In this document: piece by piece, positions 1 to 64,000 of the stretch | Numbering within the stretch: position 1 is the first letter of the stretch | Layout of the letters: every line of letters starts with the position of its first letter | Assembly (NCBI GenBank): GCA_965644295.1 | Contig: CBFFRP010000123.1 | Location: forward strand, 62,001 to 126,000 | Length of the DNA stretch: 64,000 bases | Direction of reading: 5' to 3' | DNA from: Paraphysomonas bandaiensis | Lineage: Eukaryota; Protista; Chrysophyceae | Made by a program: the position numbers and the translations under genes | Notes under the pieces: model-generated | Databases searched by the model: none | The model's input: the letters and a program-made list of their open reading frames with translations, nothing else | Told to the model about the DNA's origin: nothing

Positions 1-2258
1 CCTGTTAGTAATAATTAGCTAAATCATCCGGAGCACAGTAGTGACGAATATGTTACCTTCCAATGATACCGCGCAGATGACGGAGTGACCACCAATACTG
101 GCCACTCTGACTGATATACTGCAGCAGAGGCAATGGCTTGTATGGTGTTGTGTGTTACTACATATTGTTCACAAACATACAAACTATCCGGAGCGTCTAC
201 AGATATACAAACAACTTCCGTAATACGACAAGGAATAATCTCACATATGCGACGGTGGGGCCTGGGTGGATTGTCATAACAGCAAGCTGTGTGCGCCTTC
301 ACAAGATATGGTAGAGAAAACGGACACAGACCAACAGGCAAAACCACCTCTACAATTCGAACATCGTTGTTATTCGACAAAACCGCCGTACCTCCCATAG
401 ATTGCACTAACTCCGTCAAGTCAGCCATCAAGGCGACTTGCTCTATTGGAATAGATGCAATAGCGGTGCGATATTGCGATGAAACTTTACCACAGACATC
501 CATAATTCCTTGTATCACCGCCAAGCGATCCTGCACACCAGCTAAAAGATATGTTCGAGGAATGCAAGCTGTGCTCCCTCCAAGCACAGAGAACAAGAGT
601 TTCTCCAGTTTCTCACTTCGAATAAAAGTAAACTGCGCTTCATGAACCGAGTATGAGTCAAGGGTATCCATACTGAAACGAAAGTGTTTAAGCCGATCCC
701 TCTCGCAACCAATCGCGACAGGAATACCTCGTTGTGTTTGCGCTGTATATTTACACAAGCACATACTGGCAACTAGCACTCCTAAAGTGTAAGGATCCAT
801 TGGAAGTGGGCCAGACTGAGGAAAGTAATTCACCGGCTTCACCATAGGCACCTCCCATCGTGCCTCCCCGGTTTTGCGATCTAAGTAAGCAGCATCGACC
901 GCACACACACTTCCTCCGGAGAGAGAAACTATCCCGCCCTTGAACATTTGTGTGGTAGACAGAACGATCGACTGTGAACACTCGGAGCTTCCCACAGAAT
1001 ACGAACGATTGACGTGCCACAGGTGGTCGTCAGATACCTCCACCTGTGCTCCGTCAGAAAATCGAACAGTGTACGTCTGGCGGAATCCACGGGGAAATAC
1101 TCCCGTTATCCGAGTCGACCGCCCATTCGAACCAATAACACAATCGCCAACCCGTATGTCACGGAAGGTTGTCCATCCTCCTGGAGTGAGTAAATGACTT
1201 TCCACGGGATGAGCCTTACCTGTGAGTATTAGTAGTCGTAAACTGATTGCGAATTGAATATTCTTCACAATTACCTAGACCCATGTCATCAGCAATGAGA
1301 GCTCGCCCGTGATTCTGCATGACAAATCGTACACCATCCCGCTGTGGTGCCCAATACCCGTTACCATGCCTTTGCTTCAGTTATACACTAACCTGGAATG
1401 GTGCCAAAGTATCGTACAGTCTAGAAGGAATTTGATTTATTAGGGTATCTGCACTTTCATCACTGCCTCCATCCTGCATGTATTAAAATGACACCTAACT
1501 AACATACTGTATTTCAAGCACCTGGGAGGCTATTTGTTTTCTTCTGTGATGTAAATATACCGCGGCAATTGCAGTTCGCGGCAAGGGATCCACCGTCACA
1601 TTAAGAGAAGGTTGAGAGAGCGCAACCTAATTGAATATTAAACAACAAATGAAATATGTATTAAATACTTGTACCCGCAACCGATCGTGAGCACTGATAG
1701 GAAATATCCACTTCTTAGACTCTGCGTCGAACCTAACTCCCGGTACAAGCTTCAGGGTTGATATTACCTGCCCATATATTGACACAATTTCAATAAACAA
1801 TTCGCTCTTACCTCTTTACTGACTATTCGATCTGACTTTGCAGTAAATTCTCGAGAATTAATCAGACTTAAGCTGATGACTGCACGGGGAGATATTCGAG
1901 GAACAAAGGGAGATACACCTAGTATGACAGAATCATGAGAAAATATAGATGTGGTATTCAACAGTGCACCGTAATTATTAGCACTGAAAGGTGCACCATA
2001 TCGCGACGTATACGGAGAGACAAATGAAAGACGACTAGAAGCTGAAGGAGGTAAGTAGGTGTGTTGTGGAGCCATGGAAGCCGTACAATGACCTGACATA
2101 ACACCTGTAGCGCCTGTAGAAGTACTCTGTACAGATCTATCACTATTTCGTTGTATTTGAGAAGATATCGGGTGTGGTAGCTGACTTGTTCGAATTGGAG
2201 GGGGTGGGAGTGGGGGTGGGACCTCATCTTCATCCCCAGTTAAGTCTACAAACGTCAT
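1..2258 (-). CDS. SMARCAL1: SMARCAL1/HARP-like SNF2 annealing helicase, multi-exon, runs off the left edge, interrupted by an intein
   Basis: Spliced reading gives a HARP-like segment (LKLVPGVRFDAESKKWIFPISAHDRL), then LAPFQ|RDGVRFVMQNHGRALIADDMGL|GK-[intein]-TIQAIASAAVYQSEWPVLVVTPSSARYHW, i.e. SNF2 motifs I and Ia of the SMARCAL1/ZRANB3 type. Confidence 0.82.
147..1214 (-). mobile_element. Class-3 intein (356 aa) with degenerate LAGLIDADG homing endonuclease
   Basis: Begins AHPVESHLLTPGGW right after GLGK. Block B is VSDDHLW, block F is VVCISVDAPDSLY, block G is VVTHN followed by +1 Thr. LAGLIDADG-like remnants: DPYTLGVLVAS, RLAVIQGIMDVCG, ALMADLTELVQSMGG. Confidence 0.93.
1220..1274 (-). 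other. 55-nt spliceosomal intron splitting the Walker A Gly codon just upstream of the intein
   Basis: Minus strand reads GGT CTA G|gtaatt...ctcacag|GT AAG GCT; splicing restores DDMGLGK. Confidence 0.85.
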
Positions 2259-2887
2259 TCTAGTCCAGTAAAGTGAGCATATACAGTAATAGCACGTTAA
2301 CTATAGAACTATACGTTAATATGACTATATATATAGTAAATTCAATTACAGTCAACTCAAACCCTTCAGATCACTACTGGAAAATGATTCTTTATCAAGT
2401 AGGTTGATGGATTCAATTGAAAACTCTGTAGCAAGTCATTATCATGTACTCTGTTCCTATATGCATATATACTGCTGCTGTACATATACTGTATATATAT
2501 GTGTACTCTGTATGTACAGCAGTAGAGTATGTGTAGAGTTTATGTTTGAATATGTACACATACATTATATTAAGATTTCTATACAGAAAAAAAGGAAATT
2601 TATAGCTCCTTGTGGTTTTATGTTTCCTAAAACTCCAACTTTTACAATACCGAATATTGTGGTATACCATTGGTATACTTTACGTATGCCATCAAACCAT
2701 TTGTAGATAATGCTAATATTTTCAGTTTGTCGGTTGAAGATACATCTCAGTTTTCAGCATCCACACAAATACCATATAAACAAATGAGAAGCAACTCTGC
2801 TCACTCTCTCTCTATATAAGTGGAATTAATACAATTGAACCATTGCAGTAAACTTTTCCCTGAGTATATATTGAGGTTCACTGAACA

Positions 2888-3439
<552 letters not shown>

Positions 3440-3614
3440 ATATTAAGTATACTTTGGACGTCATATTACAGGGGATAATAATCTGCAACGTTCAAATTGT
3501 AGTTGTGAAGTTAGAGATCATACTGTGTAGTCAGCGTATTACATAGTCATCTACTATATAGGGATATTTCATAGTTATTTGCATACAAGCTACCCATCCC
3601 CCCTGACTACGTAA

Positions 3615-4355
3615 CAGGGATAGGGAAAAATATATTGCAATAGTATTGATGGAGTTTATACCCCGGCCCTACAATACTATTGCAAACAATATATTGCCAT
3701 ATATTAGTATGACTAATCAGTAAGTTAATACATCCGTAGTCTTTAGTACTTGTCATTATAAGGTATACGGTTACTTGATAATCAAACCCACTACTCTTAA
3801 CTCTTTAACTAATTAAAAGTTTCCTCATACTCATCCTCTGAGCCATCATCGGTGACATAGTCATCCAATATTAATTAAAATATGCTTGCATCCGGCCACA
3901 ACCGAAGCTTTCAGAAACAACAGCATATTAAGTGTAGTAGGATGCATATGTTTGCGCAACACTGATATAATCAGTTTTGCTGCGCAGAGCGCAGAATGAA
4001 GTTCACATGTATTGGTAGTACATACTACATGACTCGTGCACCTGTACTTAGATATTTCAACTTTCTGTTTTTTAATTTTTGAGCTGATTGAAGAATTTTT
4101 TCCGCATAGCCAACTTCAGCTTCGTCATTCTCTGTATTGTTGCAATAATCACTGTCTGAACGGAGATATATGTAAATGGACTTATATTTTACATACCCTA
4201 CAGTTAAGAAGCTTTTATATATGACTATCATAATATTGATTGCAACATATTGTGAACTACTTTAACCGAAACAATATTGATGAAATATTTGACCAGTCCA
4301 CCAATCAATATATCGTACAATGTATTACAATACAATATATTGTTCCCTATCCCAG
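3615..4355 (-). mobile_element. Non-autonomous (internally deleted) hAT DNA transposon
   Basis: TIRs cagggatagggaaaaatatattg / caatatattgttccctatcccag; 8-bp TSD ctacgtaa (3607-3614) / ctacgcaa (4356-4363); minus-strand remnant TTNTCE..AAKLIISVLRKHMHPTTLNMLLFLKA resembles the hAT C-terminal dimerisation domain. Confidence 0.8.
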
Positions 4356-7300
4356 CTACGCAATTAGCTACATATGATATTCGAGGCAATCCTGGTGACC
4401 ATTAATTATAATGCAATATATATGTTTCGTTGAAAGCTCGACATTTCGTTGATTTTTTCATACACATTTGCACCATAGTTAGCATCCTTTCATTTGTAGT
4501 TTGTATCGTGATTGTATGTTAATACCTTTCTAGTTTCTAGAAAGTACAGAAAAGTAGAACAGCGTGAATGAAAGTAATTTATTAACAGTTATTGGTTAAA
4601 GTGATGTACGTAAAAGTAAATGCATAAGATAATTGCATGGCTGGAACAGTTTAGTTATTACAAATTAATAGTTGACGGTATTTTTTAAACAATTGTAAGA
4701 AGCAAGATGGAGTCAATTATATTTCCAACTATGATTTGCTGTCCCAGATTCATGGTGCTTTGAAAGTTCTCGAGATGATTTAAAGCGTTACTATTAGTAT
4801 GTTCACACTAGTAGAGACATTACTCTCACCATCAACAAAGAATGCTGACTGTATTTCACATTCTGTCATATTCGCCACCATGTAGACTACTCTATGCCCA
4901 TACCACTAATAAAGCGCAGCGCTGTATCGTATTGCACTCACTTTTTTATTGTGACCTTACATGATTGGATGAATGGAAGATCATATTCATAATATGTTTC
5001 CGTTGAGGCGAATGGATTGAAAGCTATTTTCAAATGCTTCGAACATGAGGGTGTGCATGATTGTCGTTTGGTATTTGTCAGACCAAAGGATGGGAAACTA
5101 CACACACACCAAAGAATTGTTACACGCAAAGGAGAACCTACTGTTGCGAATTCAGCTGCGGTAAGAAACTTTAACAGCAGCCAGTGGCTACTAGAATATG
5201 AGACACAACTGTTCATTAACTCGACAACCACTACAATCATAAACTACAACGGGAGACGGGAGAGTGAGATGAAATTATTATTGGTGGATGGGATGAACTT
5301 TAAGTGCAGTACAGCACTCAATCCTGGCACAAATTACAATAATAATTAAAGCAGAATTGTAATTCATACGGTAATACCTCCTCTTCGTCGAGAATTCAAA
5401 ATGTATATTCTCTAGTTCATCCGGTTTACATTAACGGTTACAGGAGAACACAGTATTAATGGAGCCAATTTCTAAATGTATACAATATTTTTTTCATAAA
5501 CCAAGATGCATACTTATTGTACTATTTATTTTCTCTTCTGTATCGTCAAATCCATTACTATCTCATTGCAGAATAAACATTGTTGTCTAATTATAATTGC
5601 AACTGTAATTTGCTGTCCCAACTTCATATTTTTTGTTTACAAACACTAGGTTGACTAGGATGGCTAGGTGTTTATTGTATTCACCTCTCACCTAGTCATC
5701 AATTTAGGAATGCAGCTACGGAATTATTCATGTTTTTGACTAGGCTTTTACACCAATATTAGTGTAACTTGGTAATTCAACCAATTTGACTAGGTTAAAT
5801 AATATTTTCCATCATAGAAGCAGGGGTGATTTTGAAAAGCATTATTTTCTAGCTTCAAGAACCACAGATAGATACCATTTAAGAGACAGTGTTACTACAC
5901 ACATAACATTGGTCCACATGACTATCTTCACCTCCTGGTGATAATTCCAGAACTACATATCGTCCCCTGCATCCTACACTTCAAACACCTTCAATTCAGG
6001 TCTTGGATGGACATGCAGAAGACAGATCATGCATGACACACAAGGAGCCTCGACACGCCACGGTACAAGTATGTAGTCCTTGGAGCATTGCTCTAACACA
6101 CAGACTGACATTTTCTCCAGCTCTCCAACATCCAATTCCGCGGACTCCCTTTGATGCCATTCGGCCACACATCTCCCCTGAAATTGCTGTAGCACAACCT
6201 CCCACAAGTCCACACACCCCCAAACCTCCCTAGGCTCTCTCACCTCTCCCTTATAGGCCCAATTCATGCTATTTCACCGAAAGACAGCTTTACAAATCGC
6301 TGTTACGTAACTTTCATACTTTATCTCTTCTCTCCACAACAGCCCCACACACACTGTGGACCCCCTGTAGCCCCCTTCCCCTTTTCCTGCACGCTGTTGT
6401 GTACATATCTCCCTGCACATGGTGATCACAGTGGAGAGCCCTCATGACACATCAGCGCCAAAGTCACTCTTATACAACCATCTTTCCCTGTTGCTGAATA
6501 TACCGGAGAACTCTCGTATCTCACGGTGTCCAACTATCCACTGTCTTTCATGTTTCTTCTGCTTTTGGCTAACACAGCACATGAACGACTTATACGCTTC
6601 CCCATACAGTAGAACAAAACCGTTTGCATAGAGTAATCTCCGGTTTTGTCACTCTTGGATAGTACTCTATTGTGTGTACTGTTGATCAGGCTTGAGTGCA
6701 CAATGATTGACAGCTCTCATGAGCCTCAAAGCGGGATGTCATGGTATGGATCATGGTGGTATACCCACTGTGCTGGATGCTATGAATATTATGGTTGATT
6801 GGTGAAGGATAAACCAGTCGAGAATCACTTCTACGCTATTGACGTAAGGCGGGCATTATACCAACTGCTGATATCAACAATGATGAACCGGAAGCTGATG
6901 AACACAGCTACGCAGACTGTGATAAACCAAAACCAACATGTCAATGATCTTGGAGTGAATGAGGTGTGTATGTGATAGATGTAAGTATTGAAAAGGTTGA
7001 ACTAACACTGTGGTGGGAGACTGATTTATATACTCTATCATTGATAATGAGGATATTTAATAAAATATCCAGCGTTTTAGTTAACTCCTTCAATAAAAAC
7101 TAGTTTTTGTTTCGAAAAAGTGGAGTTTTGATAAAATATACAGCAGAGTACACAGTACGTAGTGTAATGTATACTCGTATGTGTAATTACATGTACAGAT
7201 ACAATGTACGAAGAATGTGGTATAGCCGTACTCTACTCTCTGTATTCGTCTGTACTACTGTAGCGTTACGTTAGAATCTATTGGCTGTGTATATGAGTAT

Positions 7301-7451
7301 GGTATGCATTGTTCTTGTTCCACATCTATAGCAGTGCAGTCTATAGATGCCCATCTTCATCTTGCATTCATATATCACTTATATATATTGTAAACCACTA
7401 TAAATACTCACTTATCATTCATTTCATTGTTTCTTATATAATCATAGTAAT

Positions 7452-8282
7452 ATGCGCATATTTCCGTTACTTTATATTCAATATTTCCTTCTAACAAACG
7501 CTTACAGTAAAATTGTATATAATTTCAATGTATATTTTGAAGGCTTATCAGAGAAGCCCTTTATATTGAGTGTATGCAATAAACAGCGACCAGAAGATGC
7601 TGTCGATGATTTTTTATCACAATTTATATTTGAAGGATCCAATCGGGATACCATTCAAAAGAGTATACTACACAGTCTATGTGATAATATTAAATCAAAT
7701 TCTAATGTTGTACAATGTAATTTTGCTCCTGTAAGTAAAGTGGTTGGTGTGGTGGATTTTAGCAATATGGGGTATGTATATGGGAAATACATTGTGCGTG
7801 AAGGATACAGTTCAGATTACTGTATCGAATGTGTTTGCTCTTTGATGAACTGTTCGGATGATATGCGTCGTGTTGCGGAAGAGAAAATCAAGATGTTAAA
7901 AAGAAGTGAAGAGGTACAGAATGAGGACGAGATGGAAATCCAGTTCAGCTCGGCTTGCCCCTACAAAGTACTAGGACTCTCTGGCAGCGGAGCGTCGGAT
8001 ATCGAAATCAAGAAACAGTACAGGGAGCTTGCTAAAAAGTTCCACCCTGACAAAAATCCAGACCGAGTAGAATGGGCTACTGCAGTGTTCAAGAATATAA
8101 CTTCTGCCTATGAGGTTTTGTCTGACACTCAAAGAAGAAGAGCCTACGATAATAGCGCCCGAGGTGGGCAAACACAATCGTACTACTCATTTACGTCGAA
8201 GAGTAATGGTCAGATGAACTCATTTCAGTTTAGTTTTGGGGGTGGACGTGGGGCTAGTTTTTCGTTCAGTTTCAATTTCTAG
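7452..8282 (+). CDS. DnaJ (J-domain) protein with N-terminal signal-like sequence and G/F-rich tail
   Basis: PYKVLGL...EIKKQYRELAKKFHPDKNP...FKNITSAYEVLSD...RRAYD with intact HPD motif. Confidence 0.9.
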   Translation: MRIFPLLYIQYFLLTNAYSKIVYNFNVYFEGLSEKPFILSVCNKQRPEDAVDDFLSQFIFEGSNRDTIQKSILHSLCDNIKSNSNVVQCNFAPVSKVVGVVDFSNMGYVYGKYIVREGYSSDYCIECVCSLMNCSDDMRRVAEEKIKMLKRSEEVQNEDEMEIQFSSACPYKVLGLSGSGASDIEIKKQYRELAKKFHPDKNPDRVEWATAVFKNITSAYEVLSDTQRRRAYDNSARGGQTQSYYSFTSKSNGQMNSFQFSFGGGRGASFSFSFNF

Positions 8283-8664
8283 AACTGTGTTACACGTGTG
8301 GTTGGCCAAATGCTGATAGAATTCTTTTGTTGTGGCGATTCTATATGCGTGCTAAACTTCAACCATTGCAAATTCCATCAGAAGGAAATAAAATATTTCT
8401 TTATTATACTTTTAAAATTAAAACACCTTGAATTGTTGGTTTGAGATTGAAAACTCACTAACATGGAATATCACTCATCAACAGTATCTACTGCTCCGCT
8501 ACTAACAGTCGTAATAGACGCCAAAATGCTATTCCAAGTTTATATATTTAGGAATAATACAGACAGTAAAGGATAAAACAAACAAGTGATTTTGATTTTC
8601 ACCCTACAATATGAAGTAATACTAGTGAAACAGTCTATTCCCAGCATGCTTCCAAACGGATGCA

Positions 8665-10654
8665 CTAAGGCCAACAGTTAAAGGTGTTATAGGAAAATAG
8701 ATCAGCATCTCGATAAACATCTGCTGAAGATCGACTACCATCATTCAGATATCGACCAGGCGCCATTAATCCAATATATAGCCTTCGAGTCGATGTTACA
8801 TTCCCTATGTGTCTGTAACATGAGAACATTCTCCTCATTACACCTTCAAACTCTTCAAAAGTATACGGCGAGTCAAACATATTTCTATCGGTAAGATCCT
8901 CTCCAACTGAATCTGTGGTTCTCTGTACTCCAAGGTGATTCTCAGCAAGTATCGCCGGATCGGAAGGGTCAATCCACTCAATGATCAATGCTTTCCTGGC
9001 CTTTACAGCGAGGGTACCAATTGTCTTTGCGAGGTTGCCGTTCGTTTCAGAACAGTTGTATGCCCAATGTATTAATGCCAGGGCAATGACAATATCTGCT
9101 GACTGAGGGCTATCATAGTCCCCAGCTTGAAGGTCACCAAGGCGTCGGTTTTCAACGGTAATCCTATTCGAAAAAGGTGGGCCTAGGTGCTCATACATTT
9201 GTAATGCCGCGGAAGTGTATTCGGTGTCCATGTCTACCAAAACTGCTCGCTCGGCACCATACTCAACCGCACGAGCACAGAAAAAGCCTAAATTACCCCC
9301 GACGTCATATACTGTCAATCCTCGTGTTATACCCTTTAAGGTTGGAGATACAAAAGAGTCCTTCAGAGCGAGGGTCTCGGATCCGGGGCGAATTTCTATA
9401 CCCAAATGAGGGTCATTCTCTACCTCAAACGATTGATAGCCCGAGGCAGTCGCCATTGGTATTATCTCTGGTCGAAGAGTTCCAGTATCATCTGGGCGAC
9501 GGAAGTAGCGCTTTTCTACTTTCGCCTGACCGGCAAATGTATTCGGCTGATTGCACAGGGCTTGCCGCCGCTGTTCTCGCCAAAGTGCCTCCCCTGTTTA
9601 CTAGATGACATCATTCAAAAAAAAACTAGACCATACCTGACAGTGTAGCTCTGGTCATAGGAGCAGACTTACTACTCTTAAGTTCAATAGCCGTGTGTAT
9701 TAGATCTTGCCATCCAGTGAATGGTCGCCTGCCAGTCATGGTCTCTATCACAGGAGACAGCCAGGATGCATCTACTCGAGAAAAAGCGTTTAGTACATCT
9801 CGGAGCATAAAACCCACGCTGTACATGTCGCTTCGAAACCCCGGGGATTTATAATGCAGGTTCATGTAGTCGGGTGGATCGTTATGTGCACGAATATACG
9901 GAGACGTGGCCCATGTGAAGTCAATCAGCACAAGCCAGAACTTTTGACGTGGTCCAATCCGTGATCCCATGCGCTCTTGAACGGAAGTTGGACGGTCCTC
10001 CCGCAACCGATGAACAACCAAATTTTCGGGATGCAAGTCACGGTGAAGAATATTCAGACTTGCGAGAGCACGAAGGGTGTCAAGTACAGCAACAGTTAAG
10101 TCCAACAGTTCATCATCTGTTGAGAGTGTTGATACATGATAGTTAAATGACACACCTTCAACAAACTCAGATAAACATACAGATGAATCTGAAATATCAT
10201 GCTTGTTGTTAAGATAATATGCACGAGGAAATATAGCTGGAACATATGCAGACTCTTTCTGATGCGCAGCTATTATGTCATCTACCTGCTCATCATATCT
10301 ATCCTCCAATTTGAACAAATGAAGACATTCAACAGTAGAAAATTCATATCCCACCTCAGGTGTATCGATATTATTTGTTCTTATTTTAATTTTTTTGTAT
10401 GTATTGTCTTCAGATGAGTCACATACTTTATATACAGGTGTTGATGCAGTAACGGGTCGTCCACCAGCAACATCTCTCCAATTAATAGTAGAAAAACCCT
10501 TCGGACAAAATGATTCAGTAATAGAAGGATTTGTTGTATCAATGTAATGTTGACTATTTGCCCATGCAAGTGTAGACCATGGTAGTGTATTGTTAGATAT
10601 AGAGTGTGTATAGGATATATATGAGAGGGTTAGTGTAATAGATAGAGCCCACAT
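8665..10654 (-). CDS. Secretory-pathway protein-kinase-like + class I SAM methyltransferase fusion (2 exons, intron 9594-9636)
   Basis: Hydrophobic start MWALSITLTLSYISYTHS. Kinase motifs HRDLHPEN, IDFTWA, SDMYSVG. Intron gtatgg...taaacag joins the two track ORFs in frame. MTase motifs VYDVGGNLGFF, ADIVIALALIHW, LIIEWIDPSD. Confidence 0.75.
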
Positions 10655-11288
10655 GGATGGAGGGGTATCTATAGGGTTATCTTGCACACCTGTTGTTGTT
10701 ATGCACGTTCCAGTGATGAGGAATATTAATAACGATCAATTGATAATGTATGATAGGATAGTAATATATGTATGTTAGCTTACTCTATGAATGTATAGGT
10801 ATGCCATATGCCATGGGCTCGCTCTCTGTAGCTATACTCTGTATATAGCAATATATATACACAGATATGGATGACTTTGGTGCTGTATTTCCAAGATTTA
10901 ACACACAGAAATCATGGGTTTTTGTGGTATATATAAGGTTTTGTGTTACACTATCGCTAAATATGTTCAATAAAACCCTAATATTTTCAGAAACTCTAGA
11001 AAAGTTAAAAGTACAGTTGGAGAAAAATTCAGAATTTATTATACACGTGTATATTCATGCACATACTGCTACGTGTACTTACAGCAGTTCCTATACGCCT
11101 CCTACATACATATACATATATGTACAGCAGTACCTCTACGTTTACGGTACATACTGCTGTACATATGCATATATACAGCAGCAGTTCCTGTACACAGCAT
11201 CGCTCTATATATACACACAGACAGTTCCATATTCTTCCATTCCATATATATGCACTCTCCTAACACCATTCCCTTATAAAATCAAATC

Positions 11289-12907
11289 ATGTCAAGTGAA
11301 GAACAATCATCTTTTCTCTCTTACATCTTAACAGGAACAGCTGTAGCGGGTAGTGTGGCAGCTGCTCTGCTTGTTGTCTTGTATGTTAATCAAAACAAGC
11401 TCCTCTATATGCCGAATCCTCCAGGATTCCCTGTGACGTAAGATGATGTTATTGTCCCTTTATACGAATATAGGGACATAGATATACCCATATATGTACT
11501 TATATAGGGATATGCACAGATATATATGTACATACTCATATACACTCCTGTTCATATATATAGATAAATATGCTTATAGTAAACATATTGATAATATTGT
11601 TTGTGTATAGGCCAGATGACAATCCTCCTGGATGGAGATCTCCACTAGATTGGAACGCTGATGGACGAATGAAGCGAGGCCAGGAAAAGAGCGACTTTTT
11701 CTTTGAGGACACTTTCATTGAGACTTTTGATGGGTGTAAAATACATGTGAGTTGGCTGGTGGATGTGACCAGTATTGAGTGTCATTCCTTTTATATAGGT
11801 GTGGCTAATTGCACATAAGCATGGCGCTTCTACTGTCCCAACAGTGGTATGGCTATTGTTACAGTAATATTATGAGTTAATCACAAAATGATCCATGTTA
11901 GATATACTTCCATGGAAATGCAGGGAACATGGGATTCAGGTGTGCAGATCACCTTTTTGTGTCTTACAATGTGAAGTTACTCATGAATGTAGGCTCAAGA
12001 ACGCGATGCTCATGTTTTCAGAGTCCGGGGTCAACGTTCTGATGATGGATTATCGGGGATATGGTACAGCTAATTCGCGTGGATGCAATAACTGTATAAT
12101 TATATTCTTAGGGAAGAGCACTGGTGTGCCTACAGAGAGGGGTCTAAACATTGATGGTGATGCAGTGCTGGAGTATGCTTCCCAACACCCTGTGTAAGAA
12201 CCAACAGTCTGTCATTCTAGATTTTTTTATTTTGTGCTTGTAGCTTAAAAGGAAGTCCAATCGTATGCTTCGGCCGAAGTTTAGGTGGTGCACTTTCAAT
12301 CTCTCTAGCACACCGTTGGCCATCATTAGTTCGTGCTGTGGTGGTTGAGAATACATTTTTATCTATCGCCGCTATGGTAGATAAGCTTATGCCTGCGGTC
12401 TCCTTCATGAAAGACCTTGTACTCGCCATAGACTGGGGTAGTGATAAAAAGATCAGCACATTGGAGCAGCCGGTGCTCTTTATATCAGGTACCGAGCTAT
12501 TGTTTGGCGTGATTTTTCTCTTCTGACAACATGGTTTCCCCGCTGCAGGCGACTCAGATGAATTAGTACCAACTCAACATATGATGAGTTTGCACCGACT
12601 GGCGCTGAAGAGCAGATTGCGAGAATTTTTCTCTGTGCGTGGAGGAACTCACAACGATACATGGGAGCGTGCAGGTGTGGCTTACTACCAGAAACTGAGG
12701 GAATTCCTGGGAAAGAGCTTTCCGGAGTGCTATGGAAATGACGAGAAGTGTGTCGTCCAGGACAGTTCAAGTGAAGATAGACCGTCTCCAGGCTCCGGAT
12801 CGCAAAACACAGATGATGAGTTTTATAAAATTACTGCAGAGGATATGTCACCACAGCCCAAAGTAAGCATACCAACAATGGGTGAAAATTTTAAAGTATC
12901 AAGTTAA
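11289..12907 (+). CDS. ABHD13: Alpha/beta hydrolase, ABHD13/Bem46 family (multi-exon)
   Basis: N-terminal TM then NQNKLLYMP; YFHGNAGNMG; DYRGYGKSTG.PTERGL; FGRSLGGA nucleophile elbow; GGTHNDTW. Confidence 0.9.
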
Positions 12908-13225
12908 ACTATAGACTAGTGACTTGAGAGAATATATTGGACGAAGTAATTGTCTATTATCTTTTTTCATATTCATGGTAGTAACAGTTGTAGCAGTGAT
13001 GTAACGTGTAGTAGATTGTGAGAACGATGACACTTCACGTATATTAAGTCATAATATTCACTGAACTCAATCGTGTAAGCGTTACTTTTGCTCTCATAAA
13101 TTGTGCAAATTAGTCTCTTTATTATAAAGAAAGTTGTGATAGTTAGTGCATGCATGTACTCATTCTCATACCTGAATTCAGCACGCTGACGTCATATTAC
13201 TCAATGGAATTTTGACCTAACAGTC

Positions 13226-14101
13226 TGTAATAACCAGCTATCAGGTTATTCTATTCTACAAGCTCTCTATTGTATATGCTTAAGTTTGTACATACTATCT
13301 GTGCAAACATAGATTGAATATTATTATTATTACCATAACTCACACTGAGATATATGATGTATTATGACTATGACAATTCATGCTTATTATTGATATTTAC
13401 ATAATCATTCAAAAGACAAAGAGAGACATGATTATCAATAATGAGACATAATGATGATACTGATGATGGATGATATATATATATGTTCTTATTATATATA
13501 TATATTGACTTTAAGGCTGGAGAAGTTTACTGGAGAATTCCGGGTTTGATATCCACGCTGATAGATGTGTATTGCCAGATTATCCAGTAATACAGTTATA
13601 CATTACGTATTTCCTTCAGTGCTTATTGGGGATTGATTGTACTAAGGAGTACGAATACCAGGCTTCAACTACAAAGAGAATACTGAATGTATCTTCCCTT
13701 ATACAGTTGTGATGAGTTATTATGATCAACTGTGTTAGACTGATGTGTTTGGTATTGAATATGAATGATGTTCATTCCATTGATCACGGAATCGTAGGTA
13801 GACATATTTATATTATTGATAATAAGATGCAATTTCCTTACTCTTGAAATTGCTGGTAGATAGCATTGTAGTTGTAGACATATATTTGTTCATTGTGATT
13901 TGATTATATTGTTATTATTATGGAGGAGGAGACTCTTGATAGCGCACAAGAGTCTACTAAATTCGAGTCAGTGAGAAGGACCCTCAGGCTTATGCTTGGA
14001 GGGTTAGACCCTTCCATTGCCAATGCCAGTGAGGATCAAATCCGGGATATAGGCTTGGCATTTGGGTTGTCTGAGATCGAATCAGAGACGTTGGTGTCTC
14101 A
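13226..14101 (+). repeat. 5' LTR (876 bp)
   Basis: tgtaataaccagcta...gttggtgtctca; no difference from 22627-23502 seen by eye. Confidence 0.95.
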
Positions 14102-17100
14102 ATTTTTTAAGGAAATTTCATCTCTCAATAAACAAAGTGACGACTTTAGAGAGACAGAAACTCATGAAGCAGACAGTCAAGCAACGACTGTTCCAGAACT
14201 GGTGGATCGTCTTAGTAGTCCGGAGGAGGTACCCTTGTCAGCCCGAAAACCTCTCGCATTCGGTAAGGACGCTATTCAACCATTGAGGGCTCAGGATGAT
14301 TTTTGTTCGTTTGATGCAGATGCGACAGGAGATAGTCCATTGCATATGGACCCCTTGCCATTCAAGGAACAAAGTAACAAGGAGGCTGAGGCAAAGGAGT
14401 GTCATTATACACCCTTACCTCACGCAGGGGATGAGGCACACAATGTGCTACATTCCACCTCTGGATTGCAAGGTGTATATAACACCAGCAGACCAGACCA
14501 ACTAGGTAGAGATGCGGATAGGTGTCAAATCTGTCAGCGACTCACAGATCCCAAGCGTCTCACCGCAGGAGGAATATGTTATTATTGCTCGGAAAATCAA
14601 TGTATCGATTGTAAGGACCAGGTAAATTCAATGGAAATTCAGGGTGGTCTATGTTATCGATGCCGAGTAAGAAGGGGGATACTCAGATCAAAGAGACCCA
14701 CCACAGACACATTAGAGAAGTGCATAATATTGGGCCATAGAAGATTGCGTCCTCGGCCAGACCTAAACGAGGACACATATATGGAGCATTTGTACCTGGA
14801 TCGTGGGGCTAGAGACCCTATGGACCTAAAGATTTCTCTTAACATCCTGCAACAGTACGCAGATCGACGGAGGGTACATACCACCAGATGGTCAAGACAG
14901 CGATACACCGCTCATATAGCAGAGCCACTGCAGCATTGGGAGCAGCAGATTTACATGGCTTGTACAGCTACTGAGGTCACTGATCGTTTACAGGACCACT
15001 TTTTTGAGCAAATGAAAATAGCAAGAGAGAGTTCTGCGGAAGATATTTCTCAGCTTGCCCAACTAGTCTTAAATCGAGGAAACGGCTTGCAATTACCATC
15101 AAATGTTCGCGAGTGGTTAAGTAGGCTGACAGTTCTTGACAATGTACATGAGTTAGTGGCTGAAGAGCACATTTACGAAACAGCGGAATTGTGTATGGTG
15201 CTGAACCAATACCTTGATATAAGAGACATGGCTGAAACTATGTGGGAGGAGGCCGATAGCCAACTAATGATGCGCTGCAACCTCCTCAGCAAACAACTCA
15301 GTCAGCAAAATAAAAAATTTGGATCTTGGGAAGAGAGGACCGTTGACTCTGACGATGAGTCATACCACTCCTTCGTCAGCAATGGTAGTCGGGGTTCCTT
15401 TGTCAGCAGAGGAAGTCGGTCAGCGGATACCAGATCAAGTACATCCCGAGTGTTGAGTTCTAGGGGTTCAAGATCGAATTCCCGTATTTATCCAACTGAA
15501 GATGGCAGACTGCTAGACGCACAAGCATTCGGGTGTCACCTTCAACAAATTGGAGAGCAACACTGGTCACTGCTCTGTAACCAAATGCGATCGTCTAGAG
15601 CCATGCGGTTAATGTCTAAAGCATTGCCCAAAGCTACTCCATGGAGAAGAGAAGTCAAGGAGCCTACTCTCTACATGAAGACTGATGACAAGATGCGTCT
15701 AGAGAAAGATCATTCTAATCGATACCCCATTGAAAGAGGACTCCGTTTTGCTGTCCAGAAGGCACGTCAGGCCAAGATGGGGCTGAAAGATTTGGTCATA
15801 CAGACAAAGAATGGTTGGTGTTTTAAGGGCGGCTTTAAAGAGGAACTGCAACGGTTGTCTTTGAATCGTGTGCCAGAGATATGGGATGACCAGGAGGATA
15901 GCCAATTAGCCACTGAATATGAATTTTGGATGCGTCGTTGGGTGCATTTCTGCCATTGGGCTATCCGTAATTATTGTCCCGTACAGACCAATGAACAGCG
16001 TGCCAAACAGATTGAGGACTGGGCTGCTCCTGATCTCGCTACGCCTACAGCAGTTATGCAACTATATTATGAACTAAAAGAGGTAGTTGAACATAATACG
16101 CCGGATCGCCAGACGGCACAGGTGATGGAAGAATCTATGCGCCGAGTGGTAGGAAAAGAGCCTGTTTGGGGTAAATCGTTGGTTGCAGCGTACGACAATA
16201 AGATCACAAAAATTGAAAGGGCGAAGTCGACTGAAAATTGGAGTCTATCATGGGAGGAGGTAGAATCAATCTGGCGAGAGATTCAGGAAGAATTCCAGCA
16301 GGGAACGCTGCTATACATTATACGTCCTGATGTCCAATCTAGTAAACAACCAGACACAACTAAGGGTGAGGGAGGCTTACGACGACATCACAAAGTTCAT
16401 GCCGGCATACGCGAGGAACCCAAACCATCTCTCACACCGATTGAGATTGCGAAGCTTACATGTTCACGATGTGGCCTTCGACATAGTATTAACAACGCTC
16501 AATGCCGACGCATCACGAATGGGAAATTTGACCCACTTGGATTTGTGTCTGAGACACCACGTAACATTGAAAGGAATCGAATATACAATTTTTGGTTGTC
16601 CAGATTGAATAAGTATAGCCAACCTTGGTCTCAGTTGCCTACGGCTCAGAAGGAGGAATTTCAGGCAGCATTTCGGGATTTGACTAGCCGGTGGGATGGA
16701 GGGAGTGCTTTGCATACGACATTCATTGGTGGCGAACGGAAGAAATCCAATTCCATAGCATCAAGTGTTTCTAGTACACCACAAGTACATTGGGCGGATA
16801 GTGATGATGACTCTTCTTTCTCTACACTGGATGACTCTATACCTGCTCACAGTACAGACTCACTTTCCGGTTCACGATCTACTAAGTCAAAATCAAAACC
16901 CAAACGAAAGGTTCATGCTGCACAAAAAGTTCGATACTTAGTGCACACTGTGACACCTAGGGATGAATCTCAAGATACATTATCCATGTTTCGTGTTCTA
17001 TATGATACAGTTGATGAAACTGGTAAACCAGTACAGAGAGTCGGTTGGCACCAGGTGGATCATGGCTCTATGGAGTCCTTGATCGACGAAGAGTGTGCAG

Positions 17101-17990
17101 CCCTCTTGAATCTTAAGCGAGTACGAATCCCAAAGAGAGACCGGTACATTATTCGGGGAATAGGTTCACAGGATATCGCTGTGAGTTGGAGAGCTTGTCT
17201 TACCTACACTGTTACTGCACAACGGGTCTTACCTGTGGCAGTGTTGCCGGGAGAGGCACCACTTTTGAACAATGCAAAAGAACAAGTTCAGTTGAAAGCA
17301 TGGATACCAATTATCCCGAATTGTTCCATGAATGTAATCTTTGGAGGGCATGCATTACGACGTATCAAAATGATTGACTTGTTTGATCATAAACTGCTGT
17401 TGTTCCAAACTAATGGTATTCAGTATGCAATGCCTCAATTCAACTGGAATGAGACTGTTACGCAAATGGCATCAGCTCAGGACCCTGTGGTACAGAAATG
17501 TGTTGCACGCCATCTCCGTGAAAACAAACCTCAACCTCACAAGGCTGCAGTCTGCATATCGAAACATATCCCACCGCATTCTAAGATGCGGATTCCTGTT
17601 CAAGTGGGCAAGGGTGCTCCGTTAGGTGGATGGATACAGACTCAGCCAGAGGTTGCAAGGATTAATTCAGGTGATGATGCTAATGAGCCCGTCTTACAAT
17701 TTGAAGATGCTATTTGTACGGCGAACAGACCTTATATATGGGCTTCTAATCATACCGATGATTGGATCCATCTACCGGGTAGACCGCGTTTAGTTGTACG
17801 ACTTCAACCCATATTATTGGGGATGCAGGTTCATAATCAGGAGACGGTGGAATCTGCTATGAAAGGCAGTGTCGAGACGGAGGATACCACTATCATGCCT
17901 ACTGATGACAAATTCCAGCATTCAGATATTTCTATGTTATCTGAAGAGAATCACGAAAATGTCACTAGGCTGGTGTCCTCATCGAAATGA
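13920..17990 (+). CDS. gag: Retrotransposon ORF1: large Gag-like protein plus aspartic protease (1356 aa)
   Basis: Four CxxC pairs near the N terminus; knuckle CSRCGLRHSINNAQC; protease-like QVDHGSMESLID...VIFG; starts inside the LTR. Confidence 0.8.
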   Translation: MEEETLDSAQESTKFESVRRTLRLMLGGLDPSIANASEDQIRDIGLAFGLSEIESETLVSQFFKEISSLNKQSDDFRETETHEADSQATTVPELVDRLSSPEEVPLSARKPLAFGKDAIQPLRAQDDFCSFDADATGDSPLHMDPLPFKEQSNKEAEAKECHYTPLPHAGDEAHNVLHSTSGLQGVYNTSRPDQLGRDADRCQICQRLTDPKRLTAGGICYYCSENQCIDCKDQVNSMEIQGGLCYRCRVRRGILRSKRPTTDTLEKCIILGHRRLRPRPDLNEDTYMEHLYLDRGARDPMDLKISLNILQQYADRRRVHTTRWSRQRYTAHIAEPLQHWEQQIYMACTATEVTDRLQDHFFEQMKIARESSAEDISQLAQLVLNRGNGLQLPSNVREWLSRLTVLDNVHELVAEEHIYETAELCMVLNQYLDIRDMAETMWEEADSQLMMRCNLLSKQLSQQNKKFGSWEERTVDSDDESYHSFVSNGSRGSFVSRGSRSADTRSSTSRVLSSRGSRSNSRIYPTEDGRLLDAQAFGCHLQQIGEQHWSLLCNQMRSSRAMRLMSKALPKATPWRREVKEPTLYMKTDDKMRLEKDHSNRYPIERGLRFAVQKARQAKMGLKDLVIQTKNGWCFKGGFKEELQRLSLNRVPEIWDDQEDSQLATEYEFWMRRWVHFCHWAIRNYCPVQTNEQRAKQIEDWAAPDLATPTAVMQLYYELKEVVEHNTPDRQTAQVMEESMRRVVGKEPVWGKSLVAAYDNKITKIERAKSTENWSLSWEEVESIWREIQEEFQQGTLLYIIRPDVQSSKQPDTTKGEGGLRRHHKVHAGIREEPKPSLTPIEIAKLTCSRCGLRHSINNAQCRRITNGKFDPLGFVSETPRNIERNRIYNFWLSRLNKYSQPWSQLPTAQKEEFQAAFRDLTSRWDGGSALHTTFIGGERKKSNSIASSVSSTPQVHWADSDDDSSFSTLDDSIPAHSTDSLSGSRSTKSKSKPKRKVHAAQKVRYLVHTVTPRDESQDTLSMFRVLYDTVDETGKPVQRVGWHQVDHGSMESLIDEECAALLNLKRVRIPKRDRYIIRGIGSQDIAVSWRACLTYTVTAQRVLPVAVLPGEAPLLNNAKEQVQLKAWIPIIPNCSMNVIFGGHALRRIKMIDLFDHKLLLFQTNGIQYAMPQFNWNETVTQMASAQDPVVQKCVARHLRENKPQPHKAAVCISKHIPPHSKMRIPVQVGKGAPLGGWIQTQPEVARINSGDDANEPVLQFEDAICTANRPYIWASNHTDDWIHLPGRPRLVVRLQPILLGMQVHNQETVESAMKGSVETEDTTIMPTDDKFQHSDISMLSEENHENVTRLVSSSK

Positions 17991-20900
17991 GTTGACGGCA
18001 AAGAGGTGAATCGGCCACCTCCGGAGCCACCGCCTGTTAACATAGCCGATACGACTTCGGATTGTCCACGACCGGAGTCATTCCCTGTGGAATTATGGAA
18101 TTTAGTGGATTTGTGTCAGCGAAATTCAGTTCAACCACGATTTGACAAGTACACTCCTGACCGTCTTCAAGAGTGTATTGAACTGATTTTAACTAAGCTG
18201 GATATATATAAGGATGATGAAGCAGTCTCGTTGCAAGGGGAGATTTCTATCGACGCGGATACTATAGCTTCACATCATAATGAACGTGATTATTTTTTGG
18301 CTCAAGCTTTGGCCAATATTGATGTTTTCTGTTTTCCTGATCCCGATAACCCTCCACGGATTAAGGATTATAAAGTGAGTATTGAAACTACTGATGAAGT
18401 TCCGGTTCGGGCGCGACCTCGGAAATATTCTTTATTGCAACAAGCATTTTTAGAGGCTAAAACTGGTATGATGCTTCGTCAGAAAAAGCTTCAACCCTCA
18501 AACAGTGATTGGAGCCATGGTTTAGTTCTGGTTCCTTATCATGACCGTATTCAGAAATTTTTAGATAAATGGGGAGACACGGCACATTTAGAAATCTTCA
18601 AAAAGGTTAACTGGCCTGAAGTGGCCACATTTTTTCGGATGTGTTCAGATGTCCGATCGCTCAATCAGAAAACTAAGGTAGATATTTTTCCACTTCCCAG
18701 GATTGATGACTTGCTAGATAGCATTCCTGTGGGAACTGACCGGTTTTCAGCGGGCGATATTGCTGATGCATTTTTCTGTGTGGAGCTTGACGCTGATAGT
18801 CGATTTAAAACGGCATTCCGCACTCATAACGCTCATTTACAGTATACGGTGATGTTACAAGGCTGGGTCAATGCACCTTCACACTTTAGTAGAGTCATTG
18901 CCCAGACTTTTGAAGACATGGATCGGTTTCAAGTCTCTGCATACCTGGACGATGTGCTTAACCATACTGGGGGTTTTCGTGCACATTTCCTGACACAGCA
19001 GTCCATATACGATAGACTTCGAAATCGTCATCTTACATTTAAAATTGAAAAGACTCATATTAATTATCGGGAGCTGCGGTTCCTTGGACATATTCTGTCC
19101 AGAAACGGCCGATGCCCTGATCCGAAGAAGGTTGAGGCGATTACAAATCTTGCAGACCCAGAGGACGTTACGGCTGTTCGATGTTTTTTAGGAAGTACTT
19201 CATTCTATCGTCAGTATATTCCTCAATACGCAGACGTTGCGTTGCCTCTGTATGACTTGACGAAGAAAAATGTCAACGTGAAGAAACTCTGGCGCCCAGA
19301 GATACACGGCCATGCCATGGAGAGGCTTAAAGAGGCGCTGCGGAAGGCTCCTGTGCTTCGTTACATTGATAATTCTAAACCGTTTGTCATTCACCTGGAT
19401 GCTTCCAAGACAAAGCGTGGTATCGGTGGGGTTCTCATGCAGCATGATGACGCAGGGCAGCTCCATCCGGTGGAATATTTCAGTCGTAAGTTAACTCCTG
19501 CTGAACGAAATTACTCGGCCACGGATTTGGAATGTAAGGCCCTCAGGGATGTTATTCTCCATTGGCATATTTATCTGAGTAGTGGTCGTAAATTTGAAGT
19601 CCACTCTGACCACAATTGCCTGAAATATATGGTCCATTCAGTGACTGCAACACTTAATCCACGATTGCTGGGATACCTCATGGATCTTCAATCATATCGT
19701 TTTGCTTTACATTACAAAAAAGGGGTGGAAAATGTAGTTGCTGATATGTTAAGTCGCCTTTGGCAAATAGGGGATGTACCGCCAGCTACTAGGGAGGAGC
19801 TCTCCGATCATCTCGGGCCGGTGGTTGATAATGAGGATCCAGACCTCATCCGATCATGGGGGGCTGCAAAACGACAGTTGAGTAAATTGAAACGCCAAGC
19901 GGTTGTGGAGGCGCAAACTATTAAGAAAACTCATACTTGCTCTAGCAAATTTGAGGTTCAAATCTGTAATTGTGATGCGCTGGATTTGGATTTGTTGTCT
20001 TCTTTGCCTGATGTCAAGGAAGGGGGAGTATTAGGGGAAAGTTCAGAATTAGAAAATTCTGCAGTTAGATTTAAAGTTGCTGGCTCTACATTAAAAAGAA
20101 GGAAGCAGCTTTGTATCGATGTAGAACAATATAGTTGCCAAGTCGAGAATCTACTTAAAGAATTGAATATCACGGAAGTTCAGGAAACTGGTGAGTCAAG
20201 GATGAAATTCAGCAATTCGGGACAGAATATACAACATGCAACTGCACACACGAACCGAACTAGCTTTCATCCATCTCGAACAAACTATATGGATAATCCA
20301 GATGAGTCAGAAGATATGAAGTTAATTCGAGAACGACGAATTTCTGGTTACAATCAATGTACTATTCTTCCATCGACAAAGCTAAGAGCAGGATGGGGAC
20401 TTTTTGCCACCAAACAGATCTGTCCAAATGTTGAGATTTGTGATTATGTGGGTCCGGTTGTATCTGAAGGAGTGGATCAATTAAGCTCCAATTATGGGAT
20501 GCAGATGATTGCTGGAGCACATCGTAAGATTGTTATTGATGGATGGGAACCTGGTTCAAGCTTAGGTCGATATGCGAATGATGGGATATCCAAACAATTG
20601 ATTAATGCGAAATTGATATGGAAAAAATCTAAAGGAGTTTTGATGGCTCTTAGAGAGATCTTGCCTGGGGATGAAATATTTTTTGACTATGGTAAAGAAT
20701 TTTGGAGTACTAGAAGTGATCAACTTAGTCCAGAAGATAATCAAATTCTGAATTTAGATGGATCTCGACGGAAGACTACCGTGTCTTTTAAAGATGAATT
20801 TGAGTTAATTGTGTACGATCAAAAACGGAAAGTTCAGGAGAAACTATATTCCAAAATCTTTAAGTACAGCGATGAAGAAAATTCCAGAATACAGGAACTT

Positions 20901-22571
20901 GTTGAGATGGAGGAACGAAATACTAGGAATTTCGAGAGAACTCTCCGATATCTAGAAACCGACGCTTTGGAGAAGTACTCTTATGAGAACCTAGTACAAT
21001 GCCAATCACTTGCTGACGAATTGCAATATCTGGTAGGCAGAAAGTATATTGATGACGATAATTTCCAAAAATATGAGATTGCTTCAATACATTATGATGA
21101 AATGCATAAGTTAGTGGTTGGTCATAGGAGGCCTTTGTCAGGGAAATTGGATAGATATGATACTCACCCATTCGCCGTATGTGGAAAATCTGGATTATGG
21201 GAGTTATCAGATCAATATTTATTAGATCATCCGGAAGAAGATCCGGAGATTAAGTGGCCTTCGAGTAGAGAGAGTATGTTTCAGATCCAAGAAAATGATA
21301 CTCAACTTGGATTGATTATATCACAGTTATCAAATTTTGAAACTGGCCATGAGTTAGAAGTGGATGGTCATGTTTACAAGTTACATGAGAATGCAGATGA
21401 ACCATCGCACAAGACACTATTGAGAAAACATGTTCAGAAAAACAAGGGATCAATAGATTGGCAAATTATGGTCCCTCAGGTGTTACGTTTTCAACTAATG
21501 AAGTATTTCCATGAAGGATATACGCATCCAGGAACACAACGAATGCTTGAAACTTTGAAATTGAGATATTTTTGGCCGTCAATACGCAAGGATGTACAGA
21601 AACATGTGGAGGAATGTATACCTTGTAAATTACGTAAGACCTATCAAACGCGACCAAAGATTCCAATAATGAAATACCCTGATGCAAAATTTCCTTTGTC
21701 ACGAATACATATTGATTTAACAGGAAGATTGGTGAAAACCAAAAGTGGTTTCAGTTATATTCTAGTGGTAAAGGATTTCCTTACTAAATTTGTTTGGCTT
21801 ATGCCTCTTAAGAACAAGACGCCTTTGGAAGTGGCTAATGCTTTGATTACTCATGTGTTTTGTCCATTTGGGTTACCAGAATTACTGGTGAGTGATAAAG
21901 GCACAGAGTTTGTCAATAAACTGACCAAAGCAATATCCAAGTTATTCAAGTATAGAAGGATTAACACTACTCCTTATACTCCAAGGAGCCAGGGTTTAGT
22001 TGAGAATCACAACAAGACGTTGAAGGATCAGTTGTACCATTTTGTAGGTGTATTACAGGATGACTGGGATACATTTTTGCCTACAGTACAATTGATGTAT
22101 AATACTACAGTGTCCTCGAGCACAAGTTTTACTCCATATTATATGATGTTCGGTAGAGAATGCCGTTTACCATCTATAGAGTTTACATTGTCCTCGAAAC
22201 TTTCCGAGCTTCGATTACAACCTGGAACTATTGAAGCTGAATGGATAGATAAATTGTTGATTTCTTTGGAACAAGCTTGGAATTATGCAACGAAGAAGGC
22301 TCAAAAGAATCATCTTCGACATAATATAGTATCTAGGCGACCTCGAGAGTTCAAAGAATATAATGCTGGTGACTTATTCTTCAGAATTCGACGTCCAATT
22401 AATGTGTTTAAATCGGCTGATGATGAGGAATTGTATAAAATCAATGCCAAATTACAAGCTAGATTTGAAGGACCTTATAAAGTTATTCGGCGACTAAGTC
22501 CAATACTTTATGATGCTGAAATTGAAGGAAAAGAGGTTCGAATAAATGCTACTAATATGAAGCCATTTTAG
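17991..22571 (+). CDS. pol: Retrotransposon Pol: RT, RNase H, SET domain, integrase; in frame with ORF1 after a single TGA
   Basis: RT FPLPRIDDLL / QGWVNAPSHF / YLDD; RNase H DAS / YSATDLE / SDH / ADMLSR; integrase HEGYTHPG..CIPC, IDLTG, SDKGTEF, GLVENHN, FEGPY. Confidence 0.95.
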   Translation, partial: VDGKEVNRPPPEPPPVNIADTTSDCPRPESFPVELWNLVDLCQRNSVQPRFDKYTPDRLQECIELILTKLDIYKDDEAVSLQGEISIDADTIASHHNERDYFLAQALANIDVFCFPDPDNPPRIKDYKVSIETTDEVPVRARPRKYSLLQQAFLEAKTGMMLRQKKLQPSNSDWSHGLVLVPYHDRIQKFLDKWGDTAHLEIFKKVNWPEVATFFRMCSDVRSLNQKTKVDIFPLPRIDDLLDSIPVGTDRFSAGDIADAFFCVELDADSRFKTAFRTHNAHLQYTVMLQGWVNAPSHFSRVIAQTFEDMDRFQVSAYLDDVLNHTGGFRAHFLTQQSIYDRLRNRHLTFKIEKTHINYRELRFLGHILSRNGRCPDPKKVEAITNLADPEDVTAVRCFLGSTSFYRQYIPQYADVALPLYDLTKKNVNVKKLWRPEIHGHAMERLKEALRKAPVLRYIDNSKPFVIHLDASKTKRGIGGVLMQHDDAGQLHPVEYFSRKLTPAERNYSATDLECKALRDVILHWHIYLSSGRKFEVHSDHNCLKYMVHSVTATLNPRLLGYLMDLQSYRFALHYKKGVENVVADMLSRLWQIGDVPPATREELSDHLGPVVDNEDPDLIRSWGAAKRQLSKLKRQAVVEAQTIKKTHTCSSKFEVQICNCDALDLDLLSSLPDVKEGGVLGESSELENSAVRFKVAGSTLKRRKQLCIDVEQYSCQVENLLKELNITEVQETGESRMKFSNSGQNIQHATAHTNRTSFHPSRTNYMDNPDESEDMKLIRERRISGYNQCTILPSTKLRAGWGLFATKQICPNVEICDYVGPVVSEGVDQLSSNYGMQMIAGAHRKIVIDGWEPGSSLGRYANDGISKQLINAKLIWKKSKGVLMALREILPGDEIFFDYGKEFWSTRSDQLSPEDNQILNLDGSRRKTTVSFKDEFELIVYDQKRKVQEKLYSKIFKYSDEENSRIQELVEMEERNTRNFERTLRYLETDALEKYSYENLVQCQSLADELQYLVGRKYIDDDNFQKYEIASIHYDEMHKLVVGHRRPLSGKLDRYDTHPFAVCGKSGLWELSDQYLLDHPEEDPEIKWPSSRESMFQIQENDTQLGLIISQLSNFETGHELEVDGHVYKLHENADEPSHKTLLRKHVQKNKGSIDWQIMVPQVLRFQLMKYFHEGYTHPGTQRMLETLKLRYFWPSIRKDVQKHVEECIPCKLRKTYQTRPKIPIMKYPDAKFPLSRIHIDLTGRLVKTKSGFSYILVVKDFLTKFVWLMPLKNKTPLEVANALITHVFCPFGLPELLVSDKGTEFVNKLTKAISKLFKYRRINTTPYTPRSQGLVENHNKTLKDQLYHFVGVLQDDWDTFLPTVQLMYNTTVSSSTSFTPYYMMFGRECRLPSIEFTLSSKLSELRLQPGTIEAEWIDKLLISLEQAWNYATKKAQKNHLRHNIVSRRPREFKEYNAGDLFFRIRRPINVFKSADDEELYKINAKLQARFEGPYKVIRRLSPILYDAEIEGKEVRINATNMKPF
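20358..20705 (+). other. SET lysine-methyltransferase domain embedded in Pol
   Basis: AGWGLFATKQI...ICDYVG...IDG...LGRYAND...NAK...ALREILPGDEIFFDYGKEFW matches the SET motifs GxG, RFxNH and ELxFDY. Confidence 0.9.
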
Positions 22572-22615
22572 GTTCGCAGTGAACTTCGTTCCGCATACTG
22601 GCGTATGCGACTGCT

Positions 22616-22626
22616 GGAGGGGGTAG
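22616..22626 (+). promoter_or_regulatory. Polypurine tract of the LTR element
   Basis: ggagggggtag immediately 5' of the 3' LTR. Confidence 0.85.
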
Positions 22627-23502
22627 TGTAATAACCAGCTATCAGGTTATTCTATTCTACAAGCTCTCTATTGTATATGCTTAAGTTTGTACATACTATC
22701 TGTGCAAACATAGATTGAATATTATTATTATTACCATAACTCACACTGAGATATATGATGTATTATGACTATGACAATTCATGCTTATTATTGATATTTA
22801 CATAATCATTCAAAAGACAAAGAGAGACATGATTATCAATAATGAGACATAATGATGATACTGATGATGGATGATATATATATATGTTCTTATTATATAT
22901 ATATATTGACTTTAAGGCTGGAGAAGTTTACTGGAGAATTCCGGGTTTGATATCCACGCTGATAGATGTGTATTGCCAGATTATCCAGTAATACAGTTAT
23001 ACATTACGTATTTCCTTCAGTGCTTATTGGGGATTGATTGTACTAAGGAGTACGAATACCAGGCTTCAACTACAAAGAGAATACTGAATGTATCTTCCCT
23101 TATACAGTTGTGATGAGTTATTATGATCAACTGTGTTAGACTGATGTGTTTGGTATTGAATATGAATGATGTTCATTCCATTGATCACGGAATCGTAGGT
23201 AGACATATTTATATTATTGATAATAAGATGCAATTTCCTTACTCTTGAAATTGCTGGTAGATAGCATTGTAGTTGTAGACATATATTTGTTCATTGTGAT
23301 TTGATTATATTGTTATTATTATGGAGGAGGAGACTCTTGATAGCGCACAAGAGTCTACTAAATTCGAGTCAGTGAGAAGGACCCTCAGGCTTATGCTTGG
23401 AGGGTTAGACCCTTCCATTGCCAATGCCAGTGAGGATCAAATCCGGGATATAGGCTTGGCATTTGGGTTGTCTGAGATCGAATCAGAGACGTTGGTGTCT
23501 CA
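22627..23502 (+). repeat. 3' LTR (876 bp)
   Basis: Direct copy of 13226-14101, followed by TSD agtc. Confidence 0.95.
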
Positions 23503-24006
23503 AGTCAGACTGTATCGTCTTAGATGTTCTAAGTATGTGATTAATACATTAATGATACTGAGTATGGTAGGTTACGATTACTCAATTAGTATCCACTATC
23601 CACTATGCATCTTGGCTAATACAATGACTCTATGAGTACATGAGTACTAAATTATACATTATTTTAGTATATTGTGTATTGGATTTTATTGCAGTTGTAT
23701 TTGAGTTGTGAGTAGTAGAGTTATCGTATTATCTGAGTGCTACAGTTGAAGTTTACAAATCACCAACTCCTGGTTACTGTTGTCAAAGTGCAACTGTGCT
23801 ACCAGTATACCAGAGTGCACCTAGTCATTATGCCAGACAATCTCATATTAAGATCAGTTCACACGAAAAAGCATAACTGCGATATATAAGTCGATACATA
23901 TCGTCTAATTGGCTCAGTTAGATATCGCAAAAAAATACTAGCCCCCTTACTACTAATCACACATTTACAAACATTTATGTACAATACGCTACACAGTGAC
24001 CATAAA

Positions 24007-26555
24007 TTAGACATCACTACCTCTAGAAGATGTAACACGCCTACTTGTGTTTCTCTTACGGTCTTGTTCTCTGCGTAATCGTATCCTTTCCGCCTCCCAG
24101 TGTTCCGCAGCGAGATCTTTTCTCTCCTCTTTGAGCATTTCTCTTTTCAGTTTCGCCTGTTCAACCGCAGCTTTCGTCGTTATATCTTTTTCGAGCCATC
24201 TAGTGAGGACTCTTCTTGCTCGACCTATTGGCCCTCTCTTAAGGGCCGTGTTATACACTTTCTTCACACCCGATCCGAACTGCGTATATACGTCAACGCA
24301 CAGTAATTATGTAGAGGTATTGAACTAACCTTCGTGTTCCAGTCAAGAATCATATACATGAACTCTTTGAAACTCAGATATCCTTTTCCCTCTTTGTCAA
24401 ATTCATCTAGAATTTCCTACCACCATACTACAGTAAATATGTGTGTATTGCGAATATAAATGTAATGCTTGCACCTGTAGCTCATCTTCGTCTAACATAT
24501 ATCCCAGAGTTACCATTACAACCTTCAGTTCGTCGATATCTAGGGTCCCCTTACAAGTAGGGTCTAATTCCATAAACGTGTCTTGGTATGGTTGCATCTG
24601 CTTCTTGCTCATATTAAACGCCCGCCAGTCCTCTTCATTCAGCTGAGTAAGAAAAAATTACATGCAGGCAATACGTGATGTCATACTCATGCACCTGGTC
24701 AAGTAAGTAGTCCTGATCTCGACGGTTCTCAACAATTAACTGTAAGTATTCTTCAACAAGCCCTGTATAATGGAGATATACGGAACAGCGATGAGAATCC
24801 TACTACATACTACAAGCTTTAGTCTTACCTCCATATTCCTCACCAACACGTCGTGGTATGTTGTCTTCAGTAGCGAATAAGTACGCTCTAAGATATAACG
24901 AACAATATCACCCCAACAAGATATGTATACTACACACTGTACCTGGAAGAAGGGATCATACTGTTCACTTTAGGTATATCGAACACTCGCAAGGCCTTAA
25001 CAATAACTACAGCCAACCCCCTGTAAACACGTTAATCACTTGATTCATTACTCGAAATACGGCCTGACCTTATGACCTCATCATTACTGAGTACAAGCTT
25101 CATAAGTGTACTCAGCCCATTTTCCATTGCCAAGAACATCTACATACAGCCGTGCATGATTCTCACACAAGTAGACTAATTATCATAGAAACGGGTTCTA
25201 CCTTCGGGACATCAGGGTGAGATAGAAGGGAAAGCACGGCAACAAGTGGTGCCTCTTGCAGCTCTGAATACATATATCAACTGTACGTCCTAGTCGTTAT
25301 ATGTGCAATACACACCATCATTTTTGTCATTAATCACATCAAGCAAATAGTTCATGACATTGTTCTCCATTAGATGCATTTGATTTGACGGGGATCTGTA
25401 TAACACACATATACATTTGGCACAAAGGTTTTTTGTGCTCCAAGGACCCTCTTTAAGTAATCGTATAATTTCATCGATATTCTCAGTCACGAATCTTTCC
25501 TCATTAGCAGGGTACTTGTTGTGTAGTTTTAGCATCATCTGTACCACTGTTAGTTGAGCGGGGATAGTTCCACTCCTCAGTTCACGTGCCATTCCACTCA
25601 GCACCGCCTCTGTAGGTATCTTCGACTGGATTTCTTCAGATCGGCTCATCCAATGCAAACCGTAGAGAGCTTTCTCACGAATCTATATACGTAGGAAAAT
25701 CAAACAATTTTCAAAAAATTTCCATAACATACCGAATCTTGTGCTAGACAGTTTGTCTGGTGGAGGCACTTCTCAAGCAATTCCAGAGCCCCTTGCATGA
25801 AAACACGAGCAGCAATCTCCGGTACCCTACCATACAATGTGGTCAAGTTCTGACATGGAGGATAATAGTTTATGGGTATGATACCTGCTCATTTGTACAA
25901 TTGATCCTAATCCGGCCAGAACACAAGCCTCATTCGTAGTGTCATCAAGGGCAACATTAAGTAATGGCTTCACGCATCCGTTGGTAAACATTAGTTTGCA
26001 TATCTCCAACTCTTTACTGACCATGGCACATATACCAGAAGCGATAGTTTTCAGAGGTACATCACCAAAGCGTAGTATAACCACAACGTAACGAAGGATG
26101 CCTACACGTACCACTTTCCATGGATAATATCTTCCTATTTCTCTAAAACATGCACTGCAATGTTCTACAATTGTTCTGTGAGTTGATTGTGTCACCAGAT
26201 CAACCTTCTTTCCCGTCAATAGTTTCTGAAATATTTTCGACATCACCTGTAACCCTCCTAAATCCATGAACTCCATCATACAACTACGACTTGGCATTAA
26301 TGTACGTAAACTTTGTGCTGCTTTACCAGCAACAGGATGATCAATATCATTCCATAATAAATCCATTAAAGGACCTATTCCATTACTCAATCCTTTCAGT
26401 TCTGGTGGTTTCATTGTCTTAGCATGAATAGAAAAAGAATTAGCAGCTGATGTTGCTAATATATAATTCTTTCCAGTAACTCCGATCGGTAATGAGGCTG
26501 CTAGTGATAACTCTAATATAAGATCATCTAATGTATCAGCTTCACCTGTAGCCAT
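24007..26555 (-). CDS. Armadillo-repeat protein with C-terminal EF-hand pair (about 11 exons)
   Basis: ARM-like helical repeats (GIGPLMDLL, GCVKPLLNVA); exons appear to chain via GT-AG introns to FMELDPTCKGTLDIDEL and FDKEGKGYLSFKEF, then a charged tail. Confidence 0.65.
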
Positions 26556-27049
26556 ATTATTATTGTTGTTTATATTTAAATTATCAACATGAAAAGTTTA
26601 ATATATAAATAGATTGATGTGAGGTGTATATGTCGGTGATGTATGTTCCATTCTCAGTTACTATTAACGCATATATACATATATACATACATACGAGTGT
26701 GGACGTATGTATACCATATACATATATATGTGCATATCATACATTGCTGTGTGGAGTTAACTGTGATCTACATACTGTACATACAGGCGTGTACAAAAAT
26801 ATGGACAACTGTTACATATTCCTACCACATTGTAGTACAATAATACACCAGGGTATTGTACTGTATTATCACAGTCCTGTACAGACATGACCATCAGCAG
26901 ATTGATTCGTAATCATGCTATGTATACATACGTGCATACATACGCAGAGCAGTAGCACTCTAATCTAATGCACCAGTAGGATAAACACCCACAGGAGATA
27001 CATCGCTACTTCCTGGTTCGTAATCTTTATATTGCATATAATTGAAAGT

Positions 27050-27472
27050 ATGGTGAAAACATCAAGTATGCTTGATATTGTGGCAGTAGGGTCATTACTG
27101 ATCTATGCACTACACTCTCTTGTATCTGCATATATCCATGTGTTTACTGAAGTGAATTGGTTCGATAATGACCCACCAGAGTTCTTGTGGGCAATTGCTG
27201 CACTCGGAAATAAACAATTTTTTATTGCGTTTCTTGATTTGGCAGTTGTTTTAAATATATGCGATACAAGACGTCTTGTCGGCCCCTTATTATTGTTACA
27301 TGTATCCATGACTGCGCTCTATATCGGCTCTGCCTTCATCAATGGACGCCACCTGCACGACGTTGCGCCGACTAGTCCGGGTGTAAAAGCTCCTTACGTT
27401 TTATTCGTCGTGTGTCTCATAGGATTTTTGGCGTCTACTGTCAAGAAAACATCGGCTAAGAAGAAATCATGA
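27050..27472 (+). CDS. Small multi-pass membrane protein with KKS C terminus (possible ER retrieval signal)
   Basis: 140-aa ORF with about four hydrophobic segments, ending AKKKS. Confidence 0.6.
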   Translation: MVKTSSMLDIVAVGSLLIYALHSLVSAYIHVFTEVNWFDNDPPEFLWAIAALGNKQFFIAFLDLAVVLNICDTRRLVGPLLLLHVSMTALYIGSAFINGRHLHDVAPTSPGVKAPYVLFVVCLIGFLASTVKKTSAKKKS

Positions 27473-28059
27473 GTAACCATTGCGTAACTTTCAAACATTT
27501 ATCTGAAAGAAAAATGCTCTTGTTATCAATTATTGTTGGTAGTTACACGAAAGTTATCCCCTCTTGGTAATAATAGCAGCGAAATATTCACCCTTACGAG
27601 TTATATTTATATATTTATCACGAAACCTGTGTCATAACTCGGAGCACAGTACGGTCCAAAGTCCTACAAGTTGATAATCTTTAAAAATTCATGCTGTGAA
27701 AATATAACATGTCGCAGGAAACATTTGTTCTGTATTAGTGTCATTATACTACTACAATTCGTAATGTTGAAAGTTAATATTACGTTTATCTAAAGTTTAC
27801 GAAAAATATCATATCGGTGGTATTCTGTATTCTGTAGTCTGTACGAATATTAGCTTCCAATTGACAAGTAAAATGGAAAGATAGAACAAAGAATGTTGTG
27901 TGATCACAAAATTGTTCAAGAATAAGAAAACAGGTCAAAAAAGTGAACTTCTCGTTTATTACGTGAATATCATCACATTCATCCAAGAACGCCATGTAAA
28001 GCCAAGAAAATACAGCAACAGAGGAGATACATATAGTGTGTGGAAGCTCCCTTAAGCTA

Positions 28060-29092
28060 CTAAATCCCTTCCGAATCAACCTTTCTGGACTTCCCGTGCC
28101 CTGATACTGCTGCATTAAGGGTCGCCACGTGCGACGCACTTTGAATGGGGCCATCAGAATTGGTTCTGATAGAATTTACAACCTCACGGGTTTTGAGGAT
28201 ATAGAGCTCGTTCATATTGGAGCGCATATCACTTTCCTGCTCCTCAATCAATCGACCAATGTTCGCAAGATGAGTATTTTCAGCGTTGTCTAATGTGCAG
28301 GTAGACTCCACTTGCCGTGTAAGGGAACCCGACATATTAGTGTTCCCCACCTGTTCCTTTGCCACGCTCATGCTTAGCATTACTGTGGTCGTGAGCTTGT
28401 AGGAGGCACTGTTCGGGGATGTGTTCACTACTTCCACGACATGGATAGAGTCCCAACAACCACTGTTCACAAACCTATTGTTTTGAACACCTGCAAAAAG
28501 TGGATGTAAGTGGATGAGTTCCCGACATCACAATATGTTCGTACTTTTCTTTATCAGGAAGCACCCGGCAAACCCATTGGGCAGGTCCCAAAGATACACG
28601 GAGGAAGTGCCCCCCTCAAAATACAACTCTCTATAAGAATCAAATAGCTCATTGGCTTCAATTTCCATCGCTCTCAGCTTTTCAGATGGCAAGAAACCAT
28701 CTTCTAAAGGGGGGAAATATTTGTTCGTCCATGGGGACCTGGAGAAGAGTAATCTGTATTACAATCATAAATAAAGTACGTCATACCTGTAGGAATCACC
28801 GTCACGATTATAGTCGCATAGTAAATACGCTCTCCCCTATATAATGATATTAGAGGTAAACACAGGAAGGGTCAAGACATACGGAGTCTGGGTCCTGGGC
28901 TTCTTCTAGGGGCTGATCGACCCTCTGTAGTAATTCATCTGTTTCTTCAGGTAACAAATTCAGCAATCCACTTAAACTTTGTTCAATTTTATTTGGTGGT
29001 AGTCTTCTCATTAATGCTAGACTGCATGATATCTGCGGCATAGATGAGCTGTTGTATTGTTAAGGTTTCTAGCAAATAAATACCTTATCCAT
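28060..29092 (-). CDS. CAPZB: F-actin capping protein beta subunit (multi-exon)
   Basis: [29 protein letters not shown]|[52 protein letters not shown]. Confidence 0.96.
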
Positions 29093-31313
29093 GATGAAAC
29101 TCGTAAATAGTGCACAAAAAATAGTACTAAATATCAAAGAACTAGTGTGTGATATCCCTCTGGTGGAGATACACCTGATGATGCAACAATCTTTCGATTG
29201 AATAATGCCAGTGATGCTCTGCTGCAGGTAGACTTGGCAAATGGCATGGCTCCATATACAGCAGTATTATATCGACATGCATACATACATAGTACGTACA
29301 GTGTACTGTACATGGCTGCCAGGCAAAAAAAATCGCCCTTTTTTTGGTTGTTTGACAATATACTGTATACAGCTAAAAACCTGGGAATTGTTGCCTTATC
29401 GACTTTTTACCCACCCGCAGATACACACAGCATACACTTTTTGTACAATTCTCTAATTATTTTCTTCAAAAAATCACCAAGAATTGATGATACACATTCC
29501 CAGCTTCGTTGTGTACATTTTAAGAGGCGTCACATACACTGGAAAAAAGTGTGTATGGTTGTTGTTGCTTCATTCTTGTATGGAATACTCTGAAGACAAC
29601 GTATACAGGTACTCTCTTACATACTATTAACTCAGCAATATATGAAAATACTGAAGTAAAGTATACGATTTTGAATAGAAGTAGAAAGAAGAGTGGATCG
29701 AAGTAGAAGTTCATTCTTCTGTCCAATGAAATGTAAGATATTCTCACATACTAATTGAAGGCTATAAGGATCTCTCATACATATATATACATATACTCAT
29801 ATATATATATATGTATAGTAGTAGATGGTATATACTCTGTGCTGATGTAGCCTTCAAAGATGTGATAGAGGAGGAGCAGCAGGGACTTCATCACATATAT
29901 ATACATATATATACACACACAATAGACCATAACATCTAACAGATTGCTAAACCTAATGGAAATAGAAGAGATCTCCGCAGTAGTCATAAGAATATGGGTG
30001 TCTCCAATAGAGGAAATTAATATCGAGCTACGGTCACAGTGTTACTCTTATAGAGCTGTAGTGAGAGAAGTTGAGTGTGGTATCTAGATATATGCACATA
30101 GTACGTATGAGGGAAGATTGGTGAAGTACTTGGAAGAAATGTGTTGGTACTTCCGTGAATTGAATGGGTATGTACTGGCGTGCAGTATCAATATGTAGAG
30201 ACGTACATATATGTATGTATGCATGTATGTACAGCAGGTGTACAGGTATTGTACATCATATGAGAGATTATGAAGTTAGTGCGATGCGGTGGACTCATAA
30301 TCTTCAATAGATATGACGTACAGTAGAATCCATAAACTAACATACATCCTCATATAGCAAACCCCATACGCACTGCCTTTGTCCTACCCCCCATGAAACT
30401 CTCTATTAAACCATACCTCATTGTCCCTAGTTTAATCACATGTACAGCTGCTGTATGTATATACGTATATACTTCAGTATGGAAACATGAGGATCACTGG
30501 ACACATCGTCACACTTGACAAGGACTCCAATTAGTCATAGCCATAACGGAGGAGACCCAGCTATCATTCGGCCTTCGGTCTAGGCAGTATCTATTATCAT
30601 GATAGTGGACATGATAGTGGACTATACAGTATAACAGTGACTACGAAAGCGTGGAGAATGGGTTAGGTGCTCCATCTGATGCGATGATATATCCCTCTGA
30701 TGTATAAATCAACTTTCTATTTCTTCGCCACAGACTCTACGGCAGAGCCTCAAAGATGAAGCGACATCAGCTAGAGTTCAAAGCTAGAGACAGAGTCGGG
30801 AGCGCTGAAGCTTTTAAGGTTTAGATCGAGAACACCTGAAGGAACTGGCTAGACCAAAGTGTCGATGAAGGCCAGAATAGCAGAAAGGTTGACTGCACTG
30901 CATATTATAGAGGAAACCATGTTGATGGAGATAACATTCGAACGAAACTCTGCATTAATAGCTCCCTATGGACAGGCTGTGTGTGATGATGTGGCAGAAG
31001 TTATCATTGAATATATATCCTGAATTGGTAATTCACATTGAGAGCATCGTGAATTGCATGGACGGGAAATGCCCCCGTCATTGCCTTTTGGACCTTTCAC
31101 AGCTGCGAGTTAACGGTTAACGCTGTATAAGACCATTTAAAGGCTGTGGAGAGTGGAGAGTATGAATAAGCTTTTACCAAGGGGCCAAGGGGTTGGGGTT
31201 AAACTCGTTCATCCTACACTGGGTGCTATAAAACTCGTTCAAGTATTTCCTGAGGAAATACATTATGAAATGTAGAAATGTTTATTAGATATATTAGGTT
31301 TATTTACCTAAGG

Positions 31314-32840
31314 CAGGGCCTGGTAAGCATTAATGGCCCATTAATGGTAGTCCAGTTCCCGGTAATTATATAGGCATTAATGAAAAATGTCCTGGCAATT
31401 ATAATGGCCATTAAAAGCTACTGACTTAAAAGTAGATAATACCGCTCATAATAATAGATAGTATACTAATTTTTAATTAAATAGCAGACTACAAATTGTA
31501 ACTACTTCTTATAGCAGTATATCAAATAACTGGCGGGCTTTTGATACAAATTGATTCCATCTCTTTGTAAGGCGAGCGTAACACTCTGTAACTTTTCAAG
31601 TTGCGTCAAATATTGTTTCAGCTTTCAAAAGTTAGCTGGAGTTAGAATATGGAGTAAGGAGATACTTTCATTCTTATAAAAGACAATAAATCGCCTCCGT
31701 GAAGTATTTCATTTCCCAAAATTCTCTCGAGTTCCTCGCGCCAAGAAAAATCCGCATGTTTGGTGCCCTTCTTAACTATATGATTCACACAAGTCGTGTA
31801 ACCTCGCTGTATATCTTGTTTGAGGCGATCATTGCACAGCGAACAAATATGATACAGAGCACCGAGAGGATTCTCTCAATCTACTTGGAAGAAGACTCAG
31901 ACTGTAAATTACAGGGCTGCGTATCAATTAATTGTCAATTAATTGACGCAGGTTGTAGTCAATTATAATTGCAATTATTACTTGCTGTCTCAATTTCAAC
32001 TATTGCAATTAACTGCAATTAATTGCAATTAATTGCAATTATTTAGTAGTAAAATACACTAGCTGCAAATATAGCTACCTCAACTGTCTTTTCATTCCAG
32101 AGGCAACGACTCATGCGTAATAACATAATTAGCACTAAATGTTGAGGAGTCAAGCTCTTGAGCAAGCCCGTCATAACAATCGTAGCTCTACTGAACAACC
32201 TTATTGGTTGTGCTATGCAAGTGTTTCATCCGTAACGAGTTTGCTGGTTAAGTCTTGCTCGCTTCCGCTGCCTGCTACCATCAAACAAACGTTGCGCTGC
32301 GTCGTCATTCGGAGCTAGACTCACACCGTTATAATCTTCTTCTTCCTCATCGAACAAATATATTTTAGTTTGATCCTTTGCCGTCCGAGTTACGGCTTCG
32401 TTGCCACATTGAATCTTCACGACTGCCTTTTCGAAAGCAGCGTTATGAATAATAGCAGCACTGTCGCCCAGATGACGCTCAACAATCGGGTGCATTATGA
32501 AGGGTTCGTCAATCAATGTGCAAACGTCGTGGAAGTCAAGCTGGTGTTAACCTTACTTCTGTAATTGTACAACACTTATTTTTATAATACAGGGCATAAT
32601 ATACATGTATATACTCTGTATATAGGTGGATAGTCCTACAATTGGACTTTTAACACATCGGAACCAAACTCGAATGATCGCATATGATTAGATAGAAGCA
32701 AGTAGCGATCAATATTCTATATTTTCATAAAACCACTCAGTTCTATATATAGCTGTACAGGTCATTAATGACCGGCAATTATAATGGCATTACCATTAAT
32801 GGCCCATAATGCCATTACCATTAACGGTTACCAGGCCCTG
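31314..32840 (-). mobile_element. Decayed hAT DNA transposon with transposase fragments
   Basis: TIRs cagggcctggtaa / ttaccaggccctg with subterminal ccattaatgg repeats; 8-bp TSD acctaagg / acctgagg; fragments HLGDSAAIIHNAAFEKAVVKIQ and LFSRATIVMTGLLKSLTPQHLVLIMLLRMSRCLW. Confidence 0.85.
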
Positions 32841-33277
32841 ACCTGAGGGATAATGAGTCTACAGTATTAAGTAGAGAATAGCTAAGTAGCACTTGTGGTG
32901 ATAAGCAGTAATCATAATTGGCTGAATGACTTATTAGCTTCTAACTTTAGTGTTGTTTGAAGAAATGGCGTATTCTAGATAGATGGTAAGCGACAATAGT
33001 CTCCGTAGAGAGATATAACACATGGTAGGAAGAATTACATGTATTATACATATCACATTGTAGTAGTATACTCTTTCTCTTATCTCAGTGCTACATTGAG
33101 AGTGCAGACCTCTTGTGGTTTCCATCTCAGTTAAGCATGCGCCAAGGTAGATAAAGTGAGAAATCGCAACCCTAATAAACATTTCAAATCCACGATATTC
33201 CTACGACATTCAAAGAATGATGAATACTGTAGGCATAACTATGCCAGAAATATGTCACAAATAAACGACAATATACT

Positions 33278-36200
33278 TCAATTCAATCGTTCTCGTCCAC
33301 TCCTGTAGTTGTGGACCGTTGCCTCAAGGTCTTCAATCACCAAAGGCTTAGCAAGAATGGCATTAGCCCCCGCTGAAAGAAACATCTCCACATCAGAGGG
33401 CATCATATTACCGGTAACCCCGACAATCAGTCCGGCATATCCGGCTTCACGCATCATGCGTGTGGCAGTAGGACCATCAATCGTTGGTAAGACAAAATCC
33501 ATAAGAATGACATCAAAGCCTATTTTGAGTTTGTTGAAGTATGGTGGTTGTTCCTTCAACTCACTCCCATTGACGATATCAGAGACATTTACAGAAATAT
33601 CATTGAGTCTAGCCACTGCAGCAATCGCTTCACTGCCGTCTTCGACTACATCACACTTCGCTCCTTTGGCAGAGAGGATTTTAGATACAATCTTTCGAAT
33701 CATAAGAGCGTCATCCACAATTAGAACCTTGAGATCACGTAGAATGTCAGGAGGAGTATCGGAATTCTGGGAATTAACTCGACTTGTATAAATCCTATCT
33801 GGAGGAGAGGTCTCCTTTTCCGGAATTCCCTCCACGACGTTGCACGGGGATGGGGGTTCATTGACCACTTCACAAGGTTGTTGTACATCCATTCCTACAG
33901 CATCACAGTCCTCTTCACTTGATTTAATAACATACACAGGAAGTCTCACGAAAAATGTACAGCCCTTTCCAATACCCTCTGAATGAACGCCAACCTTTCC
34001 TTTGTGTAAACTGACAATTCCATGGGAAACTACCGATACAAGTTACTATAAATAACAATGCAAAAATATATACTTACTCCACAGCCCTAAACCTGACCCT
34101 TCTCCAGACTGTAGTTCGTTGGGTGAAAATTGTACAATCTCTTTGAATACCTTTTCTTGGTTCTCCTCCGATATACCAACTCCGGTGTCAATGAACTGGA
34201 TACATAGCATGCCATTTCGTTGGTACTCGTGCTTGTTGTCTGTTATGTACATCTCTGGTCCATCGTCATCATCCTCCAGCGGTTCATCAACTATCGAATC
34301 ATCTGCATATATCTCCACCGTCACATTCCCACCAGCAGGAGTAAACTTTAGCGCGTTAGAAGTCATATTACGAATGACCTGACAGCTATATAAACAAGAA
34401 TAGAGAAATACATCATTTGAAAACCTGACTCATTTTGCTAGGATCCACGTGAATATAAAGTGAGTCAGGGTCATCTACTTTGCATTTAACATTGAAATTC
34501 ACGCTACGATGCTTCGCCTGCATCCAAAAACAGTTTAGACATATGCGTGTAGCCTATATGCATACGCACCTTCAGCACAAAGGGGCGCAAAGTGTTCGTA
34601 ACGAATGATACGGCTGGCATGACATCTCTAAAGAGCTTCATTATTCCTGTAGATTCATGCGATCAGATACTATTATAACATACGTACTATCACATATACC
34701 GGATTCAAGCTTTTCGTACGAGAGCAGATCATTAAGTATCGTGACGGCGATACCAATTGACTCCTGACACTCCTTGATGCTGTTGATACACTCCTCACCA
34801 GCCCCTAACTTGGCCACTTCCTCCTCAACGACCATAAGTCCAAGTTTAGAAACCGTTAAAGGTGTGCGAATCTCGTGACTGCATTCGGTGGAACATAAGA
34901 TATCATATATAAACCAATATAAAACTTACCTGACGTAACGAACAAATGCACGCTTAGTGTGTAGAGATGTCTCCGCACTCTCTGCGGCCTGCTGCATAAG
35001 CATCATACTGTTCTTTCGCTCGTCCTCCAATTGTTGACTCATAGTTGCCAATCGATAACCCTGCTCAGTCTCGGAGTACAAATGCTCTTGCACCAAAACC
35101 ATCTGCAGTCGACAATCATTTGTCGAAAGGTCGTTCACTTTAACGCCTTGTCTTGTCATGTCAGACAGGTTTGAGACGTTTGGAGTGCACAGCAGTGTTG
35201 CTATCGAAAAATCTTGGTCGAAAAGAATCTGCCCAATTAGTCTAAAGCTCTCAGTAGCCCCAGGTCTTGGTTCCAGAAGTGAAACAAGTGACAGCTGCTC
35301 CCCATGCATACGCCCTGCCCAAGTTTCCCAGTCATTCCATCCCAGACCTTTGTCCTGAGGTTCGAAAAGCTCACCCATACGTCGACCAACTACTTTATTC
35401 CCCATAAAATCACCCACTTTCTCCCCAGCTTGCAGCACCAACAAATTCCTGTCAAATACAATATGATAGGGAAAGGCCTCAGCAAGTTGTGTGCCACTGA
35501 GTCCCCACCGCATACCAGAATTGCGCGCCTGCTCACTCTCCGATCGAGGACGTTTTGATAGACGACAGGAAGGGGGAGAATATGTTGATAAAGCACTTGT
35601 ATCACGTGTAGTTCGTTTATTAACATTGCAGTTACTACAAAGCTGTGAAAGGGGTGTCGCAGGAAGAAGGGCTGCTGCTAGAGCATCTTGACTAAGAGTA
35701 TACGCGCCGGATTTCATATATCCGCTATCAAGGCCCTCCCCGCCACGTTGTGAGAAAGGACACTGAGAAATTGATTCCAGAATATCAACGGGGTCCTTAT
35801 GATCGTCCATGGCTTCTGACATTTCTGGGCTGCTGCCATTTAAGCTAGGAGAGCAATTTGACACAGAATTACTGTCTACGGTTCCTATCTCTTGTATGCG
35901 CCATACAGTGAACTCTGACCCGTCTACATCCTGTGTGGCCTCCCGAACCATATTCACCTTAAGTTTAAAGTAACTTCTTGCGACTTCTTTCACTATACCC
36001 ACAACTGTAGGCGCCAATCGGGAACCACGATGACTCTTATATTGAAGAATAAGATCTCCTGTATCATTATGACAAGTACACCTATACATATATCAATAAA
36101 ATAAATATATATTCTAATTATAATCCTTACATACCAGAATTGAGGGGGGATCATCTTAGGTAATGCCCCTGAAAGATGTGAATGAAGATGATTCACATTA

Positions 36201-36499
36201 CAAAGCCATGAATGAAGATCACTACCAAGACACTTTAAGAGATTATCATATCCTTCATCTTTCACATATTGTATAAAATATCCTCCATATATCTCAAGTA
36301 ATTGTTCAGTAGTTATACCAAGAACTATACTAGCTGAATGGATAATATTGTATGTATATTCATCTGGATAATACTCATAACGCACCCAGTCATATCCTTT
36401 ATCATCTAGACCCGCTTTACGAAGTATAACATCCCATGTATCTTTACCATAACGTGATATAATTAGACTGCCAATACTACGATTAATCCAACCATACAT
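33278..36499 (-). CDS. Hybrid sensor histidine kinase: H-NOX + HNOBA/PAS + HisKA + HATPase + receiver
   Basis: MYGWIN..YG.DTW, NHLHSHL, YKSHR (H-NOX); AFPYHIVFDRNL (HNOBA); FVRYV|SHEIRTPL; NALKFT, DTGVG, GSGLGL, GKGCTF; LIVDD, LMDFVLP, AKPL. Confidence 0.92.
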
Positions 36500-38121
36500 A
36501 TGTACATGAACTAATAATACATACTGATTATATAGATATGATTGACTATGTAAATAATCAGTATAATAATCACTTCGAAGTGAAAAAAAAGTGAAGTGAT
36601 AATATTGAAGTCACTCAAAAGGTATGTATATATATTTCTAGTAGTATATAAAGTCTTCTTCTTGTGTCCAATTTATAAGTGAATGATATGAGTGGGTAGG
36701 AGGGGACTAGACCACTACCTTGTTTGGAGGTACTCTGTGTGGGAAGTCACGTACAGATGTGTATGTATGTGGATGTAAAATTGAAGTTATGGTGAAATTC
36801 GAATATAGAACAAAAACAAAAAATTGGAAGAAAGCAACAATATCAAGCACATCGTCGCATACAAATCAAATCTAAAAACACCTAAATTTATTAGAAAACT
36901 ATACTTTTCAGCATAAAAATCCCTCATATTACAGAACCGTTGAGAGGAAGAAAACGAAACACTCATATGGCCTGGACATTCAGTGTACACCAGCTAACAG
37001 TAACAGTGCTGTATAATGGAAAGGGTGAGAGTGAGTCTTGTTGTTCTTCATGGGCAGACTGAAAGAAACGTTGTCACAAAGGCGAAAAATCAGTATCACG
37101 CAAAGTATAATATACTCATAGCACACTGAAGAAAAAGTATATGAGACTCATTGCAAATGACAATAATGAAGTCGACTATCCATAGACTAGATACGTGAAT
37201 ATGGCGTTGTTAAATCTATAAAATGTGTGTCGGAAGTAAAAAGCGCAACGGCCTATTGTAGTCGAGGAAAGGGATAGTGTAATCAACTTCATGCACTATA
37301 TGTTTTGAAAGAATTGGTGGAAAGAGAATATTTTTTCCAGATTTCGAGACGATTTTTTTGCAAAGTAAATCTATATACTGTGTAGATTTTAAGAATATAG
37401 CTAGAAATAAATCGCATTTCATATCATTTTAACGTTACTCTGCCTTGTGGTGCTTTGCTTAGTTCCGTGGTTCCCCACCCGGGTTTTCACCGCATATTTA
37501 GCGCTGAGATAATGATGTAGCTAGTTCAGTAGGTAGCTAGCAAATAACGTATGGGACTTAAACAAGTATTAGTTAGGTACCCACCCGGATCTACCTAAGT
37601 ACGCGCTAAGAATGGAGCATACTACCTCAACTTCGTAATATATGTTACATTTTAATTCAACTTGTATCAAATTGTATCAATATGATGTGGATAATTTTAT
37701 CAAATAAAACTGTATGTTCACTCGCTTTCCTTCATTTCAGAGAGGTGAAAATATCGAGCGTATATTTAGTTATTATATAAATAAAAAAGTCATAGTATAT
37801 TGCCGTATAGATTATAGATAAATAAATCAATGATAAAAGTAAAAGCAAAACACTTCAGTTTTTAGCACAAAAGAATTACGTCACCATCCACGTCAATATT
37901 ATGATCTGAGTAGATGCTAAGAGTAATGTAATTATAATGTTTTCTATAACTAATATACCTCCTTCAAGATAAGAGTTGTGGTATACTATCATTGTAGTTT
38001 AACTAAAAAATGTACCACGATTTAGGTTTGCATATGAATTGTTAAAACTTCGAATGTATGCATTTCCTGCTCTCCTTTAAAAAGTAAATTGATATTATTC
38101 AAATACATAATAAAAATAATA

Positions 38122-39300
38122 TCATGCAAATTTGAGAACCACCATACCAGTGAGCATCACGATGATGGCTACAAATTTAGTATTGCTATATCTTTCCTTC
38201 AGGAATACTACACCAAAAAGAGCACCAATTAGTACAGCAAACTCACGAAGTGTGACAACGAGGGCCACATCTGAACCTGGCATTGTAAATACAACTAATA
38301 TAATAAAGTATGCACCGACGACACATGGTGCGATTAATATACAGCTTCTTTTATGCTCCTTTAAAGCTATCATTGTGTCATCATAATAGTAATAGTACAG
38401 AAAAGGCATCAAACAGAGATTCGATATGAAGTTATACGAAAAAGCCCAGATGATAAAAGGTACAGCACGAACCCCGAGGGCATCTACAATAGAGTATGTC
38501 GCTGTACATGCACCCACACCCATTGCTAACCCCAACGATATGAGCAGTTTCGATCTAACAGCAAACCAATCTGAGGAGAGTACCACGTTGAGAGATAATC
38601 TCGATTGCACCTCACTAACATTATCACATTCACTATTAGTGGTAGAATAGTTTCCATATTCCCCTTCACACAGACCAGATTCAGTTTTTCTATTAACAAC
38701 CGTTGTAGTAGCGACGTTTATATCGGCGTCATCAGATCTTATGGTCGATCCCATGAGTGACAGGCCATCTGCTGTGCCCCAATCTGATTTGGAAATTTCA
38801 TCAACAATATCAGGGTGAACATCATGCCTAGTCCCTATATCTGGCTTTGGTAAATGAACTGCTTTTACAATAGCCTCATAACATAAAAGGCATATTCCAG
38901 ACAGAACAATCAAAATACCGATCACAGCAAGCGACCCCAACCTCTTATCTATCTCTAATATTTGCGACATGATTGTGGCGAGTAAAATTGCCGTGCCTCT
39001 AGCAAGAGGGTATACCACACCAACATCACCATGAACATAAGCTGACGAGAGTAGCATGACATACGCCCCATGCGCAAGTATACTGAGGAATAATATAGGT
39101 ATCGCGTAGTTCATATTTATGGCATATATGTTATGAGGTTGAGTGAAAATAAAGGGGAACACCATAAGCGATCCAATGAAATGAGCAATAACTAGAACTG
39201 GTGTATTCCCTTTTATATGTCTTGCCATTGTATTCCATGAGGCATGAATAGTTGCACTGGCCAATATCAGTATATAGGCGAGTGTGTGCATCAGGAACAC
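38122..39300 (-). CDS. DMT/EamA-family transporter
   Basis: ASATIHASWN, AYVHGDVGVVYPLARG, YSIVDALG, LREFAVLIGALFGVVFLKE; about 10 TM segments; the true start is probably the Met near 39291. Confidence 0.88.
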   Translation of the reverse strand: MFLMHTLAYILILASATIHASWNTMARHIKGNTPVLVIAHFIGSLMVFPFIFTQPHNIYAINMNYAIPILFLSILAHGAYVMLLSSAYVHGDVGVVYPLARGTAILLATIMSQILEIDKRLGSLAVIGILIVLSGICLLCYEAIVKAVHLPKPDIGTRHDVHPDIVDEISKSDWGTADGLSLMGSTIRSDDADINVATTTVVNRKTESGLCEGEYGNYSTTNSECDNVSEVQSRLSLNVVLSSDWFAVRSKLLISLGLAMGVGACTATYSIVDALGVRAVPFIIWAFSYNFISNLCLMPFLYYYYYDDTMIALKEHKRSCILIAPCVVGAYFIILVVFTMPGSDVALVVTLREFAVLIGALFGVVFLKERYSNTKFVAIIVMLTGMVVLKFA

Positions 39301-39756
39301 AATCGAATAAAGTCAAAGCTGTCAAAAACTCAATCTATCAAGCAAAAACTGAATGCATTTATTCAGGACATCTACATAATTGATAATAGAATAATGTCAG
39401 CAGATACTGTGCTATGAATAGAAGACGATATAACCATTAGATCTTTAACTGCCTATACTGTAGCTGCCTATACACAACTGCTGTGCACATATCCTGCTGT
39501 GTTTTATACCGTCCAGTAGTATACGGCATACGGTGATAATACTGGTATACAATGAATTTTATATATACGGTGGTGTTTGGTATGTAGGTATATGTAGTAG
39601 TCACAGACAGCTATACATGCATACATACAGCGCGCAGTATATGTGACAGAGAGTTATTATACTATATACCACTACACCATTTATATATATGAGCATATAT
39701 CCGCACCAAACAAACATATTCTAATTTAAATACCCATATAATTGCATTCATGTTCT

Positions 39757-40658
39757 ATGCTTGCGAAAGCCGCAGGCTATAGACGAGCTCCAACAGAAGA
39801 AGACACCATAGATTTAGTACCTTTAACCCCCGCTGGCCGATCCAAACAGCAGCAAGAACCAATGGATCGATTTCGTCGATATGAAGAGGTTTTAAATATA
39901 GTATATTCTAGAAGATTATATATATGATATATATATCAATAGGAGTTTTTGAATTGTTCACGTAACATCAGCAGACTCAGCAGACAACTCGAAGCCACTA
40001 ATGGTGTTGTAGGTACCATATATTATACTTTATATATATGATTGTAAAGAGTAAAATATATTTATAGATGCAGTCATATCGGTTTCTGTCGACATTGATT
40101 CGGAGCTTGCTGAGGCCGAAGGATATGTATGTAATTTCTGCAATTTTTGACTTCAAATAATCATATTTACAGTTACGTGCAATGGATGTTGAGTTTCGTG
40201 CAATGGTTGGTTCTGAAAAGAAGTCTGCTTCTCAGAAAGTTGCTGACTACCGTGATGAGTACCGGCAAATGATTCAGAGTTTTCAGAATACGAAACAGAA
40301 GGCCGAAAGCGAGGCGTTGAAGAGTGGACCCGCCGCTAGAACGAAATTGGTGACTGCCAATCAGCGTCTAGACCAATCGACAGCTACACTTGAGAGTTCA
40401 CGTATGATAATTGCTCAGACGGAAGATGTCGGAAATACCATTATGACTGACTTGGAGGGACAGAAAGAAACCTTACAAGGGGCGCAATCTAAAGTTCAAG
40501 AGACAAGGCAATTCACATTGGACGCCAAGTCTGTCCTGCGAATGATGGGCCGGAGGGCAGTTATGCACAACCTCTGCATGATGCTCATAATATTTATCCT
40601 TTTTGGTGTTATTTGCATTATCATTTACTATGGGTTCATTGAAGACGACAAGAAATAA
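39757..40658 (+). CDS. VTI1: Qb-SNARE VTI1-like (multi-exon)
   Basis: FRRYEE|EF, LRAMDVE, RLDQSTATLESSRMIIAQTEDVGNTIMTDLEGQKETL SNARE coil, C-terminal TM; start at 39757 or 39862. Confidence 0.88.
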
Positions 40659-40959
40659 AAGGGTTTGGCGTTAGGTTGACATCGTACCAGTGGAAATATG
40701 GCTAAACAATATAAATTCTGAAATCTGAGAACTGTTTTTTAAACCATTAGGCGCAAAGTATAATACATCTTGTGATCTTACGTGACGCTGCGTGATATGT
40801 AAGGGTATATGATTGCGTTAACTAATATTTCTTGGTTCTACTATAAGTGCTCACTTACGTAGCATCGTAGCATCTCTTGATGGATGTAAAAGGTTGCTCA
40901 ATTGTCGCATGACTTTGCTTCTTATTAAATAATTGCAAGGGTCTTTCGCTAGTATTTCG

Positions 40960-41460
40960 TATTCTACTGTGACCTTATTTCATCATTGATAATAACTACA
41001 TATATATTATCAGCAGTATTTACCAAGGGAAATATTATTCAACCTAAGCCATTATAGTACCATATAAGTCAATGTCACCCCTCAGGTGTCCTAACTACTA
41101 ACTAGTATAAAGCAATACTGGTGATAGAAAGGGAGGCAGGTCACAATATGATTACAGTGGAGAATAATAAAGAATTGATCTTTATAATAGTAAAACAATG
41201 TTGTGATTATTAGTGTAAGTAATGAACACGATAGAGTGAGAATTATGAATAACAACATAGAACATAACTATCATGCACAACGGAATAGTTAGAAGTGTAA
41301 CTAATAATGACGACGTTATGATGACGATCATGTATCTTCGACAGATACTCTCTCTAATTCAGTTTATGATATATTTCATTGAACATTATAACTCACAGAT
41401 ACAATCTTGTATTAAGCTGAATCCTAATAAGAATATATTTCATCATTATACATTGTTATG
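40960..41460 (+). repeat. Degenerate dispersed repeat, copy 1 (inverted relative to about 45600-46230)
   Basis: atgacgatcatgtatcttcgacagatactctctctaattcagtttatga matches the reverse complement of about 45700-45751; weaker flanking similarity; ends approximate. Confidence 0.6.
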
Positions 41461-42287
41461 CATCTGTGTGCTAGCTTACACGTTGATTCGAAAAATCACA
41501 AAATCTTCAACGGGGACACTTTCATCTTCGACTAACAGATTGTCTTGCATCTCCATGTTTAGTTCAATTCTGAATGTGGTTTTCGAAGTCAGAACAGAAG
41601 ACTGTATCCATGTCGTCGCAACCGGTTTTGTCGGGTCAATTAAAAATACTTGACCCTTATGTTAGGTATAATTACAGCCACGACATCCTACAGCTAATGT
41701 TTGTACGTGCTTGGATCAGTGCATAATCTAAATCCAAAATGTGAGTTGATGGCATACTCATCTGGAGGACGTACTGATTGAGTATAACTCCACTGAGACT
41801 GTGAGGTAATATCTTTTCCACGATGAACATAGACTATTCCATTATTTAAATGATAATTCGTTCTGTATCATATCACCTTGCATTGATATATCATTCCAAT
41901 CATCACGTTTTAATACTAATGATCGAATGATAATACTGATATATAAGTAATCATCATTATATTGTTATGTATGCAGAGATCCCTTATATATATATATATA
42001 TATGCAGGGAATTCTAGAATTGGATGATATGAAAGAAGTAGAAGTAGACTTTGTCTGCAGACATTCTATTGGCTGGATACACTCATGTTGAAGTAAAGTT
42101 GTCGAGGGTACTAAAAGGGTAGTCGTGGAATACAGAAACTACAACACATACATACCACTGCTGTGTATACAGAATACAATAACTATATAATAATACAGCA
42201 GTATACCCGTATATGTATTAAGCTGTAGTCTAACTTCCGTTTGATCAATTCAAACTCAGCCACACTATTATCACACTCAACTTGCTA

Positions 42288-42934
42288 ATGGGCGATGTTA
42301 GACTGAAGATAACCACATTGTTAAAGTATTTCATCTAAATTTCACTATAGAATCAAAAAGGTGTGGTTCGGAAATGAGTGACTCAGATATAAATAGAATT
42401 TTTGAAGGTAATATATGTGTAAAATATGTCTGATGCTTAAGAGTAACAATCCTTTAGAGTTTTCAGCTGCATCCGATATAAAATCTCGTACATTTCCATC
42501 TGAAGTTAGTGCTGAGATATTACAGGTATTGCTCTTTGATATATTTTACTGCTCTCATTGTTATGTGTAGGAGCTACATAAAATCGTCGCCACCGGAAAG
42601 TTAACGATTCCCTGGAATATACTGTCACCCGTAGTTGCCACCCTGATGCATCAGGTCTATGCATTTACTTATTTTCTATTGCGCTCACTCTTTTCAGGAA
42701 TTGCATAATTTCTTTCAGAAGTACGGTTTCGTAGGCCCACTGTCCCAAACTTTTGAGAGTAGGAAGAGTGAACTTATGCTACTATTAGAGAGATACGACG
42801 AACCCCCATTCACACTGCAGCGGATTCTTGAATTATTATTGAATCCTGCCAGTCAGTACTCCTCGACACACAAGCTAATGAATAGTTTAGACAAACTTCT
42901 TTCAGTTACTACAACAATATCTGTTGATGTCTAA
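42288..42934 (+). CDS. PPP4R2: Protein phosphatase 4 regulatory subunit 2-like (multi-exon)
   Basis: IVATGKLTIPW; EPPFTLQRILELLLNPASQYSSTHKLMNSLDKLLSV. Confidence 0.8.
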
Positions 42935-43249
42935 AAATTGCACTAGAGAACTTAGTGTCAAGTAGTATCATGTAATTTATTGTCATGAGTGAATAGAAAT
43001 GAATTTTTTAAGTAATCATTTTTTAATTTGTGAATATTTGGTGACTTGTAGTGTGTGTTTGCAATGGCTTTAAAGGCTGTTGAATGATTACGCAAAGCTT
43101 AGAACACTAGCTGGTTTTTCTGAAGCACGCAACTATATTTAGCGGAGTGTTCAACATTTTGCATATAACAGACATGTCATAATATTATTACCCATGACGT
43201 AATTATATCAAGTGGAAACTGTACAAGCTTACTATTATAAGACTTTGTA

Positions 43250-43882
43250 TTACGAATTCAATTCATATAGATGTAGAGGCCATTGAGCATCTGGGTGCAT
43301 CTCACTGGTACACTTAATAACTTCAATTGGCGTTTCGGTATCAGGAAATGGTGACATATACGTAATAACTCGAATTGGTTTCCCAAGAGATTTTAGAAGA
43401 GGAAGAATGATACGTAATCCACGTGGTATCAGGTATAAATAAAAAACTGTACCATCAGAGTAGTCCTGTTCTAAAGCATTACCGCATATTATGCGGCATG
43501 TTTCTTGCAAACCCTGGTCCAGAATGTCCTACTGCAGGATGACAACTATACGTGCTGTAAATCTAACATACCTCTTCCACTTTCTTCGCCCTATCTTCGT
43601 TTATTTCAATGCCAATACATTTCGCTTGAGTTTCTTGAGCACATCTGATCTATACACACAGAAGAACGAATAAACCCTTGAAAACTATGAGCAGGAATAA
43701 CATATGTACCAAAAATCTACCATCGCCAGCACCTATATCGTATACAATATCTGAACATAGAAGCGTTAATTGAATATCAATTGTGGTAAATTCGTACCAT
43801 CTGGAGTTATTCGAAGAGCATTTATGGCCTTCTCTATTACTTCAACTGGAGTGGACCATAACTTATTTCGTGGAGCTAGCAT
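43250..43882 (-). CDS. Small class I SAM methyltransferase, FAM173/ATPSCKMT-like (multi-exon)
   Basis: LWSTPVEVI, DIVYDIGAGDGRFL, CIGIEIN, GNALEQDYSDGTVFYLYLIP. Confidence 0.82.
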
Positions 43883-44218
43883 TACACCACAACAGATGAT
43901 ATACGGTATATGTCCTTGTCTAATAACAGCTAAACGTAACTGATGTGTATATGGGACTTCCTTGTGAATGAAACAATGCTAATAATTACCCTTGTTTTGT
44001 TAAAGGTGAAGGACTGTTGCTGCTTGTCTGGATGTACTCAATCTGCCATACCGTCTATTTTGTAGCCCGTGTTTTATATACACATTATTATAGTGTATAA
44101 AATTACGGATTACATACGGGTATTTTACAGTCATGTTTAGATATATACATGCATCCTTCTCACAGCAGTAGATACACCACATGACATCCTCCCATTAAAG
44201 CTAGAACAACACTTTGAC

Positions 44219-45492
44219 ATGGTGACAACTCTTCTAGTGGCATGGATAACTGTGTTCTCAATAGCATGGATACCAACTATACATGCAATTACTACAGAGA
44301 CTGATATGGATAAGTAAACACATATGTCTCTACTATATATATCATGAGCTGATATTTATATATAATGAATAGATCACCGTTCTTTTCTGATCCAGATATA
44401 CATGAATTACAAACTAATAAGGAGAAAAATCTTGAATGTATGCCAGAAAGAAGACGGTGAGTAGTACTCACATTCATAGGAAGCGGCTTATTCATTGCTC
44501 GAAGACAAATACCTGTGCGACCTAAATTTATAGGGGGACACCTTAAAGCAAAAGCACCAATGCCGTATATGCAATGTAACATGAAGCATGGATTAATAGC
44601 GAATGGCCAACTGAATGAAGATATAAAGATGTACAAACGTTTTTTTCGAGACCCAAAGTATATGGGTAAGGGAGTTTTTGTGGAAATGGGAGGCCTTGAT
44701 GGAGTATCAATTAGCAATTCGTACATCTTCGAACAATGCCTAGGATGGTCTGGAATGCTGTTGGAGGCGAATCCAGAGAATTTTAAAAATATGGTTCACA
44801 ACCGACCCTGTGACACCAACAAGTGGTGTGCAGGTTAGTGCGTTAATAATGTACAAGTTAGCATTCATATTCATTTAGTATGATATTTTGTCTTATTGTA
44901 TTAATGGTGATGTTTGCACAGCTTGTTCAGGTGATCAGAATTATCTATATATAACAAATCATCACGGTAAATCTCGGGTGATACACAGCTTGGAGGAGTT
45001 TGAGGATATCAAAGCCCGGCACCAGAACGAATATTCGTGGCACAATCTGACGAGTTTTACCCGTACACCATGCTGTAATATGGCTGATGTATTTGCTGAG
45101 CACAATATTACGTGGATAGATTTCTTTAGTCTAGATGTAGAAGGTTCAGAAATTGATGTTTTACGAAGCATTGACTGGTCAAAAGTACATGTTGAGGTGA
45201 TGATAGTAGAGACAGCAAAGCATATTGAAGGAAAAGGCATTGAAGGTAGAAACAAGGATGATGAAGTGGAGAAAGTTCTCACAGAGCAGGCTGGAATGAT
45301 TCGTCTACCAACTTCGGCCACTGGCATTCCGCAATGTCAATTGGACCGGAAAAAGCTTCCATCTGGGTATGTCTATTCTGTGCCTCGTTCAAAATATATC
45401 TAAATCTATTTGTATTTAGGGTTTACAACTTACATATGTCGAACTTGTATGTAGCACCAGCTCTGCGGGATGATATCTGTGCGCCAGGATAG
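44219..45492 (+). CDS. FkbM/Methyltransf_21-family methyltransferase with signal peptide (multi-exon)
   Basis: MVTTLLVAWITVFSIAW...; FVEMGGLDGVSISNS..FEQCLGWSGMLLEANP; IDFFSLDVEGSE. Confidence 0.85.
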
Positions 45493-45599
45493 TGTGATAG
45501 TGTACAGTGTACAAGACGGACGTTTATATAGTAATATATAATATATACTGTTTTCATCTCACAAAGTGCCCTTTACTTGCTGTGAAACCATATGCAACG

Positions 45600-46230
45600 T
45601 ATGGAGACGTGAGTATTATCGAATTTAAGTTGCTTAAGATATTAGGAGTAATCTTAATATAAGATAGTATATATGAGTTATGATATTCAATGAAATATAC
45701 TGTCATGAATTGAATTAGGGAGAGTATCTGTTGAATATACATGATCGTCATTATCAGTTATATACGAATATCTGATTATTACATGAGAACGGTTGTGTAC
45801 AGAAACTAGTTTTACATCTATATACTACCTAATAACTGGACTTGCTATATCATTATCACTTATACTTCTAACTATTCCGATGAGTTTGATGGTTATGATC
45901 TGCATTACCATTCACTTTTCTACATTACTGTGTTCATCACATTACGCTCTAATAATCACAACAATCTTCTTACTATTACCAAGCTTTAATCTGCATTTAC
46001 TGGAAATAAATGGTCTCAAGAATTTCTTTTTGTATATAACTTACAAAATATGAACACGCTATTGTAAGACAGGAAGTGGTTATGTGCTTATCAGTTGTAT
46101 TGAGGTTAGTGACAGTGTAATGAGAATATACTGTATCTCTCCCTTGGGGGAATAGATTGATCTATCCATATGTAAAGGTAAAAGAGATGGCATTGTATTC
46201 ACTCTTCTTCATTACTATGTAATTATTCAC
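45600..46230 (-). repeat. Degenerate dispersed repeat, copy 2
   Basis: Reverse-complement similarity to 40960-41460; the spurious ORFs MTIMYIQQILSLIQFM and MTIMYLRQILSLIQFM match. Confidence 0.6.
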
Positions 46231-46304
46231 CTATATCCTATATTGACAAAAACTAGGGATTTCTAGCTAAGTTGAGCACAAACCAACACATAATTAAAAC
46301 TAGC

Positions 46305-47545
46305 TTAATGGGATTCTACTTTGGTGATCAGAGACTTTGTCGCTTCAAATGTTGCGAACGTAACAGCAGTGGTGGCCACTGACTTGATCAAAGTAGGGAC
46401 AATACCCTGAAACTCATTTAACACTTGAATATAGATATTTCATGCCTCACCTTGTAAAGTCCTCTGACACCTTCTTCAGTGATTACAGTTGCGATGCAGT
46501 TGATGAAGCTGCTATACTTAACAATAGCCGTAGACGGAAGATGGGACGTACTATACATAGTGTTCTGTAGCACCTGTGCCTGAAGTCGTTTCTTTATCGT
46601 ATCCAGTGGGTACATTAGGAGCTTAGACACCCCACCCGCAATAGCCCCACTTCCAGCACTGATGGCCATGTTTAACACACCCGTAGACGAGGCACCAAAA
46701 AAGTGTTGCACGACTTTGCACTGAATTCGCATCTGCTCATATATATAGAAGTTCATGCCCATGAAAGGGGCTATGCCGACGATTGCTGCAGGGAGACCCA
46801 TATAGAACCCTGGGATCGTAAGCAACATCATAATATAGCATTGACGTAAGAGCTATTCATACCAGATACACCGCAAGTGGAAACCGTGTGTCTAACGTAG
46901 GATACCATTGAGCGATGAACGACATCTTTGCCCTACAGTGAATGGAGAATGTTATGAGGTGTACAGCACAGACGGATACGCATTACCTGTATCGCGAATT
47001 GCGTCCTCATTATGTCAAAAGGGTATGTCACTACTGTTGCAACAACACCAGCTCCTACATCAATATATTAACTAACGCGCAGCAAAACATCAAACTGAAG
47101 CCACCTGCTCCAGACAAAAAAGGTGACACCGTGGAAATTAAGTCCCGTCTCACAGAAGAACTCGACTGCTGAGACGTTGAATTGAAGAACCGACTCAAAA
47201 ATCCATACGACGCAAATTGGACCATGCTATACGACACCCAGAGGTATGTCGCTGGAATATTTCCCTTCCACAGACTCCTACGTTACTTTATTAGGGTATT
47301 AGGATTCAAATTAGCACTGCCGCTACCATATGCCTTCTTCGCGGATCATCGAACGGATAGCTTGTTGCATTGAGATATATTTCCTTTGTTTGCGGCATTG
47401 TAATTGAAACCTGTGCAATAACAGTTAATTGATAATTAGTAAGATATAGACTTTACCTTATTTTCAATACATCAAGTGGTGCGGTGAGTAGCCGGGAAAC
47501 CGCACCCGCAACGGCTCCACAGAGCATATCATTACTCACAGTCAT
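46305..47545 (-). CDS. Mitochondrial carrier, thiamine-pyrophosphate carrier (SLC25A19/TPC1)-like
   Basis: GAVAGAVSRLLTAPLDVLKI|RFQLQ; LWKGNIPATYLWVSYSMVQF; YPFDIMRTQF; YPLDTIKKRLQ. Confidence 0.88.
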
Positions 47546-48378
47546 TAATCTTTCTTCTCTACTTTTCTACAATAAACATAATTAATAATACATGCCTGAA
47601 TATACATATATATAAAAGATAACCTTGGAACAAAAAGAAAATTCGGAGCTAAAATAACTAAAAATATTATGCAAGCAAGTTCAAAATTACTGAGAATCTT
47701 TTTGGATTCTGCATCTAGTTCATTGAAGCCAATATATTCCAGTATAGCGTCAAGCATTATGCTAAATTCTATGTATCATAATAAAGTCCTAATAGAACAT
47801 ATCATAAGAGTGTGAGTAGAATAGAATATAGATTGTAATGCAAGTGTTATACCTTCTTTTTAATATATAAGTGTGTTGGTTCTGGAATATATACTAGTGT
47901 ATATCTGGACTCAGTCTTTAAGGGATGATGACTTCAAGGCGGAATATATGCACAGCACTGTATATTCGAACCATTCAAATTCCAGAAGCCTAATGTGGAA
48001 ACTAGGGATTTCAAGCTCAACACTGGACCATGGTATATTACCAAAACCTGTACATTCTATGAAACATTACATTTCGACCACACAATTATGTGTTTTTCTA
48101 GTTTTCATTTTAAAATAGGGCTTTTTAACCAGTACATCAGTACATACTGTACATAGGGTAGATATACCGTACTTAGCTACCTACAGGTACAGTACATACT
48201 CTGTACCACTTTTAGCTACATACAGCGGTACATACGTACAGGATTTCAGCGATAGTCGTTCTTGAGCACAATGTCTGCTCTGCTTTGTCTTCATTCGACT
48301 CTCCATATATTATCGCATATATCATCATATTAAAGTTAATACAACTGTTAATCTCTTACCTTTAATTATTATCATCTA

Positions 48379-49287
48379 ATGGCATCATTTGCAGCTGTTG
48401 ATAAAGATGTTGTCAATGCTTCTAATGAATCAGGTGAACAGAATGAGAAAGTAGCGAATATAGATGTATCGACTGTAGCATATATATATGATCTTGCCAC
48501 TCAACCAACAGAGGTAGATACAGGATTTAGAAAATGTATTATTGAACGCCATGAAAATTTTCATATTCGTGGTGTTAGACCTCATGCGACATTTTCTATA
48601 CGATTCGGCACACCACAGAGTGATGATGAAAACACATCCCGCTTATGGGCACAACGACATATGTTAGCACAAAATGCTTTTTATGTCATATCTGCATCTC
48701 CCTATGACCTTGATAAGAAGAGAAATGAACGATCTGAGCACTTTTTAGGTAAATTGAAACGGATTCATGGGTCAGTGCTGTATGAAGGTGTATTATATCG
48801 GAATGAGGAGCGCAAGCCTTTAGTTGGAATTGTCTATGATCATGATCGAAACAATCATAACGATCGTAAAATGGAAGTTGGTATTCCGACTTCTAGTGTC
48901 TCTTCGGTCGAGGAATTTAGTCAAAATTTCAAAATGATTAGGCATGAGGGAGCTCAGAATAGCGCACAGTTTCCAGCTGTTGAGTACTACAACCAGATAA
49001 CGGATGACCCTGAGCTGATGAAGTCTCCTGAAATTCTCGAGAAGTTTCAAGTCGATGGTGAAGCTACAGCGCTTGTTGTATCCGCTAAGAATTTTCAGCT
49101 CGTCAAGTCGGAGCCATATCGACTACAGTATCGTAATACGAATTCAGAAGATGAGACTCCGAAAGTGGTTTTACAGTTGGGCAAACTGGATAGTAACTTG
49201 TTCACGTGCTACTATACGGCACCATTTACCCTTTTACAAGCCTTTATGATTGCTCTATCGAGGTTTGAAACGCAGCAGAAATACTAG
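48379..49287 (+). CDS. Tubby-domain protein
   Basis: FLGKL; VSAKNFQLV; VVLQLGKLDSNLFTCYYTAPFTLLQAFMIALSRFE, the Tub-family C terminus. Confidence 0.85.
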   Translation: MASFAAVDKDVVNASNESGEQNEKVANIDVSTVAYIYDLATQPTEVDTGFRKCIIERHENFHIRGVRPHATFSIRFGTPQSDDENTSRLWAQRHMLAQNAFYVISASPYDLDKKRNERSEHFLGKLKRIHGSVLYEGVLYRNEERKPLVGIVYDHDRNNHNDRKMEVGIPTSSVSSVEEFSQNFKMIRHEGAQNSAQFPAVEYYNQITDDPELMKSPEILEKFQVDGEATALVVSAKNFQLVKSEPYRLQYRNTNSEDETPKVVLQLGKLDSNLFTCYYTAPFTLLQAFMIALSRFETQQKY

Positions 49288-50557
49288 CTAGAGTAACAGG
49301 TAACCTATGACCTTGAGCTAATGGAGAGGCTAATGAGAATATTGATGAGAACAATTATTAAATATATAGTGCACCATACATTTGTTTGAATTATAGTTAT
49401 TTTTCCCGATAGGTTTTGTTGTGTAGTATGTAGAGAGTACAGATTTATCTGTTACACAGCAATAACTAAAATATAATGGAATTTTTATCTTTTATCTTTT
49501 TCAGGTTTGGAAATGGATTTAAAATACATTTAACCAGCCTCTTTGCTTTAGATAAGTCATTTCACGGTTCAGCATTTCTTGCATGAGTAAGACGTGTCCC
49601 ATAGGACCCCGAGGAGGATGAAAATCCGATACACTAGTAATCCTCAAGAAAATACACTAGTACGTATAGCTTGTTCTCATAAACGATAACGCTAACGGGA
49701 AACTCAAACAGCTCGATACGATGATGCGACACAAAGAAGTTTTGCTTACTTAGCCACGGGCTCTAAGCCAAAAGCCTGAGTTACAATTTTGTCAAGGGAC
49801 AATGCACTTTAGGTTAAATTTTAGCTTATCTCTATCATAAACGGTGAGTACTGTCGTTGTGTAGTTGGTTGTTGGCTACCAAGATATTATGACGCAATTT
49901 AACCAATAAAAACATTCTATTAGACTAAGTCGGGAAAAGGAAATGTATATCTTAATAAATCAGAAGTATTGATGTTGTGTGCAAGTAATGTTCACAGTTT
50001 TGTACAAATAAATCGCATTCTACCCTCCTAAGTCTACTTTTATAGTATATTAGTGAACTACCAAATTAAAGCTTTTATCTTATTCAATGTGCATGTACTT
50101 CTTCAAGATATATACAAACTACTCACTTCACAACTTGGAATTGTTATATCATCATCGTATTTGTTCATACAGGGGTTCAATCGCATCTGTGTTCGAGTGC
50201 TGGACGGTGCACATGCAGAAAGATGTACCGGAACTGCTGCGCTCTTCTTCCTTCTCCTTTAATTACACCTCATGAAGCTTCAATAATGACTCAATATGAT
50301 CAGCACGATTGTTTTACAGTTGAGTAATTTCTTGTAGCTTATTCGGTGTATTGTCGACACAAACTAAACGATTCCTTACATCGGGATTCACATCCCAAAA
50401 TGAGATTAACAAACTACCATACCCTCTCACAAAGAGGCTAAAACAACTGCGCAATTAGGGTTTCACTGAGGTTAATGGTTTGGATTGAAATGGAACATTA
50501 GAATCAATATCGTTTTGACTCTTTGGCCGAGTAGTGTACTTGCTATGCTGGCCCTAC

Positions 50558-50703
50558 GTATGTATGTATGTATGTAGGTAGGTAGGTACGTAGGTAGGTA
50601 GGTACGTAGGTACTGTATGTATGTATGTATGTATGTATGTATGTATGTATGTAGCTATGTATGTATGTATGTATGCATGTATGTACAGTAAATGTGTGTA
50701 TGT
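50558..50703. repeat. (TATG)n/(TAGG)n tetranucleotide microsatellite
   Basis: Tandem tatg/tagg units seen directly. Confidence 0.95.
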
Positions 50704-51647
50704 ATAGTACGAGAGGGAGTATGAAGGTCAACACATAGCTGTGCAGAAGCAGATTTATTACCAGTGTCGACATATAATTTCTACTAATTAACATTATGAA
50801 TAGTGCGTTGCAGTCGTCATTATCAACGAACCCTTTTGTCAAAGGAATTTTGTATGCTGATATAAATGGTTTATGCATATCAGGTTAGACACATATCATT
50901 CCTCCAAGTTATCTCAATGTCTTACTGTTAATATCATATAGCTGTTGGAGAGCTTGAGCCAAAGCATTCGGGTCGCTACTCATCTATTTCACGAACAGCT
51001 GGTTCATTGAATCAAGACTGTCCCCCTCCTGTTGTCCTCATTGAAACTCGCGATCGGCATATATTGGTAAAAGACTACGATTCAAACACCATTGTTTTGA
51101 AGTGTGTTCCAACTGAAGGGTAATCTTGTGTATATTAGTTGGTAGAAGATTAGGGTGTTGTATGCGTACCATTTTCTACCACATGGCTCTGTACTTCCCG
51201 GGTCATGTGATACGGATTTAATGCACCTGATTTTTGCTTGCAGTTTGTTAATAAATTTTAATTGACTTAGTGGATATATTTCTTTTCATTGCATGGATTT
51301 ATGTAATATATTCTAACTTCATATTCTATATTAGTATATTGTAAGCTTGCTTAAAGGGGGAAAATATGTATGCAATACAATATATTTACACCGGCTGCTG
51401 GCTTAACAAGAATATAATATATAGACTTGCTTCGTACTGATCAAAGTATGTAAATTAATACACTAAAACAGTCACTCTGGTTTCCGTATTGAATTATATC
51501 AATTACAACCAAAAGTACTACGCATTGACGTACTTTATATACTGCATGCACATGGAACTTTAACATTATGTATTTCCACTCCTTTACAGGCAGTGTTGTA
51601 GATATTCGAATTAAGCAACTTCATGTATTGTCATATATTGAGAATAT

Positions 51648-52994
51648 TCAAACCATCGCAGTCTTTTTGTCTCCATCATCAAACCCAATCGGAATAGCAT
51701 TAACGTTGTTATCTGATTTTCGCGATTTCGGAGTACCAGGGCGTTTGGAAGAAACCAAACGAAATTTATCATCAATATACCCCATTTTGGCGCCGTTATA
51801 GACGACAAACCCCAAGAGAGCCATGGCATAGCCCATCAGCTCATTCAAAGTAACACTTTCCTTCAGCATTACTACGCCTCCTACAATGGTTAGTATATTT
51901 CGTAGAGTACTTAGCACCTGTGACACCAACATTATTACGAAATTTAGTGGTTGTACTAGTGAACAATACCTTCATAGTGAGAGAGGATGTCGCATGAATT
52001 ACGTAGTACGACAAAAAGTTTACTACTAGACCCATACAACTGGCTAAAGCAAAATACATAGGGTAGTCAAACACGATCGAAAAAGCGTTTCGTTGAAACA
52101 TATCCGGCATTTCTAGAAACGCAGAAGCTGTAAACAAGCATAGCGCCGACGCCGGTGCCAGAACATATTGACCTTCCACAACTCCAAATTTGAGATTTTG
52201 CAGAAGGAATTGGGTAAGAACAAGTCGTATTCCCTCCGAAAGCTCGGCGGAAAACATTACGAGTATGCCTAAAAACGTTCATTAGACACCCTTCCATTCA
52301 CAAGGTGATAAAAGGCATCAACAAATTAAAATGGAGTCAGTTAATTTTACACAAAAAACTCCACATCAATCACTTATGAGAATTTGATTTAAGTAATGAT
52401 ACAAATGCAACGCGTCAAACATTGTAATGACAACGCACCTAAAAAATTGAAGTCGGGAGTAAAAGAGCACGTAGCTGCTGTACCTAACGAAATAATAACT
52501 ATTGCTAAAATGACTGGTTTATTTGGGGATTCAACCTGTGCAACAATACCTTATATCCTTCATTAGACTACTGCCAGAAAGTATAGAAATTATCTTACCA
52601 ACTAGTAATATTATTACCGGCGTAAAGGACTTGAGCATTTGAATGAACCCCACATTCAGCAGCAGGTAGACAGTATTACCGAATGCCAGTGTTGATGCAT
52701 GACAAAGACATATAGGAAGCACTCGTTTGTACCACAAAAATCCTTGTATTTGGTCATTACGCTTTAGAGACACCGCACCCGACCGAACCATTGCGTGAGC
52801 CGCAATTGCAGAGAACAAGACTCCAAGCCCACTAAGAAAATATCACAAATATTCATTCACATGATATCAATATACCTCAAAAATATAGGATAATGAAAGT
52901 TTAAAGTAGATAAAATATATTTATTTAAAAATATAAGTGATGGACCAACAAGCATGTAAGCTCCACATAGTATGAAGGTTTTGAATAGTGACAT
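51648..52994 (-). CDS. TPT-family (nucleotide-sugar/phosphate) transporter, multi-exon
   Basis: VGPSLIFLNKYILSTLNFHYP; LAFGNTVYLLLNVGFIQMLKSFTP; SEGIRLVLTQ; TSSLTMK|VL. Confidence 0.88.
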
Positions 52995-53749
52995 CAGATA
53001 GGATTAAATGATGATCACAATTGATTTGTAATATAATAAAGAATTTCTAACCTAACAATAATACTTTATTTTATATATCAACTAGAGAATAGTGGATCAG
53101 AATATTCTACTTTAAATAGCTCTAAAAGATTCTGCCTCTGGCGGGCAGATATTCCTATACTGGTATATAAGTATATGGTATACCTACAGCTCCATATATA
53201 CAGTGGACGTATATGGTATACTGGTGTATTGAGATACATTGAATTTCCACCAACTATTTTTACAAGAAAACATGCGGTAGACAATGCTGCCAGGAGGTAT
53301 ACTTGTGTATATGGACGTCTGTCCACTCTCAGTACGTCCAATAGAGTGTTTGTGATTTTTATTTTTATTTTTGTTTATACAATTTTTGTCCTCAGTATTC
53401 TACATAAAATCTCCTACAAAACCAAAAATGACAGTAAAAATAATAGTAAAATTACATATATCTCATACACTATTTTTGTAGAAACTCTCTAACAGAAAAA
53501 AAACACTTATTTATTGGGGTAGAAGGCCCATGTATGGTGTTTCTGTGGAGGGTAGACAAGACACACACATCTCTGTAAGAGCAACAGAGCATTATATTCA
53601 ATTCATCTATTAAATAGAATGAATGCAATGATTATCATGACTTATTAGTCATTATAGTGTGTTGGTATAGTATATGATAGATTCAATCAGTGTTATTTGA
53701 TTAACTGATAGATTGTATACAACACCCCACTATACTATCAAGTATAAGT

Positions 53750-56440
53750 ATGCTACGTGCTCGAGGTGTATTATTTCGATCAGCCATTCAAAAAACTCAA
53801 TCATTACGATACTTATGTGTTCCATTACCCAATGTAGAATCTCATCCTACTTTTAGCATATCTACTAAGAAAGATGTGACTAATTTATCAGAGGCTGATA
53901 TTCATGCTATGGATATTCATGAGCTGGAAACTCTTATTTTCCACACATCTATGAAGAAATTTCGTCTTTCTCACACACAACTACGATATGTAGCGATAGG
54001 TCTCTGTCAAGCGAAGGAGCCGTTATCTGCGCTAAGTGTGGGAAACTTTGTGTATGGCTTGAGACCGTACAATTCTTCCACAATGGATTTAAGTCTTCTG
54101 CTGTCGGCTATCGCTGAAAAAGTTACTTCGTGTCAACAGGAGCTGCGTGCTCAACATGTGGGCAATGCAATGTATGGCATGCATGGCATGTGTAGCACTA
54201 ATGCTGATGTTCGCAAATTGATCCGTGCATTGAGTGCTAAGTTCGCTACTTGCTCGGAAGATTTCAACGCCCAAGAGATCGCAAACTGTTTATACGGCCT
54301 TCGTTCACTCCGTAGCAGTGACAGAGAAGTACGAGAGTTGCTCCAAGTTCTCACTACCAAAATATCCTCTTGTACGGAGCCTCTACGTAGCCAAGCCATC
54401 GGAGTGTCCTTGTTCGGTATGCGGAACTTGCTTTCTTACCACCAAGAAGTACGTTCATTAGTCAAGGTTGTTGCTGAGAAAATTGAAAATTCTGGCGACG
54501 TTGTGCTTGATGCGAAAGCGGTGGGAAGTGGCTTACATGGACTACAAAACATGAAAAGTGATTCTTTCGAAGTTCGATTGTTGATCAAAGCGCTGATACC
54601 GAAAATCGAGAATTCGTGGGATGTGTTTGACTCACGCTCTATCGGCACTGCGTTATTGGGACTAAAACTAATGAAGAGTGAACATGAAGAGGTCCGTGAA
54701 TTAATTCGTGTATTGTGTGATAAAGTGGAAAACCGGTGTGTGAGTGTGGACGATCCCAAAGTCCAATTGCCTCTCAGTGGTACATGCTTGGCATCATGCT
54801 TAGCCGGGATCCAATCAATGTCTTCTGACCATGCCGAAGTAAGACGTTTTATTGCTGTTATAAGTGAACGCCTTCAAACTTGTGAAGACGATTTCAAAGC
54901 ATTGGATGTGGTGAATGCGGCGGCTGGACTCCGGGGCAAGTCAGCAGAACACGCTGAAGTGCGCAATTTAGTTTCTGCTCTCGCACGTAAGTTCCGGACA
55001 TTCAACGGTACCATCGCTTCAAAAGAAGATTCGCGCCTAGTATTTCGAAATATATGTGATGTAACTCAATCTACTCATCCCGAAGTGCGGGAACTTCTTT
55101 CGGCATTACTGCCAATTATATCAAGTATGTCAGATAATGTGCATGATCACGATGCTTCATCTATACTGTCCTGTCTCAATTCGAGACTACTCGAGTATCC
55201 TGAGGCTCAAACAATACTGTCCATGGTATCCGATTCGATGAAGTATTATAAAGGATGTATGGATTTCAAAACTATTATGACCGTAGTGAGCGGCTTTCGT
55301 AATATATCTGCCGATTCTCAGCATACCAGAGATATCCTTCGTCTGTTCCGAGAAAGGTATGAAGTTTCTGAAAATGGACCTCGCCAAATCCTTGTAGAGA
55401 AAGTAAATAGTACTCTAGAGGGATTTTATTCAATGAACAATAGCACACCCGAAGTTAGAGATGTTCTATCGATTGTGGCAGATGGCGTCGAAATGTTGAC
55501 TCCTCCAATTGAACCTGCTTCTATTGCCCCGGGACTCTCATGTTTGGGTCAGATGAAATTTTCCAGTACAGAAAAATTAGATGATCCGTGTACTGAGCCA
55601 CTGTTTCGACTGCTACAGTCTGTGTGTGAGAAATTAAACAAATCCTCAACGGCTACACCTGTTCATTTGCACACTGTTGCAGAAGTGCTGTACGGTTTGC
55701 AAGGTCTGCTTACCTCCCCGGCATCTCAGGGTACTTTCGATGATAGTGTGATTAGTCCAGGGTTACGTATTGCTCGAATATATATGGATCTTATAATGCC
55801 CGATGTGACAGGAGAGCGAGGCTGGATTTCCCGCCGAAACTATGGTGTTCACACTACTTTCACAATTCAGTACTTAACTCTCTTTTTACACGCGACACTG
55901 TCAGTGAACAGTGCCGAAACCTTGAATCCCGTGTTTCAGAGCTTAGTCGAAGATGTTAAAGCAGCGATTGTACGCTTTAGGAGTTGTTTGCCTAAGAAGT
56001 ACAAGATGAATAGCATACCAGTATCACCAACAGCTCATCAGTATCGGCTCCCACCATTAGAATGTGTTAACTCAGAGATTTCAGAGGCTGTAACTGAAGA
56101 AGTACGCAAACACGTAGAGCGCCTTGGGGATAACAGTGGTATTACGATTGAACCTGAGTTCAATATATATTTAGACTGCTTTCCAGCCGATATTGTCATT
56201 TCATACACGAAAGAAAATACAGATGGGTCAAAGGATGTAGTATTGCGTAACTTTCAAATTATAACAGAGAAAGAAATTAATCCTGGAGACCAATACAGGC
56301 ACGCTTTGCGAGATTCATATCTGACTGAAACTTTTGATAGAAAACTAGTCATTTCGAGAGTATTAGCGATGAATGGTAAGACGTCGGCAATAGAGAGCTT
56401 GAAAAATGAGATTGCTGTATTTATTGAGAGCATGGAATAG
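53750..56440 (+). CDS. Organelle-targeted helical-repeat protein (about 40-aa repeats) with C-terminal RAP-like domain
   Basis: Arg-rich mitochondrial-type presequence; repeats AQxxGNxLYGxxxMxSxxxEVRxLxxxLxxK; C-terminal FPADIVI...ALRDSYL...VISRV. Confidence 0.75.
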   Translation: MLRARGVLFRSAIQKTQSLRYLCVPLPNVESHPTFSISTKKDVTNLSEADIHAMDIHELETLIFHTSMKKFRLSHTQLRYVAIGLCQAKEPLSALSVGNFVYGLRPYNSSTMDLSLLLSAIAEKVTSCQQELRAQHVGNAMYGMHGMCSTNADVRKLIRALSAKFATCSEDFNAQEIANCLYGLRSLRSSDREVRELLQVLTTKISSCTEPLRSQAIGVSLFGMRNLLSYHQEVRSLVKVVAEKIENSGDVVLDAKAVGSGLHGLQNMKSDSFEVRLLIKALIPKIENSWDVFDSRSIGTALLGLKLMKSEHEEVRELIRVLCDKVENRCVSVDDPKVQLPLSGTCLASCLAGIQSMSSDHAEVRRFIAVISERLQTCEDDFKALDVVNAAAGLRGKSAEHAEVRNLVSALARKFRTFNGTIASKEDSRLVFRNICDVTQSTHPEVRELLSALLPIISSMSDNVHDHDASSILSCLNSRLLEYPEAQTILSMVSDSMKYYKGCMDFKTIMTVVSGFRNISADSQHTRDILRLFRERYEVSENGPRQILVEKVNSTLEGFYSMNNSTPEVRDVLSIVADGVEMLTPPIEPASIAPGLSCLGQMKFSSTEKLDDPCTEPLFRLLQSVCEKLNKSSTATPVHLHTVAEVLYGLQGLLTSPASQGTFDDSVISPGLRIARIYMDLIMPDVTGERGWISRRNYGVHTTFTIQYLTLFLHATLSVNSAETLNPVFQSLVEDVKAAIVRFRSCLPKKYKMNSIPVSPTAHQYRLPPLECVNSEISEAVTEEVRKHVERLGDNSGITIEPEFNIYLDCFPADIVISYTKENTDGSKDVVLRNFQIITEKEINPGDQYRHALRDSYLTETFDRKLVISRVLAMNGKTSAIESLKNEIAVFIESME

Positions 56441-57491
56441 TAAAATTGAAATAGTGATAAAGAAAAATAATATTAGTTGTCGACTTCTTCGTATGCTTTT
56501 GTGTGATAGAATTCTCAGTCACTATATGAGCACGCCACTTTGACGGATGACTTGTGAAATGACAAATTTAAGCAGTTTGGAATTTACTATTTGGTGAATA
56601 GCTTGACAGAGACAGACAGTACGATTTGTAATATTGAACACGAATAATGTTCTTCGTTGCAGGTAGATATCATAATTGTTCGATGTTATTACAGTAGATG
56701 AGTTATGTGATTATGAAGAGTCGTTTATGATTAATCAAGTATATTTTCTAAGGCACACTGGCATGAGCAATATATTGCGAGGCCAAATTTTGCTAATATA
56801 ATAATCGATATATTGATATATTGTAGCAAGTAATTGCAATTCATTTTTGGCTGGCCGTGGGCTCTGCTGTTGAAATTGTCATTGTGTAACACTAAACGTG
56901 ATATTATATATATGTGAAATTCAGGGGTAAGTCATCTAATTGCTACCAGTGACTTATAAACAGATAATTAAACTTCAAATCTACGCTATACGTAAAGTAT
57001 ACAATTAATTCTTACGCAAGCCTGACACAGTATACACTAAGGCTTTCTTTGAGGGATAAACAATATCAAATTATCAATAGTATGATCTATACAGTGAGTC
57101 AGATCGACATATACTTTATACTTGTTTATACGTTATACGATACATTACTGGAATTATGTGAATTGAAACTGCCTATAGTTGCATGTTTCATCTGATATAT
57201 TATTAATTTGAATACCATTAAGACCTATTGATGTTTTGTTTCTCCACAGCAAAGCAACTTTCTCTCCATAGTTTGTAGTGTGCAACTCATATATTTGATC
57301 TCTACACCACATTCATATACTTCATGAACGTATTGAAAGTTGAGTTACAATACTGTTTTGGCGGAACGTATCACATATTAATTATTTACAGGCTGAAACG
57401 GGTGCATTCTAGTGAAGTATTTCAGGCACTGAATACAGTCAATGTTTCGATTCGTGATGGCAATATTGTAACTGATTATAGGACTCAATAC

Positions 57492-58220
57492 TTATGAGTC
57501 ATGTGTGTACATCAATGATTCTGCAGCTTTAGACTCCAGCCACTTTCTAACATATCGAGATATCCATATCGTCAGCATTGGTCCGACATTGACACCACTC
57601 GAAAGTATGAAAGAGTCCCTTTGACTTCGAGTTTTACCAAGCATATTGGGCGACAATGTACATGGCAGAGTGGGTGCTAAGTACATACGCAATTTACTGC
57701 CATAAGGAATTATCCAACTGGCAATTGTTGACATTGAAACGTATATTTCAAACAAGTCTAACACTATAGATATAACAAGACACAACAAAGCAATAAATTG
57801 TCTTTTCCGCCAAGAATAACGTATACTGGGAAGCTTTAATCTAATAGGATAAAGGTATGAGTTCACTCCATCTAACACACAATTCAATATGTCAATCATA
57901 TATTTCCTCGAATGATACATACACAGTCCTATTGCAACCATTAAAAGCACCAGACATTCAATTGGAACACCACTTGAGTTGTTGTTTGTATGTATTGTGG
58001 CTAGTTTTATTAATTCTGTTTTATCTAAATGTTGAGATATTTCAGTTTCAGATATACCGATACTTAATAAATATCTCTTAAGATCACGTACACGCATACG
58101 TGAATAGTCTTGAGCTGGACGAGACTTATAGACTCTTGATAAGAATGATTGACCAGTCTCATTGATATATTTATAAATATCATCGAGTAATATCATTGAA
58201 AAATATATCAAATACTTCAA
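57492..58220 (-). CDS. Uncharacterised membrane protein with SAP/LEM-like helix pair
   Basis: Long ORF; MRVRDLKRYL...LDKTELIKLA followed by hydrophobic segments. Confidence 0.55.
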   Translation of the reverse strand: MKYLIYFSMILLDDIYKYINETGQSFLSRVYKSRPAQDYSRMRVRDLKRYLLSIGISETEISQHLDKTELIKLATIHTNNNSSGVPIECLVLLMVAIGLCMYHSRKYMIDILNCVLDGVNSYLYPIRLKLPSIRYSWRKRQFIALLCLVISIVLDLFEIYVSMSTIASWIIPYGSKLRMYLAPTLPCTLSPNMLGKTRSQRDSFILSSGVNVGPMLTIWISRYVRKWLESKAAESLMYTHDS

Positions 58221-58831
58221 TTAGAAATATATTAAGTAGTTTGTTGTATATATATATATAGTATGGGGGTCTGTCTGTCTTAAGTGTGATATGTGTACAG
58301 GTCCTCTTGATTATGTGAAATCCACACTTCTAAGTTTTCTATAAATCTGGAATTCTTTCATTCCAACACAATTTTTTTTTGGAAAAATTCAGCTTTTTTA
58401 TATTTGACTTCATATTTCTGTAAAATACACCATACAGTGGTGGGATTATACAAAGTGAGGAGGATACATCCAAGCCTATCTACAAGCGAAGAAGCAAAAT
58501 AGCAGAATATAAAGTACAAATCAACTCCAATATCAATAGAATCGATCCGTGGAATCCTATAGCCCGTCCATGATACGAAGTTTCAATATTTTTCTATCTT
58601 CGAAGTGAAGTGAAATTATTTCTATCCAATAAGTGTTTAGTAAAGTGCTTTACAATTGAAGTGAAAGTCAGAAGTTGAAGTCTAATTTTCACTTCATTTG
58701 TCTTCATAAAACTCACTTATCAATCAGTGGTATCTATGAGACATTCATAGTTAAACTATCTGATATCATATATATCTTATGATCATTTCTTAAGACGATT
58801 CATTGGTTATCTTTACTATCATAACAATATC

Positions 58832-61800
58832 ATGCAGGAGAGCGAGAAGTCAAAGAGATTAGCGGTTAAAGAACTTGCCCAGATGGGGTCGTTTAGTGAA
58901 ATAGAGAAGAGATATGGAAAGTCTGCCTTGGAAAAGGCCAAGACATGGGTAGAGGTTACTCTTATTCATGAAATGTATGATGATTATGAGCAGACGACCA
59001 AGAAGATTCAATACTTTCAAGAGAATGAAGAAGAGGCTGGGGGATTATCCGAATCCATGCCATTTATACGGTTTGCGATTAGTATTCAGCCAAGCAGGGT
59101 AATGGGATCATCTATAGCTTGACTACTAACATTGCTTGTATAGCCGATTGATGATTTGATTGGTCTATACGAAGAGAGTACCCGTTGCAAGAGTGAACTG
59201 ATAGAGAACAAGGTGCTACCAGGTAAACCGCGTCAAACAAAATCTGTTACACTCTTTTAATAATGGCAAAACAGGATCTTGTACTCCCCCTGTCGTGCAT
59301 CGTATTCAAGTGCGTAGTATGTTTACATATACACGAATCGGTTAATACCTTCATCACAGAAATCCAATTCAACATTCCAGGTGCCTCGAAAGCAAAAAAC
59401 TACTGATCAGACAAAGTTTAAGACACCTCCTTCGAATACCAATAAGCTAAGTGTCAATGCTACTACCACCAGAAAAAAACGTAAGAAAAAAAGCTTTATG
59501 AAACAACGGGATTCAGACGAGTCAGCGGTATGCAGCTTTCGCCACGAATGAATCAATATTTTAATCTTAGTTGTATACTTAATTCGAAAATACCAAGGCT
59601 TTAAACTAACAATGTAGCTCTTAAATGATTATAATCATATATCTCTCCGTAGAGTGAAACCGAGGCCTTTAGCTCCCGTAAGATGTTCAAGAAAACCTCG
59701 GATTCCACGAGTCCGGAGAATAAACGTCCTCGAAGAGCTTCAGTTATTGGCATCAATTATAAAGATTTCTCAGATGGTTTAAATGACGGTTATTCGGATA
59801 GTAGTTCCACTGGATCTATACTAGTTAAGGAGCGCATGTCTTTTAGCAGTCCAAGTAGCACTTCATCATCGCAGGATTGCTGTCAAGTAACTTTCGGTGA
59901 TACTGTGAAAAAAGATATGATTCCACCTGTGTATGATGTGCTCAATATGAAGGAGGTATGTATTCGACATTTGCGTTGGTTGGTAGTTTTTGAACTGCAC
60001 GTATTCAAACTGGGTGGAATAAATCGGGCTGTGTCGTCAATAAAAATATAGTAACAACGTTTATATTATTGACTAGTTTGATGTGCCTAAGTATACCTAT
60101 CACGCATAAATGTATTGTGCGAAGGCCCCTCGAGAGCCTGGCGAATTCGTCAATGCCGATCTGGACAGAGTAGGCTCCGAAGTTGCTTTAATTATGTCGC
60201 CATACAAGGAATTTATATCCCAACTTCCCCAGTCTATTCTTCGGCATTCCAATATGATGGTAGGAAATTTGTTGTATAGGTATATAAGCTGTATAGGCTA
60301 AACCTAGAGTGTACATATTTTGAAGTATCACTGACTTGCGTAGTATTCTATGTGCCATGAGTGTTCGTTTGAAAGCACTGTGTATGTGTTTTACTTCTTA
60401 TTTACATGTCCGCTGTTTCAGGGAGTTCAGCGCATATGTGACCTCTCTTGTGATGTAGTTTTCTGCAAGGTTACCAACGTTAGCCGACTAAATGTTAAGG
60501 GAAAGGTATGATACACACTGTGCTACTGAGGTGTAAAGCCTTATACCTGTGACTTTTGCTATATTCACTCTGAAGGAAGTGAATATTGAAATAAGTGTTT
60601 GTTTTTTAAATTTAGGAGGCGTTGTCAATCTTAACCCTTGAAATTTTGAATGACGTCTTAGATCAGAACGACTGTTCACATAAGAGTTCTGGAAAGTATT
60701 ATGATATTGCCTTTGCTCCAATTACATCTCCACTGGTGGGCACAGATGCGTTCCTTATTCTGAAGACTCATGTACGCTTGCGCGCTGTTTTAGAATTTTA
60801 TATCATTATAATGTATTGAGATACTTATAGACGCACATAATGATATGCAATTATAGTATATATCGGACACACCCAGCTACTGCTAATATATTATTCATGT
60901 AGTATGGGTATTGTGAGTGATACGATGCACCACATATTGTGAGGTTATTTACGTACTAGACTAATACACATGACTACTATGATGCATGTATAGTACTTTA
61001 CTTCTTTACGGAGACCATGGCTGGTGGTGAACGCACAAGTGAAGCGTCTCTTCGCAAATGCAATGGGCCCTCCACTGTGGTATGAAGGAAGGTATCTGTG
61101 TCATGTAACGACTAGTTTTGTGTCATATACAATATAGTTTACTACACATATGCCATGTACATTAGGCACCGTGCACGAATAGGGATTATTTTGCATATAA
61201 AAGTACATTTGTGTAGCATATACCATGTGAGGAGAAACATCGAAGACAACCCATATGGTGGTATACTAGTGGTCTGGCTAGTACAGGAACTTGGCCACAA
61301 CAACTGGGTTTATGATTACAATCAAACAGATAATGGTAAGTGTAATGTTAAGCTATGAAGAGCTCTAGATACCAGTAATTACGTATATAGTATGCATTAC
61401 CTTAATATTACCTTTGATATCCTTATTGATATCCCAACAGTATTGCCGTTTTACCGTTCAAGTGTAACCAATGATATAATTTTTTTAATTCAGAATGCTC
61501 TCCTTGGGATCTAGAAATATCTGATTTTGTCCTCCCTGAGCATGTGGTGTCGCCAGATTTGCCGCGAGAGCTCACGGAAACATTGCCAACTGCTACTGCC
61601 ATACTGTCATACCTGTACAAGTAAGGTTTCGTCATAGCATGCATTGCTTTCTCCTTATTCTAAACGCACATCCCCGTACAAGTAGTATGGACTTTTCGTA
61701 CGTATTTAAGTACCAAGTATCTGTAATCGACGAATATTGTTCCCTCTTTCCGCTGCCTAAAGATCAGCTCGATTTTGGAGCTTTGCGGATGCGAGCCAAG

Positions 61801-62160
61801 TCAGGTGTATATGATGGAAGGGATGGGCTATATTTATTATTCGATGATCTGGATCGAATGGTAGCTAACTGTAAGGTAGAATGTACTACATCTTCGTATA
61901 ATTTTGGTATATAGTACAAGGTACTATTGATACGAGCCTGTGCACAATGTAGTCGCTATTCTTGAAGATTTTACAATGCCGCTTTAATACATTCGTACAA
62001 ATAAAATAGCCAACATTTTCCCCGATTTTCTATTAATGTTATGCAGGAATTCAATGCTACAAATATTGCGCTGCAGGTATGGCGATGTGCTGACATGATG
62101 GAGAAGACACTGGTGGACTTGAAATTTTCCCTGGCAGAAGCTCACGCTATCCAGCTCTAA
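58832..62160 (+). CDS. Multi-exon chromatin protein with C-terminal bromodomain-like region
   Basis: Terminal exons LDFGALRMRAKSGVY...LFDDLDRMVANCK|EFNA...WRCADMME. Internal exon chain only partly resolved; may be more than one gene. Confidence 0.55.
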
Positions 62161-62587
62161 CCAATGTACGTAATATTACTACTACATAGTCCAGTACTGT
62201 GCAATGTGCGTTAAAGAATATACTTACCTATAACGATTAATTAGGCCTGTACGAAGAGACAGAATGTAATCAATTCTTTTTTTGTAGGCTGGACTCCAGG
62301 ACATGTATTATGCATTTCGACCTCTCGCTTTTTGGCTTTTCGACTTCTTGTTAGAGAAATATTATAGTTTGTGTGCATATGTTTATTACTCTATGGTCCG
62401 CGTTAACGTTTTAGTATATGCGCATTTATATTGCCTTCGATACTATATAATCAGCATTCTGCGTGTTAAACTACTCAACACATCCTTCTTACTACGAGGT
62501 TCAACGAAGAGTAGAATATTAATGAAAGTTTCAGTACATTATATTTTTCCATTATCCATTTTATTTATTGTGTTGCTCTCACAAACT

Positions 62588-62712
62588 CACTTTGCTACGA
62601 GTTACGACATATAGATCACAATTCTTGTCCACACCACGTTATTAATTGTGCTCACTGACTCACTTTACAACGAGTAACGACATATAGATCACAATTGTCC
62701 AAACCACAGGTT
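62588..62712. repeat. Short imperfect direct duplication (about 73-bp offset)
   Basis: cacttt..acgagt.acgacatatagatcacaatt..tcca.accac occurs twice. Confidence 0.7.
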
Positions 62713-62790
62713 CGGACATATATCTTGTGATATATACAATGTACATATTGGCGCACTCCAATATGATTCTTTTCAAATTGATGACGATAA

Positions 62791-63554
62791 CTACATCGTT
62801 TCTTCTGTGGAAACTTCTGCTTTTATACCAGCTTGTGCTTCTGCATCCGCCTCTCGTAAAACTTTCCGAATAAATCCCGAATTTGCTACATCTAGTGGAG
62901 TATTTCCATCCTATACCGACGACGTAAAACAAGATATTCATAAGACAAGCGAAACTCTTTCTTGGTCAAACGTGATGCAAAGAGAAATGTGCCAGAAATA
63001 CCTGATTTGTTGCATCTATTGATGCCCCAAAGGCTACTAGAAATTGAATACACTCCCAGTGACCCTTCTGTGAGGCATAGTGAACTGCAGTATTACCATC
63101 CTATTCGTATAAACTATAAAGAGATCTCAGAATCAGGGGATATATATATATTTACTTTTGCCGCGATCGTAGGATCTGCATCAGCAGCAAGGAGCAGTTT
63201 CAAGCAACCCAGTTCGCCTTCCATTGCTGCCATGATGAGAGGTGTCATACCAGCCTATGATATAAAAATCCATTAAACGTATAGGACAGAAACCATACGT
63301 GTACCCGGGTCTTTGTGTCCGCGAAAGCACCAGCAACAAGTAACTCTTTAACACATAATTCATTCCCATACTTCGCAGCATAATGCAACGCCGAAATGCC
63401 AATCTAAACGTATAAAATATTCATATAAGTTTTATATACTGTAGCATGCGACAACCTCATCTTTGGCAGTAATAGCATCCGTGTGTGCTTGTTCCCTGCA
63501 TACTTCAACGACTTTATCCCAGCTAAACTGTCTTGCAAGGACTGCTAGGCTCAT
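62791..63554 (-). CDS. Ankyrin-repeat protein (about one repeat per exon)
   Basis: IGISALHYAAKYGNELCVKELLVAGA | AGMTPLIMAAMEGELGCLKLLLAADA | DGNTAVHYASQKGHWECIQFLVAFGA | DGNTPLDVA; missed by the ORF track. Confidence 0.88.
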
Positions 63555-64000
63555 TTCTGTTAATTGAAAGAATACAAACACAGCTAATGAATAAATACTT
63601 CAAAAGCAAGTAAGTTGTGGATACTCTGCATATGGAATGTGTATCATTAGGGCTTATGCAGGGACGTTAATGCGACCTTCTGCCTCCTGTCGATAACGAA
63701 CATTGTATTATAGAAATACTGCTGTATATATCGTACACAATACGTACATAAGGAATTGACAGTTACGTATATATACATTGGAATACGCTGGAATACGTAG
63801 TGCTGAAAGAGGAGAGTAGCGAGCGATATGATGAAGATCACATGCTGCACGAGTGCGTATCATAACATACAATTTCGTTACTGAAGTCACAGCTAGAGAT
63901 AAGTGAAGTCACGAAGTGAGAATTGATCCTCCAATCATCTGCATCTATCATATATTGATATGGTATAGCATACAGCAGTTCACTTATCTTGACTCGTATA

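Follow-up and report, generated by a model that had tools for sequence, protein, structure and literature searches.

A young Ty3/Gypsy-type LTR retrotransposon in the 64,000-nt stretch of Paraphysomonas bandaiensis DNA analyzed here (hereafter, the window) carries a predicted SET domain inside its Pol frame, between RNase H and integrase. In the reading that we favor with moderate confidence, Pol is made through readthrough of a TGA codon and includes, before integrase, a PR/SET-type lysine methyltransferase domain and a barrel domain, which would putatively methylate chromatin at the integration target. An earlier note on this DNA knew of no Gypsy lineage with such a layout, and our full-text literature search likewise found no description of an RT-RH-SET-IN layout or of any Gypsy Pol that contains a SET; in the literature searched, we found no described element lineage with a histone-methyltransferase-type writer in Pol.

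Architecture and mobility of the element

Positions 13226–23502 of the window are an intact Ty3/Gypsy-type LTR retrotransposon, with all features on the forward strand. The 5′ LTR (positions 13226–14101, with TG..CA termini) and the 3′ LTR (positions 22627–23502) are identical, as the earlier note had judged by eye; the exact direct repeat is one base longer (13226–14102 versus 22627–23503, 877 bp, 100% identity). The target-site duplication AGTC occurs at both element ends (positions 13222–13225 and 23503–23506). A purine-rich tract, GGAGGGGGTAG (positions 22616–22626), abuts the 3′ LTR and is the probable polypurine tract, and no TGG-type primer-binding site was found after the 5′ LTR.

The Gag-like ORF1 (positions 13920–17990, 1356 aa) begins within the 5′ LTR. 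It contains a CX2C..H..C knuckle and, near aa 1017–1197, a retropepsin-like stretch that aligns with aa 84–258 of the metagenomic relative P0012 (E = 1e−11) and has D-H-G where P0012 has D-T-G. ORF1 is homologous to the ORF1 of another metagenomic relative, L032 (E = 1e−45), and, unlike relatives P0009 and P0012, has no APE-type endonuclease. A Pfam search of ORF1 returned no family match; a weak match to TelK_stirrup lay under the cut-off and was disregarded. Between ORF1 and Pol there is a single in-frame stop, TGA (positions 17988–17990). L032, L033, L034, and L035 each have one in-frame stop (TGA or TAG) at this junction too, and contigs of a variant lineage show no change at the TGA. Programmed readthrough of this codon is probable. 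The earlier note had mentioned neither the stop nor the second conserved module that follows the SET domain.

The Pol ORF (positions 18006–22571, 1521 aa when counted from the first GTG) lies in a frame that is open from position 17991 and uninterrupted. It begins with a reverse transcriptase (RVT_1, Pol aa 210–364, positions 18633–19097; Pfam E = 1.4e−18) and an RNase H (RT_RNaseH/RT_RNaseH_2, aa 434–564, positions 19305–19697; Pfam E = 1e−27 to 4e−28), which are followed by linker 1 (positions 19698–20345), whose length differs between families and in which most inter-copy differences are concentrated. The SET domain (aa 781–910, positions 20346–20735), supported by Pfam, PDB sequence, AF2/Foldseek, motif, and dN/dS evidence, comes next, and linker 2 (positions 20736–20975; AF2 pLDDT 41–45), the least constrained stretch, separates it from a lineage-specific SH3-like β-barrel with helices that we call module 2 (aa 991–1091, positions 20976–21278). 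The integrase then follows with its zinc-binding domain (Integrase_H2C2, aa 1156–1212, positions 21471–21641; Pfam E = 8.5e−17) and catalytic core (rve, aa 1230–1326, positions 21693–21983; Pfam E = 8.4e−9). In other words, the integrase comes after the reverse transcriptase, as in Ty3/Gypsy elements, and the Pfam domain order along the 1521-aa ORF agrees with the earlier description of a SET lying in frame inside an uninterrupted Pol. Pol terminates after a GPY/SH3-like stretch, where the only Pfam signal is a weak Tf2-1-type SH3 match under the cut-off (positions 22434–22514). No Chromo match was found at the integrase C terminus in Pfam at E values up to 0.1, which places the element outside the chromoviruses and agrees with the earlier report of an integrase without a chromodomain.

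The 62.6-Mb genome contains 8–10 copies of the element at 97–100% identity, plus solo LTRs. All six full-length copies examined, including that in the window, have different 4-bp target duplications, and identical copies sit on different contigs with different duplications. Two solo LTRs also have their own 4-bp duplication, and a third solo LTR was read by eye from its flank. These observations show that the element is young and transposition-competent, and that its copies were inserted recently and independently. The insertion flanks are mildly AT-rich, with no evident target preference. Two polyA metatranscriptome runs yielded short contigs at positions 21122–21632 and 22569–22600 with zero differences from the window; transcription of the element is possible, the RNA support consisting of contigs that may be DNA carry-over.

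The SET domain and module 2

When positions 20358–20705 alone were searched, the Pfam SET profile (PF00856) matched with E = 7.5e−9 and a score of 36.4 bits (cut-off 22.4), and the motifs GWGLFA, DYVG, IDG, RYAND, and EIFFDYGKEFW, from which the earlier note had recognized the domain and proposed this profile check, are all present in the translation. Against the whole Pol ORF, the same profile matched aa 796–896 with 31 bits, and the SETs of relatives scored 44–51 bits; an HMM built from these relatives gave the slightly wider envelope of positions 20346–20735. The PDB sequence matches of the SET were histone lysine methyltransferases (KMTs) only, with EZH2/EHMT2 at E = 2e−5. The AF2 model had pLDDT >90 in the SET core, and a Foldseek search with it returned 352 matches at E values up to 0.001, including G9a, GLP, MLL1/3/4, SET8, and PRDM9 (E ~3e−7 for G9a, MLL, SET8, and PRDM9). 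Minimal SETs matched the model with TM scores (by target) of 0.6–0.65, and PRDM9 had the lowest rmsd (2.7 Å; TM by target 0.62). According to the predicted structure, then, Pol contains a bona fide SET fold.

Most of the residues expected of a SET enzyme are well kept in the 35-member clade of Gypsy SETs described below. The second G of GxG is present in 33/33 members and the Y of YxG in 32/35; the SET-I Tyr and the N-A-K Asn are each found in 34/35, a Glu in 35/35, and the catalytic Tyr (Pol aa 895, within FFDYG) in 33/34. At the N-H motif, the first position is N (27 members) or Q (8 members), and the second is D (Pol aa 859) in all 35. The same Asp replaces the canonical His in 72 of the 97 outgroup SETs of the tree. 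Because N-D takes the place of the usual N-H across this wider SET subfamily, the sequence comparison identifies it as a trait of the subfamily and not as decay, although we know of no assayed SET enzyme with Asp at the canonical His of N-H-S. The PR/SET and minimal SETs (PRDM9, SET8/KMT5A, and giant-virus and bacterial proteins) have the same fold and the same core motifs; the SET in the window differs from them in sitting in a retroelement polyprotein, in having an Asp that never varies at the position of the His found in most SETs, and in lacking zinc fingers and a post-SET region. The post-SET zinc cluster is absent. The PRDM2_PR profile (PF21549, cut-off 27) did not match the SET in the window, and scored 31.5 bits in L022, 30.4 in L024, and 26.2 in L023. 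The SET is a probable member of a PR/SET-like subgroup with N-D. A co-fold of the SET with SAM and residues 1–45 of host histone H3 gave a score of 0.01 against a mark of 0.34, a result that is no evidence on binding in either direction.

Module 2 is kept in 29 clusters and was modeled with an AF2 pLDDT of 89. It had no match in Pfam, and Foldseek against the PDB gave nothing at E values up to 0.001 (Tbtudor, probability 0.6). VIA-align against 48,161 chains gave best Z scores of 5.5 (CAP-Gly), 4.4 (Tudor), and 4.2 (MRG15), all under the noise guide of 7–8, and searches of the ESM Atlas by features and by shape found no significant or consistent match. The model is that of a generic SH3-like barrel, with no closer fold match that is significant or consistent. 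A Royal-family reader (Tudor, chromo-barrel, or MBT) was considered as its identity, and these sequence and fold searches gave no significant match to one. Module 2 is a new conserved domain that is always paired with the SET of this Gypsy clade.

Relatives, inheritance, and selection

The earlier note had suggested looking for other RT-RH-SET-IN elements, and these proved to be numerous. A second family in the same genome (C476, C654, C661, and C339) has the order RT-RH-SET-module 2-IN, with SET identities of 35–37%; the metagenomic relatives P0002–P0012 and P0021 have the same order, and the layout is common to about 35 metagenomic clusters. In a SET tree, the SETs of both host families and the metagenomic relatives formed one clade (35 rows, SH-aLRT 99). 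These sequence relationships show the SET and barrel to have been vertically inherited within one Gypsy clade that spans this genome and marine metagenomes. One element, C297, was considered as a SET-less sister lineage; it is a frameshifted deletion derivative that retains the end of module 2, and we therefore rejected it as a sign that the SET is optional.

The tree resolves the Gypsy clade but not the branching among its neighbors, which are metagenomic proteins with no other domain in Pfam and from which no donor can be named. The resemblance to minimal bacterial and viral SETs proposed in the earlier note is borne out in part, in that N-D is common to the subgroup and the nearest ESM Atlas clusters (language-model neighbors, to be taken as a lead only) are 143–154-aa SETs of Nucleocytoviricota and Bacteroidota; as to the donor, the tree does not decide. 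A related SET also occurs in LINE-type elements of this genome, where it adjoins their endonuclease.

Among near-identical copies, dN/dS is underpowered, with 1–3 changes in the SET, and family 2 was used for this reason. Between L022 and L024 of that family, dN/dS was 0.04 in the SET, 0.02 in module 2, and 0.01 in the integrase, as against 0.39 in linker 2; between the window and the 97% copy, the SET differed by 3 nonsynonymous and 4 synonymous changes, which gives a dN/dS of 0.20. These ratios show purifying selection on the SET and module 2, as strong as on the integrase. Neutral evolution of the SET, which the earlier note had named as grounds for abandoning its claim, does not fit these values.

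Proposed function and comparison with known systems

We propose that, once Pol has been made by readthrough of the single in-frame TGA, a catalytically active SET would remain joined to the integrase N terminus, because the barrel ends only ~65 residues before the zinc domain of the integrase, whereas the linker between RNase H and the SET is long and variable. The SET would then enter the nucleus along with the integration complex and, at the target site or close to it, methylate a lysine in a nucleosomal histone tail or in some other protein of the chromatin. This methylation would shape the new copy's chromatin or aid engagement of nucleosomes by the intasome. Stated more generally, elements of this lineage probably come with an enzyme of their own that marks proteins or chromatin. 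A bolder version, which we advance only tentatively, is that a widespread marine-protist Gypsy lineage delivers a histone-lysine methyltransferase joined to integrase and barrel, and marks landing-site nucleosomes to steer or escape host silencing, with a related SET carried by the LINE-type elements.

A different role for the same domains is conceivable: the SET and barrel may be mainly a tether to nucleosomes or histone tails that steers integration as a chromodomain does, with methyl transfer dispensable or absent. Such a tether would suit a SET/barrel pair that adjoins the integrase of an element without a chromodomain; module 2 is a small β-barrel of a kind common among histone-tail readers (its matches are weak), and the change from N-H to N-D could lower catalysis. 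However, the best-kept positions are those of the SAM pocket and the catalytic Tyr, which a pure binder need not keep, N-D is common to the wider subgroup, stand-alone minimal SETs included, and the flanks have no clear target preference, so that we regard this explanation as unlikely. The SET may also be active on a non-histone substrate, which could be a protein of the element itself (Gag, reverse transcriptase, or integrase) or a factor of the host that serves in restriction or trafficking. Methylation of non-histone proteins is common among SET enzymes, and this one, as part of a polyprotein, is synthesized in cis with proteins that could be its substrates; all the sequence-matched structures and the top fold matches are nevertheless histone KMTs, and the barrel co-inherited with the SET may belong to a reader superfamily, which together make a non-histone substrate rather improbable.

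Retroelements are known to transduce fragments of host sequence, and the SET might in principle be a neutral passenger, whether as a piece of a host gene picked up by the element or as an artefact of assembly or annotation. Against this stand the same module order in two host families and about 35 database clusters of a single clade, the dN/dS of 0.04 in the SET as against 0.39 in the adjoining linker, the occurrence of identical copies on separate contigs, each with its own target duplication, and the nature of C297, the only SET-less relative, which arose by deletion, is frameshifted, and still contains the end of module 2. We consider a passenger origin highly improbable, and the chromatin-directed methyltransferase described above remains our preferred reading.

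Chromatin readers borrowed by retrotransposons include the chromodomain, PHD, and MBD. Chromoviruses (e.g., MAGGY and Tf1) are likewise Gypsy elements with a chromatin-directed accessory domain that is joined to the integrase and probably acts at integration; their chromodomain follows the integrase, whereas the element in the window has a writer-type SET fold and barrel before it. Copia elements with a methyl-CpG-binding domain (PMC6673714) are another LTR retrotransposon family that captured a host-type chromatin domain, but theirs is a DNA-methylation reader in Copia, as opposed to a SET fold in Gypsy. The statement in the earlier note that accessory chromatin domains are usually readers needs qualification in view of the published retrotransposons with DNMT, DAM, or MBD domains and of the gene models of other architectures, listed in a 2022 survey, in which SET is fused to transposable-element domains. 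Retrotransposons carrying DNA methyltransferases (DNMTs) have been described from dinoflagellates and charophytes (PMC5890265), and DAM-LTRs and “EpiLTRs” have also been published (bioRxiv 10.64898/2026.05.21.726589); the terms “SET” and “histone methyltransferase” are absent from the text of the latter paper. The DNMT and DAM elements similarly keep a captured epigenetic writer under selection, but they methylate DNA, whereas the element in the window has a protein-lysine methyltransferase fold.

SET domains have also been found together with transposable element (TE) proteins. In the primate protein SETMAR, a SET and a mariner transposase are joined in one polypeptide, but SETMAR is a domesticated host gene derived from a DNA transposon, whereas the SET in the window is part of a mobile retroelement. 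In their 2022 survey of 172 genomes, Grau-Bove et al. count SET methyltransferases among the chromatin domains that share a gene model with TE domains, including a PRDM-like “SET RVT_1 DnaJ” LINE-type model from Symbiodinium, and in the part of their table that was searched, no row places SET beside RT_RNaseH, Integrase_H2C2, or rve (bioRxiv 10.1101/2021.11.30.470311). The cases listed are single gene models (SETMAR, a Hydra SMYD-LINE, and Copia and piggyBac chimeras) and no described element lineage.

If the bolder version is correct, protein-lysine methylation would join the known capture of DNA methyltransferases as a strategy that retrotransposons have adopted repeatedly. The lineage raises the question of whether the histone marks on a new insertion can be set by the transposon itself, or whether a transposon can pick its targets by engaging histone tails, and the many near-identical copies with known insertion sites, the natural SET-deleted derivative, and the relatives in many marine samples make this question directly testable. 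One protist genome holds both LTR-type and LINE-type SET-carrying elements.

Organization of the element and its Pol ORF

The element is bounded by an 877-bp direct repeat (13226–14102 and 22627–23503) with 100% identity, so that the LTRs are identical, as the earlier note had judged. Read as TG..CA, the 5′ LTR spans 13226–14101 and the 3′ LTR 22627–23502, and AGTC is present at both outer borders of the element. A purine run directly adjoins the 3′ LTR, and no classical primer-binding site was recognized downstream of the 5′ LTR. ORF1 (13920–17990, 1356 aa) starts within the 5′ LTR and takes its first 183 nt (13920–14102) from it; the 3′ LTR repeats this start, giving a 104-aa ORF at 23321–23635 that reads into the flanking DNA. 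The Pol ORF (18006–22571, 1521 aa) lies downstream in the same frame as ORF1, from which it is separated solely by a single TGA at 17988–17990. The ORF1/Pol junction of four metagenomic relatives also contains one in-frame stop, TGA or TAG (at 3266 in L032, 554 in L033, 4568 in L034, and 1001 in L035), the base following the stop is G in four of these five elements, and variant-lineage contigs have the stop at 17988–17990 unaltered. Because the junction stop is kept in the four relatives and the variant-lineage contigs, Pol is likely to be produced by programmed readthrough.

ORF1 had no Pfam match, but it was homologous to ORF1 of one relative (E 1e−45). It contains a retropepsin-like stretch (aa about 1017–1197, window 16950–17510), likewise without Pfam recognition, whose presumed catalytic triplet is D-H-G in the window, D-P-G in L032, and D-T-G in P0012, the metagenomic protein encoded by L034. 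This stretch lies 5′ of the junction stop in the window element and 3′ of the stop in P0012.

Pfam placed RVT_1 (Pol aa 210–364), RT_RNaseH (434–564), SET (796–896), Integrase_H2C2 (1156–1212), rve (1230–1326), and a weak Tf2-1-type SH3 stretch (1477–1503) along the 1521-aa ORF, in accordance with the earlier description of an uninterrupted Pol with SET between RNase H and integrase. The Pfam scan of Pol also found no chromodomain, as had been noted; whereas chromoviruses carry a reader domain after the integrase, the P. bandaiensis element has no such reader.

Predicted folds of the SET domain and the adjoining barrel

Translation of 20358–20705 yielded 116 stop-free residues containing all the motifs on which the earlier note had based its SET assignment, and the Pfam SET model scored this piece at 36.4 bits (E-value 7.5e−9; curated cut-off, 22.4 bits). 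An HMM made from relatives set the envelope at 20346–20735. The solved structures matched by sequence were histone lysine methyltransferases only, with EZH2 and EHMT2 at E about 2e−5 and weaker matches to MLL, SET2, and SETMAR. In an AlphaFold2 model of Pol aa 766–1105, built with 46 aligned relatives, pLDDT exceeded 90 over most of the SET core, and Foldseek matched the SET model to 352 PDB chains at E ≤0.001, with G9a/GLP, MLL, SET8, and PRDM9 at the top and the lowest rmsd for PRDM9 (2.7 Å, TM by target 0.62). Relatives reach or come near the cut-off of the Pfam PR-domain model, and the closest language-model clusters, a lead only, were giant-virus and Bacteroidota proteins of 143–154 aa with SET or PR/SET.

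When conservation was counted in a 35-member clade of element-borne SETs, the second Gly of GxG (33/33), the YxG Tyr (32/35), the SET-I Tyr (34/35), the N-A-K Asn (34/35), the Glu preceding the catalytic motif (35/35), and the catalytic Tyr (33/34) were kept, and the Asn of the N-H motif was kept in 27 of 35 members, the remaining eight having Gln. The SAM-pocket and catalytic positions therefore look intact at the sequence level. The usual His position is occupied by Asp in all 35 members, and a canonical host SET of this genome reads N-H-S-C. Found also in 19/19 sister rows, in the 4/4 LINE-borne SETs of this genome placed in the tree, and in 72 of the tree's other 97 SETs (the outgroup), the Asp is no mark of decay. 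PRDM9, an active enzyme, likewise lacks this His.

About 80 residues C-terminal of SET lies a second module of approximately 100 residues (20976–21278), which is kept in all full-length relatives (alignment of 29 clusters). Modeled alone (pLDDT 89), it forms a small β-barrel with packed helices. Foldseek gave no match for this model at E ≤0.001, although the chromo-barrels of MRG2/MRG15 and a Tudor domain were among its weak rows; an exhaustive structural scan scored CAP-Gly (Z 5.5), Tudor (4.4), and MRG15 (4.2), each under the tool's noise guide, and Atlas searches with the module returned no match. The module is treated here as an SH3-like barrel of no assigned fold family, for which a reader role would be possible. 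Since only about 65 residues separate the barrel from the integrase zinc domain, whereas about 215 variable residues lie between RNase H and SET, the SET domain and the barrel would remain with the integrase after processing.

Relatives, selection, and mobility

The RT–RH–SET–IN arrangement, for which the earlier note had suggested a wider search, recurs in a second family of the same genome and in metagenomic relatives. Family 2 (contigs C476, C654, C661, and C339) has the order RT–RH–SET–barrel–IN with a SET identity of just 35–37%, and a word-indexed protein search found this order in P0002 (JGI metagenome) and P0003 (Logan run). An exhaustive search of 1.84 billion cluster representatives with a SET-plus-barrel profile gave 36 representatives at E ≤1e−30, 10 of which span essentially the full profile. 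Of six long representatives scanned with Pfam, three (P0009, P0011, and P0012) had the full set of RT, RNase H, SET, and integrase, and the other three (P0004, P0007, and P0008) had integrase domains, accompanied by SET in two cases. In L034 (P0012, 4613–12262) and L035 (P0009, 1172–8725), an Exo_endo_phos (APE-type) endonuclease precedes RT in the same ORF as RT–RH–SET–IN; an APE domain together with an integrase in one LTR-type Pol, known here from the ORF domains of P0009 and P0012, is unusual.

A SET phylogeny, a check proposed in the earlier note, comprised 155 rows and placed every barrel-paired element-borne SET within one 35-row clade (SH-aLRT 99); the other rows of the clade were mostly short fragments in which the barrel was not seen. 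The simplest reading of this tree would be one SET capture followed by vertical descent. A degraded, frameshifted relative on contig C297 (L029, G000:C297:795000–804999; DNA identity 66–75%) lacks Pol aa 664–1051 (SET and most of the barrel) and 1244–1363. It was considered as a SET-less sister lineage and rejected, since its frameshifts and retained barrel end identify it as a deletion derivative; it could act as a natural SET-deleted comparison copy.

Between the family 2 copies L022 and L024, dN/dS was 0.04 for SET (dN 0.007, dS 0.199), 0.02 for the barrel, and 0.01 for the integrase core, whereas it was 0.39 for linker 2 (the stretch between SET and the barrel, at 20736–20975 in the window). 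Between the window and its 97% copy L009, dN/dS was 0.20 for SET (three nonsynonymous and four synonymous changes) and 0.17 over a 1175-codon stretch. In this mobile Gypsy lineage, the SET fold and the barrel paired with it are maintained by selection that matches that on the integrase in strength.

Alongside many LTRs that are solo or partial, the 62.6-Mb genome (669 contigs) contains eight full-length internal regions of the element with 97–100% identity and two further copies interrupted at contig ends. Perfect 4-bp duplications, each different, were computed for six of the full-length copies and two of the solo LTRs, and a third solo LTR, on C385, has an ATTA duplication read by eye. Because each duplication is perfect and distinct, the copies are independent integrase-mediated insertions and not assembly duplicates. 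The insertion flanks are mildly AT-rich (GC 29–40% vs. 39% in the window), and no sequence-level target preference was seen in them. Runs from 16 or more studies, among them seawater and other marine metagenomes, contain near-complete copies. Short contigs from two polyA metatranscriptome runs matched 21122–21632 and 22569–22600 with 0 differences from the window, which is compatible with transcription of the element. The window copy lies in a gene-bearing region, since ordinary cellular host genes are nearby: HNOB/HNOBA (haem-NO-binding associated; 34926–36089, minus strand), a Tub-family gene (48379–49287), and DnaJ (7452–8282).

Predicted role and other SET-bearing elements

The earlier observation of a SET domain is confirmed. 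Structure, inheritance, and selection bear out the earlier interpretation in part, and its functional component is a prediction. We somewhat favor the reading in which SET is an active enzyme that would catalyze lysine methylation, would reach the integration site together with the integrase, and would there modify nucleosomal histones or a different chromatin protein. A purely tethering role for SET and the barrel, which a reader-like barrel would suit and for which the conserved catalytic residues would not be needed, is rather unlikely. We give a similarly low chance to a non-histone substrate: the structural matches by sequence are all histone methyltransferases. A predicted complex of SET, SAM, and the tail of the host H3 was uninformative about binding. 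That SET is a neutral passenger or an artefact is very improbable, the contrast between SET and linker 2 in family 2 showing that the domain is not evolving neutrally. Any effect could be anti-silencing, self-taming, or targeting, between which the sequence does not distinguish.

Retrotransposons with DNA methyltransferases have already been published (PMC5890265; bioRxiv 10.64898/2026.05.21.726589); the text of the latter contains no mention of "SET" or "histone methyltransferase," and PMC6338049, which reviews the accessory domains of retrotransposons, does not use the term "SET domain." Grau-Bove et al. (bioRxiv 10.1101/2021.11.30.470311), in a survey of 172 genomes, state that most TE fusions involve PHD and Chromo, with SNF2_N, SET methyltransferases, and others coming next. 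Among the rows of their table that were covered, SET occurs in SETMAR, in single chimeric models (Hydra, Breviolum, Selaginella, and a scorpion), and in one LINE-type model of Symbiodinium, the PRDM-like "SET RVT_1 DnaJ," and in none of these rows does SET stand beside RT_RNaseH, Integrase_H2C2, or rve. Capture of chromatin machinery by retrotransposons, of which the P. bandaiensis element is an instance, is itself already known.

Pfam SET matched 126 places in this genome, dozens of them full-model matches of 40–42 bits within very long open frames. For example, L031 (G000:C143:25000–34999) has an ORF at 42–8426 on the minus strand (2795 aa) with SET at aa 874–978, an APE-type endonuclease at 1039–1276, and RT at 1733–2025, and by this domain content is classed as a LINE-type element. 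The LINE-borne SETs (four copies in the tree) have the N-D motif and lie near the Gypsy clade, apart from canonical host SETs; the node uniting them with the Gypsy clade has an SH-aLRT of 89. The exhaustive profile search also returned proteins with repeated SETs (P0015, P0038, P0077, and P0044): 5 tandem SETs in a protein of 4152 aa, 8 in one of 799 aa, and 11 stretches in one of 2237 aa, while a 2700-aa protein of this group has PRMT5 and a DOT1-like stretch alongside its two SETs.
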